DNA from: Methanobacteriota archaeon | Lineage (GTDB): Archaea; Thermoplasmatota; Poseidoniia; Poseidoniales; Poseidoniaceae | Direction: 5' to 3' | DNA length: 44,904 nucleotides | Assembly (NCBI GenBank): GCA_011522915.1 | Contig: WTIA01000044.1 | Span: forward strand, 1-44,904 | Shown here: piece by piece, positions 1 through 44,904 of the stretch | How positions within the stretch are numbered: position 1 is the stretch's first letter | Layout of the letters: each line of letters starts with the position of its first letter | Notes under the pieces: model-generated | The model's database searches: none | What the model was told of the DNA's origin: nothing | What the model saw: the letters and a program-made list of their open reading frames with translations, nothing else | Position numbers and translations under genes: made by a program

Positions 1-3
1 CCC

Positions 4-76
4 GGGTTAGTAGCTTAGTTGGGAGAGCGCGGCACTGAAGATGCCGAGGTCGCTGGTTCAAGTCCGGCCTAACCCA
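4..76 (+). tRNA. tRNA-Phe (anticodon GAA)
   Basis: Cloverleaf folded by hand. Acceptor GGGTTAG/CTAACCC, D-stem GCTT/GAGC, anticodon stem CGGCA/TGCCG with loop CTGAAGA (anticodon GAA), variable AGGTC, T-stem GCTGG/CCGGC with loop TTCAAGT, discriminator A. 73 nt. CCA is not fully encoded (followed by CCT). Confidence 0.9.
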
Positions 77-249
77 CCTTCAACACAACTAATTTTACTC
101 GTTGTAGTAAGTCTCAGTACTTCCTTTTTATAGTAATTTAACTCAGACCTAGCCTCCAATTCTGCTTCGGCTTGGGTAGTGAAAAATCAAGACGATTTCC
201 ATTATGCGCCGGCACAGTATTCATGTGCCTATGCCCCGTAGGGGCATTC

Positions 250-2352
250 ATGGGGTCCGACGATGTCGTTGGTGAGATTGAGTCAGCCTCAGAAGAAATT
301 ACCGATTCAAAGCCAATAGACAAAGTTTCCAAAGAGTTGGCTGCAATCAGAAAAAGAAGGAATAACGACTCTAGAAATCGGTTCCCTTCCGCTATCGAAG
401 ATTGGACACTATTGGCAGGTCTAGGATACGGTGCACTGTATGCGATGCTATTGTTTGGAATGTCGAGTGGAGTATTTGGTGAGTCGACTGCATTAGACCA
501 CTGGGCAAGCGACACTGCACTTGATAGTGGCGAACAATGTGAAGAAGTATTGGATACTCCTTGGATCCACGCATACCCTGACAATGACGTGGAAGCAGTC
601 AAGATTTCTGGAAGAAATTTGGCTGAAGGAATCCCAGTGTTGAATTGGACCGTTAGTGCTACTGATGGCGGAGAAACCCCCGAACCTTCTCAAGGTGAAA
701 TCAACAAAAAATCTGTTCGTATAAAATATTCAGAATGGAAAACAGGCACCTATGAATTGTACATTACAATCGATATTTACAATGAAAATACCAACATGTC
801 TTCACCAACAGAAGAAGATAGAGTAAATGGTACTGAAAGAATCGATAAAACTCTGGAATTTGAAATTAGCACATCAGAGAATGCGTTATCCTTCCTTCCG
901 TTTGTAGATTCAGAGGTTAAGCGTGAGGCTACAATCTTAGAAGATGGCCCACGTTCGTGCTGGTCTGTAACCGATTTAGGAAATTGGGGATTCGTGTTGA
1001 TGGGGGCTGAGTTGGGTGGTGGTCGTGAGACTGCTATGCTGACTGGAGGAGCTGCTGGAATTCCTGCTTGGTGGATGGCTTTCGTTTCGCTTTCACTTTC
1101 TGTGATTTCACTATTCTTAGCATACCCTGTTATGTACAAATTATACCACCAGGATACTGACGATATGCTTTCTAGAACACATATCAGAAAGGTGGTTGTA
1201 GATGTGCTGCGTAACTCTGAGTCGAGATTGCACATCAATATTGATTGGGATTTGTACAAAATCGAAGTCAGAGACTTGTCAATCGATATCATGGTCCCAT
1301 ATTCTAACACAGAGGGAACTTTTTCTGACAGCGCGGATGTAAGGTCTGAAATCCTCAAAGAAATATTGGAAGAGTTTGCGTTATTCCGAGTTTTCAAACC
1401 CGTCCAGTTAACAGTCAGGTCGATTGGAGATAATCAAGCCATTGACTTCGAAACTGGTGTTGGCGTAGGAAGTGGGATGATTGAGGATGAAGAAGCCGAA
1501 GACCAAGATTACACAACATTCTTCCGCGATTTGCACATGCTCTCAAAAGTTGAGGACGACGTCAGAGAATCCGTAAAGGGATACTTCCGTTCGACTAGTG
1601 ATTTGATTTTACAAATGGCTACAGTAACGAGTGAAGACTCGATAATTTTCGTAAGGGTTGCATACAAACCCAATCAGAGATTTGCATTCTTCAGATTCAA
1701 AGATTCCAATACTGACATTGAAAAGGACTTGAGAAAATATATCTCAAGAGAAAATCCAGAATTAGTTGGCACCCAAGAACTGATTGTCAAGGGAAGGAAC
1801 CTCGTATCAACTTTAGCAGATAGGTCGGGTGCTGGCCGAGTTGAAACGCTTGCAGCAAAGGACAGTAAGGATGCAAGAGTAGCAGCAGTAGCAAGACAGG
1901 ACGGATTAGGAGGTAGAGTTCTTCAGACGAAATTATTCGGGGATATCCTCTCAACCGTAGAGTACACCGCGAACGAAAAGCGTGAGATGATCAACAAATG
2001 GGGATTCTGGGGCTTAATCGTATTCGTATGGATTCCTTTCATGGCATCTGGAGTTTTGGTTGGGGCAATGCTTGGCCTTCTTTCTAGAATGAAATTCATG
2101 CGTGTGCTTTGGGCAACATTCTTTGGAGGCGCTGCTGCATCTCTAACCTGGGCTTACACAGCTGAAGGAATCATTACTGTAATGCACAAATACAAACTTG
2201 AGGCTGCGATTCCTATAGCAATCATCGCGTTCATAGGAATGGCATTCCTACACATGAGGTCAACAAAGATTCGAAGACAAGCAGAGTTGTTTGAGGACAC
2301 ACTTCTAGACTCATTCCATGCTGACATACGTGACAAGTATGGAAGCGAGTGA
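250..2352 (+). CDS. Large multi-pass membrane protein of unknown function. The C-terminal helices are weakly reminiscent of the COG2426 small-multidrug-export-like module.
   Basis: Uninterrupted 726-codon frame (track 172..2352). Position 172 is TTG, and in-frame ATGs lie at 223 and 250, so the start is uncertain. TM helices include LLAGLGYGALYAMLLFG, IPAWWMAFVSLSLSVISLFLAYPV and three C-terminal helices (WGFWGLIVFVWIPFMASGVLVGAMLGLL...). A soluble region of about 300 aa lies between them. No catalytic motif recognised. Confidence 0.6.
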   Translation: MGSDDVVGEIESASEEITDSKPIDKVSKELAAIRKRRNNDSRNRFPSAIEDWTLLAGLGYGALYAMLLFGMSSGVFGESTALDHWASDTALDSGEQCEEVLDTPWIHAYPDNDVEAVKISGRNLAEGIPVLNWTVSATDGGETPEPSQGEINKKSVRIKYSEWKTGTYELYITIDIYNENTNMSSPTEEDRVNGTERIDKTLEFEISTSENALSFLPFVDSEVKREATILEDGPRSCWSVTDLGNWGFVLMGAELGGGRETAMLTGGAAGIPAWWMAFVSLSLSVISLFLAYPVMYKLYHQDTDDMLSRTHIRKVVVDVLRNSESRLHINIDWDLYKIEVRDLSIDIMVPYSNTEGTFSDSADVRSEILKEILEEFALFRVFKPVQLTVRSIGDNQAIDFETGVGVGSGMIEDEEAEDQDYTTFFRDLHMLSKVEDDVRESVKGYFRSTSDLILQMATVTSEDSIIFVRVAYKPNQRFAFFRFKDSNTDIEKDLRKYISRENPELVGTQELIVKGRNLVSTLADRSGAGRVETLAAKDSKDARVAAVARQDGLGGRVLQTKLFGDILSTVEYTANEKREMINKWGFWGLIVFVWIPFMASGVLVGAMLGLLSRMKFMRVLWATFFGGAAASLTWAYTAEGIITVMHKYKLEAAIPIAIIAFIGMAFLHMRSTKIRRQAELFEDTLLDSFHADIRDKYGSE

Positions 2353-2361
2353 GGTGTTTGC

Positions 2362-2910
2362 ATGGTTGGAGACCCTGTAACATTAGGAATTCTCACGGTA
2401 TCAGATAGGGCTCACTCTGGCGAATATGAAGACGAAGGTGGACCTGCAATTTTAGGATTCTTTGAGGAGGCTATCGCATCAGAATGGAGCCACCATTACA
2501 AAATCGTGCCAGATGATATCTCTGAGATTTCTGATGCATTAATTGAGTTAACCGAACAACTCGGCTGTGACGTTGTTGTAACAACTGGAGGCACAGGTCC
2601 TGCTGAAAGAGATGTGACTCCAGAGGCAACTATGCAGGTCTGCGATAGAATACTACCGGGATTCGGTGAACAAATGAGAGCTATTTCACTCGAGTTTGTA
2701 CCGACTGCAATCCTCTCACGGCAAGTTGGAGGGACAAGAGGAAAAAGCCTCATTTTCAACTTGCCTGGTCGCCCTAAAGCAATAAGAGAGACTATAGACG
2801 AAATTTGGAAGGCAGTTCCATACTGCGTTGACCTATTAGGCGGCCCGTACATCGACATGAAAGATGATGTGTGCAATGCATTTAGACCAAAAAACGCTAG
2901 AAGAAGGTGA
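2362..2910 (+). CDS. mogA: Molybdopterin adenylyltransferase / molybdenum cofactor biosynthesis protein MogA
   Basis: Near-collinear with the E. coli MogA motifs as I remember them: GILTVSDRA..G.YED.GGPA, VVTTGGTGPAERDVTPEAT, LPGFGEQMRAISL.FVPTAILSRQVGG, LIFNLPGRPKAIRET, VPYCVDLL.GPY, AFRPK.ARR. ATG preceded by GAGGTG. Confidence 0.9.
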   Translation: MVGDPVTLGILTVSDRAHSGEYEDEGGPAILGFFEEAIASEWSHHYKIVPDDISEISDALIELTEQLGCDVVVTTGGTGPAERDVTPEATMQVCDRILPGFGEQMRAISLEFVPTAILSRQVGGTRGKSLIFNLPGRPKAIRETIDEIWKAVPYCVDLLGGPYIDMKDDVCNAFRPKNARRR

Positions 2911-2914
2911 AAAA

Positions 2915-4318
2915 ATGAGCGGAAATATGTTGATTACCGGTGCGAGTATGGTATTGCCTTCTGGAATTCAAAAAGGTGATTTGAGGATAACAGATGGCGT
3001 AATCTCTGAAATATCGACACAGGGCAATCTCGAACCCAATAGCGGAGATTACGTCTATGACGGAACTGGAATGCATCTCTTGCCAGGCATAATTGACCCA
3101 CAAGTCCATTTTAGAGACCCAGGTCAACCCGAAAAAGAAGACCTCTTCACTGGCTCAAGAGCTGCTGCAAGTGGCGGCGTTACCTCTTTCCTGGACATGC
3201 CAAACAATGTCCCAAGTCAAACAACCTTACAGTCAATGTACGATAAATTAGAAACCGCTGCAAAGAAGTGTGTAACGAATTATGGTTTCTTTATCGGGGC
3301 TACAGAGTCAAACGTAGAGGAACTGAAGAAAACCGTAGGCGTCCCGGGAGCACCGATTGCAATACCTGGTATTTGTGGAATCAAGATATTCATGGGCTCT
3401 TCAACTGGAGACCTTCTTGTGAATGAATCAGATGCTCTAAAGACTATTTTTGACAACACAGCTGGATTAATTGCGGTTCATGCAGAAGACGAAACTAGAA
3501 TGATCGAGAGACAGAAGATGATTGAAGGGCGTACTGATATGGCGGCACATGCTGAATGGAGAGATGATGAAACCGCTCTAATTGCTACAAAACGTGCAGT
3601 TGGCTACGCTCAAGACAGCGGCCACAGGCTTCACATCCTTCACCTAACCTCCGGAATCGAAGCAGATTGGTTAGGAGATGTCACTTCATTGCATGGTGAA
3701 GAAGGAAAAGCACACATTACGACCGAGGTTCTTCCTCAGCATCTTACCTTTGATGAAACCGATGTTGAAAGGCTAGGTACTAGACTCAAAATGAATCCAC
3801 CTATTCGGTACAAGAAAGACAAAGACACCTTGTGGAAAAGATTGCATGATGGAACCATTGCATGTATTGCAACAGACCATGCCCCGCACACAATGGAAAA
3901 CAAGCAACAGGGATTCCCGCTGGCCCACAGCGGAATGCCTGGTGTGGAAACCTCCTTATCAGTGATGCTTACTCACATGTCTCAAGGAAAATGTACACTG
4001 GAACAGGTCGTAAAGTGGATGTCAACAGATGTCGCAGAGTGCTATCAGATGGTTGGAAAAGGCCAGTTAGTAAAAGGATATGATGGAGACATAGTACTAG
4101 TTGACTTAAACAAGAAAATACAAGTCGAAGATGAGAATACTTGGACAACTGTAAAATGGAGTCCATTCGTTGGGAAGACATTAGTTGGTTGGCCGGTTTT
4201 AACCGTTGTAGACGGGATTCCAGTATTCGAAAGAAATGATGAAACTGGGCCAAAAGGTAAGTGCCTAGTGGATGCGGGGCAGGTAGGAAAACCTCTGGTA
4301 ATGTTGCCGTGGGATTAA
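2915..4318 (+). CDS. pyrC: Dihydroorotase (amidohydrolase superfamily)
   Basis: Motifs LPGIIDPQVHFRDPG, TGSRAAASGGVTSFLDMPNNVP and IATDHAPHTMENK are typical of class I dihydroorotase. Start placed at the ATG (MSGNMLITG) 5 nt after the mogA stop and preceded by AAGGTGA. The track ORF extends to 2864 but would then overlap mogA. Confidence 0.75.
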   Translation: MSGNMLITGASMVLPSGIQKGDLRITDGVISEISTQGNLEPNSGDYVYDGTGMHLLPGIIDPQVHFRDPGQPEKEDLFTGSRAAASGGVTSFLDMPNNVPSQTTLQSMYDKLETAAKKCVTNYGFFIGATESNVEELKKTVGVPGAPIAIPGICGIKIFMGSSTGDLLVNESDALKTIFDNTAGLIAVHAEDETRMIERQKMIEGRTDMAAHAEWRDDETALIATKRAVGYAQDSGHRLHILHLTSGIEADWLGDVTSLHGEEGKAHITTEVLPQHLTFDETDVERLGTRLKMNPPIRYKKDKDTLWKRLHDGTIACIATDHAPHTMENKQQGFPLAHSGMPGVETSLSVMLTHMSQGKCTLEQVVKWMSTDVAECYQMVGKGQLVKGYDGDIVLVDLNKKIQVEDENTWTTVKWSPFVGKTLVGWPVLTVVDGIPVFERNDETGPKGKCLVDAGQVGKPLVMLPWD

Positions 4319-4335
4319 AATAACGCTCTTGTGGA

Positions 4336-4341
4336 TTTTTT
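4336..4341 (+). terminator. Oligo-T tract (TTTTTT) downstream of pyrC, a possible archaeal-type terminator
   Basis: T6 run 18 nt after the pyrC stop, in one of the few true intergenic spacers. Archaeal termination commonly uses oligo-T. Not tested. Confidence 0.3.
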
Positions 4342-4391
4342 CAAACTACCAATTTATGTACTAAGTTATCAAATGTCACACCAGTGATAAC

Positions 4392-4703
4392 ATGAGTGGT
4401 TTAGAAGAGAAACTTGGACCAGGACATCAACAAATTGTGATTGGACTGCTAATTTTTGCAGCAGGTGCCTTATGGGGAATAATGCTTGCAAGTGGGGATG
4501 AAATCAATTTGAAAGACCTATTTATTTCAGCGGTAGTTATGCTCTCTGGAGCGATGATTACAATGTTAGGAATATCATTTGGTACAGATAATGAAGATGA
4601 TAGAACCAATGACTTGCAAGACGCAATAATGGAATTAACAGGAATGCTGAACACCCTTCAAGCAAAAGTTACCGGCAAGGGCAATAGTTCCGAAGAAGAG
4701 TAA
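4392..4703 (+). CDS. Small membrane protein (2 TM helices, acidic C-terminal tail), unknown function
   Basis: 103-codon ORF with an ATG start. Helices QQIVIGLLIFAAGALWGIMLA and LFISAVVMLSGAMITMLGISFG, then a coiled, acidic tail. No motif recognised. Confidence 0.5.
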   Translation: MSGLEEKLGPGHQQIVIGLLIFAAGALWGIMLASGDEINLKDLFISAVVMLSGAMITMLGISFGTDNEDDRTNDLQDAIMELTGMLNTLQAKVTGKGNSSEEE

Positions 4704-6191
4704 TTACAAATTGTACAATTTGGAATATTTTTCTTCAACATAATTCAGGAATGGCTCTGGACTGGGTGGAGATCCTGTCGCTGATTCAATTAGTTCCGCT
4801 GGTGTCATAACCGACCCTTTTTGGTGAATCTTATCACGCAACCAATCTAGCATTCCAGACCATTCTCCTGATTTGATAATCTCGTCAATGTCGCCTAATT
4901 CCTTGGACATGGTCTGTAACAACTGTGCAGCATACAAATTCCCTAGCGTGTAGGTTGGGAAATAACCAAATGCACCCATCGACCAATGTATATCCTGAAG
5001 ACAGCCCAGTGAATCATTTGGTACTTCGATTCCAAACCACTCTTTCATCATTTGATTCCATGTTGAAGGTATATCTTCTACCTTTAATCCACCATTGAAA
5101 ATCATTTTTTCAATTTCATACCTAATCATGATATGAAGATTGTAAGTTATCTCATCGGCTTCAACTCTAATGAAATCTGGCTTGACCTCATTGGCGACTA
5201 AATCCAGAGTTTCACTACTCCAATCAGGACAGTCAGGGAATTCTTCCTTGAACCAAGGCATTGCAACATTCCAAAACGCTGCAGTTCTTCCAATTTGATT
5301 CTCCCAAAATCGTGATTGAGATTCATGAACACCTAAAGAAACAGCAGTTCCTACTGGAGAAAAACTGTATTGCCTAGGCAAGCCTTGTTCATACACTCCG
5401 TGACCTGATTCATGCATTACTGCGTAAAGGCATGAGAATGGGTCTTTTTCGTCAAATCTAGTTGTAAATCTTGTATCGTCAGGCCACAGTCCCGCACAAA
5501 ATGGATGAGTTGAGCGGTCCATTCTTCCTGCTTCAAAATCGAAGCCCATCGCTTTGCTTACTTTACTGCAAAACTTTTCTTGACCATCGGCCGGGAAGGT
5601 CATTTCATCTGGCAATCTAGGAATTTCAACATCCGAATCCATAATCTTTGCAAGAAGAGGTACTAATCGAGATTTCAGCCCAGAGAAGAGCGGGTCGTAA
5701 TCCTCGACAGTCATTCCAACCTCGTATTCATCCAAAAGTACGTCGTATGGCGTGTGCTCACATCCAAGGTAACCGATTTTCTTGTGTGTGAGATCAATCA
5801 ATTTCTGCAAATGTGGTGCGAACTGAGAAAAATCACTCTCACTGCGAGCTTTTTGCCATGCAATAAGTGCCTCGCTACGTGCTTTGGTAAATTCTGAGAC
5901 GAATTCAGTAGGCAATTTCACAGCCTCATCATACTTTCTTCTCATCTCTTTCAGATTTGCTGCAAAGTAATCATCATGCTCTGAGTTTTCCAACTCTGAA
6001 ATAATAGAACCCATACTCTGGTCAATCAATCTGCTGTGTCGTTGTGCTGCCAACCAAGCCAGAATTTCTCCTCTAGCCTTAGCACCCTTTGGTGGCATAA
6101 TCGTTTCTTGGTCCCAACCTAGATGTCCTTGGATTGCCTCAAACCTATACAGGTCTGTGACTTTGGTCATGAATTCTTCTTTGATTCCCAT
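4704..6191 (-). CDS. Carboxypeptidase Taq-type metallopeptidase (MEROPS M32)
   Basis: HESGHGVYEQG (HExxH zinc site), STHPFC, IRVEADEITYNLHIMIRYEIE and DIHWSMGAFGYFPTYTLGN are M32 hallmarks. The track start 6245 is GTG. The first ATG (MGIKEEF...) is at 6191. Confidence 0.85.
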   Translation of the reverse strand: MGIKEEFMTKVTDLYRFEAIQGHLGWDQETIMPPKGAKARGEILAWLAAQRHSRLIDQSMGSIISELENSEHDDYFAANLKEMRRKYDEAVKLPTEFVSEFTKARSEALIAWQKARSESDFSQFAPHLQKLIDLTHKKIGYLGCEHTPYDVLLDEYEVGMTVEDYDPLFSGLKSRLVPLLAKIMDSDVEIPRLPDEMTFPADGQEKFCSKVSKAMGFDFEAGRMDRSTHPFCAGLWPDDTRFTTRFDEKDPFSCLYAVMHESGHGVYEQGLPRQYSFSPVGTAVSLGVHESQSRFWENQIGRTAAFWNVAMPWFKEEFPDCPDWSSETLDLVANEVKPDFIRVEADEITYNLHIMIRYEIEKMIFNGGLKVEDIPSTWNQMMKEWFGIEVPNDSLGCLQDIHWSMGAFGYFPTYTLGNLYAAQLLQTMSKELGDIDEIIKSGEWSGMLDWLRDKIHQKGSVMTPAELIESATGSPPSPEPFLNYVEEKYSKLYNL

Positions 6192-6275
6192 ATTGCTTGC
6201 CAAGAAGCATTTCAACTTCAAGATTTCACGTGGTGTCGGGCACACTTTGAAGGCATGAACTTACTACCACCTATC

Positions 6276-7394
6276 ATGGCCTCTCCCTTTCGCCGTAAAA
6301 CTAAGGAGAGAGAGGCAAGGGCAGATAGCGACGATTTGGAACTCGAGGAAGTTGTAGAATCAGAGGAACCATTAGAGGAAAATGTTGCCGAAGTTCTAGA
6401 AAGTTTAGACCTAGAACTGGCTCTATTTGAATCTGCAAAACGTGTTACCCATACATGTATGGATATCAGAAGAGGAGAAAACGTACTGATCGTTTGCGAC
6501 CCTACTACAGGACAAATCGGTCAAGCATTACATAAAGCTGCGACCGAAAGGTCAGATAGAGTCCTACTCATTGTAATGCCAAAAGGTAGACACCATTCAG
6601 AAGAACCTCCTACTCCGGTTGCTAACCTGATGAAGCAGCAACAAATTGTAATCGCTCCAACAAAATACTCTCTCACCCATACAAGGGCGATTAGAGCCGC
6701 CTTGAAAGATGGTGCTAGAGTTGCAACGATGCCTGGTATGACAGATGATATGTTCGTTAGTGGAGGTATGACGGCTGACTTTAATCAGATCAAGAAAAGT
6801 CTGTCAGATTTTTCAAGTAAACTGAGGAGGAAAAAACTCGTTCATGTCAAGGACTCAAGAGGCACTGATGTCGAATTTGAAGTATCATGGAAAGACTGGA
6901 ATCTCGACGATAATGGAATTTGTAACAGACCAAGAATGATTACCAACCTTCCTGCAGGAAAGGCATTTGTCTTACCTAAAGAAGGGACTATGAACGGGAA
7001 AATTGTCATCGATGGCACGTGGGAATCTACCCTACTCAATGAACCTCTGGAATTAATTGTTGAAAACGGAATTGTGATCGATATCAAAGGTGATGCTACA
7101 GCAGCCCAAATTCGGCAACAATTTGGAGAGGCGGCTTCTAAATTAAGATCCAAAGATAGGGAACTGGTTTGGACAGTGGCTGAATTTGGATTCGGCATGA
7201 ACCCAAACGCACAGATTACTGGTCACGTGCTAGAAGATGAAAAGCAACTAGGAACTTGCTACTTTTCAATAGGTGACAATACAAGCATGGGAGGAAATGC
7301 TGCAGTGGGAATTCATATTCCTGGTGTAATCACAAAACCTTCTGTTTGGCTAGATGATTCACAAATCCTAGATAGTGGCAAATTTATCGAATAA
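6276..7394 (+). CDS. Aminopeptidase, M29/AmpS-like (COG2309)
   Basis: C-terminal FGFGMNPNAQITGHVLEDEKQLGTCYFSIGDN resembles the metal-binding segment of M29 aminopeptidases, and the length fits. The track ORF starts at 6123 but overlaps the divergent M32 gene. Likely starts are ATG 6255 or 6276. Acidic N-terminal extension. Confidence 0.6.
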   Translation: MASPFRRKTKEREARADSDDLELEEVVESEEPLEENVAEVLESLDLELALFESAKRVTHTCMDIRRGENVLIVCDPTTGQIGQALHKAATERSDRVLLIVMPKGRHHSEEPPTPVANLMKQQQIVIAPTKYSLTHTRAIRAALKDGARVATMPGMTDDMFVSGGMTADFNQIKKSLSDFSSKLRRKKLVHVKDSRGTDVEFEVSWKDWNLDDNGICNRPRMITNLPAGKAFVLPKEGTMNGKIVIDGTWESTLLNEPLELIVENGIVIDIKGDATAAQIRQQFGEAASKLRSKDRELVWTVAEFGFGMNPNAQITGHVLEDEKQLGTCYFSIGDNTSMGGNAAVGIHIPGVITKPSVWLDDSQILDSGKFIE

Positions 7395-8852
7395 TCATCG
7401 ATTTTGAGTTCCACAAACCGGACAGAATCGCCAATTAGGATCAACACCAATTCTGCAACCTCTGCAGTGAAGTCCTGAACGAATCGTGGGTTGCATAGGT
7501 TGTACAGGTTGATTCCAACCTTGTTGTTGCTGCTGTTGTTGAGCGAGCCATGCTTGCTGTTGTTGCTGCTGCTGTTGTTGAGCGAGCCACGCTTGCTGTT
7601 GTTGCTGTTGTTGCTGCTGTTGTTGAGCGAGCCATGCTTGCTGTTGTTGCTGCTGGTTCATTGCTTGAGGTTGAGCCTGCTGCTGTTGATTTGGGGTGCT
7701 CTTTATTCCCGCTCTGATGGGCTTGACTGGTTTAGGTAGAGCCATTTTTTCCATAACATCGGGTTGAGATTTCAATTCTTCGAGTGTGACTTCGCCGTCA
7801 CCATCAGTATCTGCTTCTGAATGTAATTCTTCAGCTTGCTCTTCTTCCATACCAGTTGCTTCTACAATCTCTTGAACGGACAAACCGCCGCTATTATCGG
7901 TGTCTGCAGCAGCGAATGCTTCCTCGATTGTAGCCTCAGGTTCTGGTTCTGGTTCCGGCTCCGGTTCGGGCTCTGGCTCGGGTTCTGGCTCAGGCTCAGG
8001 TTCGGGCTCTGGCTCAGGTTCTAGATCCGGTTCTGGAGCCATTACGGAAAATGCACCTGCAAAGGCATCATCTGTCTTTTCTGATTCCTTTCGCTCATCA
8101 ACTTCTACAACAGGCTCTGTTACTTCAGGCAGTGGTACTGGTTCAGTAGAAGGGAGAGGCACTGATGTTTCTGCCACTATTTCTGGTTCAGTGGAAGGTA
8201 AAGGAGGCGCTGGTTCAGGTGATTTTTCCGGTTCTTTTGTTTGCGGTGCTTCAACAATTGTTGGTGCAACGTATGACGTTTCAACCTCTTTGGCGGTAGC
8301 ATTGCTACTTGCTAGACTTGATACTGGAGTAACGTGGCCTGCTACGTCAAAGCAGGCTTTTATTTCGGATGCTAGTGATAGTAAAGCATCCTTATTCGCA
8401 GCGGGATTTGATAGTAAAGATTCTACTCCGTTCAAGTATTTGGTTGCCTCTCCTGGACCGCCTGTTTGCTGAGCGATTGCGAATAGTTTTAGCAATCGCA
8501 TAGGGTCTGAAATTTCCTGTAACTGTTCTGATTCAGAATCTGAAAATTGACCTTCACTAATCGCCAATGCCAACTGTTCAGGTAGAGACATTACACCCAA
8601 ATGACCAGCGACAAGGAAGTAAATTTCACCTCCCTCACAGTTCAATCGTTCACTAGCCTCTTCGAAGTCGAAATCTCCTGGCTTCAAAACTAGGTCTGAT
8701 AGAAGTGAAAAGAATTTTTCAAAAGCATCTTCTCTTGACATTTCCATCATTTGATGGAGAGCATCTGACGATTCGAATACGCCAAAATAAGCTGCTGCAT
8801 CATCCACTTCAATACCTTCTGGCATTGAAACATCTGCAACATCTTCGCTCAA
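7395..8852 (-). CDS. Cytosolic low-complexity protein: globular N-domain, P/E/T linker with PPLP, (EP)14, two EF-hands, polyQ-AWLA repeats and a C-terminal zinc ribbon
   Basis: No signal peptide. EF-hand loops DTDNSGGLSVQE and DTDGDGEVTLEE match the 12-residue consensus. Q runs of 6, 11, 9 and 7 are separated by AWLA. The C-terminus is CRGC-x13-CPVC. TTG start at 8852 has GGGGGT 6 nt upstream. The alternative ATG is at 8825. Confidence 0.75.
   Translation of the reverse strand: MSEDVADVSMPEGIEVDDAAAYFGVFESSDALHQMMEMSREDAFEKFFSLLSDLVLKPGDFDFEEASERLNCEGGEIYFLVAGHLGVMSLPEQLALAISEGQFSDSESEQLQEISDPMRLLKLFAIAQQTGGPGEATKYLNGVESLLSNPAANKDALLSLASEIKACFDVAGHVTPVSSLASSNATAKEVETSYVAPTIVEAPQTKEPEKSPEPAPPLPSTEPEIVAETSVPLPSTEPVPLPEVTEPVVEVDERKESEKTDDAFAGAFSVMAPEPDLEPEPEPEPEPEPEPEPEPEPEPEPEPEPEATIEEAFAAADTDNSGGLSVQEIVEATGMEEEQAEELHSEADTDGDGEVTLEELKSQPDVMEKMALPKPVKPIRAGIKSTPNQQQQAQPQAMNQQQQQQAWLAQQQQQQQQQQQAWLAQQQQQQQQQAWLAQQQQQQQGWNQPVQPMQPTIRSGLHCRGCRIGVDPNWRFCPVCGTQNR
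7518..7691 (-). repeat. CAG/CAA (polyGln) tract containing three 39-45 bp units (Qn-AWLA)
   Basis: The plus strand shows GAGCGAGCCA(T/C)GCTTGCTG at 7541, 7580 and 7625, embedded in TTG/CTG runs. Confidence 0.9.
7935..8039 (-). repeat. Hexanucleotide (GGYTCN)n repeat encoding (EP)14 plus flanking PEPDL
   Basis: Direct reading: ggttctggttctggttccggctccggttcgggctctggctcgggttctggctcaggctcaggttcgggctctggctcaggttc. Synonymous positions vary. Confidence 0.9.
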
Positions 8853-8911
8853 TTCTTTACCCCCGTATCTTTCCCGAATTAACTACCCTTCTTGAGTGTG
8901 ATGCCTCTAGA

Positions 8912-11900
8912 TTACTCCTTGGACAAATCGATTATTGCTCTAGATTGCGGGGCTGACCATCCAGTAGTTTGTAATTGCATCAAAATTGAACGCTCATTAA
9001 TTCCGCCCTTTAGTGCGGTCTTTGTCCAATCAACAGCCGCTGCCCTGTCTGCTAATTCCTCAGTATCGAACAGATCTGGGTCGATTACAACTTTCGCTTT
9101 GCGAACCTTGCCATCCCCACTTACTGGCTTGCGTTTTGCCACTTTTTTGCCCGCAGTAGCCGCGCCAGAAGCCGGGCCACCGCGCTGTGGGCCTCTTGGG
9201 TCTGGACCACGAGAAGGTCCTGCGCTGGATGGACCTCTACTCGGGCCACCTGGAGGACCCCTGCTAGGTCCTGCAGATGGGCCTCTACTTGCACCGCCTG
9301 GCGGCCCTCTACTTGGTCCTGAGGTTGGTCCTCTTTGTGGTGAAGCGCCTGGAGGTCCTCTGCTTGGACCTCGTCCTTGTGGACCTGATGGTGGTCCACG
9401 CTGTGGACCTCTTTGTGGGCCAGATGATGGACCTCTTGAATTTCCTCTGCCGCCGAGTATTCCTGCCATGAAATCATCTTCATCATCGTCGTCATCATCG
9501 TCGAACCAGTCATCGTCGTCATCATCGTCATCGAAATCGAAGTCTCCACCTCTCATTCTAGAAATTATGATGGATACAAGTCCCAAGAACAGTAATCCCC
9601 CACCACCTGCTGCTGCATAGAATATCATTGGGTCCATTCCGAATATAGTCTCGTCTTCTTCAGTTGGTTCTGCTTCCACCTCGATTTTACATCCACTCGG
9701 ATATACATCGGCACCGGCGGGAGTGTTAGGACAAGCGTCTTCATCATCCATAATTCCGTCATTGTCGGTATCTGATTGGTATAGAGCGCATCCAAAGTTC
9801 AGTCTCGCTTCTTCTAGATACAATTCATTGATTTCCGTTCCTGGACACAAATCAGCATCGTCTCCATCTTGGTTATCTCCCCAGCCGTCTAAATCAAGAT
9901 CATCCCATTGTGTTGGATTGTCTGGGAATTTATCATCTCCCAACAAATCGCTATATCCGTCGCCATCTCTATCTAAGCAACCGTATCTTAACTTCTCTGT
10001 AGAATTACCCCACACATCAGGGCAGGCATCAGAAAAGTTTGCTCCAGGTAACTGAGAGTCTCCGTACCCATCTCCATCTCTATCTTGCCACTGGGTTACA
10101 TCGAATGGGAACGCATCACCTGTGTGAGTATCATTTAGAGCATCATAGGAATAGTTTCCTTTGAATCCGTCGCCATCTACATCTTCATCCAACGATGATT
10201 CATCGATACAACCATTTGCTAATACCTTGATTGGAGGCGGAGTTCCTGGGCATTCGTCTAGCAAATCATTGACCCCGTCAGTATCGGTGTCTTTTTGTGA
10301 GAGGTTGCATCCATTGTCATCGATTGTCAATTCTGGGTCAGAATCTGGACAATCATCATCTGGATCATTGACTCCATCTCCGTCCGAATCCACCTCTTTC
10401 TGCGCTGCTGAACAGCCATCATTGTCAACTGCGGTATCGATTGGAGTATCATCGCACTTGTCATCTCCATTAGAGACGCCATCTAAGTCATCATCAATTT
10501 GGAAATCTGAGCACCCAGCTTCGTTTACAGACTGGCCTTGCTGTGTGTTAGGACAATCATCCTCGCCGTCAGGTATGCCGTCTTGGTCTTGGTCCTCTTC
10601 CTGAGATTCAATAGGACATCCAATTCCAGGTTCTCCGTTGGGTTTAGTACCGTTTACCACGCCAAAGTCGTATGGGCAAGCGTCAGGGTTGTTTCCTTGC
10701 TGATTGTCACCCCATCCATCACCGTCGCTATCTGCTACTTGGGTTGAATCTGCAGGGAAGGCATCTGTTGAGTCCTCTCGACCGTCTCCATCAGTATCCT
10801 GACAGCCGTAATACGGAACGATAGTTTCACCTACTGAAGAGGTTGTTGAATTACCCCAAACATCAGGACAATTATCGAGATTTAATCCGCCCCTATTGGA
10901 ACCGTTATCCAATTCTGTCCAATTATTGGGATATCCGTCGCTATCGGTGTCATACGCCGCTGCAGGTATGGTTGGGAATTTATCTGGAGTTGTAGCTCCT
11001 TCAGACGAGTTATCCCCAAATCCGTCCCCGTCTGAGTCCGCCCATTGTGTTGGGTCTTGAGGCCACCAATCCGCACCGTCTTCCTCTGTCCAAGTGTACT
11101 GAGTTCCCCATTCATTATCTTCATACCAAGGGTCGGATGAACCGTCTGAGTCTGCATCTGGGCAGCCTTGCCGGTCTCTCCAGGAATATCCTTCAACGAA
11201 CCAACACCAGTCTCCATCTATAGGGTCATCTGGGTTGTCTCCATATCCGTCACCGTCGGAATCTGCATGTTGAACAGCATTGTATGGGAAGTAGTCTCCT
11301 GCTCTCTGAATAGATTCTAGTTCAACATTACAACAATCTGGTCCATGGTTATCGCCGAAAGTATCGAGGTCGGAATCCAAAGCCTGTTTCCAGTTTTCTG
11401 GGAATCTATCTCCTTTAATCGGGTCATCAGTCCAGCCGTCTTGGTCATCATCAGAACAACCTAATTCTCCCCACCAAGAGGTCCCATCGTCGTCATTACA
11501 GTCATCGTTGGCATCAGACCAGCCGTCCTCATCATAATCATCGCAGCCAAATCTGTCCAAGTTTGATTCACCATAATCAGATGGGCATGCATCTGCATGT
11601 GGCCCTGATGGATTGTCTCCAAATCCATCAGAGTCTGTGTCTTCCCATTGATTTCCAATGCTGGGCAGTGCATCGTGCGAATCTGGAATTAAATCCCTAT
11701 CCTCATCGCTTACGATTCTCATGGCGCTAAAATCGTTGGTAGATGATTGTGAATAAGCAATAACCAAATCGCCATCAACCAATTCCATACCAGCCATGTG
11801 TTCGGTGATTATTGACACGAATTTTGTTGAGGTTGTGATTCCTGAACCAGTAAAGGAACCCGTAGTCCAAACCAAATTATTGGAACCCAAATCAGAATTT

Positions 11901-14900
11901 GTAGATGTGATGTGCCACCTATCGCTATCGACTATGAAGTCGTGCTGTGTTTGGGAATCTGGGACATCCATTGAATGAACCGACCATGACCCATCAGAGG
12001 CACGATGAAGAATACCTTGGTCTGAATTATTGAAGTCATAGAGTGCATAACCACCTTTCATCACTAGAGTGTTGTTTAGATTTTGATTGCTCTGCAACAT
12101 CCACCTTTGATGGGCTGTAGACCAATTCCCACCAGTCAAGTTTCTTTCATACACCGTGAGGTATTCGCCATCGAGGATAGATATTGCTAGTTTGCCGGAA
12201 ACAAGTTCCAATTCAAATGATGAAGTTGTACTTGCGGGTGCAATATTTTCAACTGTATGGTTGGTACCGTTGAACTCAACCAATTGAAGGTATGTAGTAC
12301 CGTTTACTGATGCTATTTGAGCAATGATTAGATCGTTACCATAAGTCCAAATGGAATCAAAGTCATCACCAATTGTTGTATTGAGAATTGATACCTCGCT
12401 CCATGACCCATTTAATGTGTTAAGATATACCATCTTATCATCATCATCAACATAGACCATCCTTGTTTTGTCAGCAGAATCAACGTGAACTTTAATTGGG
12501 TACAATACGTCTATTGAAGAGCGAACTAATGAGGTAGAATAACCGTATTCGCCTTCAACCGTGTAAAATATTGATGAGAAACCTGGAGAAATGTGACCTA
12601 TTCTTTGCATACCGCTCAGGTCCAATGATGAACCCATTTCCTTTCCTACACCAGTACCGGTGTCCAGGCTGTAGTCTAGGCCTGTGTTTCCATCAACATT
12701 CATCGTGACCAGTGTTGGAGCACCAGAAATAGATTGCACGGCCAAAATTGTTGGCTTCCCTGCATTGGTTATACCCATTACCGCATCTTCTACGTCGCCT
12801 AGATATCGGAAATCCCATCGACCTGCAGAAGTCAATCCGTCAGGAGTGTTTTCTAGTATCATCAAACTTGAATCCGATAATTCAACCATCAACGAAGGAC
12901 TGCCACGCAGAGGGGTAAGCAAATCGATTCCATTCACCGATTCTGGGAATTCAAAGTTGACATTCTCCCAGTCTCTTTCCGACATTATTGTAAGCACAGG
13001 AGCGAAATTATCTCCTTGTGTTAGGTCTCTAGACGAGTATAACAACTCGCCCATCCCATCCCCGTCTAGGTCCATTCCTGTGAGCAAATTGAGACCAACA
13101 TACTGTCCTGATGATCCCTGTGCAAATAATTGAACATCGCTACGTGGGCCGTTTTCTGAACCCAGATACAAATTAACAGTTCCAGATTTTGATGCGGATG
13201 GCATCATTAACAAGAAGTCGTCATAGCCATCTTCATTGATGTCGCCTGCTGGTGAAATAGTATATCCCAATCTTGCGTTAGCGAATGGACCTTTCAATGT
13301 CCAATTCTTCACAGCTATTGTTTCATTACCGGACCACATGTGGACCTTACCGGTTTGATAAGGTGTTGTACTTGCAAATAATTCGCTGATAATTAGGTCG
13401 TCATACCCGTCGCCGTGTACGTCTCCAACAATCGACATCTCAAAGCCATACAATTTCCCTTGGTCCAGAGAAGAATGGGTATAATTGGGGTTAGAATTGA
13501 TTCCTTGTTCACTTCCCATGAAGAATTCTACTGAAGAATAACCCGTTGGGCTATCAATCGTTCCAGTGTTTGATACCACCATGTCAAGGTATCCGTCTCC
13601 GTTTAGGTCTCCTCTGGATGCAATTTGCCTTCCAAACATCGGCCCATATTCTGATTGGGTAATATTGGATTGATGAATCATTGCGGTTCTATTTCCTTTG
13701 AGGACCATTACCAAACCATTCTTTGTCAGAGTTGGCTGATTTTCGTTTTCTTCTATTAGTTTGTCAGCTACAATCGCTAAGTCATCACAACCATCTGATT
13801 CAACATCGCCTAGAGAAGTCATGGAAAAGCCGAGATTATCATCATCGGTACCATTCATCTCCCACCATGTCTCGGTCGAGATTCCTTGTGAGTTACCTAA
13901 CCTAATCGATACGTGTCCAGAGTTATTGACTGCCATGCCTGGTTCGCTTGAAGCGATATCATCAAACCCATCGCAATTAAAGTCGCCAATGGCAATTCCT
14001 TGACCTAGATTTGATTCGCTGAATGAGCCAACCAGAATTCTGTCTGCAGAAGCACTAGGTCCACTTGGAGAACCATAGTGAATCGAAATTGTGCCGTTTC
14101 CTTCAGGGTCAGTGTAAACCAAATCATCCATACCGTCCGCATTTAGGTCACCACTCAGAACCTCGCCTTCAGATGAATCATCATCGTATGTAATGACGCT
14201 TGTTGGTGTAGGATTTATTCTACCTGTGTCTTTTCCTGCAAGACTACGTAATAGGGAGATTTCATTGGAAGTGTTATCTGACTTAGAATAGGATATTTGT
14301 TCGATATTGTTTGAATCAAGATCCATCCCAATCGCATCTGTAATCGACATTCCTCTAGCTAGAACCTGACGCATTTCTGTAGTTTGATTGAACCTGAGAA
14401 GCCTTACTTCATTCTCGGATAAGTTGCTATGAGGATGGTAGGTGTAGACCACGTGAACCATGTCATGTGAATCGATTTTCACCTCAATATCTGAACCTAT
14501 TGGGCCTGCATCCAATAATGTTTGATTCCAAAATGCCTTGTTGAACCAAAGTTGGCGCAGGCCTTGGGTCTTACTATCCTTGAAGAAAATGTGAGTCCGA
14601 GATTCTGAATCAAATTCTAAGGTGAGACTGTCGGAATCGCTTTCATAAATCTCTTCTGCGATAGTTCTGATGTGCCAAGTTCTTTGGAGATAGACAGCAT
14701 TTGGTTCAGCTAACCGTGCTAGTCTAATGTGGCCTCCTGTCTCTTCGTTTGAACCATCCCAAATATCGTATGCGATTTGGATTCGATTTTCTTTTGTAAC
14801 ACCGATGGCGCAAGTGTCGGTTGAGTTTGCTCCAAGGTTTTGAACTACCAACGTGTCAAAACTGCCATTTTGGTGTAATGTGTGAAAGTAGACTTCTGTA

Positions 14901-15217
14901 TCATTGGTAGAACAAGCATATCCAAGGCCGGTTTCAGTGAGTACTAGGTCAATAGAAGAGACATCAGATTTGTTTTGAACTTCTTGAGTCCAATAGTCCA
15001 ATATAGATTCTCCACGAACAGTCCAATTTTTCCCATCGACGTTTATGACGTCTCCTTCTAAGTCATGTCCTGAGCCGGTAGAGAAGTCTACAGACAATGC
15101 CGCAGTATCATCTTTTTCCTCCAAGATGGGGATTGGAAATTGGAAAACTGGTGCTGAAATTTGTATCAAAAATATGGCGAGAATTGCAAGAGGCAGACCT
15201 TTGCTACGCCATGACAT
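8912..15217 (-). CDS. Giant type-I surface protein: signal peptide, beta-rich region, 7 FG-GAP (integrin-alpha-like) repeats, second beta-rich region, ~20 thrombospondin type-3 Ca-binding repeats, TM helix and a 215-aa cytoplasmic tail
   Basis: Single 2108-codon frame (track start 15238 is GTG, another GTG at 15229, first ATG at 15217 gives MSWRSKGLPLAILAIFLIQISAPV). FG-GAP motifs include GDLNADGMDDLV, GDFNCDGFDDIA, GDVESDGCDDLA, GDLNGDGYLDMV, GDVHGDGYDDLI, GDINEDGYDDFL and MDLDGDGMGELL. TSP3 motifs include DQDQDGIPDGEDDCPNT, DSDGDGVNDPDDDCPDS, DTDTDGVNDLLDECPGT and DTDNDGIMDDEDACPNT. TM helix is IFYAAAGGGGLLFLGLVSIIIS. Confidence 0.9.
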   Translation of the reverse strand: MSWRSKGLPLAILAIFLIQISAPVFQFPIPILEEKDDTAALSVDFSTGSGHDLEGDVINVDGKNWTVRGESILDYWTQEVQNKSDVSSIDLVLTETGLGYACSTNDTEVYFHTLHQNGSFDTLVVQNLGANSTDTCAIGVTKENRIQIAYDIWDGSNEETGGHIRLARLAEPNAVYLQRTWHIRTIAEEIYESDSDSLTLEFDSESRTHIFFKDSKTQGLRQLWFNKAFWNQTLLDAGPIGSDIEVKIDSHDMVHVVYTYHPHSNLSENEVRLLRFNQTTEMRQVLARGMSITDAIGMDLDSNNIEQISYSKSDNTSNEISLLRSLAGKDTGRINPTPTSVITYDDDSSEGEVLSGDLNADGMDDLVYTDPEGNGTISIHYGSPSGPSASADRILVGSFSESNLGQGIAIGDFNCDGFDDIASSEPGMAVNNSGHVSIRLGNSQGISTETWWEMNGTDDDNLGFSMTSLGDVESDGCDDLAIVADKLIEENENQPTLTKNGLVMVLKGNRTAMIHQSNITQSEYGPMFGRQIASRGDLNGDGYLDMVVSNTGTIDSPTGYSSVEFFMGSEQGINSNPNYTHSSLDQGKLYGFEMSIVGDVHGDGYDDLIISELFASTTPYQTGKVHMWSGNETIAVKNWTLKGPFANARLGYTISPAGDINEDGYDDFLLMMPSASKSGTVNLYLGSENGPRSDVQLFAQGSSGQYVGLNLLTGMDLDGDGMGELLYSSRDLTQGDNFAPVLTIMSERDWENVNFEFPESVNGIDLLTPLRGSPSLMVELSDSSLMILENTPDGLTSAGRWDFRYLGDVEDAVMGITNAGKPTILAVQSISGAPTLVTMNVDGNTGLDYSLDTGTGVGKEMGSSLDLSGMQRIGHISPGFSSIFYTVEGEYGYSTSLVRSSIDVLYPIKVHVDSADKTRMVYVDDDDKMVYLNTLNGSWSEVSILNTTIGDDFDSIWTYGNDLIIAQIASVNGTTYLQLVEFNGTNHTVENIAPASTTSSFELELVSGKLAISILDGEYLTVYERNLTGGNWSTAHQRWMLQSNQNLNNTLVMKGGYALYDFNNSDQGILHRASDGSWSVHSMDVPDSQTQHDFIVDSDRWHITSTNSDLGSNNLVWTTGSFTGSGITTSTKFVSIITEHMAGMELVDGDLVIAYSQSSTNDFSAMRIVSDEDRDLIPDSHDALPSIGNQWEDTDSDGFGDNPSGPHADACPSDYGESNLDRFGCDDYDEDGWSDANDDCNDDDGTSWWGELGCSDDDQDGWTDDPIKGDRFPENWKQALDSDLDTFGDNHGPDCCNVELESIQRAGDYFPYNAVQHADSDGDGYGDNPDDPIDGDWCWFVEGYSWRDRQGCPDADSDGSSDPWYEDNEWGTQYTWTEEDGADWWPQDPTQWADSDGDGFGDNSSEGATTPDKFPTIPAAAYDTDSDGYPNNWTELDNGSNRGGLNLDNCPDVWGNSTTSSVGETIVPYYGCQDTDGDGREDSTDAFPADSTQVADSDGDGWGDNQQGNNPDACPYDFGVVNGTKPNGEPGIGCPIESQEEDQDQDGIPDGEDDCPNTQQGQSVNEAGCSDFQIDDDLDGVSNGDDKCDDTPIDTAVDNDGCSAAQKEVDSDGDGVNDPDDDCPDSDPELTIDDNGCNLSQKDTDTDGVNDLLDECPGTPPPIKVLANGCIDESSLDEDVDGDGFKGNYSYDALNDTHTGDAFPFDVTQWQDRDGDGYGDSQLPGANFSDACPDVWGNSTEKLRYGCLDRDGDGYSDLLGDDKFPDNPTQWDDLDLDGWGDNQDGDDADLCPGTEINELYLEEARLNFGCALYQSDTDNDGIMDDEDACPNTPAGADVYPSGCKIEVEAEPTEEDETIFGMDPMIFYAAAGGGGLLFLGLVSIIISRMRGGDFDFDDDDDDDDWFDDDDDDDEDDFMAGILGGRGNSRGPSSGPQRGPQRGPPSGPQGRGPSRGPPGASPQRGPTSGPSRGPPGGASRGPSAGPSRGPPGGPSRGPSSAGPSRGPDPRGPQRGGPASGAATAGKKVAKRKPVSGDGKVRKAKVVIDPDLFDTEELADRAAAVDWTKTALKGGINERSILMQLQTTGWSAPQSRAIIDLSKE
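9173..9451 (-). repeat. Coding repeat: 13 RGP units with GPxx period-4 spacing (Arg/Gly/Pro/Ser-rich) in the cytoplasmic tail
   Basis: Translation RGPSSGPQRGPQRGPPSGPQGRGPSRGPPGASPQRGPTSGPSRGPPGGASRGPSAGPSRGPPGGPSRGPSSAGPSRGPDPRGPQRGG. Codons are heterogeneous, so the repeat is kept at protein level. Confidence 0.85.
9474..9547 (-). repeat. GAT/GAC run encoding DFDFDDDDDDDDWFDDDDDDDEDD, directly after the TM helix
   Basis: Direct reading of catcatcgtcgtcatcatcgtcgaaccagtcatcgtcgtcatcatcgtcatcgaaatcgaagtc. Confidence 0.9.
9689..11707 (-). repeat. Array of thrombospondin type-3-like DxDxDGxxDxxD calcium-binding repeats (coding)
   Basis: About 20 D-x-D-x-D-G motifs between residues ~1178 and 1850, many followed by C-P as in the TSP/COMP type-3 consensus. 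Confidence 0.8.
13004..14176 (-). repeat. Seven FG-GAP / integrin-alpha-like beta-propeller blades (coding)
   Basis: Seven copies of hydrophobic-G-D-x-[ND]-x-D-G-x-x-D-hydrophobic spaced ~55-65 aa apart, each followed by a G-x-V-x-hydrophobic-x-x-G strand (residues ~355-745). Confidence 0.75.
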
Positions 15218-15270
15218 ATCTCGACTCACAATCTTCACCCTACATTACTATTCCCAAAGTTTGCACATAC

Positions 15271-15300
15271 GGCCCCCATAGGGGGCCGGATTAAATCCGG
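15271..15300. repeat. Two overlapping perfect hairpins (GGCCCCC-ATA-GGGGGCC and CCGGATT-A-AATCCGG) in the divergent spacer
   Basis: Read directly. The two stems share CC at 15286-15287, so they partly exclude each other. They lie between the giant gene start and the thiamine pyrophosphokinase start. Confidence 0.6.
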
Positions 15301-15340
15301 TGAGCGAACCGCTTGAATCTATGTATCATATCGCACACAC

Positions 15341-15919
15341 ATGGACGGCTTTGTTCTCGTGGTAGGAAACGGTGAATGGCCTGACGATGCCCTCTTTGAA
15401 ACCCTCGTAAAAAAAGCTGATTTTGTAATTGCTCTAGATGGAGCTGCAGATAGATTTGATGAATGGGATATCGTGGTTGGAGACATGGATTCCATTTCGA
15501 ATATCACAGGTCATAACCAAGATGAAAATCAAGAAAACTCGGACCTAGCAAAAGCCCTAATTCAGTATGACGTAGATGCGGTTGTTGGGATAGATGGAGG
15601 CAGGTTAGATCACCGCCTCGCTGCTTTCACATCCTTATTCGAGTCCAAGTCGGATGCAATTCTATATTTCGATGACTGGAGAGCATGCAGAGTTGATGAA
15701 AATGGAATTGAAATCGAACTCAAAATATCCACAATTTGTTCATTGATGGCTTTTGGAAAAGTAAAGAATGTAACCCTATCTGGAGTCGAATTTGAACTTA
15801 ATTCTGAGGACCTTGAAACTGGAACTAAAGGAGTTGGAAATAGATCCACTTCTGATGAAGTAAAAATATCACATGAGGGTGGAAATTTGCTATTCATTTG
15901 GGAGGCAAATGGGCCCTAA
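15341..15919 (+). CDS. Thiamine pyrophosphokinase
   Basis: VLVVGNGEW, ALDGAA, VVGDMDS (GDxDS), DQ.ENSDLAKAL and GIDGGRLDHRLA follow the TPK catalytic-domain motif order. The C-terminal beta domain has the right size. Confidence 0.7.
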   Translation: MDGFVLVVGNGEWPDDALFETLVKKADFVIALDGAADRFDEWDIVVGDMDSISNITGHNQDENQENSDLAKALIQYDVDAVVGIDGGRLDHRLAAFTSLFESKSDAILYFDDWRACRVDENGIEIELKISTICSLMAFGKVKNVTLSGVEFELNSEDLETGTKGVGNRSTSDEVKISHEGGNLLFIWEANGP

Positions 15920-16754
15920 TGTGTTGAGAGTATTCTTCACTACCATCCCAAGTTCTTGCCCTTTCATCAATTCGTGAGGCCTGAAGCGTTGACTCGTATC
16001 CTCCCCAATCTTCAATCAACTTTAGTTTCCATGCTGCGCGAGCTGAATGTCCGGGAAGTAGGGTCCTCCACATTCTAGGAATCCTACCTGGTGTAATCAG
16101 ATTTACTTGGTCAACGATTGCTGTTGTACAGGTTTTACCGAATGTGTGGTAAAATTCAGGAGTTTCTGATAATGAATTCAATCGATCACACAATGCATTG
16201 AACAACGCCTTGTCTTTTCCTGGTGGTGTTTGAACCCTGAAAAGGTGTACTTTGTGCTTTCTTGCATTGGTACGCAGGTGCAGGGCATCTCTCTCTGTGG
16301 CAACCAATAGATACAATTCGTACGCACGCCACAGTCCTTTCCAAGGGTGGTATCTTTCACCAACTTCCCTTCTGGTCTCAAACGAGAATGTAATGAATTG
16401 CCCATCACTAAATTCGAAAGTCAACATTGTATGAGCGAGGCCTTTGATTTTGTGAAAATGGTCTATAACAAACCATACATCTACAATTTCATCAATGTCA
16501 ACCTTGGTGTTGATCCATTTTGAATCGTGTTCCCGTTTATTTTGCCAAGAAAAATCTCTGACATTTTTCAGTGTAACTTTCGTTCCTTTGTATGAAGCAG
16601 TTCCGTGTTTTTCACAGTCAGCAACCCATTCCAAATCTAGCCTAGGCTCGAGTGATTTTAGGTTAACATATCGCTTCCACATGGAATTAACGAAAATTGC
16701 GACTAACCCTAAACCGCTGAGAATCATTACCCAAAAAGCGATTGTTTGAAGCAA
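15894..16754 (-). CDS. DUF4105 (Lnb N-terminal-like) domain membrane protein
   Basis: N-terminal TM helix. GLAHTMLTFEF and YHTFGKTCTTAIVDQV resemble the GHxxL and Y...NC-T-T signatures of DUF4105. TTG start is preceded by GAGGTGGTGA and lies 1 nt after the upstream stop. Confidence 0.5.
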   Translation of the reverse strand: MLQTIAFWVMILSGLGLVAIFVNSMWKRYVNLKSLEPRLDLEWVADCEKHGTASYKGTKVTLKNVRDFSWQNKREHDSKWINTKVDIDEIVDVWFVIDHFHKIKGLAHTMLTFEFSDGQFITFSFETRREVGERYHPWKGLWRAYELYLLVATERDALHLRTNARKHKVHLFRVQTPPGKDKALFNALCDRLNSLSETPEFYHTFGKTCTTAIVDQVNLITPGRIPRMWRTLLPGHSARAAWKLKLIEDWGGYESTLQASRIDERARTWDGSEEYSQHIRAHLPPK

Positions 16755-16755
16755 A

Positions 16756-18012
16756 TCACCACCTCTTCCACATCATAGAGGAACGGTCCCACCAATCTAA
16801 TTCACCGTTTTCATGCTTTCTCCAAAGCATTCCATTTTCATCTATATGAGTAGGTAGTCCTTCAGAATCCGGCTCGCCCATTTCATTTAGCAACCCACCA
16901 AACAATTCATCATCCTCGGGACTTTTTATCATCAGGACAAATACTGCAATACCCAAGACCAATGAAAGTAGACCAATACCCCATATTCCTACACTGGAGG
17001 TCTCTGTATCCATTCCCTTGGATTGAGCAGGTGCGTTTTCGTCTTCAGATGTGGAATCGGGGGCAGGCATTCTGATTAGCATGGCACCATTTGTGGTGCT
17101 TATCTCCTCATCATTGGTTACAGTTAGCAATATCTTGTAAACGCCAGATTCCCATTGCGAACAATCGAGATTGCTTGTGTTGGCAACCATTCCAATCGAA
17201 GGTGTGATTTTCCAGTCCTTAGAGAAATCAGAATGGTCTTCGCTGCTGGATGGAGTATGAGTGATGCTGCAGGGTGTTCCAATTTTTGCATCGTTTCCAT
17301 TGACATCAATGGAGAAAAGAGGAGGAGGTTTGTTTACGATAACGAGTTCGAGAGTGTCGGTTGTTGTTTGCCCTAGGCCGTTTTGATAACTTTCTGTTAC
17401 AATGTAATTACCCGCAGGCCAGTTACTGCAATCAAGAACCTGTTCGGTTTCCAAAACGGTGAACGGGGTTCCGATTATTGACCGCGTACCTGGGAAATTC
17501 CACCTTGGCCCTGTCTCATCCACGAAGTCTCGAGTGATTTCACAATCATCACCCGTTTGCATAATTTCCGAACCAGATAGTACTAGGTCTATTTCGGGAG
17601 TTGCTAAGGCAGGGCTTAAATCAAAAATTCCAAGATTGATTGATTTCAATAAAATCCCATCAGCGTCGCTTATTTCCAACTGTAACTGGTGTTCTCCTGC
17701 CGCCCATGAATCATAGGTCAATGAAGCGTTTTCTTGATCTTCAAACGCCATGTAAATTTCCTCGTATACTGTGAAACCAGAGTGCTCTCCGATCAAAGTT
17801 AGAGTCAAGTCAACCCATTGGTTTGTTGAATTGATTACTACAACTACACGAATAGCATCCATCATTCCGTCTTGATTCATATCTAGACTATCATTTCTCA
17901 ATGCGACCAAATTCAATCCCGCCTCTTCGAAGGGGTCAATCTCTTCCTGCGCAGAAACTTGACCTGCAAAAGATAGTGAAACCATCAGTGCGATAAGTAA
18001 CCACTCACGCAT
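16756..18012 (-). CDS. Type-I surface protein (signal peptide, Ig/PKD-like beta ectodomain, TM helix, 56-aa cytoplasmic tail ending in a WW-like Trp motif)
   Basis: MREWLLIALMVSLSFAGQVSA signal. TM helix VGIWGIGLLSLVLGIAVFVLMI. Tail is ...HIDENGMLWRKHENGELDWWDRSSMMWKRW. The ATG at 18012 overlaps the upstream stop by 8 nt (ATGCGTGA), with GGAGGTGA 7 nt upstream. Confidence 0.75.
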   Translation of the reverse strand: MREWLLIALMVSLSFAGQVSAQEEIDPFEEAGLNLVALRNDSLDMNQDGMMDAIRVVVVINSTNQWVDLTLTLIGEHSGFTVYEEIYMAFEDQENASLTYDSWAAGEHQLQLEISDADGILLKSINLGIFDLSPALATPEIDLVLSGSEIMQTGDDCEITRDFVDETGPRWNFPGTRSIIGTPFTVLETEQVLDCSNWPAGNYIVTESYQNGLGQTTTDTLELVIVNKPPPLFSIDVNGNDAKIGTPCSITHTPSSSEDHSDFSKDWKITPSIGMVANTSNLDCSQWESGVYKILLTVTNDEEISTTNGAMLIRMPAPDSTSEDENAPAQSKGMDTETSSVGIWGIGLLSLVLGIAVFVLMIKSPEDDELFGGLLNEMGEPDSEGLPTHIDENGMLWRKHENGELDWWDRSSMMWKRW

Positions 18013-20455
18013 TTGATTCACCTCCCTTGTCCTCTTCGATTACTGCTTTTTCAAGCGAAGACGCCGAACGAGAATAACGGACAATCATCGCAAGTGCTGA
18101 TGAAATCAGCATAACAGTACCCAGAATCATGTAAGTCAACCAACTAGATGCCGGTTCTTCACCCATTACCGAGAAAGCTGCATTCCAACTTCCATACTCA
18201 TCTGACCAACCGTCACCATCTGAATCAATACAACCTTGCAAATCTTTTGTTGAAGTCCCTGCCACATCCGGACAGTCATCTCGCTTGGCACCCATAGGCA
18301 CATCACCAAAGCCGTCTTCGTCAGTATCTTGCCACTGTAGTCTATCGGTTGGAAAGGCATCTGCTTGACCCCATGGTGATGCTAGCCAATTTTGAGAGGG
18401 GTCTGACCAGCCATCGCCGTCTGAATCTCTACATCCAAGACGATCAAAGAAAGACTGGCCTCTCTCATTGGGGCAAGCGTCGCCTTCGTGTCCATCGGAG
18501 TTATCTCCGAATCCATCGCCATCCAAATCCCTCCATTGGGTTGGTTCGTGTGGGAACCTATCCCCTTGATCTGACCAGCCATCACCATCTGTATCATGGC
18601 AACCCCATCTATCCCCGCCAGCGGTTGGACCTTGAGATGTTCCTGGGACGTCTGGACAGACATCAGCAGTAATTCCCTTCGGATTATCGCCTCTTCCATC
18701 GCCGTCTCTATCGTGCCATTGCGTTTCATCAGCAGGCCAAGCATCTGCAATTCCACCAGGACTTGCTAACCAATGGGTTGTAGGGTCAGACCATCCATCA
18801 CCGTCTGAATCTGGGCAACCCCATCTATCCATGGCAGAATTACCTTCAGTAGCGACACAACCGTCTCCTCTCCAAGCAGGCCTCCAGGTTTCACCATCGA
18901 AATATTCTAGATTATCTCCATAACCATCATCATCGGTATCGTACCATTGACTTTCATCATCAGGAAATGCATCTGCGAACCCATCAGGGTGAGAAATCCA
19001 CCAGTCATCAGGATTGGAGAAGCCGTCCATGTCGGAGTCTAAACATCCAAATCTGTCCTGCCAACTTATCCAACCGCTCTCTACTTCTTCAACCGTACTT
19101 TGAGGGCAAACATCGCCTTCAAAGCCATTGAGATTGTCGCCATAGCCATCACCATCCGTATCCCTGTACTGGCTTGGAACTAGCGGGAAATCATCGACTT
19201 GTGTTGCGCCGTATGAATTGTTATCGCCCCATCCATCTCCGTCAGTATCTAACCATTGAGTTGGATTGTCAGGGAAATCATCGACTTGTAATGCTCCTTC
19301 GCTTTGATTATCTCCCCAACCATCACCATCTCTGTCGTGCCACTGTGTAGGGTTTTCAGGGAATGCGTCTGCCCCGTCACCAGCTGACCAATTTAGGTCT
19401 GGGTCAGACCAACCATCACTATCTGAGTCGGGACAGCCAAATCTGTCTTCCAATGAATAACCAGTAACGAATGGGCAAGCATCTGGTTGAGTCGCATTGG
19501 CATACCAAACCCCAATCGACCAATTAATTCGAGTGTCATTCCATGAACCATCAGCCCAATTATCTCCAAATCCGTCTTCATCTGTGTCGTTCCATTGGCT
19601 TGGAGTAAATGGGAATGCGTCAGCAGAACCGTTTGGATGGGCAAACCATGGCTCTACTCCATCAAGTCCACCTGGGTCAGCATCTGACCAACCATCTCCA
19701 TCCGAGTCGAGACATCCAAATCTATCCAGTTCTGAGTATCCTCTCCGATACGGACAATGGTCCGGTTCAAATCCATCTAGATTGTTTCCAAAGCCATCAT
19801 TGTCTGAATCCACCCACTGAGATGGTTGGGTTGGGAATGCATCTGCTCCATTGTTGGTAGTCCAACCACTGTCCGGGTCTGACCAACCATCGGAATCTGT
19901 GTCTATGCATCCCAGTCTATCGTTTGTAGAGGTTCCAGGAATGAGATCACAATCATCCTCATTGTCGATAAATCCGTCCTCGTCCCTGTCACGATTATCT
20001 TGATTTATGGATGGGGTTAGGGTATAGTCTACTCCGTCATTACACCAACTGTTTTTTCCTTGTATCTTTAGATAGACATAATCTGCAGTTGACATTGTAG
20101 TCGACAATACTGTTGAAGAACTGCCGTCATCCATTGCTTGGCTAGCAAGTTGAGAACCTGCAGAATTATGAATAGAAAAATCTGCTTCCCAACCATCTCC
20201 TGGACACCACCAAGCAGGGTTAGACATCGAACCTGAGAAGCTTACCTGAACGATATCACCCTTGTAGGCATATATCTTCCACCAGTCCGTCTTGTCAGTG
20301 GGCGTACATCCATCTGGGTCACAGACATATCCGCTTACAGTCACGCCATTGGTTAGTCCATTAGCTGATGCTAGGTCATTATCTGCTTCAACGGTTGGAA
20401 GGAACGTTAGCAGGGATATCGCGAGGAAACACACCACCCACCGCTCTGCGCGCAT
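18005..20455 (-). CDS. Type-I surface protein: signal peptide, PPC (pre-peptidase C-terminal)-like domain, long TSP3-type Ca-binding super-repeat array and a C-terminal TM anchor
   Basis: MRAERWVVCFLAISLLTFLPTVEA signal. The PPC-like pattern is DKTDWWKIYAYKGDIVQVSF...DYVYLKIQG...VDYTLTPS. Motifs DRFGC.DSDGDGWSDP and P.QW.D.DGDG[FWY]GDN alternate. TM helix is WLTYMILGTVMLISSALAMIV. Confidence 0.85.
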   Translation of the reverse strand: MRAERWVVCFLAISLLTFLPTVEADNDLASANGLTNGVTVSGYVCDPDGCTPTDKTDWWKIYAYKGDIVQVSFSGSMSNPAWWCPGDGWEADFSIHNSAGSQLASQAMDDGSSSTVLSTTMSTADYVYLKIQGKNSWCNDGVDYTLTPSINQDNRDRDEDGFIDNEDDCDLIPGTSTNDRLGCIDTDSDGWSDPDSGWTTNNGADAFPTQPSQWVDSDNDGFGNNLDGFEPDHCPYRRGYSELDRFGCLDSDGDGWSDADPGGLDGVEPWFAHPNGSADAFPFTPSQWNDTDEDGFGDNWADGSWNDTRINWSIGVWYANATQPDACPFVTGYSLEDRFGCPDSDSDGWSDPDLNWSAGDGADAFPENPTQWHDRDGDGWGDNQSEGALQVDDFPDNPTQWLDTDGDGWGDNNSYGATQVDDFPLVPSQYRDTDGDGYGDNLNGFEGDVCPQSTVEEVESGWISWQDRFGCLDSDMDGFSNPDDWWISHPDGFADAFPDDESQWYDTDDDGYGDNLEYFDGETWRPAWRGDGCVATEGNSAMDRWGCPDSDGDGWSDPTTHWLASPGGIADAWPADETQWHDRDGDGRGDNPKGITADVCPDVPGTSQGPTAGGDRWGCHDTDGDGWSDQGDRFPHEPTQWRDLDGDGFGDNSDGHEGDACPNERGQSFFDRLGCRDSDGDGWSDPSQNWLASPWGQADAFPTDRLQWQDTDEDGFGDVPMGAKRDDCPDVAGTSTKDLQGCIDSDGDGWSDEYGSWNAAFSVMGEEPASSWLTYMILGTVMLISSALAMIVRYSRSASSLEKAVIEEDKGGESNA
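18221..19993 (-). repeat. About 8-9 coding super-repeats (~55-75 aa), each pairing a Cys-anchored DSDGDGWSD motif with a DxDGDGFGDN motif
   Basis: At DNA level the imperfect unit GACCA[AGT]CCATC[NNN][NN]TC[TC]G[AT][AG]TC recurs near 18405, 18570, 18788, 19405, 19685 and 19880. Confidence 0.8.
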
Positions 20456-20468
20456 GCACGTGCATGCG
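20451..20468. promoter_or_regulatory. Perfect 18-bp palindrome CGCATGCACGTGCATGCG overlapping the ATG of the 816-aa surface-protein gene
   Basis: Read directly. The start codon (CAT on the plus strand, 20453-20455) lies inside the left arm. Confidence 0.5.
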
Positions 20469-20496
20469 AGGGGTTGGTTTTCAAGACAACGCCGTT

Positions 20497-20518
20497 TTCG
20501 TTTGGAAAATTATCCAAA
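20497..20518 (-). terminator. Hairpin CGTTTGGA-AAATTA-TCCAAACG 7 nt downstream of the GT4 stop. It may be a terminator, or its A/T-rich loop may carry the TATA box of the next operon.
   Basis: Perfect 8-bp stem read directly. On the minus strand the loop reads TAATTT, ~50 nt upstream of the next ATG. Confidence 0.3.
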
Positions 20519-20524
20519 CGATAT

Positions 20525-21799
20525 TTATTCGTTACTACTTTTTTCAATTGCTCGATTGAACACTGAAATATAATCTGCAGCGTTGTGTTCGTAAGTATAT
20601 TTTGATAACACCCTTTCTCTTCCTAATTGTGCTTTAGTAGCAGTGTCTGAACTAGAAAGCATCTGATTTACACAATCTGCCAAATCATCTGGATCTCCCC
20701 GATTAAACAAGCCGCCTACTGAATCGTCTACCATCTCGGTTAGAGGTTCTTGATTTACAGTAGCAACTGGTGTTCCACTCGCCAAGGATTCGAGTGGAAT
20801 TAGTCCTTGACCTTCGTAGTATGAGGGGTAAACCACAAGGTCTGCAGAGCGGAAGTGTTGAGCAAGTTCATCAAAAGAGAGACTTGATTGAATGTGAATT
20901 GAGTCGGAAATTCCTAATTTTTTCGAAGTTTTTTCTAAACTGGATTTCATGTGTCCACGACCGACGATTACCAACTTTGCCCTTGGATTTTGTTGTAGAA
21001 TTTTAGGCATCGCTCTGAGCAAAGTCATGTATCCCTTTCGAGCGACTAACCGTCCTACTGCTAGCAACATCGGAGTTTGGGTCTGTGGAGAATAATTCAG
21101 GGCTTCCTCATCATCGCAGTTGTATTCTTTTCTAATCCTCTCATGCTCTAATTGTTCAGACTCATCATCGGTATTAGGCGGCCGGAACACTTTGTGGTCA
21201 CAGCCCCAAAGGATTACTTCACAGTCAAAGTTGTTATCTGGCTTATACCACCGTTTAAATTCCTTCAATGTGGATTGAGAATTAGCAACACAAATACTAG
21301 ATTCCAGTATTCCTGCTCTCTCATATTTTGAGTACCAACCAGCCGTTGTAAGAATTGCCAAATCATTTGGATTCTTCCATGTGGCCGACTCTTTTGCAGA
21401 TGCGGCCCTCTTCACGCCTTCTTTTTCTCCCAGCCAAGATCCATGTAAGCAAGACACAACTGGAGCAATATTATCCTCAAGCCAGCGGAATTCCTTTCTT
21501 TTCCAAGAAACCAAAGGTAGGTGTGCATTAATCACGTCAATCGGCTTTTGTGCATTCAATTTTTTTAGTGCCTTTATTGCACTTTTACCGTAAGAGCGGG
21601 TGAATGCCATTGGTAATTTTGCCCACCTGACTGGGATAACTGAAACACCTTCCTGCGAAGGTGCTTTGTCTTGGTGAGAGCGTGTAATTATCGAAACTTC
21701 ATGTCCAAGTTGAGTGAAATGTCCGGCAAGGTGGAACACCACAGAACCAATACCGCCCCATCTAGGCGGATATTCGCCGGACACTATGGCAATATGCAT
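20525..21799 (-). CDS. Glycosyltransferase family 4 (GT-B, group 1)
   Basis: N-terminal MHIAIVSGEYPPRWGGIG, and C-terminal SYYEGQGLIPLESLASGTPV (E-x7-E motif). The track start 21808 is TTG, and the ATG at 21799 gives the canonical N-terminus. Confidence 0.85.
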   Translation of the reverse strand: MHIAIVSGEYPPRWGGIGSVVFHLAGHFTQLGHEVSIITRSHQDKAPSQEGVSVIPVRWAKLPMAFTRSYGKSAIKALKKLNAQKPIDVINAHLPLVSWKRKEFRWLEDNIAPVVSCLHGSWLGEKEGVKRAASAKESATWKNPNDLAILTTAGWYSKYERAGILESSICVANSQSTLKEFKRWYKPDNNFDCEVILWGCDHKVFRPPNTDDESEQLEHERIRKEYNCDDEEALNYSPQTQTPMLLAVGRLVARKGYMTLLRAMPKILQQNPRAKLVIVGRGHMKSSLEKTSKKLGISDSIHIQSSLSFDELAQHFRSADLVVYPSYYEGQGLIPLESLASGTPVATVNQEPLTEMVDDSVGGLFNRGDPDDLADCVNQMLSSSDTATKAQLGRERVLSKYTYEHNAADYISVFNRAIEKSSNE

Positions 21800-21857
21800 G
21801 TGGAACAATCGCCCGACTTCGTCACGTGCTAAATAATCCGAGGATAGGTGCCTTCAA

Positions 21858-22655
21858 ATGAAATCCTTCATTCCACGATTCATGGCCGACAAGTTGCCAG
21901 TATCTGTCACCATTATTCTTCCAACACGAAATGAGGAAGAAGCACTAGGTCCAACAGTGGACTCCATACCACGAGATTGGTGTGATGAATTGGAAATAAT
22001 GATTGTAGATGGCAGCTCTACAGACCGTACTAGAGAAATAGCCCTAGAGAAGGGAATTAGAGTACATTTGGAACCAAGAAAAGGCTATGGCAGGGCATAT
22101 AGGACTGGTTTCGTTGTAGCAAAAGGCGATATTATTGTCACTATGGATGCGGATTGTACATATCCTGCTGAAGTTGTACCTGATTTGGTCAAGAGATTAA
22201 TTGACGACGACCTTGATTTCATTACCTGTGATAGACTAACCCTAGCAGAAGAAGGTTCGATGTCAGGATTGCACGGATTTGGAAACTGGATGCTATCTTT
22301 CAATGCTAGACTTGCATTCGGCTATGGAATCAAAGATTCGCAGTCGGGAATGTGGGTTTTCCGTAAATCTATATTTGAGAATGAAAAAATGAGACCAAGC
22401 AACGATGGAATGCCACTCTCTGAAGAAATGAAGATATTGGCTCGCCGTGTATTGGGTAAAGAAAAAGCAATCGAAATCTCCGTCCCTTACCGCCCTAGAG
22501 TAGGTGAAGCAGAGATTCACACTTGGGGAGATGGCTGGAAAAATCTGAAATTTATCTGGGCAAAGAGATTTGGATTAAACAAAACCGTTACTGAATGGGG
22601 GCCATTAGATGATAACCCTGATTCGCTGAACGGAGATATTCCTGAGCAGAAATAA
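21858..22655 (+). CDS. Glycosyltransferase family 2 (dolichyl-phosphate hexosyltransferase-like)
   Basis: VSVTIILPTRNEEE, IVDGSSTDRT and TMDADCTYP (DxD) are GT-A family 2 signatures. The size (265 aa) is typical of Dpm1/AglJ-like enzymes. Confidence 0.8.
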   Translation: MKSFIPRFMADKLPVSVTIILPTRNEEEALGPTVDSIPRDWCDELEIMIVDGSSTDRTREIALEKGIRVHLEPRKGYGRAYRTGFVVAKGDIIVTMDADCTYPAEVVPDLVKRLIDDDLDFITCDRLTLAEEGSMSGLHGFGNWMLSFNARLAFGYGIKDSQSGMWVFRKSIFENEKMRPSNDGMPLSEEMKILARRVLGKEKAIEISVPYRPRVGEAEIHTWGDGWKNLKFIWAKRFGLNKTVTEWGPLDDNPDSLNGDIPEQK

Positions 22656-23501
22656 CTACAGTAATTGAGGCTTCTCAATTCTAACCCTGCTACTGATACC
22701 TATTGTAGCGGGTGCAATTACGAACAAAACCAACCATGCCCAAGCAAGTTCGACAACAAATGCGCCATAGTGAAGACCTGCAATTCCTTTCATAGAAATG
22801 TATGATTCGTGGTCTTGACCTGGTGGTTGCGATACTACAGAATCCAACTCGCTCTGGTCAACTAAACCTAAATCATAGGAATGAGTTGCAAACTCTAATT
22901 CTAACTCTCCCTTGATTAGGTCAAAAACCGGAGAGGTTTCTGTCGAATCATGAACCGTTGATGTCCTATCATCTCCTTCAAAGGCCCCAGTTCCAAAATC
23001 CATGCCTCCGATATATCCAATTGGAGCATAGATTAGAAGATTAAGACAGATCCAGAATACTAAACCAGATAGAGCAAATCCTACAAAACCACGATATTTT
23101 AATCCAGCAAATGTCAGGCAAGTAAGCAATATACCTAGTGCAAATGCAATCTTTGCCATGATTGGTATTTCATCTTGTAATTCTGAGAGGGGTTTGATTT
23201 CTGACGAGTCGAATTTTGAATTATCATCCGATTCTGATGACGAAATCGTGGTATCATTTCTCGTGTTCTGCCACTGCATGAAAGTAAAAATTCCGTCAAT
23301 GTGGACGCTACCATCTGCAGAATCTTGGTCAACTTCTAATTCAACCTCCATTCCAGAGCCTGCAGGTAAGCCGTCTGTGTATTCAACGTCCACAACGCCA
23401 GTGTACCAAACTTGAGAATTCAATGCACCCAAAAGAGAGAACAATATCACCAACTGAACTGCATGCAATAGCAGTTTAGCATAGGATTTCCCCTCCCTCA
23501 T
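22656..23501 (-). CDS. Multi-pass membrane protein, unknown function
   Basis: 281 codons with an ATG start. Four hydrophobic helices: LLHAVQLVILFSLLGAL, IAFALGILLTCLTFAGL, FALSGLVFWICLNLLIYAPIGYI and VVELAWAWLVLFVIAPATIGI. Confidence 0.6.
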   Translation of the reverse strand: MREGKSYAKLLLHAVQLVILFSLLGALNSQVWYTGVVDVEYTDGLPAGSGMEVELEVDQDSADGSVHIDGIFTFMQWQNTRNDTTISSSESDDNSKFDSSEIKPLSELQDEIPIMAKIAFALGILLTCLTFAGLKYRGFVGFALSGLVFWICLNLLIYAPIGYIGGMDFGTGAFEGDDRTSTVHDSTETSPVFDLIKGELELEFATHSYDLGLVDQSELDSVVSQPPGQDHESYISMKGIAGLHYGAFVVELAWAWLVLFVIAPATIGISSRVRIEKPQLL

Positions 23502-23515
23502 GCACGAGGGAGGGG
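23490..23515. promoter_or_regulatory. Perfect hairpin CCCCTCCCTC-ATGCAC-GAGGGAGGGG enclosing the start codon of the 281-aa membrane-protein gene
   Basis: 10-bp stem (8 G:C pairs) read directly. The start codon occupies 23499-23501. The element lies 25-50 nt downstream of the upstream gene's stop. Confidence 0.5.
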
Positions 23516-23539
23516 TTACCTCATGGTTTCAATTCTTGC

Positions 23540-25783
23540 CTAATCCTTACGGCTTTGAAGGCTGGCAACAACACCCGCAATAGCAATCATTGCAAGTGTT
23601 AGAATCGGAGAGACGAATGGAAGAAGTCCTTCTTCGGTTTCTTCGGTAGATTCGCCCTCTGTTTCACCTTCCCCATCATTGTACTCTGCTAAAGCCTCCT
23701 CTAGGGCATCCTCGATGATGTCATCGTTGTGCTGAGTCAAGTCTACGAGATCTGATAGAGTTGTGTCATCTTCGATTTCAGCTTCTTGCACAATTGCTTG
23801 CTGTCCAGAGAAATATTTCACTGAAAGTTGAGCAGGGGCTGTTCCGTATGAATCCGATTCTGGTCCAATCAGAGTGTACCACATGTTGCTATCATCTGAT
23901 GTTACAACCATCTGGAATCCGACAACCATGTTGCTGTTTGTATCCCAAAGAACGAACATGTCGCCGTCATCGTATGGGAAGTCCGCTTCATATCCATCTA
24001 GGCGGTATTCTAGGTTTTCACCGAAATTTTCCATTACGTTATCTAGAGTTGACTCAGAGAATCCTTCTACTATATCCTCAAGTAATTGGCTTGGCTCCAT
24101 TTCTTGTGGAACATCTGCACATACTTCCAGAGTTTCAATGATGGTGTTATTATTCGTATCCTCTAATTCTGCAGTAACACAGTGTTCACCCCAAGAGTCC
24201 GAAGACATGTATGAATTACCCCAATAGTAGGAATCACTGAAATCCAGTGAATCAAAGCCTTCTGTAATGCCATCTGAATTTGTTAGAAGAATGTCGATTT
24301 CATAGTCTCCATAATCCAAATCCCATGCGCTTACGTACACGTCAATTTGATCTTGACTCGAGATGTACATTTCCAATGACAAGTAATCACCTTCTGCGTA
24401 AGCTTCATCTCCTCCGTTGTCTAGGCTTTCAAAGATTTCTTCTGTGCTATCTTCGACCATGTCAGCTAGTGTAGGTGCTCCATCAGTTCCTTCGAATGCA
24501 TGGATGAATAGGTTAGCAATATGGCAGGTCATTCCCCACGGTAGCGGAGATGTGTAAGCCTGCATTACCTCTATTTGGTCACCGTCTGTAGTAATCATTT
24601 GAGTTCCTTCAAACAATTCAATTCCCATCTCACAAAGGTACTCTTCGTCATCAAATACGCCTGAATCAGTTGCAGAATCGCTTGCAGAGACATCCCACTC
24701 TCCTGCAGGGAAGCCTAGTTCTTCAGCTGGTAATCCGGTTAATTCGAAATTAAAACCGGTTGAGGTTGAGAAGCCACCTTGATGTGGCTCGGCTTCGTCA
24801 CCCATGCTAGGACTTGTTTCATCATAGTAGTGAGTCCAATCCAGTGAGTTTGCCCAATCATCGTTTTGGTCGAAGTCATCAGTGCAATAGTACGTGTCAA
24901 AACTTGAATAATATTCGCAGTAATACCACCAATCGTAATCCCATCCATCGTCGGTGGTGCAGTCATACATCTCACCGTTCCATTCACAGGTCCAATCATT
25001 TGCATCGAAGTCTCTCCAGTAGACGTATTCGTCTTCGTCATTACCTACTTCCCATCCAAGGTCTTCTCCTCCTTGGAGTGCAGATAGTTGTTGGAATATA
25101 TCGCTTGGTTCAGTGTAAAGAACCGAGCTTTCTGCACTGTTTACAGAGTAGTCAACGCCCATCTCCATTTGGATATTCAATGGCATTACTTTGTCTCCAT
25201 CTTGCGCTTGAAGGCTTCCTTGTAGTCCAAATCCGTATGATTGGTCAGCATCCATAGACATCTCAAGATCATGACCGTATAGAAGGTCATCTGCATCACG
25301 GTACTCGATGTAATAAGCGTCTACATTGAATACTCCTTCAGCGCTTCCGGAAATCGTCAAATCCCAGCCTGCCCTTGCGTCAGACCATTCTGTGATAATT
25401 GCCATATCAGCAACAGAACCATGTCTAACAGTAAGTTCAGTTACATGCTTAGTAACTTCGACGGTGCCCCCGTTGTAATCAAGCATTGTTGTACCATCTT
25501 CATACTGGTCGATAATCATCGAAGATGTACCGGTGAGTTCTTCCAGAATCAGCAGGTCAATTCCAGCATCATCAGCGGACTGCATGACATCTGCCAAAAT
25601 TTCATCCAATGGGAGTCCTGTCATCGATTCAAAATCGGTGTCCATATCACTCCAATCGTATTCCATTCCGAATGCGAAGTGTTCGGTTGTGGTTTCATCT
25701 GCTGCAACATTTTGTGGTAACAGTGAAGCACACAAAAGAAGCGATAGCAGAACGGCGTTAATCCTTGAGAAGCTTTTGCTCAT
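23540..25783 (-). CDS. Hyper-acidic type-I surface protein (signal peptide, ~700-aa ectodomain, C-terminal TM anchor), unknown function
   Basis: MSKSFSRINAVLLSLLLCASLLPQNVAA signal. TM helix LLPFVSPILTLAMIAIAGVVASL followed by QSRKD. Very high D/E content. No domain recognised. Confidence 0.75.
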   Translation of the reverse strand: MSKSFSRINAVLLSLLLCASLLPQNVAADETTTEHFAFGMEYDWSDMDTDFESMTGLPLDEILADVMQSADDAGIDLLILEELTGTSSMIIDQYEDGTTMLDYNGGTVEVTKHVTELTVRHGSVADMAIITEWSDARAGWDLTISGSAEGVFNVDAYYIEYRDADDLLYGHDLEMSMDADQSYGFGLQGSLQAQDGDKVMPLNIQMEMGVDYSVNSAESSVLYTEPSDIFQQLSALQGGEDLGWEVGNDEDEYVYWRDFDANDWTCEWNGEMYDCTTDDGWDYDWWYYCEYYSSFDTYYCTDDFDQNDDWANSLDWTHYYDETSPSMGDEAEPHQGGFSTSTGFNFELTGLPAEELGFPAGEWDVSASDSATDSGVFDDEEYLCEMGIELFEGTQMITTDGDQIEVMQAYTSPLPWGMTCHIANLFIHAFEGTDGAPTLADMVEDSTEEIFESLDNGGDEAYAEGDYLSLEMYISSQDQIDVYVSAWDLDYGDYEIDILLTNSDGITEGFDSLDFSDSYYWGNSYMSSDSWGEHCVTAELEDTNNNTIIETLEVCADVPQEMEPSQLLEDIVEGFSESTLDNVMENFGENLEYRLDGYEADFPYDDGDMFVLWDTNSNMVVGFQMVVTSDDSNMWYTLIGPESDSYGTAPAQLSVKYFSGQQAIVQEAEIEDDTTLSDLVDLTQHNDDIIEDALEEALAEYNDGEGETEGESTEETEEGLLPFVSPILTLAMIAIAGVVASLQSRKD

Positions 25784-25837
25784 GAATTAATTAGAAACTC
25801 GGTTACATATCAATGTAGTGCCGGCGGAAGTTACACG

Positions 25838-28800
25838 TCATATCTCGAGTTCTTCGTCAAGATATTCTTTGGACTCTCCTCCAAATACGCCCCAAGAATC
25901 TATCAAATCAATGTCTGCAAGTCGCTTTTTCCTGCGAATTACAAACCAAGCCAGTAGGGATGTGATTAACAATATCGACGCTATTCCACCTCCGATAATG
26001 AACAACGAGGAGTTATCGGTCTCTTTCTCAACAAATTCGATATTTATCGAGATGAAGTCTATCGTTTCGCCATCAAATGCTGTGACTTTGACCTGAGCTT
26101 TACCGCCTTCATTGGCAACGATGTCAATTTCTCCAATCCAAATCCCATCATTATTCTCATCCGATAAATTCAGATTCCATACCTGTAGGTTTTTTGTGAT
26201 TGTTGCGTTGATGTTGTTAGTGGTTCCATCTGGATCATCCAATACCACGCTAACAGTTACTGTAGTAACCTCATCCACAGGTACAAACTTGGGAGAAACT
26301 GTCAAATTGGATAAATCTGGGCTACTGGATGCAACGGTAATGTTTAGATGAACTTCGTCACTGCCACCTCTTCTATCTTCAACATAAAGAGAAATGTGAT
26401 GAACACCTGGTTCTAAGTTGGTAGTGAAAAACGCTGAGTTAGACATTACAGTCGGATATAATTCGCCTGTCGAATACAGCCTCCATTCCCTTTTCGTGAT
26501 ATCATTATCGGCATCCATTGTTCCATTTGAGTCTAGGATAATCAATTCACCAGGTTGATAGAATTGATTGTTCACTGGTTCGTAAACTACAACTTGAGGG
26601 TCTGATTCGACTACCAACAAAGTCACCTCTTCTTCTCTTGATAATCCGGTTTCATCAGTTAGTGTAAATGTTAACCTGTGCCCTCCAGCCTCTAGCCTAA
26701 GTTCGTGAATTTCAAGAGGATTAGAATCTGCGAGCAATACTCCCGAAATGTTACTGGATAAGTTGAATGTAAATTCATCCCCATCATAATCGATACTATT
26801 CCTAATATCAAAGTCGATAGCATCGCTCGATTTGTATCCAATACTTAGGTCGGGACTATCAAGGCTCAGCACTGGAGCAGAAGGGGCTACTTCTATGGTC
26901 AGACTAGAGGAAACCGGTTGATTGATTCCATCATCCATCGTTAATGTGATCGTGTGAATTCCGTTTGAAAGATGTGATTCGAAAATCAGCCAATCAGAAC
27001 CGTCTTCTTGCAAAACTCCATCGATATTAGATTCCCATTTGTAAATCAGGTATTCAGAGCCTGGTGCGGGTTCAAACTCTGAGCAATGCCAGTCTATTCC
27101 AGCAGGGAATGTATCGCAAGCGCTGTCATAATCCCCAGAGCCAGATGCATTGAACTCAAAGAGGTGACTAGAGTCGTGGTTCGAGGTCTCAACTGGGGAT
27201 TGAATTACCGCTTTTGGAGGACTATTTTTCACTATCAAAATCTCTGTTACTGTGCTGGTTGAGTTGACATGCTCCATTCTTCCATCGTTCACACTCAAAC
27301 TAATCACATGATTTCCTCTTGAAAGATAACCTTGCCAAGAGCTTTGGTTTGAGAGGATACCATCAAGAGAGGATTCCCACAAATATGTGATATTGTCACC
27401 CTCAGGATCCACTGTTGTGCTTACTAGACTGACCATATCTTCTGATAGATTACCTGAACGAATAATGTCGAATGATGCATTTGGCACCTCGTTGAAAAGT
27501 TCTACCGGAATCGTCCACTCTTCAGGAGAATTAATTCCGTCTGACACTGTAAGTGTCAAATCAAATGTGGAAACGACTTCATCAGCAAATGAAATATTTC
27601 CAGTTCCATTAGTGCAATTAGGTATTGATTGAGATTTACCTAGCCAATTCCAACTGCATGTCATGGCGTCGTTTTCTGGGTCATACGTTCCATTGAGGGA
27701 GAATTCAACCGGTTTTGTTATCGGCGATATTAACTCGCCCCATGGAGACAGAGCAGGGTCTGTACTAACTACAATCACTGGAGGCTGATTTGATAATTCA
27801 ATCGTTCTAGTTTCATCCACACAATTTCCTTTGTCGTCACATATTTCGAGTGTTATATCGTGTATTCCATCACTCAAACCGACGAAGTTTTGTGTACCTG
27901 AAACGTTATTTACAGTGAAAACCGAGTCGGTACCTTGCAATAACTGACCGTCTAGGGATGATGTCCAAGTGAAGGTCATCAAATCATCATCCAAGTCCCA
28001 TGACCTTGAGGCATTGAACAATATCTCGCTTTGGGAAGGATAAACAGTCTGGTCTGTGGGAGTATCCCACATGATGAAAGGTGCCTGATTTGACAGAGGA
28101 AGGTGACACCATACAGTCCTGTCTTGCGACAGAGATGTGTTAGTTGAATTTGACACGCCATCATAAGAGCAATCAATAGTCACGGTTGTGTAAGGACTTT
28201 CTCCAAGGCTGTTGTATTTCTTACCTCGCAAATCTGGGAAAAGAACTACTCCAAGGTCGCCAGTTGGATTGCCTATCGTAGATTCCAGTTGGTCAAAAGA
28301 AAGGGTTACAGATGCTGCAGGAACGCCATTCGAATTATTGTTTACAACCCAAACCTCAACGTTCCAGGCTTCTTCGATCCAGCCATTACCAACAATGGAT
28401 GCATTTGTGTAATCTATGTTTGTTGGTTGATGAAGATGGAGGTGAGAATTTGTATCCACATTCAAGATGTGACTTCCCATGTCACTGAAACCGGACCAAT
28501 TTAATTCTACATTTACGAAATTTAATTCTCCAGAACAATCGCTTGTGATGATGTTATTGTGGCCAGAAAGTTGGTCATGATTTGACAAATTCAAACAGCC
28601 TGTACCAGATAGATTTGCATTCGACAAAACGCTGTTTCTTTCGATGTTGTGATCTGCATCCCATGTAATTCCTCCATGATTACCATGCATCTCCAGTCCA
28701 TCTATTTGGCCTTCAGCACCACTGATTTCTACGGCTGGCCCACTGTGGTTAATCCATGTCTTTACGTTATCTAGGTAGAACATACCTCCCTGAACGCCTA

Positions 28801-30403
28801 TATTCAAACCACTATTATCAATCGATATTGCAGGACCGGTTAAAGGGTCATGTATCTGCAAATTTTCTAGATGTAAATCCACTGAATCTATTGCGACAAG
28901 TCCTCGGTTATTTCCAATAGATGTGCAATTTTTACAACTCACGTCTCCTGATGCTGATTCGATATCATTAGCCCTGTCGAATTCTAGACCAGCATCACCA
29001 TTTCCTCTGCTTGTCAAGTTTGAAAGGAAAACGTACCTGGCATCATCGATATGAACTCCTGAATCTTGGTTATTTTCCAAGACTAATTCATCTACTATTG
29101 TTGCTGCACTTTCGAGATAAAATCCTTCTTCTGTATTATTGTGAAGATACCAATCATTTCCTTGAATTGCTCCACCGCTAATTGCAAACACACCTGAGGT
29201 TCTTGAATTTGAAACTTCCAATCCATCAAACTTTGCTGCGAAGTAGGATGAGCGAACAGAAACCCCAGCACCATCGGCACCCGTACCATCTCCACCTGTA
29301 TTATTAACAGAAAGATTTGTGAAAACCGTTGAAGAATCAACAAAATATAACTGCACACCTACTGCAAAATTATTCTCTAGGTGCGCTTCTTCTATCCACG
29401 CACCTGTAGCGTTTATCTCTAGAGTAACTGTGGCCAATCCAGGGGTTTTAGCATCTGGCCCTCCAGTTCCACTGATTTGCAAACCCTCGATTATTGCACT
29501 CTGATAATTGGTGAAATTGGTCTTATCCTCCTTGTCTAGAACCAAGGCTTTGTACATTGAATTTCTAATATCTAAATCTCTCATTACAGCCCTTGTGATT
29601 TGGCCATCATCTATGTGGCGAATAATTGCTCCATGGTCTGCCCTATCGACAAGTGCTGTTTCGATAAGGGGTACGCTATCTTCGACCCAAATTCCTGCAG
29701 ATTGTGCCAATGTGGCACCACTGATATTGGTCAGAGACACATTTCTGATTAAACCGCCAGAATTGCCCCAAATGTTCAATCCTCTCGTTACTGCGTCGTT
29801 TACTCTCAAACCGTCGATATTTGGAGCAGACCCTGCTCCAATCGAAAGGCCGATGCCATACCTCCAGTACGAAGGGAATGACCAATCCTTTCCAGCTTCT
29901 TCGATTACCAAATTTCGTATTGTTGGAGTTGCTGAATTGAATAGATCAACTCCCACGTCATCAGGATCAAATATTGTAATATTTGCAAGATACGGGTTTG
30001 AACCATAAATTGTTACACCGTATGTAGAGTGAATTATGGATGCATTGTCAATCTTGCTCCCTCTTCCGTTTGAAGAAGTGTTGAATTGAATACCCATGTG
30101 GTCTCCACCACCAGCATAATCGAAGTACACAGGACAGGTGGAAGTTCCCTCGACAGTAATTCTGCCTTCAACGAATATCCTAACACCATTTGACATGGTG
30201 ACATTAGTACAAGCCTCGATTACTAATTCGTCGGTAACTGAGATGGTGTAGTGGTTGTTGAGTGTTACTTCTCCGTTCCAAATTGTTTGGGCACGCCCAA
30301 TAGTTTCCTTCGATTCATCATTTTCGAGAAATAATGGTGACTGAACTGATAATGAGAAAATAAGAACAAGGAATAACGCAGATGTTGCTTTACTCCTCAT
30401 CAT
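25838..30403 (-). CDS. Giant type-I surface protein: signal peptide, right-handed parallel beta-helix (PbH1) region, ~7 PKD/Ig-like domains, TM anchor and a short tail
   Basis: 1521 codons. N-terminal ~600 aa hold many ~22-aa G/N-rich turns (NASIIHSTYGVTIYGSNPYLANITIF, GLNIWGNSGGLIRNVSLTNISG, GVHIDDARYVFLSNLTSRGNGDAGLEF). PKD-like motifs include FNASRSWDLDDDLMTFTWTSSLDG, LNGTYDPENDAMTCSWNW, DPEGDNITYLWESSLDG and YDGDEFTFNL. TM helix LFIIGGGIASILLITSLLAWFVI is followed by RRKKR. Confidence 0.85.
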   Translation of the reverse strand: MMRSKATSALFLVLIFSLSVQSPLFLENDESKETIGRAQTIWNGEVTLNNHYTISVTDELVIEACTNVTMSNGVRIFVEGRITVEGTSTCPVYFDYAGGGDHMGIQFNTSSNGRGSKIDNASIIHSTYGVTIYGSNPYLANITIFDPDDVGVDLFNSATPTIRNLVIEEAGKDWSFPSYWRYGIGLSIGAGSAPNIDGLRVNDAVTRGLNIWGNSGGLIRNVSLTNISGATLAQSAGIWVEDSVPLIETALVDRADHGAIIRHIDDGQITRAVMRDLDIRNSMYKALVLDKEDKTNFTNYQSAIIEGLQISGTGGPDAKTPGLATVTLEINATGAWIEEAHLENNFAVGVQLYFVDSSTVFTNLSVNNTGGDGTGADGAGVSVRSSYFAAKFDGLEVSNSRTSGVFAISGGAIQGNDWYLHNNTEEGFYLESAATIVDELVLENNQDSGVHIDDARYVFLSNLTSRGNGDAGLEFDRANDIESASGDVSCKNCTSIGNNRGLVAIDSVDLHLENLQIHDPLTGPAISIDNSGLNIGVQGGMFYLDNVKTWINHSGPAVEISGAEGQIDGLEMHGNHGGITWDADHNIERNSVLSNANLSGTGCLNLSNHDQLSGHNNIITSDCSGELNFVNVELNWSGFSDMGSHILNVDTNSHLHLHQPTNIDYTNASIVGNGWIEEAWNVEVWVVNNNSNGVPAASVTLSFDQLESTIGNPTGDLGVVLFPDLRGKKYNSLGESPYTTVTIDCSYDGVSNSTNTSLSQDRTVWCHLPLSNQAPFIMWDTPTDQTVYPSQSEILFNASRSWDLDDDLMTFTWTSSLDGQLLQGTDSVFTVNNVSGTQNFVGLSDGIHDITLEICDDKGNCVDETRTIELSNQPPVIVVSTDPALSPWGELISPITKPVEFSLNGTYDPENDAMTCSWNWLGKSQSIPNCTNGTGNISFADEVVSTFDLTLTVSDGINSPEEWTIPVELFNEVPNASFDIIRSGNLSEDMVSLVSTTVDPEGDNITYLWESSLDGILSNQSSWQGYLSRGNHVISLSVNDGRMEHVNSTSTVTEILIVKNSPPKAVIQSPVETSNHDSSHLFEFNASGSGDYDSACDTFPAGIDWHCSEFEPAPGSEYLIYKWESNIDGVLQEDGSDWLIFESHLSNGIHTITLTMDDGINQPVSSSLTIEVAPSAPVLSLDSPDLSIGYKSSDAIDFDIRNSIDYDGDEFTFNLSSNISGVLLADSNPLEIHELRLEAGGHRLTFTLTDETGLSREEEVTLLVVESDPQVVVYEPVNNQFYQPGELIILDSNGTMDADNDITKREWRLYSTGELYPTVMSNSAFFTTNLEPGVHHISLYVEDRRGGSDEVHLNITVASSSPDLSNLTVSPKFVPVDEVTTVTVSVVLDDPDGTTNNINATITKNLQVWNLNLSDENNDGIWIGEIDIVANEGGKAQVKVTAFDGETIDFISINIEFVEKETDNSSLFIIGGGIASILLITSLLAWFVIRRKKRLADIDLIDSWGVFGGESKEYLDEELEI

Positions 30404-30503
30404 ACTCCCCTACCGCCTGCCTCTAGCATTAGATTGTTCCCCTTCACGCCTCATCTCTATTAGCATCGGCAGAGTGAATAAGGGGGGTTAGTTGGCCGGC
30501 ACG

Positions 30504-30737
30504 ATGCCTGAAGCGTTTGTCTTGTTCAAGACTGAACCAACCCGGGAGAGAGATGTCTATCTCGCCTTGTCAGGAAATCAAGCCGTTGCAGAAGTCCACG
30601 TTCTGTACGGTGAATTTGATCTACTGGTTAGAATATCATCAGAAACCTCCAACGAACTATCTAAAATGCTGATTCAAGATTTTAGACAAATAGATGGTGT
30701 TCGAGAAACTCAGACAATGATTGCAGTCGATTACTGA
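30504..30737 (+). CDS. Stand-alone Lrp/AsnC ligand-binding (RAM) domain protein
   Basis: AFVLFKTEP..ERDVY..L....V.EVHVLYGEFDLLVRI matches the RAM-domain pattern and aligns residue for residue with the downstream paralog. The track start 30492 is TTG. ATG 30504 gives the same N-terminal register as the paralog. Confidence 0.75.
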   Translation: MPEAFVLFKTEPTRERDVYLALSGNQAVAEVHVLYGEFDLLVRISSETSNELSKMLIQDFRQIDGVRETQTMIAVDY

Positions 30738-30746
30738 GGTGTTGAA

Positions 30747-30980
30747 ATGGCTACAGGATTCGTTCTAATCACTACTGAACCAGGAAGAGAACACGACGTT
30801 CGCAATAGCCTAGATGAAATTCAAGAGGTTACAAATCGTTGGATGTTATTTGGTGAATACGACCTCATAGCCAAGGTTGAAGCCGATGAAGAGTACACCT
30901 TGACAAGAGTCATTGTCGAAGAAATAAGACCAATTTCTGGAATTACAGACACCAAGACTTTACTAGGTGCAGAAATATAA
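30747..30980 (+). CDS. Stand-alone Lrp/AsnC ligand-binding (RAM) domain protein (paralog)
   Basis: GFVLITTEPGREHDVRNSLDEIQEV...LFGEYDLIAKVEA...ISGITDTKTLLG. ATG is preceded by GAGGTG. Confidence 0.8.
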   Translation: MATGFVLITTEPGREHDVRNSLDEIQEVTNRWMLFGEYDLIAKVEADEEYTLTRVIVEEIRPISGITDTKTLLGAEI

Positions 30981-33023
30981 TCACAGCATCTTATGCATTA
31001 GATCTGTGGCTTCTTTAGAAGCGCTAGGACATAGAGATAATTTCCAAAGTGAAATTGCCTCAGCCATCGCTGATAGATGATTGTGTGTCTTGAAAATCGC
31101 TCTGTAGTACCAAATCACGGCTGCAACTCTACGTGCAGATGTTATGTTAGATTGGGATTCTTTATTTGGCAACTTTATCTTGTTTAACAGAGTAATTGCC
31201 CGTTGTGAGTCACACTTTTCAATTATCGATAACTGAATCATTGTAGCTCGCAGTCCCGTTCGGGAAAAAGCCTGTTCTACCAATTTCTCAAACGAAGGTG
31301 AATTCGGTGATGTTTGTGCGATTTCTGCTCTAAGGTTCATCGCAATTATTTGCGGGTCTTCTTCATGCGTCAAGGATTGTAGATTTTGTCGGATTTCGGA
31401 AGCTTCACTCCAATTTTCTTGTGAGATGTACAATGAGTGCCTCACGTGCGCTATTGCAACGAGAATTACTTTTCTCATTTCTTCGTCTACCGAGGAAATA
31501 TCAATTCTGTCAATCAATTCGATTACGGTTTGACCTACTGGCCTACCTGGCAACCTGTCGTCCAGTCTTCTCGCTGCCTCTGAAAGCAACAACCTTACAT
31601 CTGCATTTTCAGGTACATCAGGAATGACTTCCCCCTTCAGTAAAGATACTGAATACTCCAAATCTGGTGCGTCACATTGAGCAAGATGTTCGGAGGCGAT
31701 TTCGCTTTCGCCTCTTTCAATTGCAACCATTGCGGCAATTCTGTGCAATTTTGTGGTAGGATATCTAAACAAGGCTTCACCGATCATTGATGCTAAGCCA
31801 GAACTGGAGCGAACCATCAACGATTCAGCGTTCCGTATCATTAGGGATTCAATATCTCCTTCAGAATACAGAACATGATGCATTTCGACCAATCTTGCCA
31901 AGTCCCCTTCAATGTTTGACCAATATTTTGCTGCTTTAGCATAATCATCTTTTGATAACATAGAGGAGCGAACATTCCTAACTAAATGGTGCAATTCAAC
32001 TCCGCTACTAAACCAGCGCAGCAATGCATGGTCGTCTAACTCTAACAAGAATTCTTCATGCTGTAAAATATCAGGTGGAACGGGAACTGGAAGTAAAGAC
32101 AGTTCATCCAATGCCTGGATTTCATCGCCTAATTTGGACAATACAACCTCTCTTACCCATTCCTGCAGATCCGCTCCAGATTCAGGAAGTTCTGATTCTT
32201 CGTCGTGCATTTGTAATGCCAATGGATGGCCGCCAAGTCGGCTTGCTATTATCTCCTTATTTTCTAGATGAGCAGGGAGTATTTTTGTTGCTTCAATGGT
32301 TTCTAGAGGTGGCACCTCAATTATTTCGAAACCATCTGAAATTGGTAATGGTGCTCTACTTGCCATGATTATTCTTTTCGATTTGGATGCAAAAATTTCC
32401 AATCTGCCCAAATGCCTTTGACTAACTTCTTGTAATTCATCTAAAATCAGCACTTCGTTCTTTGAAGAATTCAACACTGCTTGGTCACTTGTGAATTCAT
32501 ATTCCCAATCGTTGAAGATATCTGTTATATCTTTCAGTGATTCCATGGTAGCAAATCTAACCGTGAGTCCATCGTTTACTAGCTCCGCAGCAATTCCTCT
32601 CAGAAGAGATGTCTTCCCGATTCCAGGCAACCCTGTGAGTATCAATTTCTCTATCGATTTAACCTCTTGAATCAAACTATCTCTACCGTGTAACGTGGTT
32701 TGCATTGGCGGCTTGCCCAATAATTCTCCAACTCTTTTCTTTTGTGGTAATACCACATCTTGACATTCCGCTCTGCCTAAATCGGTTATGTGGTAGACCT
32801 TTCTTTTTCGACTACCACCTCCGATAACGTGTGCTTTTCTTTCGATCAACATTCCCTTTGCCACCAATTCGTTGAGTGGCGTATGAAGTGCGGAGCGAAC
32901 CACTCCCAAGTACTCTGACAATCCTGGTAAACAAATCTCTCTAGGCACATCCCAGGCATTTTCTAACGTTGTAGGAAAGGATGCTAGTCGAGCCAGAATC
33001 CTTGCTTCCGGCCCCGTCACCAT
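30981..33023 (-). CDS. wHTH + P-loop STAND/AAA-type NTPase + C-terminal helical-repeat protein (MalT/Arch_ATPase-like putative regulator)
   Basis: The N-terminal ~85 aa look like a winged helix (LSEYLGVVRSALHTPLNELVAKGMLIERK...KVYHITDLG). Walker A is LTGLPGIGKTSLL and Walker B is VLILDELQEV. About 400 aa of alpha-helical repeats follow. Confidence 0.7.
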   Translation of the reverse strand: MVTGPEARILARLASFPTTLENAWDVPREICLPGLSEYLGVVRSALHTPLNELVAKGMLIERKAHVIGGGSRKRKVYHITDLGRAECQDVVLPQKKRVGELLGKPPMQTTLHGRDSLIQEVKSIEKLILTGLPGIGKTSLLRGIAAELVNDGLTVRFATMESLKDITDIFNDWEYEFTSDQAVLNSSKNEVLILDELQEVSQRHLGRLEIFASKSKRIIMASRAPLPISDGFEIIEVPPLETIEATKILPAHLENKEIIASRLGGHPLALQMHDEESELPESGADLQEWVREVVLSKLGDEIQALDELSLLPVPVPPDILQHEEFLLELDDHALLRWFSSGVELHHLVRNVRSSMLSKDDYAKAAKYWSNIEGDLARLVEMHHVLYSEGDIESLMIRNAESLMVRSSSGLASMIGEALFRYPTTKLHRIAAMVAIERGESEIASEHLAQCDAPDLEYSVSLLKGEVIPDVPENADVRLLLSEAARRLDDRLPGRPVGQTVIELIDRIDISSVDEEMRKVILVAIAHVRHSLYISQENWSEASEIRQNLQSLTHEEDPQIIAMNLRAEIAQTSPNSPSFEKLVEQAFSRTGLRATMIQLSIIEKCDSQRAITLLNKIKLPNKESQSNITSARRVAAVIWYYRAIFKTHNHLSAMAEAISLWKLSLCPSASKEATDLMHKML

Positions 33024-33040
33024 GTACCGTTGCTAGGACT

Positions 33041-33074
33041 CATCAATCATGTTTCTTGCCCTTCCATGATTGCG
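33041..33074. promoter_or_regulatory. Inverted repeat CAATCATG-n13-CATGATTG (extendable with a 2-nt bulge) in the divergent STAND/uvrC spacer
   Basis: Read directly, inside the 86-bp spacer between ATG 33023 (minus) and ATG 33110 (plus). Function unknown. Confidence 0.3.
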
Positions 33075-33109
33075 ATGTATTCTTGATGGAATGTCCCTAC
33101 AATGCAAAC

Positions 33110-34834
33110 ATGCCGGTTACTCTAGACCAAGTTGACCTACCGGCAAAACCGGGAGTTTACTTGTTTAGAAATTCTGATGAGCGCGTCTTGTACGTCGGAA
33201 AAGCTACCGTTTTATCGCAGAGAATCCGCTCCTACTTTTCATCTAACCCAGACCGTGCTATGATACCAGAACTTGTACGCAATTCAGATGACATAGAGTG
33301 CATTGTAACCAATTCTCCCCAAGAGGCCTTGATTCTCGAAAGGCAATTGATTAGACAGCACAGACCACGATACAACTCAATGTTGAAGGATGACAAATCC
33401 TATCCATTCCTAGCATTAACCAAGGAAGAATTTCCACGGATAATGTACACAAGACATCCTCCCAAAAAATCTTGGAAGTGGGGGCCTTTTCCAAATGCTG
33501 CTGCAGCAAAACAAGTTGTTCAATTATTGCGAAGGCATTTTGGAATTAGAGACTGCAAGGAATTACTTCCACAAGGATGTCTTGCTATGCACATTGGCCT
33601 TTGTGCTGGACCTTGCATAGAAGCGGGCGATTATGCTCAAAGAGTCAAAAATGTACGACGAATCTTGAACGGAGATGCTGGCGATTTAATCGAGGAATTA
33701 GCGCAGGAAATGGATAAAAAATCTCAGTTACAGGAATACGAACAAGCTGCATCGATAAGGGATATGATCAAGGCTGTTAGGACTGTTACTAGCCAGCAAG
33801 TCATCCTATCGAAGGTTTACCGAGAATGTGATGCAATCGGAATTGGAGTTCGAGGCGACCTTGCTGCAATTGTAGTTATACACGCTGATGATGGAGTCAT
33901 AAAGGGTCAAGAATCCTGGCCATTAATTCATCGTGGCGACGAAGGAGACTCTGTTTCTAGATTCCTAGTCGAGCATTATTCTAACAGAATGCCTCCCAAA
34001 ATATTGCTTACACCAATTCCGATTTCCACAACCATTCAAGAATGGTTGAACGAAAGGAGAGGAGGAATTGTCGATGTAAGAGTCCCGATGCGAGGAGACT
34101 TTGTGACTCTCACAAATTTAGCAAAACAAAATGCAAAAATGCAGGTTGAAAGGTTATCAAATAAGGCATCTGGCTCTTTGGAGCAAAGAGCCGCTGATGA
34201 AGCAGCAAGCCTGCTATCAATGGATTCTCTTGACCACATAGTTTGTTTTGACATGGCCCAGTTACTTGGAGATTCAAGAGTAGGTGCAAGTGTATGTTTG
34301 CGGAATGGTAGACCGGCGAAAAAAGAGTACAGAACGTACACTGTCAAGGGCGAAGCAATCGATGATCTACGAATGATGAGAGAAGTTGTGGAAAGATGGA
34401 TTAAGCGAGTTGAAGATTGGCCAGATTTGTTGCTTATCGATGGCGGTGAAACTCACCTCGCAATAATTGCGAAGTTATTGGAAAAGCATGGTGTGAGGGA
34501 CAGAATGGAATTGGCAAGTTTGGCTAAAAGGGAAGAGACAATTCACAGAGAAGGACACGAAGACATAGTTTTAGACAGAAGGGGAAGAGTCCTAGTTCAT
34601 GCTAGGGATGAAGCGCATAGATTTGTCAACAAGTTTCACAGAAAAAGCCGGTCAAGAAATAGATTATCTGACCCATTGGAAGGTGTCAGCGGGCTAGGAG
34701 CTAAGAAATTACAATCTTTGATTCGGCATTTCGGAGGAAGACAGGGCATAAAGCATGCTTCGGTTGCAGATCTAAAGACTGTTCCAGGAATTGGCCCTTC
34801 TCTAGCGCAAAGAATCTTTGATTCGCTGCACTAA
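33110..34834 (+). CDS. uvrC: Excinuclease ABC subunit C
   Basis: GIY-YIG N-terminus PGVYLFRNSDERVLYVGKA..L..RIRSYF, a UVR motif region (EYEQAASIRDMIKA), an RNase H-like endonuclease region and a C-terminal (HhH)2 (GLGAKKLQSLIRHFG...VPGIGPSLAQRI). Start set at ATG 33110. The track extension to 32981 overlaps the divergent gene. Confidence 0.9.
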   Translation: MPVTLDQVDLPAKPGVYLFRNSDERVLYVGKATVLSQRIRSYFSSNPDRAMIPELVRNSDDIECIVTNSPQEALILERQLIRQHRPRYNSMLKDDKSYPFLALTKEEFPRIMYTRHPPKKSWKWGPFPNAAAAKQVVQLLRRHFGIRDCKELLPQGCLAMHIGLCAGPCIEAGDYAQRVKNVRRILNGDAGDLIEELAQEMDKKSQLQEYEQAASIRDMIKAVRTVTSQQVILSKVYRECDAIGIGVRGDLAAIVVIHADDGVIKGQESWPLIHRGDEGDSVSRFLVEHYSNRMPPKILLTPIPISTTIQEWLNERRGGIVDVRVPMRGDFVTLTNLAKQNAKMQVERLSNKASGSLEQRAADEAASLLSMDSLDHIVCFDMAQLLGDSRVGASVCLRNGRPAKKEYRTYTVKGEAIDDLRMMREVVERWIKRVEDWPDLLLIDGGETHLAIIAKLLEKHGVRDRMELASLAKREETIHREGHEDIVLDRRGRVLVHARDEAHRFVNKFHRKSRSRNRLSDPLEGVSGLGAKKLQSLIRHFGGRQGIKHASVADLKTVPGIGPSLAQRIFDSLH

Positions 34835-37800
34835 TTCCAAGGCTCGTCATCATACATTCCAAGATTCTTATCTTCGCCATACAAGTCGAAATCGCCACTA
34901 CTTGGAGCAGAAGGGTCGTAACCAGAAGTTGGGTCATAGCCCGCACTCAATGCTGCAAAGTCGGTATCCGAAAGCCCACCTTTTCCTGAACCTGCAGAGA
35001 CCACTTTTGTCTCGGCTGCGGCAGCCAATTCTCGCTTGCGTTTCTTCTTCTTTCTTCTTGCACGAACTCTCCAAACGATTAGTGAAAGAATGATTGTAGG
35101 ATATATCCAGATTTGGGATAGGATGTACCACCAAGACACCTTAACGCTGAATGAAATCTCTTCACCTGCCATTATTGACTCAAGTGAAAGGGTGATTTGT
35201 TGGCGGCCATCCACTTCATCCACTTTCTCCCAGCCGTTTGCGGTTTGGAAATCGTCCAAAACTATTCCATCAGGCATGGTGAATGTGAAATCTCCTCTTA
35301 GGTCCGATTCAGTTTCTTCGTTCAACTCGATATCGGTAGACTCGAATTCAAGATTAATCGGTTCCCCGTTATTATCTAAGGTGATTCCAGAGCCACCCAT
35401 TGAAAGGAAGTTTACTCCAAGATTTGTAAATAGATTCTCAAAGACTCTAGCTGCATCGATGATTGGAGATTGTAAAGCTGTAACAACTCCAACCGTTGGT
35501 TCTCCGTCGATAATTCCATTCCATCCGTTTGTAACTCCTGCTTCAAATGTAAACTCTGGTATCCTAATCGACATTCTGATTGGTGTTTCATCTCCAATCG
35601 AAGTACCAATGCCCCCAAGATTTTCTAGTGAGGTGATTATCTGGATTCCTGATAAGTCGATTTCCACTCGCTCTTCTTTGGCGCTGGCCTCATCTGCTTT
35701 TTCGTGAATTCTGTCAGTTAATTCTTGGCCAATTTTACCGACCATTTCCTCAAAGCCCTCGGTTGTAAAATCAAATTCTAATTCCTCACCATCGCCTAAA
35801 TCAATCGTATCTGAAGGCGGGTCCGCCACTCTACTGGCGATGTCAAATCCAAGCCTTAGTAGGTCTGATGGAATTACTTCAAGACTGATTGAAGTATTAT
35901 CTGATTTCAACTCATTCAGGATTTCATCAGGAATTTTAATCCTGTACACATCAACTGTAGCTGAGAATGATGCAGTGAGGTCTATGCTGGGGCCCCATTC
36001 GTTAAAATTGAGGTCGCTAATATCTAACTCTACATCTAGGTCAACACAAGACCAGTCTGCTTCATCTGCTGAACAAATGACTTCATCATTTGAATCGAGA
36101 ATTGCATGCCTGGGGTCGTACGCACTAGGATTAGATATTGAGATGCCCAAGTCGTCTGGGCCATTTGACCTCTCTACCAATACAATCGATCCATCCCCTG
36201 TTGCAGACGATAGCCAGGGAGGGAGAATTAATTCCAGGGTAAGTTCGGTTGGAGGTAGGTCTTCAGGAATCATGCCTTGTAGCAAATCCTGTCCAAATTC
36301 TGTTTCGATTGTTAGACCTGAGTCGAGTAATCTTTCGAAGTCACTTTCTTGTATTGCGTCCAATATACCCGTTGAATCATCAATCTCTTGCTTTAACAAA
36401 TCCAGCAGCCTTAGTTCGAATGTAGATGAGGATGACCTAAGGTAAACCGGATGTGTTCCATCCATTGCATTGGACCCTTCAATGCAGTAGTACACTTGGG
36501 TGCCGGGTGGCAAAATTTCTGGACATGACGGATGGGTATAATTCAGACCACCAGCAGGCCCTGGGATTCCAACGTTTGCAGAGTTCGAAACCCATGAAGG
36601 ATTACTCAATGTAATATCACCGACTCCTGGAACTGCCCCCTCTATAGCATCAGCTATCAGGTCCATTGGGAAATTGCTGGTAAAACTGTCCAATTGTACA
36701 AGATCATTTTGATAAGCTAACCTTATTCCATCCGAGGTTACCCAAGGAATCTCTGCATTTTCGGTTACATCTACGAGTTGTATTCCCCACTCACTCATTG
36801 TACTGGCATCAATATGGTTTATTCCAGCCACAATATCGACATAAGCCGCATCCTCATTTGACAAATCCAACGTCACTCGGAGAGTAATTCCTGTCTCGTC
36901 CGGAGCGATTGCAACGCTACTGGTTTGGGTGGAGTTTCTATATCCAATTTCTACGCTAACTTCCTGAGAAATCCTTTCTCCTCCGATTGGCGCATCTAAA
37001 TTATCAATGCCCCACTGAGCGGCCATGTAAGATGGTGGTCCTGACTTAATGACCTGAATTCCTGTTGAATCAACAGATTTCACGGTTGCGAAATCTGGAG
37101 GATTGATAACGAATACAGAGTTGTGCCCCGGTTCACTAAACAAGTCGAAGGAGGATGTAATATCGGAACCCATGACAAGCATTCCTTTGTAGACTCTATC
37201 AAGTGTCAGTGGGTCTACACCAGCCAGATTGAATGTCGAGGTAGACAAGGAAACGCTTGCATTTACTGAGAAGCAAATAGGTGGGTCGAAAACGTTGTCG
37301 ATGAGTCCTGCTTCAGAAGCCGTATCTGCATCTGGGTCATCTGAGCATGTTGTTGGAACTCCAGAATTCTCGATCGAGTTTACGTAATTTGAATCAATAT
37401 AATTCACTGTACCGAAACCACTGCTCAACAATTCTTCAATCGTGTCATTAACTTCTAGAATCAACTTGTCTTTCACTGTTTGAGTTCCCGCACCTGTAGG
37501 GGTATCGAAATAATTTCTAATCAAATCCGCTGGAGCGCCGTCCTCATCGCTCATTCCTTCAGCGGTTAATGCTGCATCAACACCAGGAATCACACCCAAT
37601 ACAGATCGATTGTATTCTCTCAAAGCCCAAGTCATCTTCATTTCGATTGTTGATGTGTCAATCAAGTCAAATTCGTATACACCTTCTATCCAATCGGGTT
37701 GATTTTCTGTACCGTCATCAGCTTTGTCCCACGTATCACAGGTGCCTCCATTTAGTTGGCAACTTTGCATACCAGTTGCACTTGCTAGAGGGGCTAACAA

Positions 37801-37848
37801 AGAAATTGCAAAAATGAAAATCAGCGAGAATGCAAGTCTTCTATTCAT
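34831..37848 (-). CDS. Large type-I surface protein (signal peptide, ~900-aa ectodomain, TM helix, polybasic stop-transfer and a 79-aa tail), unknown function
   Basis: MNRRLAFSLIFIFAISLLAPLASA signal from ATG 37848 (the track start 37953 would add 35 non-signal residues). TM helix WWYILSQIWIYPTIILSLIVW is followed by RVRARRKKKKRKRE and an acidic/aromatic tail. Confidence 0.8.
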   Translation of the reverse strand: MNRRLAFSLIFIFAISLLAPLASATGMQSCQLNGGTCDTWDKADDGTENQPDWIEGVYEFDLIDTSTIEMKMTWALREYNRSVLGVIPGVDAALTAEGMSDEDGAPADLIRNYFDTPTGAGTQTVKDKLILEVNDTIEELLSSGFGTVNYIDSNYVNSIENSGVPTTCSDDPDADTASEAGLIDNVFDPPICFSVNASVSLSTSTFNLAGVDPLTLDRVYKGMLVMGSDITSSFDLFSEPGHNSVFVINPPDFATVKSVDSTGIQVIKSGPPSYMAAQWGIDNLDAPIGGERISQEVSVEIGYRNSTQTSSVAIAPDETGITLRVTLDLSNEDAAYVDIVAGINHIDASTMSEWGIQLVDVTENAEIPWVTSDGIRLAYQNDLVQLDSFTSNFPMDLIADAIEGAVPGVGDITLSNPSWVSNSANVGIPGPAGGLNYTHPSCPEILPPGTQVYYCIEGSNAMDGTHPVYLRSSSSTFELRLLDLLKQEIDDSTGILDAIQESDFERLLDSGLTIETEFGQDLLQGMIPEDLPPTELTLELILPPWLSSATGDGSIVLVERSNGPDDLGISISNPSAYDPRHAILDSNDEVICSADEADWSCVDLDVELDISDLNFNEWGPSIDLTASFSATVDVYRIKIPDEILNELKSDNTSISLEVIPSDLLRLGFDIASRVADPPSDTIDLGDGEELEFDFTTEGFEEMVGKIGQELTDRIHEKADEASAKEERVEIDLSGIQIITSLENLGGIGTSIGDETPIRMSIRIPEFTFEAGVTNGWNGIIDGEPTVGVVTALQSPIIDAARVFENLFTNLGVNFLSMGGSGITLDNNGEPINLEFESTDIELNEETESDLRGDFTFTMPDGIVLDDFQTANGWEKVDEVDGRQQITLSLESIMAGEEISFSVKVSWWYILSQIWIYPTIILSLIVWRVRARRKKKKRKRELAAAAETKVVSAGSGKGGLSDTDFAALSAGYDPTSGYDPSAPSSGDFDLYGEDKNLGMYDDEPWN

Positions 37849-37882
37849 GCTATCATATAGTCTGTATACTGGGACATTTAAC

Positions 37883-38881
37883 ATGGTTTGCCTCATCGAG
37901 TCAAATATGCCAATCTCTTTTGCATATCTTTGCGATAGAGATTTGGCAAGCAAAGAATATGAGAGATTGTTGAATGAAGGTCTCCTAGAACAAGGCCTGA
38001 AACCTATGCCGCATGGTAATCAAATCGCCATTCCAGTAAAAAGTGGGGAATTAGAACTGGAATTCGAAGGAATCGAGAGACATAATCCACATGAAAATTT
38101 GAGGCGTATTGTGGAAAATCCTCCAAAGAGATGGGAAAAATTAGGAGATATCGCAATTTTCAAACAAGGAACTGATACAACAAATTGGCCTCTTGAGGAT
38201 GTTGCTAAAGCCTTAGGTTCTAAGCGAATTGCGATACAAAATGAAATTGATTCAGGGCCAACTAGAAAATCCCACCTTGAGATGATTTTTGGAGAAGATG
38301 GGTGGGTTGTCCATCGAGAAAATTTCGTTGATTACGAATTTGATGCTACCGAGGTGATGTTTTCATCGGGAAACGTTACGGAAAGAAGAAGGATGGGTGA
38401 AATTACAACCAAAGATGAAATAATTGTTGACGCATTTTCGGGAATAGGATATTACACGCTTCAATTCTTAGTTCGTGGAAAAGCAGAACACGTACATGCA
38501 TGTGAAATCAATCCACACAGTATTCATGGCTTGAGAAAAGGACTCCAAAGAAATGGAGTAAGCGAAAGATGTACAATTCATGAAGGTGATAACAAAGTGA
38601 CTATGAAACAATTGCACGGAGTCGCTGATAGGGTTATTTTAGGCCTAATTCCTTCATCGATGAACGCTTGGGGTAATGCAATTCGTTGCCTGAAATCAGA
38701 GGGTGGGTTCATTCATATTCACATGAATGTGCATGAAGATGAAATCGATGAATGGGCTGTTAAAACAACTGAATGGTTTGAAACGGCTTCAGGTAAAAAT
38801 GCAGAAGCCCATCATCTAGAAGTTGTCAAACAATATTGTCCGAGAATAATGCATGTAGTGCTTGACCTAAGACTGTATTAA
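37883..38881 (+). CDS. taw2: tRNA wybutosine-synthesizing protein 2 homolog (Taw2/TYW2, Met-10+ class I methyltransferase fold)
   Basis: IIVDAFSGIGYYTLQFLV..KAEHVHACEINPHSIHGLRKGLQRNGVSERCTIHEGDN...ADRVILGLIPSS...GGFIHIHMNV closely matches the TYW2/TRMT12 core as I remember it. A Trm5 assignment is not excluded. Start chosen at ATG 37883, downstream of the divergent gene. Confidence 0.65.
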   Translation: MVCLIESNMPISFAYLCDRDLASKEYERLLNEGLLEQGLKPMPHGNQIAIPVKSGELELEFEGIERHNPHENLRRIVENPPKRWEKLGDIAIFKQGTDTTNWPLEDVAKALGSKRIAIQNEIDSGPTRKSHLEMIFGEDGWVVHRENFVDYEFDATEVMFSSGNVTERRRMGEITTKDEIIVDAFSGIGYYTLQFLVRGKAEHVHACEINPHSIHGLRKGLQRNGVSERCTIHEGDNKVTMKQLHGVADRVILGLIPSSMNAWGNAIRCLKSEGGFIHIHMNVHEDEIDEWAVKTTEWFETASGKNAEAHHLEVVKQYCPRIMHVVLDLRLY

Positions 38882-39804
38882 TCCTCATCACCGAGAAGGA
38901 TGGCATCAGGCTCATCAACCCGGTTACCTGCATAGAAGACATAACCTGCAACACCTAAACCAATCAAAACAACGGTCAGGGTAATTTTGCCAGCAGTTGT
39001 CGCTAAGAACGACTGAGATTCAACATCCTCTACTTCGTCTGGATATGGAATAACTCCAATCATTTCTACGCTGGAAATGTGAACCTCCCAAATTGGTCTC
39101 CCAGCAGTGGATGCTGGGTTTACAACTACTTCCTCTCCGGATGGGTCGTCGGTTGTTGGTACAGCAGCTATCGACCTTACGTGGCTCATCCCATTTCTTA
39201 CAATACCAAATGTGACATACCCTTCATCATCACGATTTTCAGGGTCTAATCCATGGGCTTCTGTCTCAGCAATATACCACTGAGAATCTGCGCTATCTGG
39301 GTCTTGACTACGAGCCATACCGATGGCGCCATCTACGTGTGAAAGGTTCTCGTTATGCTCCATATCGACTGTCTCGCCGGTACCACCGCTTCCACATGAA
39401 GGGCTAGTTGCAGGATAAACTCCAACCGTTTTGCAGGTTGGGTCACCGGCTTGAGTAACGAAATCGTCGATAACCCTGTGGAAAAATATTCCATTGTAAA
39501 TTTCATTTTCCACATTTTTGATCATGTTTGTTGTTGTGTTTGGCGCCCATTCCTCAAATAATTCGATGATGATTTCACCCTGTACTTCGGATGCTAAGTG
39601 TCCCGGTTTGTATTCGACTTTGATTTTCAAAACCGCATCACCAGGGCGAGGTTCATCCATAGGAGAGCCCTCTAATTCAGGACCATCTAGCCATCCAGAC
39701 ATGTCTACTTCTATGTCTCTCCAGTCTTCGTCACCTGTCTCGTAATTGGCACCAACTATGGGAGTCGAAAGTAGCAGACAGAGTACTACTACAACGGCTC
39801 GCAT
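38878..39804 (-). CDS. Secreted, membrane-anchored cyclophilin-type peptidyl-prolyl cis-trans isomerase
   Basis: IYNGIFFHRVIDDFVTQAGDP and GAIGMARSQDPDSADSQWYI are cyclophilin signatures. Signal peptide MRAVVVVLCLLLSTPIVGA (ATG 39804, track TTG 39810). C-terminal TM helix ITLTVVLIGLGVAGYVFYA. Confidence 0.85.
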   Translation of the reverse strand: MRAVVVVLCLLLSTPIVGANYETGDEDWRDIEVDMSGWLDGPELEGSPMDEPRPGDAVLKIKVEYKPGHLASEVQGEIIIELFEEWAPNTTTNMIKNVENEIYNGIFFHRVIDDFVTQAGDPTCKTVGVYPATSPSCGSGGTGETVDMEHNENLSHVDGAIGMARSQDPDSADSQWYIAETEAHGLDPENRDDEGYVTFGIVRNGMSHVRSIAAVPTTDDPSGEEVVVNPASTAGRPIWEVHISSVEMIGVIPYPDEVEDVESQSFLATTAGKITLTVVLIGLGVAGYVFYAGNRVDEPDAILLGDED

Positions 39805-39833
39805 GAACAAGCCAGAAGGTCAAAACTATGAAA

Positions 39834-40220
39834 TCATTCTTCTCTAGCTTTTCTTGCATGAATGAATGATTGTACACAGATGTATGTGTATAGAGAACCA
39901 GTTACTAGGAGCATCAACATCGAGCCTGATGCATAGTTAATTCCATCCCCCATTACCATGAAGAATCGAGTACCGCCAAGAGCACAAAGTAAACCAAATG
40001 TTGCAGCAATGTGCATCCATAACTTCCTTTTCTCGGGAATCTTGGTTGCTAGAACTCCAGAGAGAAGTAATGGAATTCCCAGTAGTGAAGGGAAATAAGA
40101 CGTTATTGAATCCGAATCAGAAACTTGGGAAATGACGATTCCCCAAACGATAAGAAAGCCGCCGTAACCAGTGGTGATTGTTGGAATTGACTGCCCTGCT
40201 ACCGTGAATTGCTCGCTCAT
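39834..40220 (-). CDS. Small four-helix membrane protein, unknown function
   Basis: 128 codons with an ATG start and four hydrophobic segments. No motif recognised. Confidence 0.5.
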   Translation of the reverse strand: MSEQFTVAGQSIPTITTGYGGFLIVWGIVISQVSDSDSITSYFPSLLGIPLLLSGVLATKIPEKRKLWMHIAATFGLLCALGGTRFFMVMGDGINYASGSMLMLLVTGSLYTYICVQSFIHARKAREE

Positions 40221-40312
40221 GATTACTGGTCGTGCACCAACTCTTTGAGGATTTGCTTAGTTGAGGCTTCAAAAGCGAAGACTGATGAGGAAGTGTCTAG
40301 TCGTCGAACGTG

Positions 40313-42172
40313 ATGGAGGACGAAGTGTTCGAGGCTGAGATTATGCCTGAATCTGGCAATTACGTTCTCAACATCACCCTTGCTGCAACCTTTGCGGTAT
40401 CAATCGTCTTCTTACTTCTCGGCACAAGCCTAGGCCAGGTGCTCGAAAATGAAGTGGATATTCAAGATGCGCAGAATTGGTGGGAAGTTTCGATTCACGA
40501 CCGTCACAAGATGACAAATCTTGACCTCACGCAGGAGAGATCCGTGTTACCAATCAATGGCTCATACGACGTTTTAACTTACACCGAGCACTTCATTGAA
40601 GTTGAACTACCGCTTTCAGAAGAAGATGCGGGCTTCCCTGAAGATGACCTGATGCATGTTGCTCTATGGCTGCCAGATGTACCCGAAGGAGTGCAGGTGC
40701 CTGTAATTATGACAATCCATCCCTACTACGATTTTGGAGGTGAAGGAATGCCTGGCGTTGGTGAGGATTCCAATCCAAACACTATTCCTGACAGAGGTGT
40801 TGGTGAATGGGTGTACAATAATTTCATCTCGCACGGGTACGCGCTCGCGCAAGCATCCACTTTTGGAACTGGAAAATCAACACACTGCCAGGACGTAAAG
40901 GGACTGGGTGAACAAATAGGAATCCAAGCCGTAGTCGATTGGTTGGGCAAACAAAACTGGTCTAATGGTAACGTTGGTCTGATGGGTAAATCATACGCTG
41001 GAACAACCAATTGGGAAGCTGCACAAAATCCATCGGAACACCTGAAAACTATCGTTCCGATTTCTGGTTCAATCGGTGTTCAGGAAATGTTCTACCGAAA
41101 CGGTTCAAGTGAGTTTAGAGCCCTCGGTTATGACGCTGCTTATTGGGCGGCAACAAGTGATTTAACTACAGATGAAATGAGAGTTTGTCAGGATGATTTA
41201 CAGGGCCCTCTCAATCCTTTCACAACCCACCTGTGGGCTCACTACGGTGGAGCGGAATGGAATGATTATTGGGATGAAAGAAGACACCTACCAGACGTTC
41301 TTGCCAATTACAAAGGGAGCGTCTATTTGGTCTGGGGAATGCAGGACTGGAACGTTGACCCATATCACGCGTTCCCAACATACCAGTTGATGAGAGATGC
41401 TGGAATTCCAGCAAGAGGAATCATGGGGCAATGGGCTCATAATTATCCAGACCAACCTACTACTCACCAAAATGCAGTATCTCCCGGATTCGGCGCAGAG
41501 GCTTATCCTGAGATGAGTAGAATGGATTGGGCTGTGGACCTGTTTTGGTGGTTCGAATACTGGTTGAAAGGAAATGGACAAATGCCGGAATTACATGTTC
41601 AAATGCAAAGGCATGATGGAAGATGGCACGTAGAGGATACTTGGCCACCTGAAGATATGTACTGGGAAGAAATAACTCTCGACCAAGCAACTGCTTCTGG
41701 AAGTACTGTGAGTGCAACTTCTAGCGTAACAGTAACTATCCCTGCCTCAGAGAACGACCGGTTCATATCCGGCCTTCCTACTCTACATCTATCAGCCTCA
41801 ACCGGATTGTGTGACGGAGGTCAAGTGTTTGCAGAGATGTTTGATGCAACTGAAAATCTCAGAATCGGTCACGCAACGATGGATGTAAGATATCGAGATG
41901 GAGGATATGATGCACAGACTGTTGCTCCCTTCACTACCTACAACATGCAGATGGAATTCAATCCGATGGATGCTATAGTTCCAGCAGGAAATGAAATTAG
42001 AATCGAGCTGACCGAATCTGGAATGGATTACCTGCCAAGTCCATGTGCTGCTGTAGGGATGCAGGTCAATATCGACTCTTCATCAACGCTAAGTCTTCCT
42101 TTGATTGACCGTGATGAAGAGACCGCTCCTGAATGGTTCGAAGTTCCTAATTGGTGGGATGTTGTGGAATGA
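40313..42172 (+). CDS. Membrane-anchored X-Pro dipeptidyl-peptidase / CocE-NonD family serine hydrolase (MEROPS S15)
   Basis: N-terminal TM helix LNITLAATFAVSIVFLLLG. Nucleophile elbow VGLMGKSYAGTTNW (GxSYxG). Alpha/beta-hydrolase core followed by a C-terminal beta-sandwich-sized region. GTG at 40310, ATG at 40313. Confidence 0.75.
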   Translation: MEDEVFEAEIMPESGNYVLNITLAATFAVSIVFLLLGTSLGQVLENEVDIQDAQNWWEVSIHDRHKMTNLDLTQERSVLPINGSYDVLTYTEHFIEVELPLSEEDAGFPEDDLMHVALWLPDVPEGVQVPVIMTIHPYYDFGGEGMPGVGEDSNPNTIPDRGVGEWVYNNFISHGYALAQASTFGTGKSTHCQDVKGLGEQIGIQAVVDWLGKQNWSNGNVGLMGKSYAGTTNWEAAQNPSEHLKTIVPISGSIGVQEMFYRNGSSEFRALGYDAAYWAATSDLTTDEMRVCQDDLQGPLNPFTTHLWAHYGGAEWNDYWDERRHLPDVLANYKGSVYLVWGMQDWNVDPYHAFPTYQLMRDAGIPARGIMGQWAHNYPDQPTTHQNAVSPGFGAEAYPEMSRMDWAVDLFWWFEYWLKGNGQMPELHVQMQRHDGRWHVEDTWPPEDMYWEEITLDQATASGSTVSATSSVTVTIPASENDRFISGLPTLHLSASTGLCDGGQVFAEMFDATENLRIGHATMDVRYRDGGYDAQTVAPFTTYNMQMEFNPMDAIVPAGNEIRIELTESGMDYLPSPCAAVGMQVNIDSSSTLSLPLIDRDEETAPEWFEVPNWWDVVE

Positions 42173-42513
42173 AGGTCTTAGCCTTCGAAGATTCTGTTGA
42201 CATTGAAGCACTGCTGATTAGTGGTGGAATCGAGTTATCAAACTTTGAATTCAAGCAATACTGGGATTCGCAAAATTACCTTGAGAGAATTTCTGAATTT
42301 TGCCCAGACATCCTGATGTTGGACCATTACATGCCGCCTACTCGCGGTTTAGACGTGCTAAAGGGATTACTTGCATCCGATGTCAAAAGACCGGAAACTA
42401 TCGTAGCGATGAGTTCAGCAAGCATGGCTAACAATGCTATGCTCAATGCTGGCGCTGATTATGGAATCGTAAAATTCGAAATCTCAAAACTCGAAATTTG
42501 GACTCATTCGTGA
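42169..42513 (+). CDS. Orphan single-domain response-regulator receiver (CheY-like)
   Basis: MKVLAFEDS (acidic pair), DILMLDHYMP (phospho-acceptor Asp), IVAMSSAS (Thr/Ser position) and GIVKF (Lys position). The ATG overlaps the peptidase stop in ATGA. Confidence 0.65.
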   Translation: MKVLAFEDSVDIEALLISGGIELSNFEFKQYWDSQNYLERISEFCPDILMLDHYMPPTRGLDVLKGLLASDVKRPETIVAMSSASMANNAMLNAGADYGIVKFEISKLEIWTHS

Positions 42514-43202
42514 GGTTGCCAATCGGCTTGTCCTGGCTCCCTGTACCACCAGTAACCGTCGTCGTCTTTCCACCACTCAACTCCGTCATCGTCAGTGTAG
42601 TAGTTTTCATCCTCTTCTTCATCCTCGGCAGTAGGGTCGTCAAACCCACCATCTTGAGCCATCTGTTTCTTCAGTTGATTGATACCTTCATCAACATCTG
42701 CGAAAACTCTGTTTTGAGTTCTGATTTCTGCTTGATGGTCGCCTGCTGCAATCGCATCATCTGAATCAGCGTAGAAATCTGCAGCCATGCTTTTTCTGAA
42801 TTCTTCGAACTCATCACGACCGAAAGACCCTGTGAATTCATCTCCCTGGGACTTCATTAAATCATCCAGATTTTTGCGTTTACCTAGTTTCAATTCTGGA
42901 GAATCAGGCATATCTCCATCATCGTAAAACGCATCGCTGTCATCCGTTAGTTTTGGGAATGAGCGACCTTCAGGATCTGCTTCTTCAATTGCTTCGATTA
43001 CCAAATCGTGCTCTTCCTCGTCGATGTTACCTTCTTCATATTGTTCAGTAACTGTCTTGACTAACTTCCTCAAAGTCTTAGCAAGAGCACGGTCACTACC
43101 CGCTTCGCTAACGACTTTGTCAACTTGCTTTAGCAAGCGTTCGTATGGACTTCCTGTAATGGCACCGAAGATTCTTCCGAATCCGCCCTTCTTCTTCGCC
43201 AT
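42504..43202 (-). CDS. Acidic cytosolic protein with a C-terminal WW-like Trp motif, unknown function
   Basis: 232 codons with an ATG start. Basic N-terminus MAKKKGGFGRIFG and a helical acidic body. C-terminus is YTDDDGVEWWKDDDGYWWYREPGQADWQPHE. Confidence 0.65.
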   Translation of the reverse strand: MAKKKGGFGRIFGAITGSPYERLLKQVDKVVSEAGSDRALAKTLRKLVKTVTEQYEEGNIDEEEHDLVIEAIEEADPEGRSFPKLTDDSDAFYDDGDMPDSPELKLGKRKNLDDLMKSQGDEFTGSFGRDEFEEFRKSMAADFYADSDDAIAAGDHQAEIRTQNRVFADVDEGINQLKKQMAQDGGFDDPTAEDEEEDENYYTDDDGVEWWKDDDGYWWYREPGQADWQPHE

Positions 43203-43294
43203 GATGAGTTTGTGTTAGTAGTGGTTTTTCAAGGATTTGCCGCCAAGGCTCAATTTTGCGACTTATTCATGACTAAGTTCCTATTCGCCGTATC

Positions 43295-43987
43295 ATGGTG
43301 AGCGACTGGTTGGCGGATGCAGTCGCGATTTACAACGACGAATCCCACAATCGACGCGATGAATATGTCGCTCAGGTACATTTTCCAGCTAGGATTTTAG
43401 AAGATATTCTCGGTTGGGCTTTGAAAGCATTACCAGATGAAATTCTAGTTGGTCTTGACGTATCTATGGATAGAAATCTGCCTGAAGTTGAAGTTGAATT
43501 TGAAGGAACTAACCAGAAAAAAAATCTGTTTGCAGGACAAGGTTATAGAATTCATGAAGCGAAGATGGTAAATCGCGGAGATTCGTTTTCAGTACACCAT
43601 TTGCCAGAAGAATGGACCGACGAAGTTTTTGGTAGCGATAGAGGTCCTAGAGCCGGGCGATTTACCCACTGGTTGCACACTCACCCAAACTGCCCAGCAA
43701 TACCATCTCATGCCGATGCTGACGCCGCACAATCAACCGATGGAGTAGACCTAATCCTGGGGATTGAATTCTCTCCAGAAGGACCTCTGCCATGGTTTGA
43801 CGATATCGAAGGTGAGAGGCGTGTAATTGGTGAAAAGAAATCATGGTTCTCGAGAAAAGACAAGCGTCAAGTCCTAGGTGTTGCGCCAACAGGACACAGA
43901 ATTCATTCCCTCGAATTAATCGCATTCCATAAAGCAGGACTTGGAGTAAACGTTGTATTCGTCAATGATGACGGTATTGCTTACTGA
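43295..43987 (+). CDS. JAMM/MPN+ family metalloprotease (long form)
   Basis: Complete JAMM motif: candidate Glu in LPDEILVGLDV, then HTH-PNCPAIP-S-HA-D (HxH-x7-S-x2-D). Confidence 0.7.
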   Translation: MVSDWLADAVAIYNDESHNRRDEYVAQVHFPARILEDILGWALKALPDEILVGLDVSMDRNLPEVEVEFEGTNQKKNLFAGQGYRIHEAKMVNRGDSFSVHHLPEEWTDEVFGSDRGPRAGRFTHWLHTHPNCPAIPSHADADAAQSTDGVDLILGIEFSPEGPLPWFDDIEGERRVIGEKKSWFSRKDKRQVLGVAPTGHRIHSLELIAFHKAGLGVNVVFVNDDGIAY

Positions 43988-44427
43988 CATGTAGTTTCAA
44001 AGTCGTAGGATTTCAAGAAAGACTCCAAGTCATCCAACCTGTCTGCATTAACTCCGAAATCAGAACCTCCCAACCTCGATTGGCTGTTGACCTCAATGTA
44101 TCCACACCTATTCTCGTAAGTCACGTCATCAGGAAATTGCATCAATAGGGTCCTATCAACGATGTGTCCCTCGCTGAAAGTGGCAGTGAAAGCCCTTGTT
44201 CCGACCCATTCCTCCATCGCTTTGTGAAGTTCTTCATCACTGACATCGACCATGATTTGGCGATGGTCGCAATTTCCAGAGTTTTCAGGACATGCTTCTG
44301 GCATAGTTTCTGTAGCAAGTGGAACCGATAGCACATTCATCACGACCAGCCCCACAATGTAGAGGGCTGGTGCCCAGATCCAAGCGCGGCTTGCCAAAGA
44401 ATCACCGGCGTTGCCAGCCACCATCAT
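43981..44427 (-). CDS. DUF1499-like protein with an N-terminal membrane anchor
   Basis: [16 protein letters not shown] and [25 protein letters not shown] resemble the DUF1499 signature (RS.SR.G.SD.G.N..R). TM helix [18 protein letters not shown]. Confidence 0.5.
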
Positions 44428-44904
44428 TCCATTCGTAAACGATAGGTTGGCCGGTAGGAATTTCTAATTTCAGGATTTCTTCTTTGGATAATTCTTCGAT
44501 GCTCATAACCACTGAGCGAAGACTGTTTCCATGAGCTGCTACAAACACGTTTTTCCCTTCTTCTAATGACGGAATAATTTGTGATTGCAAATAAGGTATT
44601 GTTCGCGCCGCAGTGAGTTCTAGAGACTCACCATTCGGCGGTGGAACGTCATAAGAACGCCTCCAAATGTGTACTTGCTCATCGCCGTACTTGTCTCTAG
44701 TTTCCTGTTTGTCAAGACCTTGTAAGTCTCCATACATTCGCTCGTTCAATTGCCAGGAGACGTGTACAGGAATTGTATTCTCACCAGAATCATTTGATTG
44801 AGCCCATTCGACCATACGGGATTCGTTTTCGCTCATAGAATCTCCAGATTCAGGGTATTGGAAAATAGGAGTTTTTCCAGAATCGTGCTGCGCTAAAGCG
44901 AGCA
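44402..44904 (-). CDS. gpmA: 2,3-bisphosphoglycerate-dependent phosphoglycerate mutase, 5'-truncated by the window edge
   Basis: [41 protein letters not shown] and [12 protein letters not shown] are dPGM signatures. The frame stays open to position 44904, and the RHGES catalytic motif must lie beyond the window. The Met at 44836 is internal. Confidence 0.85.

What the first reader, a model, noticed from the sequence alone, without database searches (positions are those of the whole stretch)
7395..8852. Eukaryote-like modular protein: PPLP linker, (EP)14, EF-hand pair, polyQ-AWLA repeats and a zinc ribbon
One cytosolic 485-aa protein combines six elements. (1) An N-terminal globular region of ~190 aa. 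(2) A Pro/Glu/Thr linker with PPLP and twice-repeated PLPSTEP. (3) Fourteen uninterrupted EP dipeptides. (4) Two canonical 12-residue EF-hand loops (DTDNSGGLSVQE and DTDGDGEVTLEE). (5) Glutamine runs of 6, 11, 9 and 7 separated by AWLA. (6) A CxxC-x13-CxxC zinc ribbon. Long polyQ tracts are rare in prokaryotes and are classically linked to coiled-coil or condensate-type self-association in eukaryotes. The combination with Ca sensing and a zinc ribbon is not an architecture I recognise. The gene sits 59 bp downstream of the giant integrin-like gene on the same strand.
Basis: partly seen in the sequence, partly recalled or inferred. Interest (0 to 1): 0.78.

Follow-up and report, generated by a model that had tools for sequence, protein, structure and literature searches.

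The report
Conserved modular calcium-binding scaffold protein, marine archaea
The gene is real and conserved across the uncultured Marine Group II ocean archaea, and it joins an unknown helical domain, a calmodulin-like calcium-binding pair, a glutamine-rich sticky tract with evenly spaced tryptophans and a zinc ribbon; its function is unknown, and it usually sits just after a giant integrin-like surface protein.

Summary
Window 7395-8852 on the minus strand encodes a 485-aa protein with no membrane segment.

It is not a strain-specific slippage or assembly artefact. 272 GTDB species genomes encode a relative, and the best 80 are all Poseidoniales (Marine Group II archaea). 54 intact orthologues keep every EF-hand calcium ligand.

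They also keep a polyanionic Glu/Pro spacer and an almost uncharged tract of about 74 aa. That tract is about 53% Gln and carries 3-6 Trp spaced 7-14 residues apart. Exact run lengths vary widely (EP 0-27, Q 2-31).

The N-domain is a confident all-alpha model with no Pfam, PDB-sequence or Foldseek relative. More distant members keep only the N-domain, a disordered linker with short motifs and the zinc ribbon. The EF pair and Q/W tract are therefore a clade-specific insert.

The gene usually lies 57-90 nt downstream of a ~2,100-aa FG-GAP/TSP3 membrane protein with a long cytoplasmic tail. Two divergent lineages lack that neighbour.

Best reading: a cytoplasmic, calcium-responsive, multivalent scaffold, possibly an adaptor for the adhesin tail. 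The function is inferred, not shown.

The parts
7395..8852 (-). Whole CDS, 485 aa, TTG start, TGA stop
   Evidence: ORF listing. The start is supported by an SD-like GGGGGT 7 nt upstream and by orthologue N-termini MS[DE]DV.
8283..8852 (-). N-terminal all-alpha domain (aa 1-190), invariant CEGGEIY.L..GH; no known family or fold
   Evidence: AF2 gives pLDDT 82, pTM 0.78 and 10 helices. No Pfam or NCBIfam match. Foldseek against PDB and BFVD gives best E about 1 and TM <= 0.28. A profile search finds only 122 cluster representatives.
8085..8282 (-). Disordered Pro/Glu/Thr linker (aa 191-256) with PPLPSTEP, VPLPSTEP and VPLP; [SV]VPLP motifs recur 2-3 times in orthologues
   Evidence: pLDDT below 50. 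P223, P234 and P242 are nearly invariant.
8040..8084 (-). Conserved motif RKESEKTDDAFAGAF (aa 257-271), a possible amphipathic binding helix
   Evidence: A263, F264, G266, A267 and F268 are invariant in 42 sequences. AF2 gives a low-confidence helix at 257-271. The motif is also present in EF-less distant members.
7935..8039 (-). Polyanionic Glu/Pro spacer (aa 272-306) including (EP)14
   Evidence: In 56 orthologues the spacer is 36-91 aa, median 32% acidic and 21% Pro, with net charge -9 to -34.
7758..7934 (-). EF-hand pair (aa 307-365), resembling a single calmodulin lobe
   Evidence: Pfam scores above cutoff. PDB calmodulin and centrin matches at E 1e-8 to 1e-12. AF2 pLDDT 83-90 with helix-loop-helix twice. 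Ligand positions 1, 3, 5 and 12 are kept in 54/54 orthologues.
7713..7739 (-). Invariant L-P-x-P-x-x-P-x-R motif (LPKPVKPIR, aa 372-380)
   Evidence: L372, P373, P375 and P378 are invariant and R380 is nearly invariant in A3. R380 is invariant in A4.
7503..7697 (-). Uncharged Q-rich tract with evenly spaced Trp (aa 386-450; Q6-AWLA-Q11-AWLA-Q9-AWLA-Q7-GW)
   Evidence: In 55 sequences (the window protein plus 54 orthologues) the median length is 74 aa, 53% Q and 15% P, with about 1 charged residue and 3-6 Trp spaced mostly 7-14. AF2 draws a helix at 402-442 in this protein.
7398..7490 (-). PTIRSG motif plus C-terminal zinc ribbon CRGC-x10-CPVC (aa 455-485)
   Evidence: Four Cys, G and W are invariant across 19 diverse members. 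Pfam DZR and Zn_ribbon models score below cutoff. No PDB sequence hit.
8853..8911 (-). 59-nt intergenic gap with an SD-like site and a conserved CATCAnnCTCAAGAA element (8889-8903)
   Evidence: The element is present in 54/76 orthologous gaps. Only 1/76 gaps has a T5+ run. No conserved RNA fold.
8912..15238 (-). Upstream giant (2,108 aa) FG-GAP/TSP3 type-I membrane protein. Its cytoplasmic tail (about 8915-9553) has a polyD/aromatic block, (RGPxxGP)n repeats, a basic patch and a conserved ~55-aa C-terminal domain
   Evidence: Pfam. The synteny and tail are conserved in nearly all of 80 loci and in a distant EF-less lineage.

Best explanation
This is a genuine, conserved cytoplasmic scaffold or hub protein specific to Marine Group II (Poseidoniales) archaea.

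Two folded end modules are joined by a long disordered region. The end modules are a novel all-alpha N-domain and a C-terminal 4-Cys zinc ribbon. The disordered region carries invariant short motifs: VPLP repeats, DAFxGAF and LPxPxxPxR.

In the lineage of this window three further modules were inserted:
- a stiff polyanionic Glu/Pro spacer;
- a single calmodulin-lobe-like EF-hand pair with intact calcium ligands;
- an uncharged Gln-rich tract with 3-6 evenly spaced Trp 'stickers'.

Most likely mechanism (inferred, not shown). The end modules and short motifs dock the protein to partners. Calcium binding to the EF pair switches a conformation or a binding surface. The Q/W tract gives weak multivalent self- or hetero-association. 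The most plausible site of action is the cytoplasmic tail of the giant integrin-like adhesin encoded immediately upstream. That tail has an acidic/aromatic block, Arg-Gly-Pro repeats and a conserved end domain. The protein would couple or cluster that surface protein from the inside.
For: Shown.
- Real gene and modules.
- The family is present in 272 species genomes, and the top 80 are all Poseidoniales.
- The full architecture is kept in about 54-60 of the 80 loci.
- EF ligands are conserved in 54/54 orthologues, and the EF pair resembles a calmodulin lobe.
- The acidic spacer is conserved in charge but not in sequence.
- The Q/W tract is conserved in composition and Trp spacing.
- The short motifs are invariant.
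- AF2 predicts folded N-domain, EF pair and zinc ribbon, with residues 194-306 disordered.
- There is no TM segment or signal sequence.

For the link to the adhesin.
- The giant gene lies on the same strand, 57-90 nt upstream, in essentially every locus with enough flank.
- The pairing also occurs in distant EF-less lineages.
- SD-like sites precede the start, and only 1/76 gaps carries an oligo-T run.
- The adhesin tail architecture is itself conserved.

From established knowledge.
- Evenly spaced aromatic residues in polar uncharged low-complexity domains drive reversible multivalent association (stickers-and-spacers model of prion-like domains).
- In archaeal Q/N-rich candidate prion domains, PQ stretches with nearby aromatic residues marked the experimentally positive ones (bioRxiv 10.1101/2020.07.20.212902).
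Against: - No experiment or co-fold links the two proteins.
- The whole block TPK - giant - this gene - M29 peptidase is syntenic. Adjacency may therefore reflect general gene-order conservation rather than function.
- Two divergent lineages keep TPK - this gene (one also M29 downstream) but have no giant gene in between (L086, L087). A third short contig shows none within 432 nt upstream. The family can thus persist without the adjacent adhesin.
- A conserved intergenic element could be a separate promoter or regulator site.
- Run lengths of EP and Q vary greatly, as expected for weakly constrained spacers.
- Calcium binding, zinc binding and self-association are all untested.
Confidence: 0.4

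Rival explanations
1. It is a zinc-ribbon regulatory or nucleic-acid-associated protein that acts independently of the adhesin. The zinc ribbon and N-domain would bind DNA, RNA or the transcription/translation machinery. The acidic and Q-rich regions would act like activation or recruitment regions. The EF hands would make it calcium-dependent.
For: The C-terminal 4-Cys ribbon is the most conserved module besides the N-domain. The family persists where the giant neighbour is absent. A gene-specific conserved upstream element suggests its own regulation.
Against: No HTH or other nucleic-acid-binding domain is detected. The net charge is strongly negative (90 D+E against 26 K+R). This type of ribbon is generic and scores below Pfam cutoffs. 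There is no structural neighbour.
Confidence: 0.22
2. The EP and Q tracts are essentially neutral, slippage-prone flexible spacers, like the Pro/Gln-rich linkers of FtsK, ZipA or TonB. Function would reside only in the N-domain, EF pair, short motifs and zinc ribbon. No condensate-type behaviour would be involved.
For: Repeat lengths differ even between close relatives: EP 3-16 among the closest relatives and 0-27 overall, Q run 2-31. DNA tandem periodicity of 39/45 nt and 6-36 nt is present. Distant members replace the tract with Pro/Ala/Thr-rich or Q/A-rich linkers, or lack it.
Against: Conserved across 55 sequences (the window protein plus 54 orthologues, down to about 45-50% identity to it) are near-zero charge, about 50% Gln, Trp as the only aromatic residue, 3-6 copies at regular 7-14 spacing, and preferred GWN/QWQ/AWL contexts. 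One divergent member has an N/Q tract with periodic Phe instead. Codons are mixed.
Confidence: 0.22
3. The Q-AWLA region forms a coiled coil that oligomerises the protein.
For: AF2 models residues 402-442 as one continuous helix with pLDDT 69-80. AWLA provides Leu/Ala helix-promoting residues just N-terminal to each Q run.
Against: Trp spacings of 15, 13 and 11 do not keep a heptad register. Across orthologues spacing is spread evenly over 7-14 with no excess at 7 or 14, and median Pro content is 15%, up to 35%. That is incompatible with a conserved helix. A monomer AF2 helix in polyQ is not evidence of a coiled coil.
Confidence: 0.1
4. It is an assembly artefact or a decaying pseudogene.
For: Many database copies are truncated, frameshifted or N-gapped in exactly these tracts.
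Against: Intact full-length orthologues occur in dozens of independent MAGs, single-cell genomes and long-read assemblies. The modules downstream of the tracts are strongly conserved. The truncations are explained by nanopore indels and short-read contig breaks.
Confidence: 0.02

Closest known systems
Calmodulin / centrin-type EF-hand lobe (Pfam PF00036, PF13499)
   Same: It has two paired canonical 12-residue loops with helix-loop-helix geometry. It matches calmodulin lobes at E 1e-8 to 1e-12. All ligand positions are conserved.
   Different: There is only one lobe (two EF hands), embedded in a 485-aa mostly disordered protein. The inter-hand linker is about 5 residues shorter than in calmodulin (alignment). 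The NCBIfam XopAW and lanmodulin hits are far below cutoff.
Q/N-rich prion-like low-complexity domains, including archaeal candidate prion domains (bioRxiv 10.1101/2020.07.20.212902)
   Same: It is an uncharged Gln-rich tract of about 74 aa with P-Q stretches and interspersed aromatic residues. That paper found such domains in about 0.1% of archaeal proteins, and PQ plus aromatic residues marked the amyloid- and prion-positive ones.
   Different: The aromatic residue here is Trp, not Tyr or Phe. Asn is scarce. No amyloid, prion or condensate assay exists. In this particular protein the tract is predicted helical.
(Glu-Pro)n rigid spacers: TonB proline-rich region and trypanosome procyclin EP repeats
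   Same: It has an uninterrupted EP dipeptide array. There is a weak Pfam Trypan_PARP hit (E 0.007). From established knowledge it is expected to form an extended polyproline-II-like polyanionic rod.
   Different: The context is cytoplasmic. There is no paired (Lys-Pro)n segment as in TonB. It is not homologous; the similarity is compositional only.
Generic C-terminal or N-terminal 4-Cys zinc ribbons (Pfam DZR PF12773, Zn_Ribbon_1 PF13240)
   Same: It has two CxxC knuckles 10 residues apart and short beta elements in the AF2 model.
   Different: Scores are below the Pfam cutoffs. A family-specific PTIRSG...IG.D..W signature is present. There is no PDB sequence relative.
Integrin-talin/kindlin type cytoplasmic adaptors (functional analogy only)
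   Same: The neighbour is a giant FG-GAP (integrin-alpha-type) and TSP3 calcium-binding type-I membrane protein with a conserved cytoplasmic tail. This gene follows it on the same strand in nearly all loci.
   Different: No FERM, PTB or talin-rod similarity exists. No interaction has been shown. The family exists without the adjacent giant gene in some lineages.

Membership tests
EF-hand calcium-binding domain pair (PF00036 / PF13499) | Profile score above the curated threshold | tested here: met
   EF-hand_1 scores 37.7 bits (cutoff 25.4) and EF-hand_7 scores 33.8 bits (cutoff 30).
EF-hand calcium-binding domain pair (PF00036 / PF13499) | Canonical 12-residue loops with oxygen ligands at positions 1, 3, 5 and 12, Gly at 6 and a hydrophobic residue at 8, flanked by helices and paired | tested here: met
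   The loops are DTDNSGGLSVQE and DTDGDGEVTLEE. Positions 1, 3, 5 and 12 are kept in 54/54 orthologues. AF2 gives helix-loop-helix twice with pLDDT 83-90.
EF-hand calcium-binding domain pair (PF00036 / PF13499) | Actual Ca2+ binding, with sensor or buffer behaviour | not testable with these tools
   This needs ITC, 45Ca overlay or a calcium-dependent mobility shift.
Calmodulin proper | Four EF hands in two lobes joined by a central helix, about 150 aa | tested here: not met
   Only one pair of EF hands is present, within a 485-aa protein.
Zinc ribbon (PF12773 DZR / PF13240) | Two CxxC knuckles on beta hairpins | tested here: met
   The ribbon is CRGC-x10-CPVC. All four Cys are invariant in 19 diverse members. 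AF2 gives short strands with pLDDT about 67.
Zinc ribbon (PF12773 DZR / PF13240) | Profile score above the curated threshold | tested here: not met
   DZR scores 17.7 (cutoff 27.3) and Zn_Ribbon_1 scores 15.1 (cutoff 25).
Prion-like / Q-rich low-complexity domain | A polar, uncharged, Q/N-rich tract of at least about 60 aa with interspersed aromatic residues | tested here: met
   The window tract is 73 aa, 58% Q, with 1 charged residue and 4 Trp. The orthologue median is 74 aa, 53% Q and 4 Trp. PLAAC itself was not run.
Prion-like / Q-rich low-complexity domain | Self-templating aggregation or phase separation | not testable with these tools
   This needs in vitro turbidity or microscopy, ThT or Congo red binding, or yeast prion reporter assays.
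Coiled coil | A conserved heptad pattern of hydrophobic residues in a continuous helix | tested here: not met
   Trp spacing is 15/13/11 in the window protein. Orthologue spacings are spread over 7-14 with no heptad excess, and median Pro is 15%. The helix is predicted only in this clade.
Integrin adaptor (talin/kindlin-like) | FERM/PTB-type tail-binding domain | tested here: not met
   There is no Pfam hit for the N-domain. Foldseek against PDB has no match with E < 0.9; the talin rod appears only at E 3.7 with TM 0.14.
Integrin adaptor (talin/kindlin-like) | Physical binding to the cytoplasmic tail of the adhesion receptor | not tested
   Only gene adjacency is available.
XopAW family T3SS calcium-binding effector (NF041410) | Score above the NCBIfam cutoff | tested here: not met
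   It scores 31.3 bits against a cutoff of 120.

The most novel reading that the evidence does not exclude
Marine Group II archaea possess an integrin-like adhesion module with a cytoplasmic side. A giant calcium-binding FG-GAP/TSP3 receptor has a tail built from a polyAsp/aromatic block, Arg-Gly-Pro repeats and a conserved end domain. This protein would engage that tail as a calcium-switchable adaptor. Its polyanionic EP rod and Trp-studded Gln tract would form heterotypic, condensate-like clusters with the Arg-rich tails. The result would be a prokaryotic analogue of focal-adhesion or receptor clustering, built from eukaryote-style disordered-region grammar.
Probability: 0.12. Interest if true: 0.85.

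Novelty: new variant of a known kind. Interest (0 to 1): 0.55.

Why it matters
Marine Group II archaea are among the most abundant planktonic archaea and remain uncultured, so most lineage-specific genes have no assigned function. This family is a conserved, lineage-defining protein that combines features usually discussed for eukaryotes with a domain of unknown fold:
- a calmodulin-like EF lobe;
- a low-complexity tract with regularly spaced aromatic residues;
- conserved short linear motifs.

It also usually lies next to a giant integrin-like surface protein that has a long, conserved cytoplasmic tail. If the two work together, this would be a tractable recombinant system. It could test whether archaea use intracellular calcium signalling and multivalent disordered-region assembly to organise surface adhesins. 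Even if they do not, the family shows that Q-rich, Trp-spaced tracts can be maintained by selection in a prokaryote across deep divergence.

Tried and rejected
1. TAL-effector similarity. A profile of the N-domain gave whole-sequence hits to TAL effectors (3ugm E 2.8e-7), but no single stretch passed. Foldseek found no TAL or other fold match. This is treated as compositional resemblance of one helix-loop-helix (AIAQQTGGPGE...).

2. Catalytic Cys/His in the invariant CEGGEIY..L..GH motif. This was rejected because distant members have Val for Cys and Pro for His.

3. Remote homologues of the N-domain. The exhaustive profile search of 1.84 billion representatives returned only the same family.

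4. Foldseek against viral structures: nothing.

5. PDB sequence search with the zinc ribbon: nothing.

6. Search with the adhesin's 75-aa C-terminal tail domain, to test co-distribution. It returned only 24 short fragments of the same protein family, so it was uninformative.

7. Structure prediction with a deep alignment of 42 locus-derived orthologues. A 12-sequence alignment was used instead.

8. Conserved RNA structure in the intergenic gap: none. The conserved element is linear and unique in the window.

9. Literature searches for this family, or for MGII integrin-like proteins, found nothing specific.

10. Taxonomic naming of the EF-less branch. Cluster look-up gave no organism names, so the MGIIb/MGIII assignment is left open.

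11. The third homology search (zinc-ribbon profile) was deliberately not run. A 38-column profile cannot reach significance against 5.8 billion sequences outside the family.
Full report
**1. What is in the sequence**

Window 7395..8852 holds a 485-codon ORF on the minus strand. It starts with TTG, and GGGGGT lies 7 nt upstream. Close relatives use the same TTG or an ATG at the same position.

A script confirmed the listed elements:
- (EP)14 at aa 278-305.
- Q runs of 6, 11, 9 and 7 at aa 400-444, separated three times by AWLA and closed by GW.
- EF loops DTDNSGGLSVQE (317-328) and DTDGDGEVTLEE (348-359).
- PPLP, and PLPSTEP twice.
- CRGC (463) and CPVC (477).

The only factual slip is the ribbon spacing, which is x10 and not x13.

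No 19-residue window is hydrophobic enough for a membrane segment (maximum 1.36). The protein is very acidic, with 90 D+E against 26 K+R. Pfam EF-hand_1 and EF-hand_7 score above their curated cutoffs, while the zinc-ribbon models score below theirs. The first 190 residues match nothing in Pfam or NCBIfam.

The low-complexity tracts are the only Q>=5 or (EP)>=4 runs in any long ORF of the window. Their codons are mixed: GAA 7/GAG 7, four Pro codons, and CAA 21/CAG 13. DNA-level periodicity does exist, at 39/45 nt for the Q-AWLA unit and 6-36 nt for EP.

**2. Is it real or an artefact?**

A homology search with the N-domain found 93 metagenomic proteins. Most are 200-330 aa. Inspection shows they are truncated inside the low-complexity region in one of three ways:
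- by contig ends;
- by translated Nextera adapter (CLLYTSPSPRD, LSLIHI);
- by frameshifts.

In three nanopore 'pilon' contigs the gene is split by frameshifts. Two of them encode the whole C-terminal half (EF hands, Q/W tract, ribbon) in a second ORF; in the third a longer out-of-frame ORF begins within the N-domain and runs through the linker and DAF motif to the ribbon.

A scan of one genome per GTDB species found 272 genomes with a relative. The best 80 are all Poseidoniales / Poseidoniaceae (Marine Group II), and they include the original MG-II assembly CM001443.1, single-cell genomes and long-read MAGs.

In those 80 loci, about 54-60 carry an intact gene of 458-592 aa with the complete architecture. 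The gene is neither strain-specific nor an assembly artefact. The exact repeat numbers in any short-read assembly should still be treated with caution, because N-gaps fall exactly in the EP and Q tracts of L034, L060 and L064.

**3. What is conserved and what is not**

Alignment of 42 full-length orthologues, 47-86% identical to the window protein, gave these invariant positions:
- many N-domain residues, including CEGGEIY.L..GH;
- the motif A-F-x-G-A-F (aa 263-268);
- the EF-hand ligands;
- L-P-x-P-x-x-P (aa 372-378, with R380 nearly invariant);
- W446;
- P-T-I-x-S-G, followed by all four Cys, G469, D471 and W474 of the ribbon.

[SV]VPLP motifs recur two to three times in the otherwise variable linker.

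Both EF loops keep ligand positions 1, 3, 5 and 12 in 54 of 54 intact orthologues.

The spacer between DAFxGAF and the EF pair varies in sequence and length (36-91 aa). It is nevertheless always polyanionic and Pro-rich: median 32% D+E, 21% P, and net charge -9 to -34. A strict (EP)n ranges from 0 to 27 units and differs even among the closest relatives.

The tract between LPxPxxPxR and the ribbon has these median values across 55 sequences, namely the window protein plus 54 orthologues:

| Property | Median or range |
|---|---|
| Length | 74 aa |
| Gln | 53% |
| Pro | 15% |
| Charged residues | about 1 |
| Trp | 3-6 per tract |
| Trp spacing | mostly 7-14 residues |
| Trp contexts | GWN, QWQ, AWL, AWN |

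Trp is virtually the only aromatic residue in the tract. The longest Q run ranges from 2 to 31. Selection therefore acts on composition, charge and aromatic spacing, not on polyQ length.

**4. Family limits**

An exhaustive profile search of 1.84 billion cluster representatives with the N-domain returned only 122 representatives, all of the same family.

The more divergent full-length members (P0114-P0127) keep four things: the N-domain, a long Pro/Ala/Thr-rich disordered linker with a DAF-like motif and a P-K/R-x-P motif, and the C-terminal ribbon. They lack the EF hands and the Q/W tract.

Other members have Q/A repeats (P0104, P0106, P0107) or an N/Q tract with periodic Phe (P0095) at the same position. 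P0101 has EF hands but no Q tract.

The family core is thus N-domain - disordered linker with short motifs - zinc ribbon. The acidic rod, EF pair and Q/W tract are a clade-specific elaboration found in the lineage of this window.

**5. Structure**

AlphaFold2 on the N-domain with a 19-sequence alignment gave a confident all-alpha model of 10 helices (pLDDT 82, pTM 0.78). Foldseek found no neighbour in the PDB (best E 0.94, TM <= 0.28) or in BFVD.

A sequence-profile search of the PDB gave only stretch-less TAL-effector hits, which I regard as compositional.

The full-length model (12-sequence alignment) shows:
- residues 194-306 disordered (pLDDT below 50), with a low-confidence helix over the DAFxGAF motif;
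- a well-predicted EF pair (pLDDT 83-90);
- a single long helix over Q-AWLA (402-442, pLDDT 69-80);
- a moderately confident ribbon (about 67).

The EF segment matches calmodulin and centrin lobes in the PDB at E 1e-8 to 1e-12. The ribbon has no PDB sequence relative.

The helix prediction applies to this clade only. Orthologues with 15-35% Pro in the tract cannot form it, and Trp spacing shows no heptad preference. A conserved coiled coil is therefore unlikely.

**6. Genomic context**

The gene upstream on the same strand (8912..15238) encodes a 2,108-aa protein with FG-GAP and TSP3 repeats. From the sequence it has:
- an N-terminal signal or anchor;
- a C-terminal membrane segment followed by RMRGG;
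- a cytoplasmic tail of about 210 aa.

The tail contains a polyAsp block with Trp/Phe, (RGPxxGP)n repeats, a basic patch and a conserved ~55-aa end domain (ER.ILMQLQ.TGW.APQSRAI).

This giant gene, with that tail, precedes the gene at 57-90 nt in essentially every locus with enough flank. The exceptions are frameshifted models. The arrangement also holds in two divergent EF-less lineages (L084 and L088).

SD-like sequences precede the start in most loci, and only 1 of 76 gaps has a T5+ run. This is compatible with co-transcription.

Three caveats apply.
- The larger block TPK - giant - this gene - M29/NicX peptidase is syntenic as a whole.
- In L086 and L087 the same neighbourhood (glycosyltransferases, TPK, this gene, and in L086 also M29) lacks the giant gene altogether. 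L085 shows none within 432 nt upstream.
- The gap carries a conserved linear element, CATCAnnCTCAAGAA. It is found in 54/76 gaps, is unique in the window and has no conserved RNA fold. It could be a dedicated promoter or regulator site.

Functional coupling to the adhesin is therefore plausible but not established.

**7. Mechanism**

What is shown:
- a conserved cytoplasmic protein with two folded end modules;
- an EF pair with intact ligands;
- conserved short motifs;
- two compositionally conserved low-complexity segments.

What is inferred:
- The EF pair binds calcium and changes a binding surface, as single calmodulin-type lobes do.
- The E/P segment is an extended polyanionic spacer, as in the TonB and procyclin EP arrays.
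- The Q/W tract provides weak multivalent association through evenly spaced aromatic 'stickers' in a polar uncharged 'spacer'. This follows the established stickers-and-spacers picture of prion-like domains. In archaeal Q/N-rich candidate prion domains, PQ stretches with nearby aromatics distinguished the experimentally positive ones, and such domains occur in only about 0.1% of archaeal proteins (bioRxiv 10.1101/2020.07.20.212902).
- The N-domain, ribbon and motifs dock to partners, the most plausible being the conserved tail of the co-located giant adhesin.

I put about 0.4 on this scaffold/adaptor reading as a whole. The descriptive part is near certain and the adhesin link is roughly one in three.

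The rivals are:
- an independent zinc-ribbon regulatory protein (about 0.22);
- neutral flexible spacers with function only in the folded parts (about 0.22);
- a clade-specific coiled coil (about 0.1);
- an artefact or pseudogene (about 0.02).

**8. Comparison with known families, and novelty**

It is a member of the EF-hand superfamily at the domain level; profile, loop and pairing tests are all met. It carries a generic 4-Cys ribbon, with the pattern met but Pfam thresholds not met. It is not calmodulin, XopAW, lanmodulin, talin or kindlin.

The Q/W tract fits the compositional definition of a prion-like low-complexity domain but is untested functionally. The N-domain has no known relative in sequence or fold. 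NCBI records call members 'hypothetical protein', and I found no paper on the family.

I rate it a new variant of a known kind: a multidomain EF-hand and low-complexity scaffold with a new domain and a new architecture, confined to one archaeal order.

Interest is 0.55. It is a well-supported and unusual architecture in an ecologically dominant uncultured group, with a testable link to a giant integrin-like adhesin. It has no demonstrated function, and the most exciting reading is still speculative.

Noticed in passing
window 8889-8903 (minus strand), within the 59-nt gap 8853-8911: A conserved linear element CATCAnnCTCAAGAA(G/C) lies about 35-45 nt upstream of the start codon. It is present in 54 of 76 orthologous gaps, even at about 50% protein identity. 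It occurs once exactly in the window and has no conserved RNA fold. It could be a gene-specific promoter or regulator site.
   Followed up: partly
window about 8915-9553 (minus strand), the C-terminal tail of the 2,108-aa protein: The giant FG-GAP/TSP3 protein has a conserved cytoplasmic tail of about 210 aa. It contains a polyAsp block with Trp/Phe, (RGPxxGP)n repeats, a basic KKVAKRK patch and an unannotated ~55-aa end domain (ER.ILMQLQ.TGW.APQSRAI). The end domain is conserved across all loci. A homology search with it found only fragments of the same family.
   Followed up: partly
window 7392-7397: The stop codons of the convergent M29/NicX-type peptidase gene (TAA, 7392-7394) and of the 485-aa gene (TGA on the minus strand, 7395-7397) abut with no spacer. 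The arrangement is the same in L001, and the two genes overlap by 29 nt in L086. Their 3' ends must overlap or terminate inside the opposite gene.
   Followed up: no
Database proteins P0013, P0038, P0040, P0047, P0054, P0055, P0065: Several public homologues end in CLLYTSPSPRD or LSLIHI. These are translations of untrimmed Nextera adapter at contig ends, so the gene models are artefactually terminated in or near the low-complexity tract.
   Followed up: no
L001, L002, L003 (nanopore 'pilon' contigs); L034, L060, L064 (scaffolds): Long-read assemblies split this gene by frameshifts into two called genes. Short-read scaffolds carry N-gaps exactly in the EP and Q tracts. Automated annotation therefore systematically fragments this family.
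   Followed up: yes
L086 8001-9131 and L087 8001-9578: Two divergent lineages conserve the surrounding gene order (glycosyltransferases, TPK, this gene, and in L086 M29 and M32) but have no giant adhesin gene between TPK and this gene. Their versions lack the EF hands and the Q/W tract.
   Followed up: partly
window 7900-8472 (+), 7491-7739 (+), 8892-9620 (+): Long antisense 'shadow' ORFs (GS-, L- and GP-rich) lie opposite the EP, Q and RGP tracts. They are by-products of low-complexity coding sequence, not genes.
   Followed up: no
window 6123-7394 (+): The mechanical ORF for the M29/NicX-type peptidase is 423 aa, whereas orthologues are called at 348-397 aa. It overlaps the M32 carboxypeptidase ORF (4704-6245, minus strand). 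The true start is probably further downstream.
   Followed up: no

Follow-up and report, generated by a model that had tools for sequence, protein, structure and literature searches.

A predicted giant surface protein with an integrin-type propeller, its cytoplasmic neighbour and a tryptophan-rich module in a Poseidoniaceae archaeon

The surface protein encoded by gene A

The window analysed here, 44,904 nucleotides long, belongs to an archaeon of the Poseidoniaceae (Marine Group II). A first-pass annotation had tentatively joined four of its proteins, here called A to D, into one eukaryote-like network. Gene A and its parts are as follows (residue numbers refer to the protein).

8912..15238, minus strand: gene A, giant type-I membrane protein (adhesin-like), 2108 aa (ORF list)
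15134..15238, minus strand: residues 1-35, signal peptide or N-terminal hydrophobic segment (hydropathy peak at 14-32)
12899..14221, minus strand: residues 340-780, FG-GAP propeller of seven blades, each with a calcium loop (Pfam, motifs, PDB matches)
9719..11656, minus strand: residues 1195-1840, Cys-rich stalk with TSP3-type calcium-binding repeats (motifs, Pfam, NCBIfam)
9554..9625, minus strand: residues 1872-1895, single C-terminal transmembrane helix (hydropathy segment at 1875-1893)
9470..9553, minus strand: residues 1896-1923, membrane-adjacent poly-Asp/Glu patch with aromatic residues (sequence)
9170..9469, minus strand: residues 1924-2023, low-complexity stretch rich in Pro, Arg, Gly and Ser (sequence)
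8915..9169, minus strand: residues 2024-2108, basic patch and conserved end domain (alignment A4)

The sequence supports a reading of A as a type-I surface protein whose integrin-type propeller is followed by a TSP3 stalk and, inside the cell, by a long tail. The propeller, which follows about 340 residues of other sequence, matches Pfam models FG-GAP_3 (E 2e-9) and FG-GAP (E 3e-6), carries seven D-x-[DN]-x-DG loops at a spacing of about 57 residues (residues 364-731), and has the propellers of integrin alpha-V, alpha-IIb and alpha-5 as its top PDB sequence matches (E 1e-10). Seventeen DxDxDGxxD motifs occur between residues 1200 and 1830, in a stalk region with 26 Cys that matches the NCBIfam PA1041 anchor region at E 4e-13 and Pfam TSP_3 at E 4e-4, below the gathering score. 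The neighbouring gene product P816 has 18 DxDxDGxxD motifs of its own. The first-pass annotation had placed an integrin-type propeller and a TSP3 stalk outside the cell and a Pro/Arg-rich tail inside, and the sequence supports both placements: with a single transmembrane helix, all 36 N-x-S/T sequons precede it and none follow, which fits a large outside part and an intracellular tail.

The tail comprises 213 residues rich in Pro, Arg and Gly, and its architecture is kept in about 80 orthologues. The acidic-aromatic patch is present in all 14 diverse orthologue tails inspected. Beyond it, the low-complexity stretch brings the motif counts of the tail to 12 RGP and 4 GPP; nearly all orthologues retain the richness in Pro (8-24%) and Arg (5-13%), while only this clade shows the richness in Gly and the Gly-rich form of the RGP repeat. 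The basic patch (KKVAKRK...KVRKAK) leads into an end domain with the pattern [ED]R.[IV][LM]..LQ..GW...QS[RK].I, which is still found in distant lineages and returned no matches in PDB and Pfam searches. Across loci the end domain shows 40-96% identity, as against 26-78% for the N-terminal ectodomain, and this better conservation implies an intracellular partner.

Gene B and the A-B neighbourhood

Directly downstream of A lies gene B, whose product has no transmembrane helix by hydropathy.

8853..8911, minus strand: spacer between A and B, 59 nt, without an oligo-T run (sequence)
7395..8852, minus strand: gene B, cytoplasmic protein, 485 aa (ORF list)
8307..8852, minus strand: residues 1-182, all-alpha N-domain (AlphaFold2)
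7935..8306, minus strand: residues 183-306, disordered linker carrying PPLP/VPLP and DAFxGAF motifs as well as a Pro-Glu repeat (alignment A1)
7770..7934, minus strand: residues 307-361, EF-hand pair (Pfam EF-hand_1 and EF-hand_7)
7707..7745, minus strand: residues 370-382, proline-basic motif LPKPVKPIR (alignment A1)
7497..7706, minus strand: residues 383-452, Gln-rich stretch with periodic Trp, QQQAWLAQQ / QQGWNQ (alignment A1, sequence)
7398..7496, minus strand: residues 453-485, zinc ribbon CxxC-x10-CxxC after QPTIRSG (alignment A1)

More than 500 homologues of B were found, with relatives in 262 GTDB species, and among 120 listed matches all those named by source carry a Poseidoniales or broader archaeal label. 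AlphaFold2 models the N-domain with pLDDT of about 90 over residues 30-170 (pTM 0.68), and no structural analogue was found in the PDB (TM-score below 0.3). Only 120 clusters at 50% identity among 1.84 billion proteins contain this domain, and in nearly all of them the match begins at the protein N-terminus. As judged from these searches, the B family is restricted to Poseidoniales and its predicted N-domain is without known relative.

Alignment A1 identifies invariant residues in the linker (P217, V239, L241, P242, A263, F264, A267 and F268), whose PLP motifs lie at residues 216 (PPLP), 231 and 239 (both VPLP), and in the proline-basic motif (L372, P373, P375 and P378), to which related motifs occur in distant homologues. 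The zinc ribbon, also invariant in alignment A1 and a weak match to Pfam DZR, is present in 12 of 14 distant sequences retrieved, the other two being frameshift fusions. The loops of the EF-hand pair, DTDNSGGLSVQE and DTDGDGEVTLEE, are both canonical and 12 residues long (Pfam E 1e-9); the pair is conserved within MGIIa, to which the Gln/Trp stretch is specific. The EF-hands, PPLP/PLP motifs and polyQ that had been ascribed to B are all present in the protein of this window, but distant members typically have the N-domain, linker motifs and zinc ribbon without EF-hands or polyQ, which means that the family as a whole is not defined by calcium sensing.

In related loci B is preceded by orthologues of A that are about 2050-2180 aa long. 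The two genes are adjacent on the same strand in 77 of 78 related species loci, and B is directly downstream of A in all 79 A-centred metagenome loci and in all seven distant lineages that have A. The pairing persists where B identity drops to about 30% and the genes beyond M29 differ. The A-B spacer has a median length of 58 nt and contains a run of five or more T in only one of 72 loci. Because A is always followed by B and the spacer is nearly free of oligo-T, a two-gene unit fits better than chance neighbours. The spacer also has clade-specific conserved words and an SD-like GGAGG, the SD-like site lying about 45 nt upstream of B; these may be B's own promoter.

The adjacency that the first-pass annotation expected was found, but the flanks are conserved to the same degree: B-M29 in 69 of 72 loci, M29-M32 in 68 of 69 and TPK-A in 64 of 65. 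Since these unrelated adjacencies hold as well as A-B, synteny has no discriminating power here. Four more distant lineages (L085, L086/87, L088/89 and L092), moreover, have B without A in the same slot between TPK and M29. A and B belong to a block whose gene order changes slowly, P816-C-[Lnb_N]-TPK-A-B-M29.

The tryptophan-rich module of C and D

Two further proteins of the window end in Trp-rich segments.

16759..16872, minus strand: residues 384-421 of C, Trp-rich module that ends the cytoplasmic tail of a 421-aa surface protein (alignment A8)
42507..42608, minus strand: residues 199-232 of D, Trp-rich module at the C-terminus of a 232-aa acidic cytoplasmic protein (alignment A2)

The module of C, placed after the transmembrane segment, is conserved in 62 related loci and occurs also in distant lineages. 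That of D, likewise C-terminal, is near-invariant in the 16 members aligned (alignment A2) of its 526 homologues. The two align to each other with an hhalign probability of 65%, and AlphaFold2 predicts a four-strand meander for D (pLDDT about 84). From the alignments and this model, C and D share at their Trp-rich ends a single undescribed, putatively cytoplasmic β-module of about 35 aa, built of two predicted D-x-G-x-x-W hairpins. Trp, Arg and Lys abound in the C version; the D version is strongly acidic, and the N-terminus of D is basic and amphipathic-looking.

These ends had been described as WW-like double-Trp segments. What survives of that description is a conserved common module, in D predicted to be folded; the WW fold and WW identity do not, and the resemblance is one of loose pattern only. 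A WW domain is excluded by Pfam, where no match was found even at E<=10, by PDB profile searches, which returned no WW chain, by profile-profile comparison with WW (probabilities of 1.7% and 0.8%), by a Trp-Trp spacing of 18 as against 20-23, and by the four strands. For the D model, Foldseek ranks single propeller blades highest (those of YCF48, PknD and designed single-blade propellers), with YCF48 superposing at an rmsd of 1.4 Å over 33 residues with 27% identity, a non-significant match (E>0.7). Profile searches of the PDB gave as their best matches a designed propeller and, for the C tail, LytA choline-binding hairpins. All such blade or hairpin matches have E>0.1 except one repeat-summed match at E 0.002.

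Interpretation and comparison with known systems

The account we would narrowly back as the best overall explanation takes A as a surface adhesin, B as a separate cytoplasmic protein, and the ends of C and D as a β-module, with no four-gene system. Read from its domain families, A would be a giant exported surface adhesin, probably N-glycosylated. The same families suggest that calcium from seawater would occupy the seven propeller loops and no fewer than 17 TSP3-type sites, and that these sites, once filled, would stiffen the Cys-rich stalk and hold the propeller off the cell, where it could bind particles, algal surfaces or other cells. One transmembrane helix would anchor the protein, and its tail would present to the cytoplasm an acidic-aromatic patch, a flexible Pro/Arg-rich spacer, a basic patch and a small, presumably helical end domain, in that order. 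The core of B would consist of the uncharacterised helical N-domain, the disordered linker with its conserved short motifs and the C-terminal zinc ribbon; MGIIa would have gained its EF-hand pair and Gln/Trp stretch later.

As a candidate partner for the A tail, B suggests itself at once, a pairing we hold to be possible rather than probable. A and B could then form a two-gene transmembrane unit in which the A end domain, the Pro/Arg spacer or both dock onto the N-domain or the motifs of B, coupling a surface adhesin to a multivalent cytoplasmic scaffold that inserted EF-hands would make calcium-responsive in MGIIa. The shared strand, the short and nearly T-free spacer and the constancy with which A is followed by B, even a strongly diverged B, all speak for such a unit, as do the cytoplasmic, motif-bearing nature of B and an A end domain better conserved than the ectodomain. 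We nevertheless find it somewhat doubtful, given that the functionally unrelated TPK-A and B-M29 adjacencies are equally conserved, that B holds its slot without A in four lineages, that B may have its own promoter in the spacer, and that the EF-hands are not ancestral.

Far less credible is the network of the first-pass annotation, in which the Trp modules of C and D bind the PPLP/PLP motifs of B and the Pro-Arg repeats of A in calcium-gated outside-in adhesion and signalling. All four elements are indeed predicted to lie in the cytoplasm or to be turned towards it; V-x-L-P and LPKPVxP are invariant in the disordered linker of B; the Trp module is conserved and predicted to fold as a meander; and in nearly every lineage, even where A is absent, two or three genes' distance upstream of B leads to C. 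Against this, the module has no WW homology by any test, and no SH3 or WW domain was detected in the 24 large ORFs scanned, A-D among them. D stands alone at a distance of 27 kb, and in no locus did a D match fall within 10 kb of B; C belongs to a separate P816-C-Lnb_N unit behind a gene on the opposite strand, and six species lack P816 and C upstream of A-B. The RGP repeat in its Gly-rich form is clade-specific, and the EF-hands and polyQ of B are not ancestral. The four genes do occur together, as had been anticipated, but all are family-wide, which explains their co-occurrence and makes it uninformative. The four-part network is unlikely, and the four genes cannot be demonstrated to be one system. 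Only a little less improbable is that the module reads no peptide and tethers the C tail and D at the membrane, either as a blade-like β unit that associates with itself, forming oligomers or completing a propeller-like assembly, or as a Trp/Arg-rich anchor at the membrane surface. The blade, designed-propeller and LytA matches point this way, as do the Trp/Arg/Lys-rich C version and the basic D N-terminus; the matches are insignificant apart from the repeat-summed one, and the acidity of the D module argues against lipid binding. There remain an adhesin-like A of Poseidoniales, a B family with a novel predicted helical N-domain, and an undescribed, putative Trp-rich β-module.

Like a calmodulin-like lobe, B has an EF-hand pair with canonical loops, but the single pair sits within a long disordered linker, between helical domain and zinc ribbon, and is absent from most distant family members. 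The Trp module resembles the WW domain (PF00397) in its length of about 35 aa, Trp content, predicted β-meander and cytoplasmic location, and D and distant C tails have the reminiscent pattern G-x-x-W...DG...[WY][WY]...W-x-P; it differs in having W-x-P or W-x-x-W instead of W-x-x-P, and four modelled strands instead of three. As two tandem [ST]-x-D-x-G-x-x-W hairpins it is also reminiscent of Asp-box (BNR) hairpins, its top Foldseek matches being blades of the Asp-box propeller YCF48 and of PknD, and, through the C-tail profile match to LytA, of choline-binding repeats, neither likeness being significant; unlike these, it is an isolated unit at a cytoplasmic C-terminus, without repeat array or closed propeller.

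Thrombospondin genes have been reported as adhesion genes widespread in Poseidoniales, in an account whose consulted parts do not discuss the conserved cytoplasmic tail or the downstream gene B (Rinke et al. 2018, PMC6461757). With its 17 calcium-binding motifs and Cys-rich region A resembles thrombospondin type-3 repeats, although Pfam TSP_3 stays below its cut-off. With integrin alpha it shares seven FG-GAP blades, a single transmembrane helix and a cytoplasmic tail; it has a TSP3 stalk instead of Thigh/Calf legs, lacks KxGFFxR after the helix, and is accompanied by no beta-subunit-like gene in the window. Integrin alpha tails are short, and that of A is much longer. The seven-blade bacterial FG-GAP propeller proteins of integrin type that have been described have a calcium loop in every blade and no transmembrane helix (Chouhan et al. 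2011, PMC3192720); A is of this bacterial type in its loops, and differs from those examples in having a transmembrane helix.

The giant surface protein and its tail

Four gene products, as called from their open reading frames (ORFs), carry the argument.

8912-15238, minus strand: A, giant surface protein of 2108 aa
7395-8852, minus strand: B, cytoplasmic product of the neighbouring gene, 485 aa
16756-18021: C, surface protein of 421 aa ending in a Trp-rich module
42504-43202, minus strand: D, acidic soluble protein of 232 aa ending in a Trp-rich module

A first-pass annotation had joined the four into an integrin-like receptor with an adaptor network of WW-like modules, proline motifs and EF-hands, and the sequence features it listed for them (ORFs, Pfam matches, motifs, transmembrane segments) are all present. 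Protein A begins with a signal-type segment and has a single transmembrane (TM) helix at its C-terminal side, with 36 N-x-S/T sequons ahead of the helix and 0 behind it. Pfam finds FG-GAP and FG-GAP_3 matches, seven D-x-[DN]-x-DG calcium loops recur at a spacing of about 57 aa over residues 364-731, and the best PDB sequence matches are the propellers of integrin alpha-V, alpha-IIb and alpha-5 (E ~1e-10). The stalk (residues 1130-1870) contains 17 DxDxDGxxD motifs and 26 Cys; its Pfam TSP_3 match, at E 4e-4, lies under the gathering score.

The tail of A, 213 aa in length, runs from poly-Asp through 12 RGP and 4 GPP motifs and a Lys-rich patch to a small end domain. Given the type-I layout, and domain types in A that are extracytoplasmic, this tail is probably cytoplasmic, as the annotation had placed it. 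About 80 A orthologues have the same plan (TM helix, acidic-aromatic patch, Pro/Arg-rich spacer, basic patch, end domain), and nearly all hold 8-24% Pro and 5-13% Arg in the tail; the Gly-rich RGP repeat is limited to the window's clade. The end domain, with the motif [ED]R.[IV][LM]..LQ..GW...QS[RK].I, is still found in distant lineages, and its identity across loci is 40-96%, compared with 26-78% for the N-terminal ectodomain. Stronger conservation of the end domain, on the presumed cytoplasmic side, than of the ectodomain points to a partner inside the cell. Neither Pfam nor a PDB profile search gave a match to the end domain at E<=10; a likeness to UBA or RuvA domain III, guessed from its pattern, is not claimed.

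Loci L001-L003 come from long-read (pilon-polished) assemblies and have the giant gene broken into 3-8 ORFs, and the database proteins P0319 and P0306 are frameshift fusions of the A tail to the N-terminal domain of B. Split ORFs and fusions alike seem to be artefacts of assembly or gene calling with no biological meaning.

Large anchored surface proteins are unusually many in the window: A, C, P816 (the 816-aa protein upstream of C) and proteins of 747, 1521 and 1040 aa. P816 (18005-20455, minus strand) has a signal peptide, a C-terminal TM helix and a very acidic composition with 5.5% Trp; it bears 18 DxDxDGxxD motifs of TSP3 type, yet has no Pfam match. The 747-aa protein (23540-25783, minus) likewise combines a signal peptide and C-terminal TM helix with no Pfam match, and counts 170 Asp/Glu to 12 Lys/Arg. 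The 1521-aa protein (25838-30403, minus) has β-helix and PKD domains and a C-terminal TM helix. A cyclophilin-type peptidyl-prolyl isomerase (38878-39810, minus), which has a signal segment at its N-terminus and a TM helix at its C-terminus, appears to be an extracellular, membrane-anchored enzyme. A 680-aa protein (30981-33023, minus) joins a weak PadR-like N-terminus to an AAA/STAND-type NTPase, and the 5' end of its gene and the start of uvrC (32981-34834, plus) overlap.

Protein B and its gene neighbourhood

Protein B has no TM helix and contains PPLP and VPLP motifs, a Pro-Glu repeat, a CxxC...CxxC zinc ribbon, a Gln-rich stretch with periodic Trp, and two canonical 12-residue EF-hand loops, with EF-hand_1 and EF-hand_7 above the Pfam cut-offs. 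Its start codon (8850-8852) is TTG in the window and ATG at the same aligned position in close relatives. There are more than 500 homologues; those with a named source among the 120 listed are all labelled Poseidoniaceae, Poseidoniales or, more broadly, archaeal, and with one genome scanned for each GTDB species, 262 species proved to carry a relative. The closest locus belongs to a Candidatus Poseidoniaceae MAG, with protein identities of 83-94% over the block.

The N-terminal domain of B (residues ~30-170) is modelled by AlphaFold2 as all-alpha (pLDDT ~90, pTM 0.68); Foldseek found no structural analogue for it in the PDB (best TM-score <0.3, E>1), and Pfam gave no match at E<=10. Its profile retrieves only 120 clusters among 1.84 billion representative proteins, the match beginning at the protein N-terminus in nearly all of them, with full-length members of 370-582 aa. 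Distant members retain this domain, the zinc ribbon and a Pro/Ala/Thr-rich linker with [DN]AF and a proline-basic motif. The EF-hand loops, invariant within MGIIa (the subgroup of Marine Group II that includes the window's clade), are missing from most distant homologues: among 12 full-length distant members one has EF-hands and none has polyQ. With EF-hands in only that one distant member and polyQ in none, both the paired EF-hands and the Gln/Trp stretch are best taken, on this sequence comparison, as MGIIa additions and not core properties. The annotation of B as an EF-hand protein is therefore apt for its two canonical loops and does not extend to the core of the family.

The block reads P816-C-Lnb_N-TPK-A-B-M29(-M32). 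The A end domain stands directly upstream of B in 77 of the 78 B-centred species loci, an adjacency about as well kept as those of the other neighbours (B-M29 69/72, M32 68/69, TPK 64/65, Lnb_N 63/65); C is present in 59/65 and P816 in 55/65. Because unrelated neighbours are as constant as A-B, adjacency within MGIIa carries no specific information, and a linkage of the four genes past background synteny does not emerge. B also lies downstream of A in all 79 A-centred metagenome loci, which come from close relatives and so add little.

In seven of the more distant B lineages A is found upstream of B (L084, L090, L091, L093, L094, L095 and L096), where the genes past M29 differ, and the TPK/B/M29 slot occurs without A in four lineages (L085, L086/87, L088/89 and L092). 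B thus does not need an adjoining A; A was not seen without B. The B proteins of the four A-less lineages are mostly shorter (376-417 aa; one of 525 aa) and have neither EF-hands nor polyQ. In all three A-less lineages whose contigs extend far enough upstream, both P816 and a Trp-tailed C are present. Upstream of A-B the two are jointly missing in six species, and in related species they are lost or retained together.

The A-B spacer (~58 nt; 8853-8911 in the window) has an oligo-T run in 1 of 72 loci. Over loci L004-L083 it carries clade-specific words about 45 nt upstream of the B start, GCATCAnnCTCAAGAAG in 27/93 loci and GCTTAAATG in 17/93, together with a GGAGG-like (SD-like) site, which could serve as a promoter and ribosome-binding site for B alone. 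A regular expression for the words had no match in the A-less lineages, and a by-eye match in L086 is too short to count.

P816 and C overlap by 17 nt (P816 stop, C start) and the C stop abuts Lnb_N, so that P816-C-Lnb_N looks like one operon; the opposite-strand TPK gene parts C from A-B and puts it in another transcription unit. D is a lone gene with opposite-strand neighbours, about 27 kb from A, and no D match occurs in any B-centred locus or within 10 kb of B. With B lacking A in four lineages as well, a clustering of the four genes past the background is not borne out. Co-occurrence is uninformative as a test of a four-gene system, since A, B, C and D are all family-wide.

The tryptophan-rich module of C and D

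Protein C combines a signal peptide and a TM helix with a cytoplasmic tail that closes in ...GLPTHIDENGMLWRKHENGELDWWDRSSMMWKRW, and the acidic, soluble D has the C-terminus ...DDDGVEWWKDDDGYWWYREPGQADWQPHE. Conservation of the C tail extends over 62 related loci, where its consensus is PD..GLPT..D..G.LWR.H.DG..DWWD.....W..W, and the form found in distant lineages closes in ...DWWDxxxGxW[VM]P[FY]; the D module is nearly invariant among aligned D members. D, with 526 homologues, is far better conserved than A or B (identity 64-97%, vs ~45% for B over listed homologues). Few of the proteins examined are better conserved, yet D is unannotated. Its N-terminus (MAKKKGGFGRIFGAITG..., within residues 1-75) is basic and Gly-rich and leads into a three-helix segment modelled at pLDDT ~80, and its middle is acidic, with low model confidence. 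A resemblance of the N-terminus to ESCRT-III was dropped, having no HMM support.

The C tail and the D module align over 29 columns by hhalign (probability 65%, E 6e-5). An HMM built from MGIIa C tails alone missed the D tail, and the likeness appeared only after distant C tails were added and profiles were compared with profiles. AlphaFold2 models the D module as a four-strand meander (pLDDT ~84), for which the best Foldseek PDB matches, all non-significant, are single blades of YCF48, PknD and designed propellers (rmsd 1.2-1.4 Å and E>0.7 for YCF48 and PknD). Where an Asp-box/β-propeller blade has an S-x-D-x-G-x-T-W hairpin and four strands, D carries T-x-D-x-G-x-x-W and x-x-D-x-G-x-x-W; the best natural PDB match of the C-tail profile is the LytA choline-binding hairpin (E 0.17). 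On our reading the module consists of two D-x-G-x-x-W (Asp-box-like) hairpins in tandem with a closing strand, and is an undescribed small β-module common to a membrane-protein tail and a soluble protein, cytoplasmic in both copies.

WW domains have two signature Trp residues 20-23 apart, with Pro three residues past the second, and fold as a three-stranded antiparallel sheet. In C as in D the two Trp residues have a spacing of 18, and the pattern after Trp is W-x-P in D and distant C tails, W-x-x-W in MGIIa C tails. Neither tail matched the Pfam WW model (PF00397) at E<=10, nor did any of 15 C-tail sequences; against 16 WW sequences, the hhalign probability was 1.7% with the C tail and 0.8% with the D module. 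No WW chain was found among the PDB profile matches of the Trp tails at E<=10 or among the top 50 Foldseek PDB matches of the D model, the latter all non-significant. Pfam, PDB profiles, hhalign and Trp spacing all speak against a WW domain, and that identification was rejected. Nor did SH3-family HMMs match any of the 24 large ORFs scanned in the window.

Competing readings and comparison with known surface proteins

The reading we consider most likely, at slightly better than even chances, is that A would be a calcium-stiffened, glycosylated, TM-anchored adhesin presenting an integrin-type propeller on a TSP3 stalk, with a conserved cytoplasmic end that engages an intracellular partner. B would be an independent, Poseidoniales-specific cytoplasmic protein whose uncharacterised helical domain is joined by a disordered, motif-bearing linker to a zinc ribbon. 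For the partner of the A tail B is itself the leading candidate, a tentative assignment in keeping with the constant presence of B beside A and at odds with the A-less lineages.

The complete WW/proline/EF-hand network of A, B, C and D is a good deal less probable and can be called unlikely: its components lie in one compartment and bear conserved short motifs, but neither WW nor SH3 domains were detected, linkage did not exceed the background and the EF-hands are not core to the B family. Scarcely better placed is the view that the Trp-rich module of the C tail and D is an archaeal peptide reader, WW-like in function but not a WW domain. The module would dock on V-x-L-P and LPKPVxP of B, on the Pro-Arg spacer of the A tail, or on both; the A end domain would bind the B N-terminal domain to give a membrane-proximal adaptor network; and the whole, calcium-gated in MGIIa, would link the cytoplasm to surface proteins of TSP3 type (A, P816-C).

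Literature searches returned no description of B, C or D, yielding only a note on thrombospondin genes and reports of bacterial integrin-type propellers, and NCBIfam gave only partial matches of TSP3/EF-hand type on A, B, C, D and P816. Three lineage-restricted, uncharacterised elements, namely the B N-terminal domain, the A end domain and the Trp module, stand out as concrete targets for work on structure and binding. Marine Group II, still uncultured, ranks with the most abundant archaea of the plankton; attachment of its members to particles and algae is inferred from gene content only. If A is the adhesin we favour, a core, family-wide protein whose inner end is better conserved than its ectodomain suggests surface binding tied to the cell interior, a link that is not usually credited to prokaryotic adhesins. 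The attractive reading of eukaryote-like WW/integrin signalling is removed as unsupported.

As for the integrin likeness of A, the part that stands is the seven-blade FG-GAP propeller of the integrin alpha subunit, though preceded in A by ~340 aa. A TSP3-type stalk occupies the place of the Thigh/Calf Ig-like legs (Integrin_alpha2), for which A has no Pfam match; after the TM helix, where integrin alpha subunits have KxGFFxR, A reads RGGDFDFDDDD...; and no beta subunit partner (beta-I/VWA-like) is encoded in any large ORF of the window. With legs, KxGFFxR and a window-encoded beta subunit all missing, A is, judged by its sequence, no integrin. Seven-blade propellers of integrin type with a calcium loop in each blade are known from bacteria (PMC3192720). 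The tandem DxDxDGxxDxxD repeats with paired Cys of thrombospondin type-3 repeat proteins are found in A, and a passage of PMC6461757 already records thrombospondin-type genes as widespread adhesion genes in Poseidoniales. A belongs with the prokaryote-type FG-GAP/TSP3 surface proteins, a class already recorded in that order, and what is unusual about it is its long, conserved cytoplasmic tail.

Follow-up and report, generated by a model that had tools for sequence, protein, structure and literature searches.

A long modular tail ending in a conserved three-helix domain on a giant FG-GAP surface protein of Poseidoniales

Results

The giant gene and its tail

The window, by which we mean the whole 44,904-nt stretch of Poseidoniaceae DNA analysed here (contig WTIA01000044.1), encodes a giant surface protein with a signal-like N-terminus, FG-GAP repeats, thrombospondin-type-3-like Ca-binding repeats, a C-terminal membrane helix and a tail (Table 1). 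The protein matches the Pfam families FG-GAP_3 (E = 2e-9, 38.2 bits, cut-off 26.9) and FG-GAP (E = 3e-6, 27.3 bits, cut-off 22.1), and TSP_3 at E = 4e-4, below the cut-off of that family. Only two hydrophobic segments were found by a hydrophobicity scan, one near the N-terminus, preceded by basic residues (MSWRSKG...), and the other the membrane helix. The ectodomain contains 36 N-x-S/T sequons and 30 Cys, and the gene adjoins glycosyltransferases.

A preliminary description of this DNA, made from the letters and their open reading frames, reported that the protein continues for 215 residues after the membrane helix. This is exactly the case: the tail is encoded in the same 2108-aa frame as the ectodomain and follows the helix directly with RMRGGDFDFDDDD..., starting RMRGGDFDF. 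Four other proteins of the window combine an N-terminal hydrophobic segment with a C-terminal membrane helix; their tails measure 8, 24, 36 and 57 aa, which makes the tail of the giant an outlier in length among the surface proteins of the window.

Table 1. Coordinates of the giant gene, the segments of its product and the downstream gene. Positions are those of the window.
Feature	Residues	Position (nt)	Strand	Net charge	Basis
Giant surface protein gene, 2108 aa		8912..15238	-		Single open frame (translation)
N-terminal hydrophobic segment; signal peptide or signal anchor	14-32	15143..15199	-		Kyte-Doolittle mean 2.13 over 19 aa
Single membrane helix, AAAGGGGLLFLGLVSIIIS	1875-1893	9560..9616	-		Hydrophobicity scan; AlphaFold2 models helix
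Tail, 215 residues	1894-2108	8915..9559	-
RMR, acidic/aromatic block (GDFDF-D8-WF-D7-EDD) and FMAGIL	1894-1929	9452..9559	-	-18	Translation
Low-complexity G/P/S/R region, 12 RGP units	1930-2029	9152..9451	-	+13	Composition, tandem repeat; predicted disordered
Polybasic patch GKKVAKRKPVSGDGKVRKAKVVI, with KVRKAK motif	2030-2052	9083..9151	-	+8	KVRKAK: R and K conserved at ≥90% (alignment A2)
C-terminal three-helix domain	2053-2108	8915..9082	-	-4	AlphaFold2; family without annotation
Stop codon of the giant gene		8912..8914	-
Downstream EF-hand/zinc-ribbon gene, 485 aa		7395..8852	-		Pfam EF-hand; without hydrophobic segment

The tail is made of blocks whose net charges nearly cancel. The first had been described as about 20 acidic residues split by WF, and RMRGG-DFDF-D8-WF-D7-EDD indeed holds 19 Asp and 1 Glu. 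This block is predicted by AlphaFold2 to be disordered; it is followed by FMAGIL, a short hydrophobic motif in which the model has a three-residue helical turn at FMA. In the low-complexity region the RGP unit is strongly enriched, as had been noticed, with 1.0 unit expected and none of 5000 composition-preserving shuffles reaching the observed number, although the units come to 12 and not 13. The GPxx spacing with a period of four residues is likewise real (autocorrelation z = 4.4–4.8 at lag 4), and the underlying DNA forms a degenerate tandem repeat with periods of 12/24/36/48 nt. The several RxxPxxP matches of the preliminary description, in contrast, amount to only two against a shuffle mean of 0.8 (P = 0.18), which is the level of chance, and the motif occurs in 18 of 77 orthologous tails. 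The Lys-rich patch KKVAKRKPVSGDGKVRKAK is present as described.

A full-tail AlphaFold2 model, built with 15 database sequences, presents the membrane helix, then about 150 residues with pLDDT <50, the low-complexity region among them, and then a confident three-helix bundle at pLDDT 94–97. No confident docking of the acidic block or of FMAGIL onto the bundle is predicted in this model.

An antisense ORF of 242 aa (nt 8892–9620, plus strand) overlaps the tail region. It was rejected as a gene and is regarded as a by-product of the stop-poor repeat, with selection acting in the minus-strand frame.

The end domain

The last 55 or so residues, proposed earlier to be a helical module, are modelled by AlphaFold2 as a three-helix bundle with pLDDT >90. 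The helices span aa 2059–2077, 2082–2092 and 2096–2107, with pLDDT 92–97 in two independent runs. Residues A, W, L, Q, G, W, Q, S and A are invariant in the family, and the invariant polar positions comprise D-R, E-R, Q, T and Q-S-R. The pattern G-W-S-x3-S-R-A-I-I picked out from the single sequence is strongly conserved, its G, W, Q, S and A without exception and its R and I in at least 90%. The likeness to UBA or TS-N domains that had been read into it finds no match in Pfam, among PDB sequences or by Foldseek.

At E ≤ 1, neither the 215-aa tail nor its 72-aa end matched any Pfam family, and at E ≤ 10 the 41 family members gave no UBA, TS-N, CUE, HTH or Sel1 match. NCBIfam returned no match for the end domain; its only match to a CTERM model, GG_III-CTERM, is non-significant (E = 0.77; 9.7 bits, where the cut-off is 22). 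A profile search of PDB sequences contained no UBA domain among its matches and produced one match, to the SLR protein 4bwr, with a whole-sequence E of 0.013 that is the sum of 8 weak repeats, the best single stretch having E = 24. Foldseek against the PDB gave nothing below E = 1, the best being the COMMD10 HN domain (E = 1.3), and among the 43 matches listed there is no UBA, CUE or TS-N structure. No search reached significance for UBA, TS-N, Sel1, HTH, WW or SH3, and these assignments were set aside, that to Sel1 less firmly than the others. No description of the tail or of the end domain was found in a literature search, and the end domain is a previously undescribed small three-helix domain.

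A divergent UBA-like fold, binding a ubiquitin-like partner (archaeal SAMP or Urm1 type) or an elongation-factor-like partner, would nevertheless resemble the end domain in several respects. The end domain shares with UBA and TS-N its size (UBA-like bundles have about 40–50 residues), an all-alpha compact three-helix bundle, a feature that is generic and not diagnostic, and a conserved Gly-aromatic loop between two helices. L-x-x-L-Q-x-T-G-W-S-x-x-Q-S-R-A-I loosely resembles what we take to be the helix/"MGF" loop/helix signature of UBA domains, including the archaeal NAC UBA, and a weak Prok-JAB match (nt 43295–43987, E = 0.002, below cut-off) lies elsewhere in the window. However, the loop occupies another place in the helix order. 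In UBA domains this hydrophobic loop joins helices 1 and 2, and a third helix follows that completes the binding face. Here the T-G-W loop connects helices 2 and 3, and the third helix is the last element of the protein; the UBA-completing helix is missing, its place being taken by a long N-terminal helix. With the HMM, sequence and structure searches all negative for UBA, we consider this assignment highly improbable.

An equally small probability is given to a releasable intracellular domain. Here the tail would be cut in or near the membrane after ligand binding or shear, and the basic arm and end domain would act in the cytoplasm, for example as an HTH-like nucleic-acid binder in the manner of membrane-tethered regulators. 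The tri-helical fold with a three-residue turn (G-W-S) between helices 2 and 3, the polar Q-S-R at the start of helix 3 and the Lys/Arg-rich arm ahead are in keeping with such a function, as are a few very weak Foldseek neighbours among HTH regulators (3wg9, 4zmr, 2a6c and 3kor, E = 6–10). Yet all Foldseek matches are non-significant, the TM-scores to the HTH regulators are 0.34–0.42, and no HTH family of Pfam appears in the 41 members. The end domain thus lacks the profile or structural match and the basic surface of an HTH domain; it is net acidic in 52 orthologs (mean -4.7, range -9 to 0), a charge that does not favour contact with DNA or RNA. Among the window genes scanned against Pfam, none was identified as an intramembrane protease.

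A single copy of the end domain was found at each locus, the window included. Two proteins from the exhaustive protein search, P0057 (1019 aa) and P0058 (443 aa), were rejected as carriers of a repeated version: each has 3–4 matching stretches, judged to be chance, and both consist of Ala/Gly/Ser/Thr-rich repeats with only "GGINNGS...PAGWSAPST" in common. Apparent second copies inside two related loci (L032 and L063) are partial, spurious ectodomain matches.

Conservation of the tail

The end domain is encoded in 175 species-level genomes. Of the 80 loci retained, all those whose records are taxonomically informative are named as Poseidoniales or Poseidoniaceae. Open frames of 2022–2237 aa joining giant and tail were found in about 60 other gap-free species genomes, and an exhaustive protein search yielded ten full-length proteins of 2006–2134 aa that end in the domain. 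All 52 complete gap-free orthologs retain 165–235 aa after the membrane helix, with the same order of blocks. Since orthologs keep the tail beyond the helix, the possibility raised in the preliminary description that they terminate there does not hold.

In these 52 orthologs the acidic block has about 31 aa, a net charge of -14.6 ± 2.1 and 2–6 aromatic residues. The middle region, that is, the low-complexity region together with the basic patch, averages 104 aa with a net charge of +13.6 ± 3.6, and 87% of its residues are P, G, S, T, A, Q, R, K or N. The number of [RK]GP units per tail varies from 0 to 12, and the RGP unit itself is not kept across the order; composition and net positive charge are the conserved properties of the middle region. 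Against the closest relatives, dN/dS is 0.01–0.03 for the end domain, about 0.02 for the acidic block and 0.11–0.15 for the repeats, with synonymous sites saturated (dS about 1 or more) against low dN in the tail comparisons. The tail is under strong purifying selection in the frame of the giant.

Detached tail ends in databases

Database records at first give a different picture, in which the tail would be a separate small gene, or its junction with the giant a read-through or frameshift fusion peculiar to one assembly. Each of the 26 homologs from the first database pass is a short, free-standing "protein" of 57–121 aa, and at three syntenic loci the giant and a small ORF are called separately. 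These splits, however, coincide with N runs (scaffold gaps) or with frame breaks inside the RGP repeat, and the short calls start within the repeat or the basic patch at arbitrary start codons. Gap-free assemblies have a single uninterrupted frame, full-length proteins end in the domain, and the repeat region evolves under purifying selection in the frame of the giant. With gaps and frame breaks located at the RGP repeat and some 60 continuous gap-free frames, a separate small gene is excluded for practical purposes.

The repeat region breaks assemblies of metagenome-derived genomes (MAGs), and this accounts for more than 100 public short "hypothetical proteins" that are detached ends of the tail. 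A profile search of a 5.8-billion-protein database yielded nothing longer than 128 aa, even though the representative library does contain full-length giants, and is uninformative on carrier architectures. In some records (such as L003) the giant gene is without any gene call.

Membrane topology

The tail probably lies on the cytoplasmic side of a single-pass giant with predicted type I topology, a placement derived from hydrophobicity, flanking charges, the loss of sequons and Cys, and a three-helix membrane variant. In orthologs the 15 residues before the helix contain 0.6 K/R and 4.5 D/E, and the 8 residues after it contain 2.3 K/R. From ectodomain to tail, the density per 100 aa drops from 1.77 to 0.26 for sequons and from 1.59 to 0.05 for Cys (52 orthologs), the low tail counts partly reflecting its biased composition. 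A natural variant in the same gene neighbourhood has two extra membrane helices inserted with a two-Cys loop; as the extra helices are two, the tail would stay on the same side of the membrane.

About 20 acidic residues directly after a membrane helix are an unusual cytoplasmic flank, and count against this placement.

A second carrier and the neighbouring gene

The giant is not the only protein with the end domain. A 1456-aa S8 protease that contains CARDB and NEW3 domains has it as well, behind the membrane helix and with no acidic or repeat region in between, and the arrangement of NEW3, helix and domain recurs on two further independent contigs. The end domain is portable and has been reused on an unrelated surface protease.

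The gene downstream of the giant encodes a protein with a conserved N-terminal helical region, PE repeats, a calmodulin-like EF-hand pair, polyQ and a C-terminal zinc ribbon; its aa 303–360 match calmodulin and centrin in the PDB. In 84 of 86 related loci this gene lies 60–120 nt downstream of the stop codon of the giant, and its product is the most obvious candidate for a cytoplasmic partner of the tail. The S8-protease locus lacks the EF-hand neighbour, so the EF-hand protein is not an obligatory partner of the domain.

Other partners had been suggested among WW-like C-termini encoded at nt 16759–16848 and 42507–42599. These W-rich C-termini have no WW or SH3 match in Pfam at E ≤ 1; any such fold in them would be a divergent one. 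Among the window genes scanned against Pfam, none matched a VWA or beta-integrin family.

Discussion

We propose, with moderate confidence, that the tail is a tethered docking device of a giant FG-GAP/thrombospondin-repeat surface glycoprotein of Poseidoniales. About 150 disordered residues, a membrane-near acidic/aromatic block (about -15) followed by a Pro/Gly/Ser-rich basic stretch (about +14), would hold the conserved three-helix domain, with the KVRKAK arm ahead of it, some distance below the membrane. There it most likely binds a partner in the cytoplasm or close to the membrane. Such binding would connect the huge Ca-binding ectodomain with the inside of the cell, be it to position or cluster the protein or to signal outside-in, as in adhesion receptors. 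The blocks of opposite charge may pair within one tail or hold adjacent tails to each other. This proposal derives from the conservation pattern and the context, the end domain having no homolog of known function.

Alternatively, the tail may be structural only, serving biogenesis, retention and lateral packing of the giant with no separate partner and no signalling. The helix and charge blocks would then fix topology, the basic stretches would lie on the anionic membrane surface, and the three-helix domain and the oppositely charged blocks would stick neighbouring tails together and stabilise a surface coat. The charge blocks nearly cancel and are conserved as blocks, not as sequence, which fits tails that associate with each other electrostatically or bind the membrane. 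A structural role also agrees with the presence of the domain on another, unrelated surface protein that is anchored in the membrane but lacks the EF-hand neighbour, and with a single copy per locus (a count per locus, not per whole genome), and a conserved, sequon-heavy giant beside glycosyltransferases is what is expected of a major envelope glycoprotein. Nevertheless, a dN/dS of 0.01–0.03 and invariant polar residues on a 56-aa bundle exceed the usual demands of packing, the other C-terminally anchored surface proteins of the window manage with far shorter tails, and the strictly conserved adjacent cytoplasmic gene is left unexplained. We regard a purely structural tail as rather unlikely, though the most serious alternative to docking.

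Purifying selection, the confidently folded end domain and its reuse on a surface protease argue that the tail is more than a passive anchor. Of the earlier suggestion of an interaction platform, the long modular tail is supported, and the RxxPxxP motifs, WW partners and UBA fold are not; a platform of the docking kind is what we infer.

A bolder extension of the docking proposal is that Poseidoniales carry an archaeal analogue of an adhesion receptor, whose ectodomain senses attachment to particles or phytoplankton, or external Ca2+, and signals across the membrane, and whose charge-block tail and orphan three-helix domain are read by the invariably co-encoded EF-hand/zinc-ribbon protein. We hold this to be improbable. 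If true, an integrin/CIB-like outside-in pathway would have arisen independently in one of the most abundant archaea of the ocean.

Marine Group II (Poseidoniales) are among the most abundant archaea of the surface ocean and, to our knowledge, have never been cultured. Their attachment to particles or algae has been discussed only in terms such as "thrombospondin genes are widespread" (Rinke et al., PMC6461757). Our analysis points to a conserved Poseidoniales giant that is built like a transmembrane receptor and not like a secreted adhesin. Its tail supplies a small, very conserved domain that is new and amenable to expression and screening, and indicates one specific candidate partner gene. 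There is a consequence for databases as well, in which severed ends of the giant pass as small hypothetical proteins while the giant itself sometimes goes uncalled.

Several known systems share parts of this build. Archaeal PGF-CTERM/archaeosortase or C-terminally anchored glycoproteins likewise have a signal peptide, an N-glycosylated ectodomain and a C-terminal hydrophobic helix that opens Gly-rich; sorting signals of the PGF-CTERM type, however, end a few basic residues past the helix, where the giant has 215 conserved residues. LapA, SiiE and MpIBP-type RTX adhesins are multi-thousand-residue, Ca-binding, repeat-rich attachment proteins, and the giant has the same large, Ca-binding, repeat-rich surface build. 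They rely on type I secretion and an N-terminal outer-membrane plug and, unlike the giant, are without a C-terminal helix or cytoplasmic tail.

FG-GAP is the repeat type that forms the beta-propeller of integrin alpha, and in both proteins FG-GAP repeats sit in a large Ca-binding ectodomain followed by one membrane helix and a cytoplasmic tail, which in the giant is predicted. The alphaIIb tail of animals is bound by CIB1, an EF-hand protein, which the EF-hand protein genetically linked to the giant recalls by analogy only. Integrin alpha tails, in contrast, are about 20–50 aa long and open with GFFKR, and integrin alpha is an obligate heterodimer with a beta subunit (beta-I/VWA domain). For the giant, neither a beta subunit nor thigh/calf domains were identified, and its end domain is unrelated to the integrin adhesome; as far as shown, homology is limited to the FG-GAP repeats.

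The yeast proteins Wsc1 and Mid2, "integrins in disguise" (PMC6685044), are cell-wall mechanosensors whose cytoplasmic tail recruits an intracellular partner, and like the giant they are single-pass, heavily glycosylated surface proteins. They differ from it in being eukaryotic, in a much smaller ectodomain, and in having no sequence or domain relationship to it. By analogy of function, they may nonetheless offer the closest model of how such a protein could work in a wall-less or coat-bearing microbe.

Anatomy of the giant gene and its tail

The 2108-codon frame of the giant surface protein contains FG-GAP/FG-GAP_3 repeats above the Pfam cut-offs and thrombospondin type-3 repeats slightly under them. 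Only two hydrophobic segments are present, and the tail follows the second. The preliminary description of the tail, a succession of acidic runs, RGP units, a Lys-rich patch and a helical module, was accurate except for its 13 RGP units, of which direct reading gives 12. The acidic block holds 19 Asp, 1 Glu, 4 Phe and 1 Trp. Four other C-terminally anchored surface proteins of the window have tails of 8–57 aa, against 215 aa in the giant.

Features of the giant protein, its window neighbors and the broken copies of its gene
Feature	Position	Strand	Remarks
Giant gene	window 8912-15238	-	single open frame, 2108 codons (translation)
Signal-like N-terminal hydrophobic segment	aa 14-32		hydrophobicity scan
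C-terminal membrane helix	aa 1875-1893, nt 9560-9616	-	AAAGGGGLLFLGLVSIIIS; hydrophobicity scan
Tail	nt 8915-9559 exactly	-	215 residues past the membrane helix
Juxtamembrane and acidic block	aa 1894-1929		net charge -18; RMRGG then DFDF-D8-WF-D7-EDD-FMAGILG
Low-complexity repeats	aa 1930-2029		net charge +13; G28 P25 S16 R14; 12 RGP units
Lys-rich patch	aa 2030-2052		net charge +8; GKKVAKRKPVSGDGKVRKAKVVI
End module, helical	aa 2053-2108		net charge -4
End-domain helices	aa 2059-2077, 2082-2092, 2096-2107		AlphaFold2 model
EF-hand/zinc-ribbon gene	window 7395-8852	-	485 aa, no hydrophobic segment; 59 nt downstream of the giant
Trp-rich C-terminus protein	window 16756-18021	-	...DENGMLWRKHENGELDWWDRSSMMWKRW
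Trp-rich C-terminus protein	window 42504-43202	-	...DDDGVEWWKDDDGYWWYREPGQADWQPHE
Second surface protein	window 18005-20455	-	816 aa, almost wholly thrombospondin-type-3-like DxDxDGxxD repeats
RGP-repeat break, contig L001	about 9700-10321		
RGP-repeat break, contig L002	about 9900-10231		
RGP-repeat break, contig L003	about 9750-10249		

The low-complexity region has 12 RGP and 19 GP, where shuffles of its 100 residues would give 1.0 and 7.0. Both proline (z = 4.4) and glycine (z = 4.8) autocorrelate at lag 4, and the underlying DNA is a degenerate tandem repeat of 12/24/36/48 nt. The RxxPxxP motifs to which attention had been drawn do not stand out: two are found against 0.8 expected (P = 0.18), and they are present in only 18 of 77 orthologous tails.

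Aromatic residues break up the acidic run (window 9452-9559 (-), aa 1899-1929) in every case, and after it comes a short hydrophobic motif, which reads DDFM-x-x-[IL]-L-G in close relatives and SFLDKLD or PLPF in distant ones. Run and motif together look like a short linear motif of their own. Acidic tails ending in a hydrophobic patch are known, and the acidic run of the giant tail is reminiscent of these.

Topology

Four independent lines, all drawn from sequence, agree in placing the ectodomain outside and the tail presumably inside. The giant has a signal-like N-terminus and one further hydrophobic segment. The 15 residues before the helix carry 0.6 K/R and 4.5 D/E, and the 8 after it carry 2.3 K/R. 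Between ectodomain and tail, the density per 100 aa drops from 1.77 to 0.26 for N-x-S/T sequons and from 1.59 to 0.05 for cysteines, a depletion that is partly compositional. Finally, a variant giant (P0028/P0029, L090 82-1389) in the same gene neighborhood as the usual one has three membrane helices: two extra ones, connected by a two-Cys loop, are inserted after the first helix and ahead of the acidic block; since an even number of helices was inserted, the tail stays on its original side.

Relatives and broken gene copies

When one genome per GTDB species was searched with a profile of the end domain, 175 genomes proved to encode a relative. In the 80 loci that were kept, all informative titles read Poseidoniales, Poseidoniaceae or Poseidonia, and the remainder are unclassified archaeal MAG labels; the original MG-II assembly CM001443.1 is one of the loci with the end domain, and one database match is labelled Thalassarchaeaceae. 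The closest sequences, at 97% identity to the end domain of the window, are from Poseidoniaceae MAGs, and the window is accordingly assigned to a Marine Group II archaeon.

A first search for homologs, with the final 79 residues as query, returned only stand-alone short proteins of 57–121 aa, and a profile search found more than 100 clusters of short tail-end "hypothetical proteins" (46–128 aa). The contigs of the short proteins are in perfect synteny with the window. It is exactly within the RGP repeat that their giant gene is interrupted: L002 and L003 have runs of N there, and L001, a contig labelled "pilon", has frame changes; in L003 the giant has no listed gene call at all. The divergent group P0021–P0024 has a like break, at a gap or at one in-frame stop. 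When 1.84 billion representatives were searched exhaustively with HMMER, ten full-length proteins of 2006–2134 aa ending in the end domain were recovered; in a word-indexed search of 5.8 billion proteins, all end-domain matches were of 128 aa or less. In about 60 assemblies an uninterrupted frame of 2022–2237 aa is present, with tails of 165–235 aa past the last helix. From the full-length proteins and these frames it follows that the short database proteins are severed ends of the giant gene, an annotation artefact of the repeat, which collapses to N runs or frame breaks in many MAGs so that gene callers report the tail end separately. The tail as a separate gene is rejected on the synteny, the breaks in the repeat and the uninterrupted frames. 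That the long tail is itself the artefact is highly unlikely.

Conservation and selection

The order of blocks is the same in all complete orthologs: helix, 1–3 K/R, acidic/aromatic block, P/G/S-rich basic stretch, KVRKAK and end domain. In 52 complete, gap-free orthologs the acidic block has about 31 aa, a net charge of -14.6 ± 2.1 and 2–6 aromatic residues; the middle region has about 104 aa, a net charge of +13.6 ± 3.6 and 87% P/G/S/T/A/Q/R/K/N; and the end domain has a net charge of -4.7. The RGP unit is not conserved ([RK]GP 0–12 per tail); the repeat region retains its composition and charge instead.

Comparison with four close relatives shows saturation at synonymous sites and little non-synonymous change, with dN/dS of 0.01–0.03 in the end domain, about 0.02 in the acidic block and 0.11–0.15 in the repeat region. 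The reading frame is thereby fixed and all blocks of the tail are constrained. An antisense ORF of 242 aa (window 8892-9620 (+)) spans the entire tail because the repeat is GC-rich and stop-poor; it is rejected as a gene, as selection acts in the minus-strand frame.

Predicted fold and disorder

With a 41-sequence alignment, AlphaFold2 folds the last 67 residues into a three-helix bundle (mean pLDDT 84.5; above 90 across the bundle). A second run on the helix and whole tail gave the membrane helix, then about 150 residues at pLDDT below 50, whose only structure is a helical turn over the three residues FMA of FMAGIL, and then the bundle again at pLDDT 94–97. A and W are invariant in helix 1, as are L and Q in helix 2, G and W in the turn, and Q, S and A where helix 3 starts. 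Conservation is 90% or higher at F, D-R, G, E-R, M-Q, T, A, R and I.

Neither Pfam nor NCBIfam has a family matching the tail, and none of 41 members of the end-domain family matched Pfam even at E ≤ 10. A profile search of all PDB sequences gave as sole match a Sel1-repeat protein, sub-threshold and summed over repeats, and Foldseek against PDB gave nothing below E = 1, with UBA, CUE and TS-N entries absent from the 43 matches listed. The proposed likeness to UBA/TS-N thus finds no backing in Pfam, NCBIfam or Foldseek. The helix anatomy differs as well: in the end domain a conserved Gly-Trp turn connects helix 2 to helix 3, past which the protein ends, and on this the reading fails anatomically. 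We regard a UBA-like reader as very improbable. A helix-turn-helix reading is disfavored by the acidic net charge.

Domain reuse and gene linkage

The same three-helix domain ends a 1456-aa S8 subtilase (L087 2795-7165 (+), MAG SAT1510) that has CARDB and NEW3 domains, a signal peptide and a C-terminal membrane helix. Here a 16-residue linker joins helix and end domain, and the acidic/repeat region is absent. The NEW3-helix-end domain arrangement recurs in two independent metagenome contigs (L088, L089). The end domain is therefore portable, being common to two or more kinds of membrane-anchored surface protein.

Genes near the giant in the window encode housekeeping and surface proteins (M32 and M29 peptidases, MoCF domain, amidohydrolase, TPK, Lnb_N, glycosyltransferases, UvrC). 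The giant and the EF-hand gene form a strictly conserved pair, with an ortholog of the latter 60–120 nt downstream in 84 of 86 loci; it is missing only at a contig end and at the protease locus. The EF-hand protein comprises a conserved N-terminal region, (PE)n repeats, three "QQQQQAWLAQQQQ" polyQ units, an EF-hand pair of calmodulin type (aa 303-360) and, at the C-terminus, a zinc ribbon.

The 816-aa protein has a signal peptide, a C-terminal helix and a tail of just 24 aa. By tblastn it matches 81 related loci, for which similar repeats of the giant could account. L002 and L003 have a called gene of 815–816 aa at the corresponding upstream position (a length match only), which, with the nearby glycosyltransferase genes, suggests a surface-protein gene cluster.

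The Trp-rich C-termini, earlier taken for WW-like modules, yield no Pfam WW match (E ≤ 1). One of them sits on the 57-aa predicted cytoplasmic tail of a single-pass protein (16756-18021 (-)). The other belongs to a 232-aa protein, next to which lies a weak Prok-JAB (deubiquitinase-like) Pfam match at 43295-43987 (+) (E = 0.002, below cut-off).

Discussion

The anatomy of the tail, its conservation and selection, its predicted fold and disorder, the reuse of its end domain and the linkage to the EF-hand gene are established. We infer, with slightly better than even confidence, that the tail is a cytoplasmic tether with a docking domain, its location, binding and signalling included. Below the membrane, a small docking domain and a basic arm would hang from a disordered polyampholyte of two oppositely charged blocks. 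These blocks may fold back or may zip neighboring tails together. The end domain would bind a cytoplasmic or membrane-proximal protein, the co-encoded EF-hand protein being the first candidate, and so connect the Ca-binding ectodomain with the interior of the cell. The main rival, in which the tail would serve only structurally, for retention and lateral packing, is rather doubtful, and a tail that acts as a releasable regulator is very improbable.

Thrombospondin genes are widespread in Poseidoniales, with a possible role in adhesion (PMC6461757). The literature searched describes neither the tail nor its end domain. A prokaryotic giant surface protein with a long, modular, order-wide conserved, predicted cytoplasmic tail and an orphan folded domain is unusual. 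By analogy, the closest functional counterparts of the giant would be eukaryotic single-pass adhesion receptors, to none of whose families it belongs.
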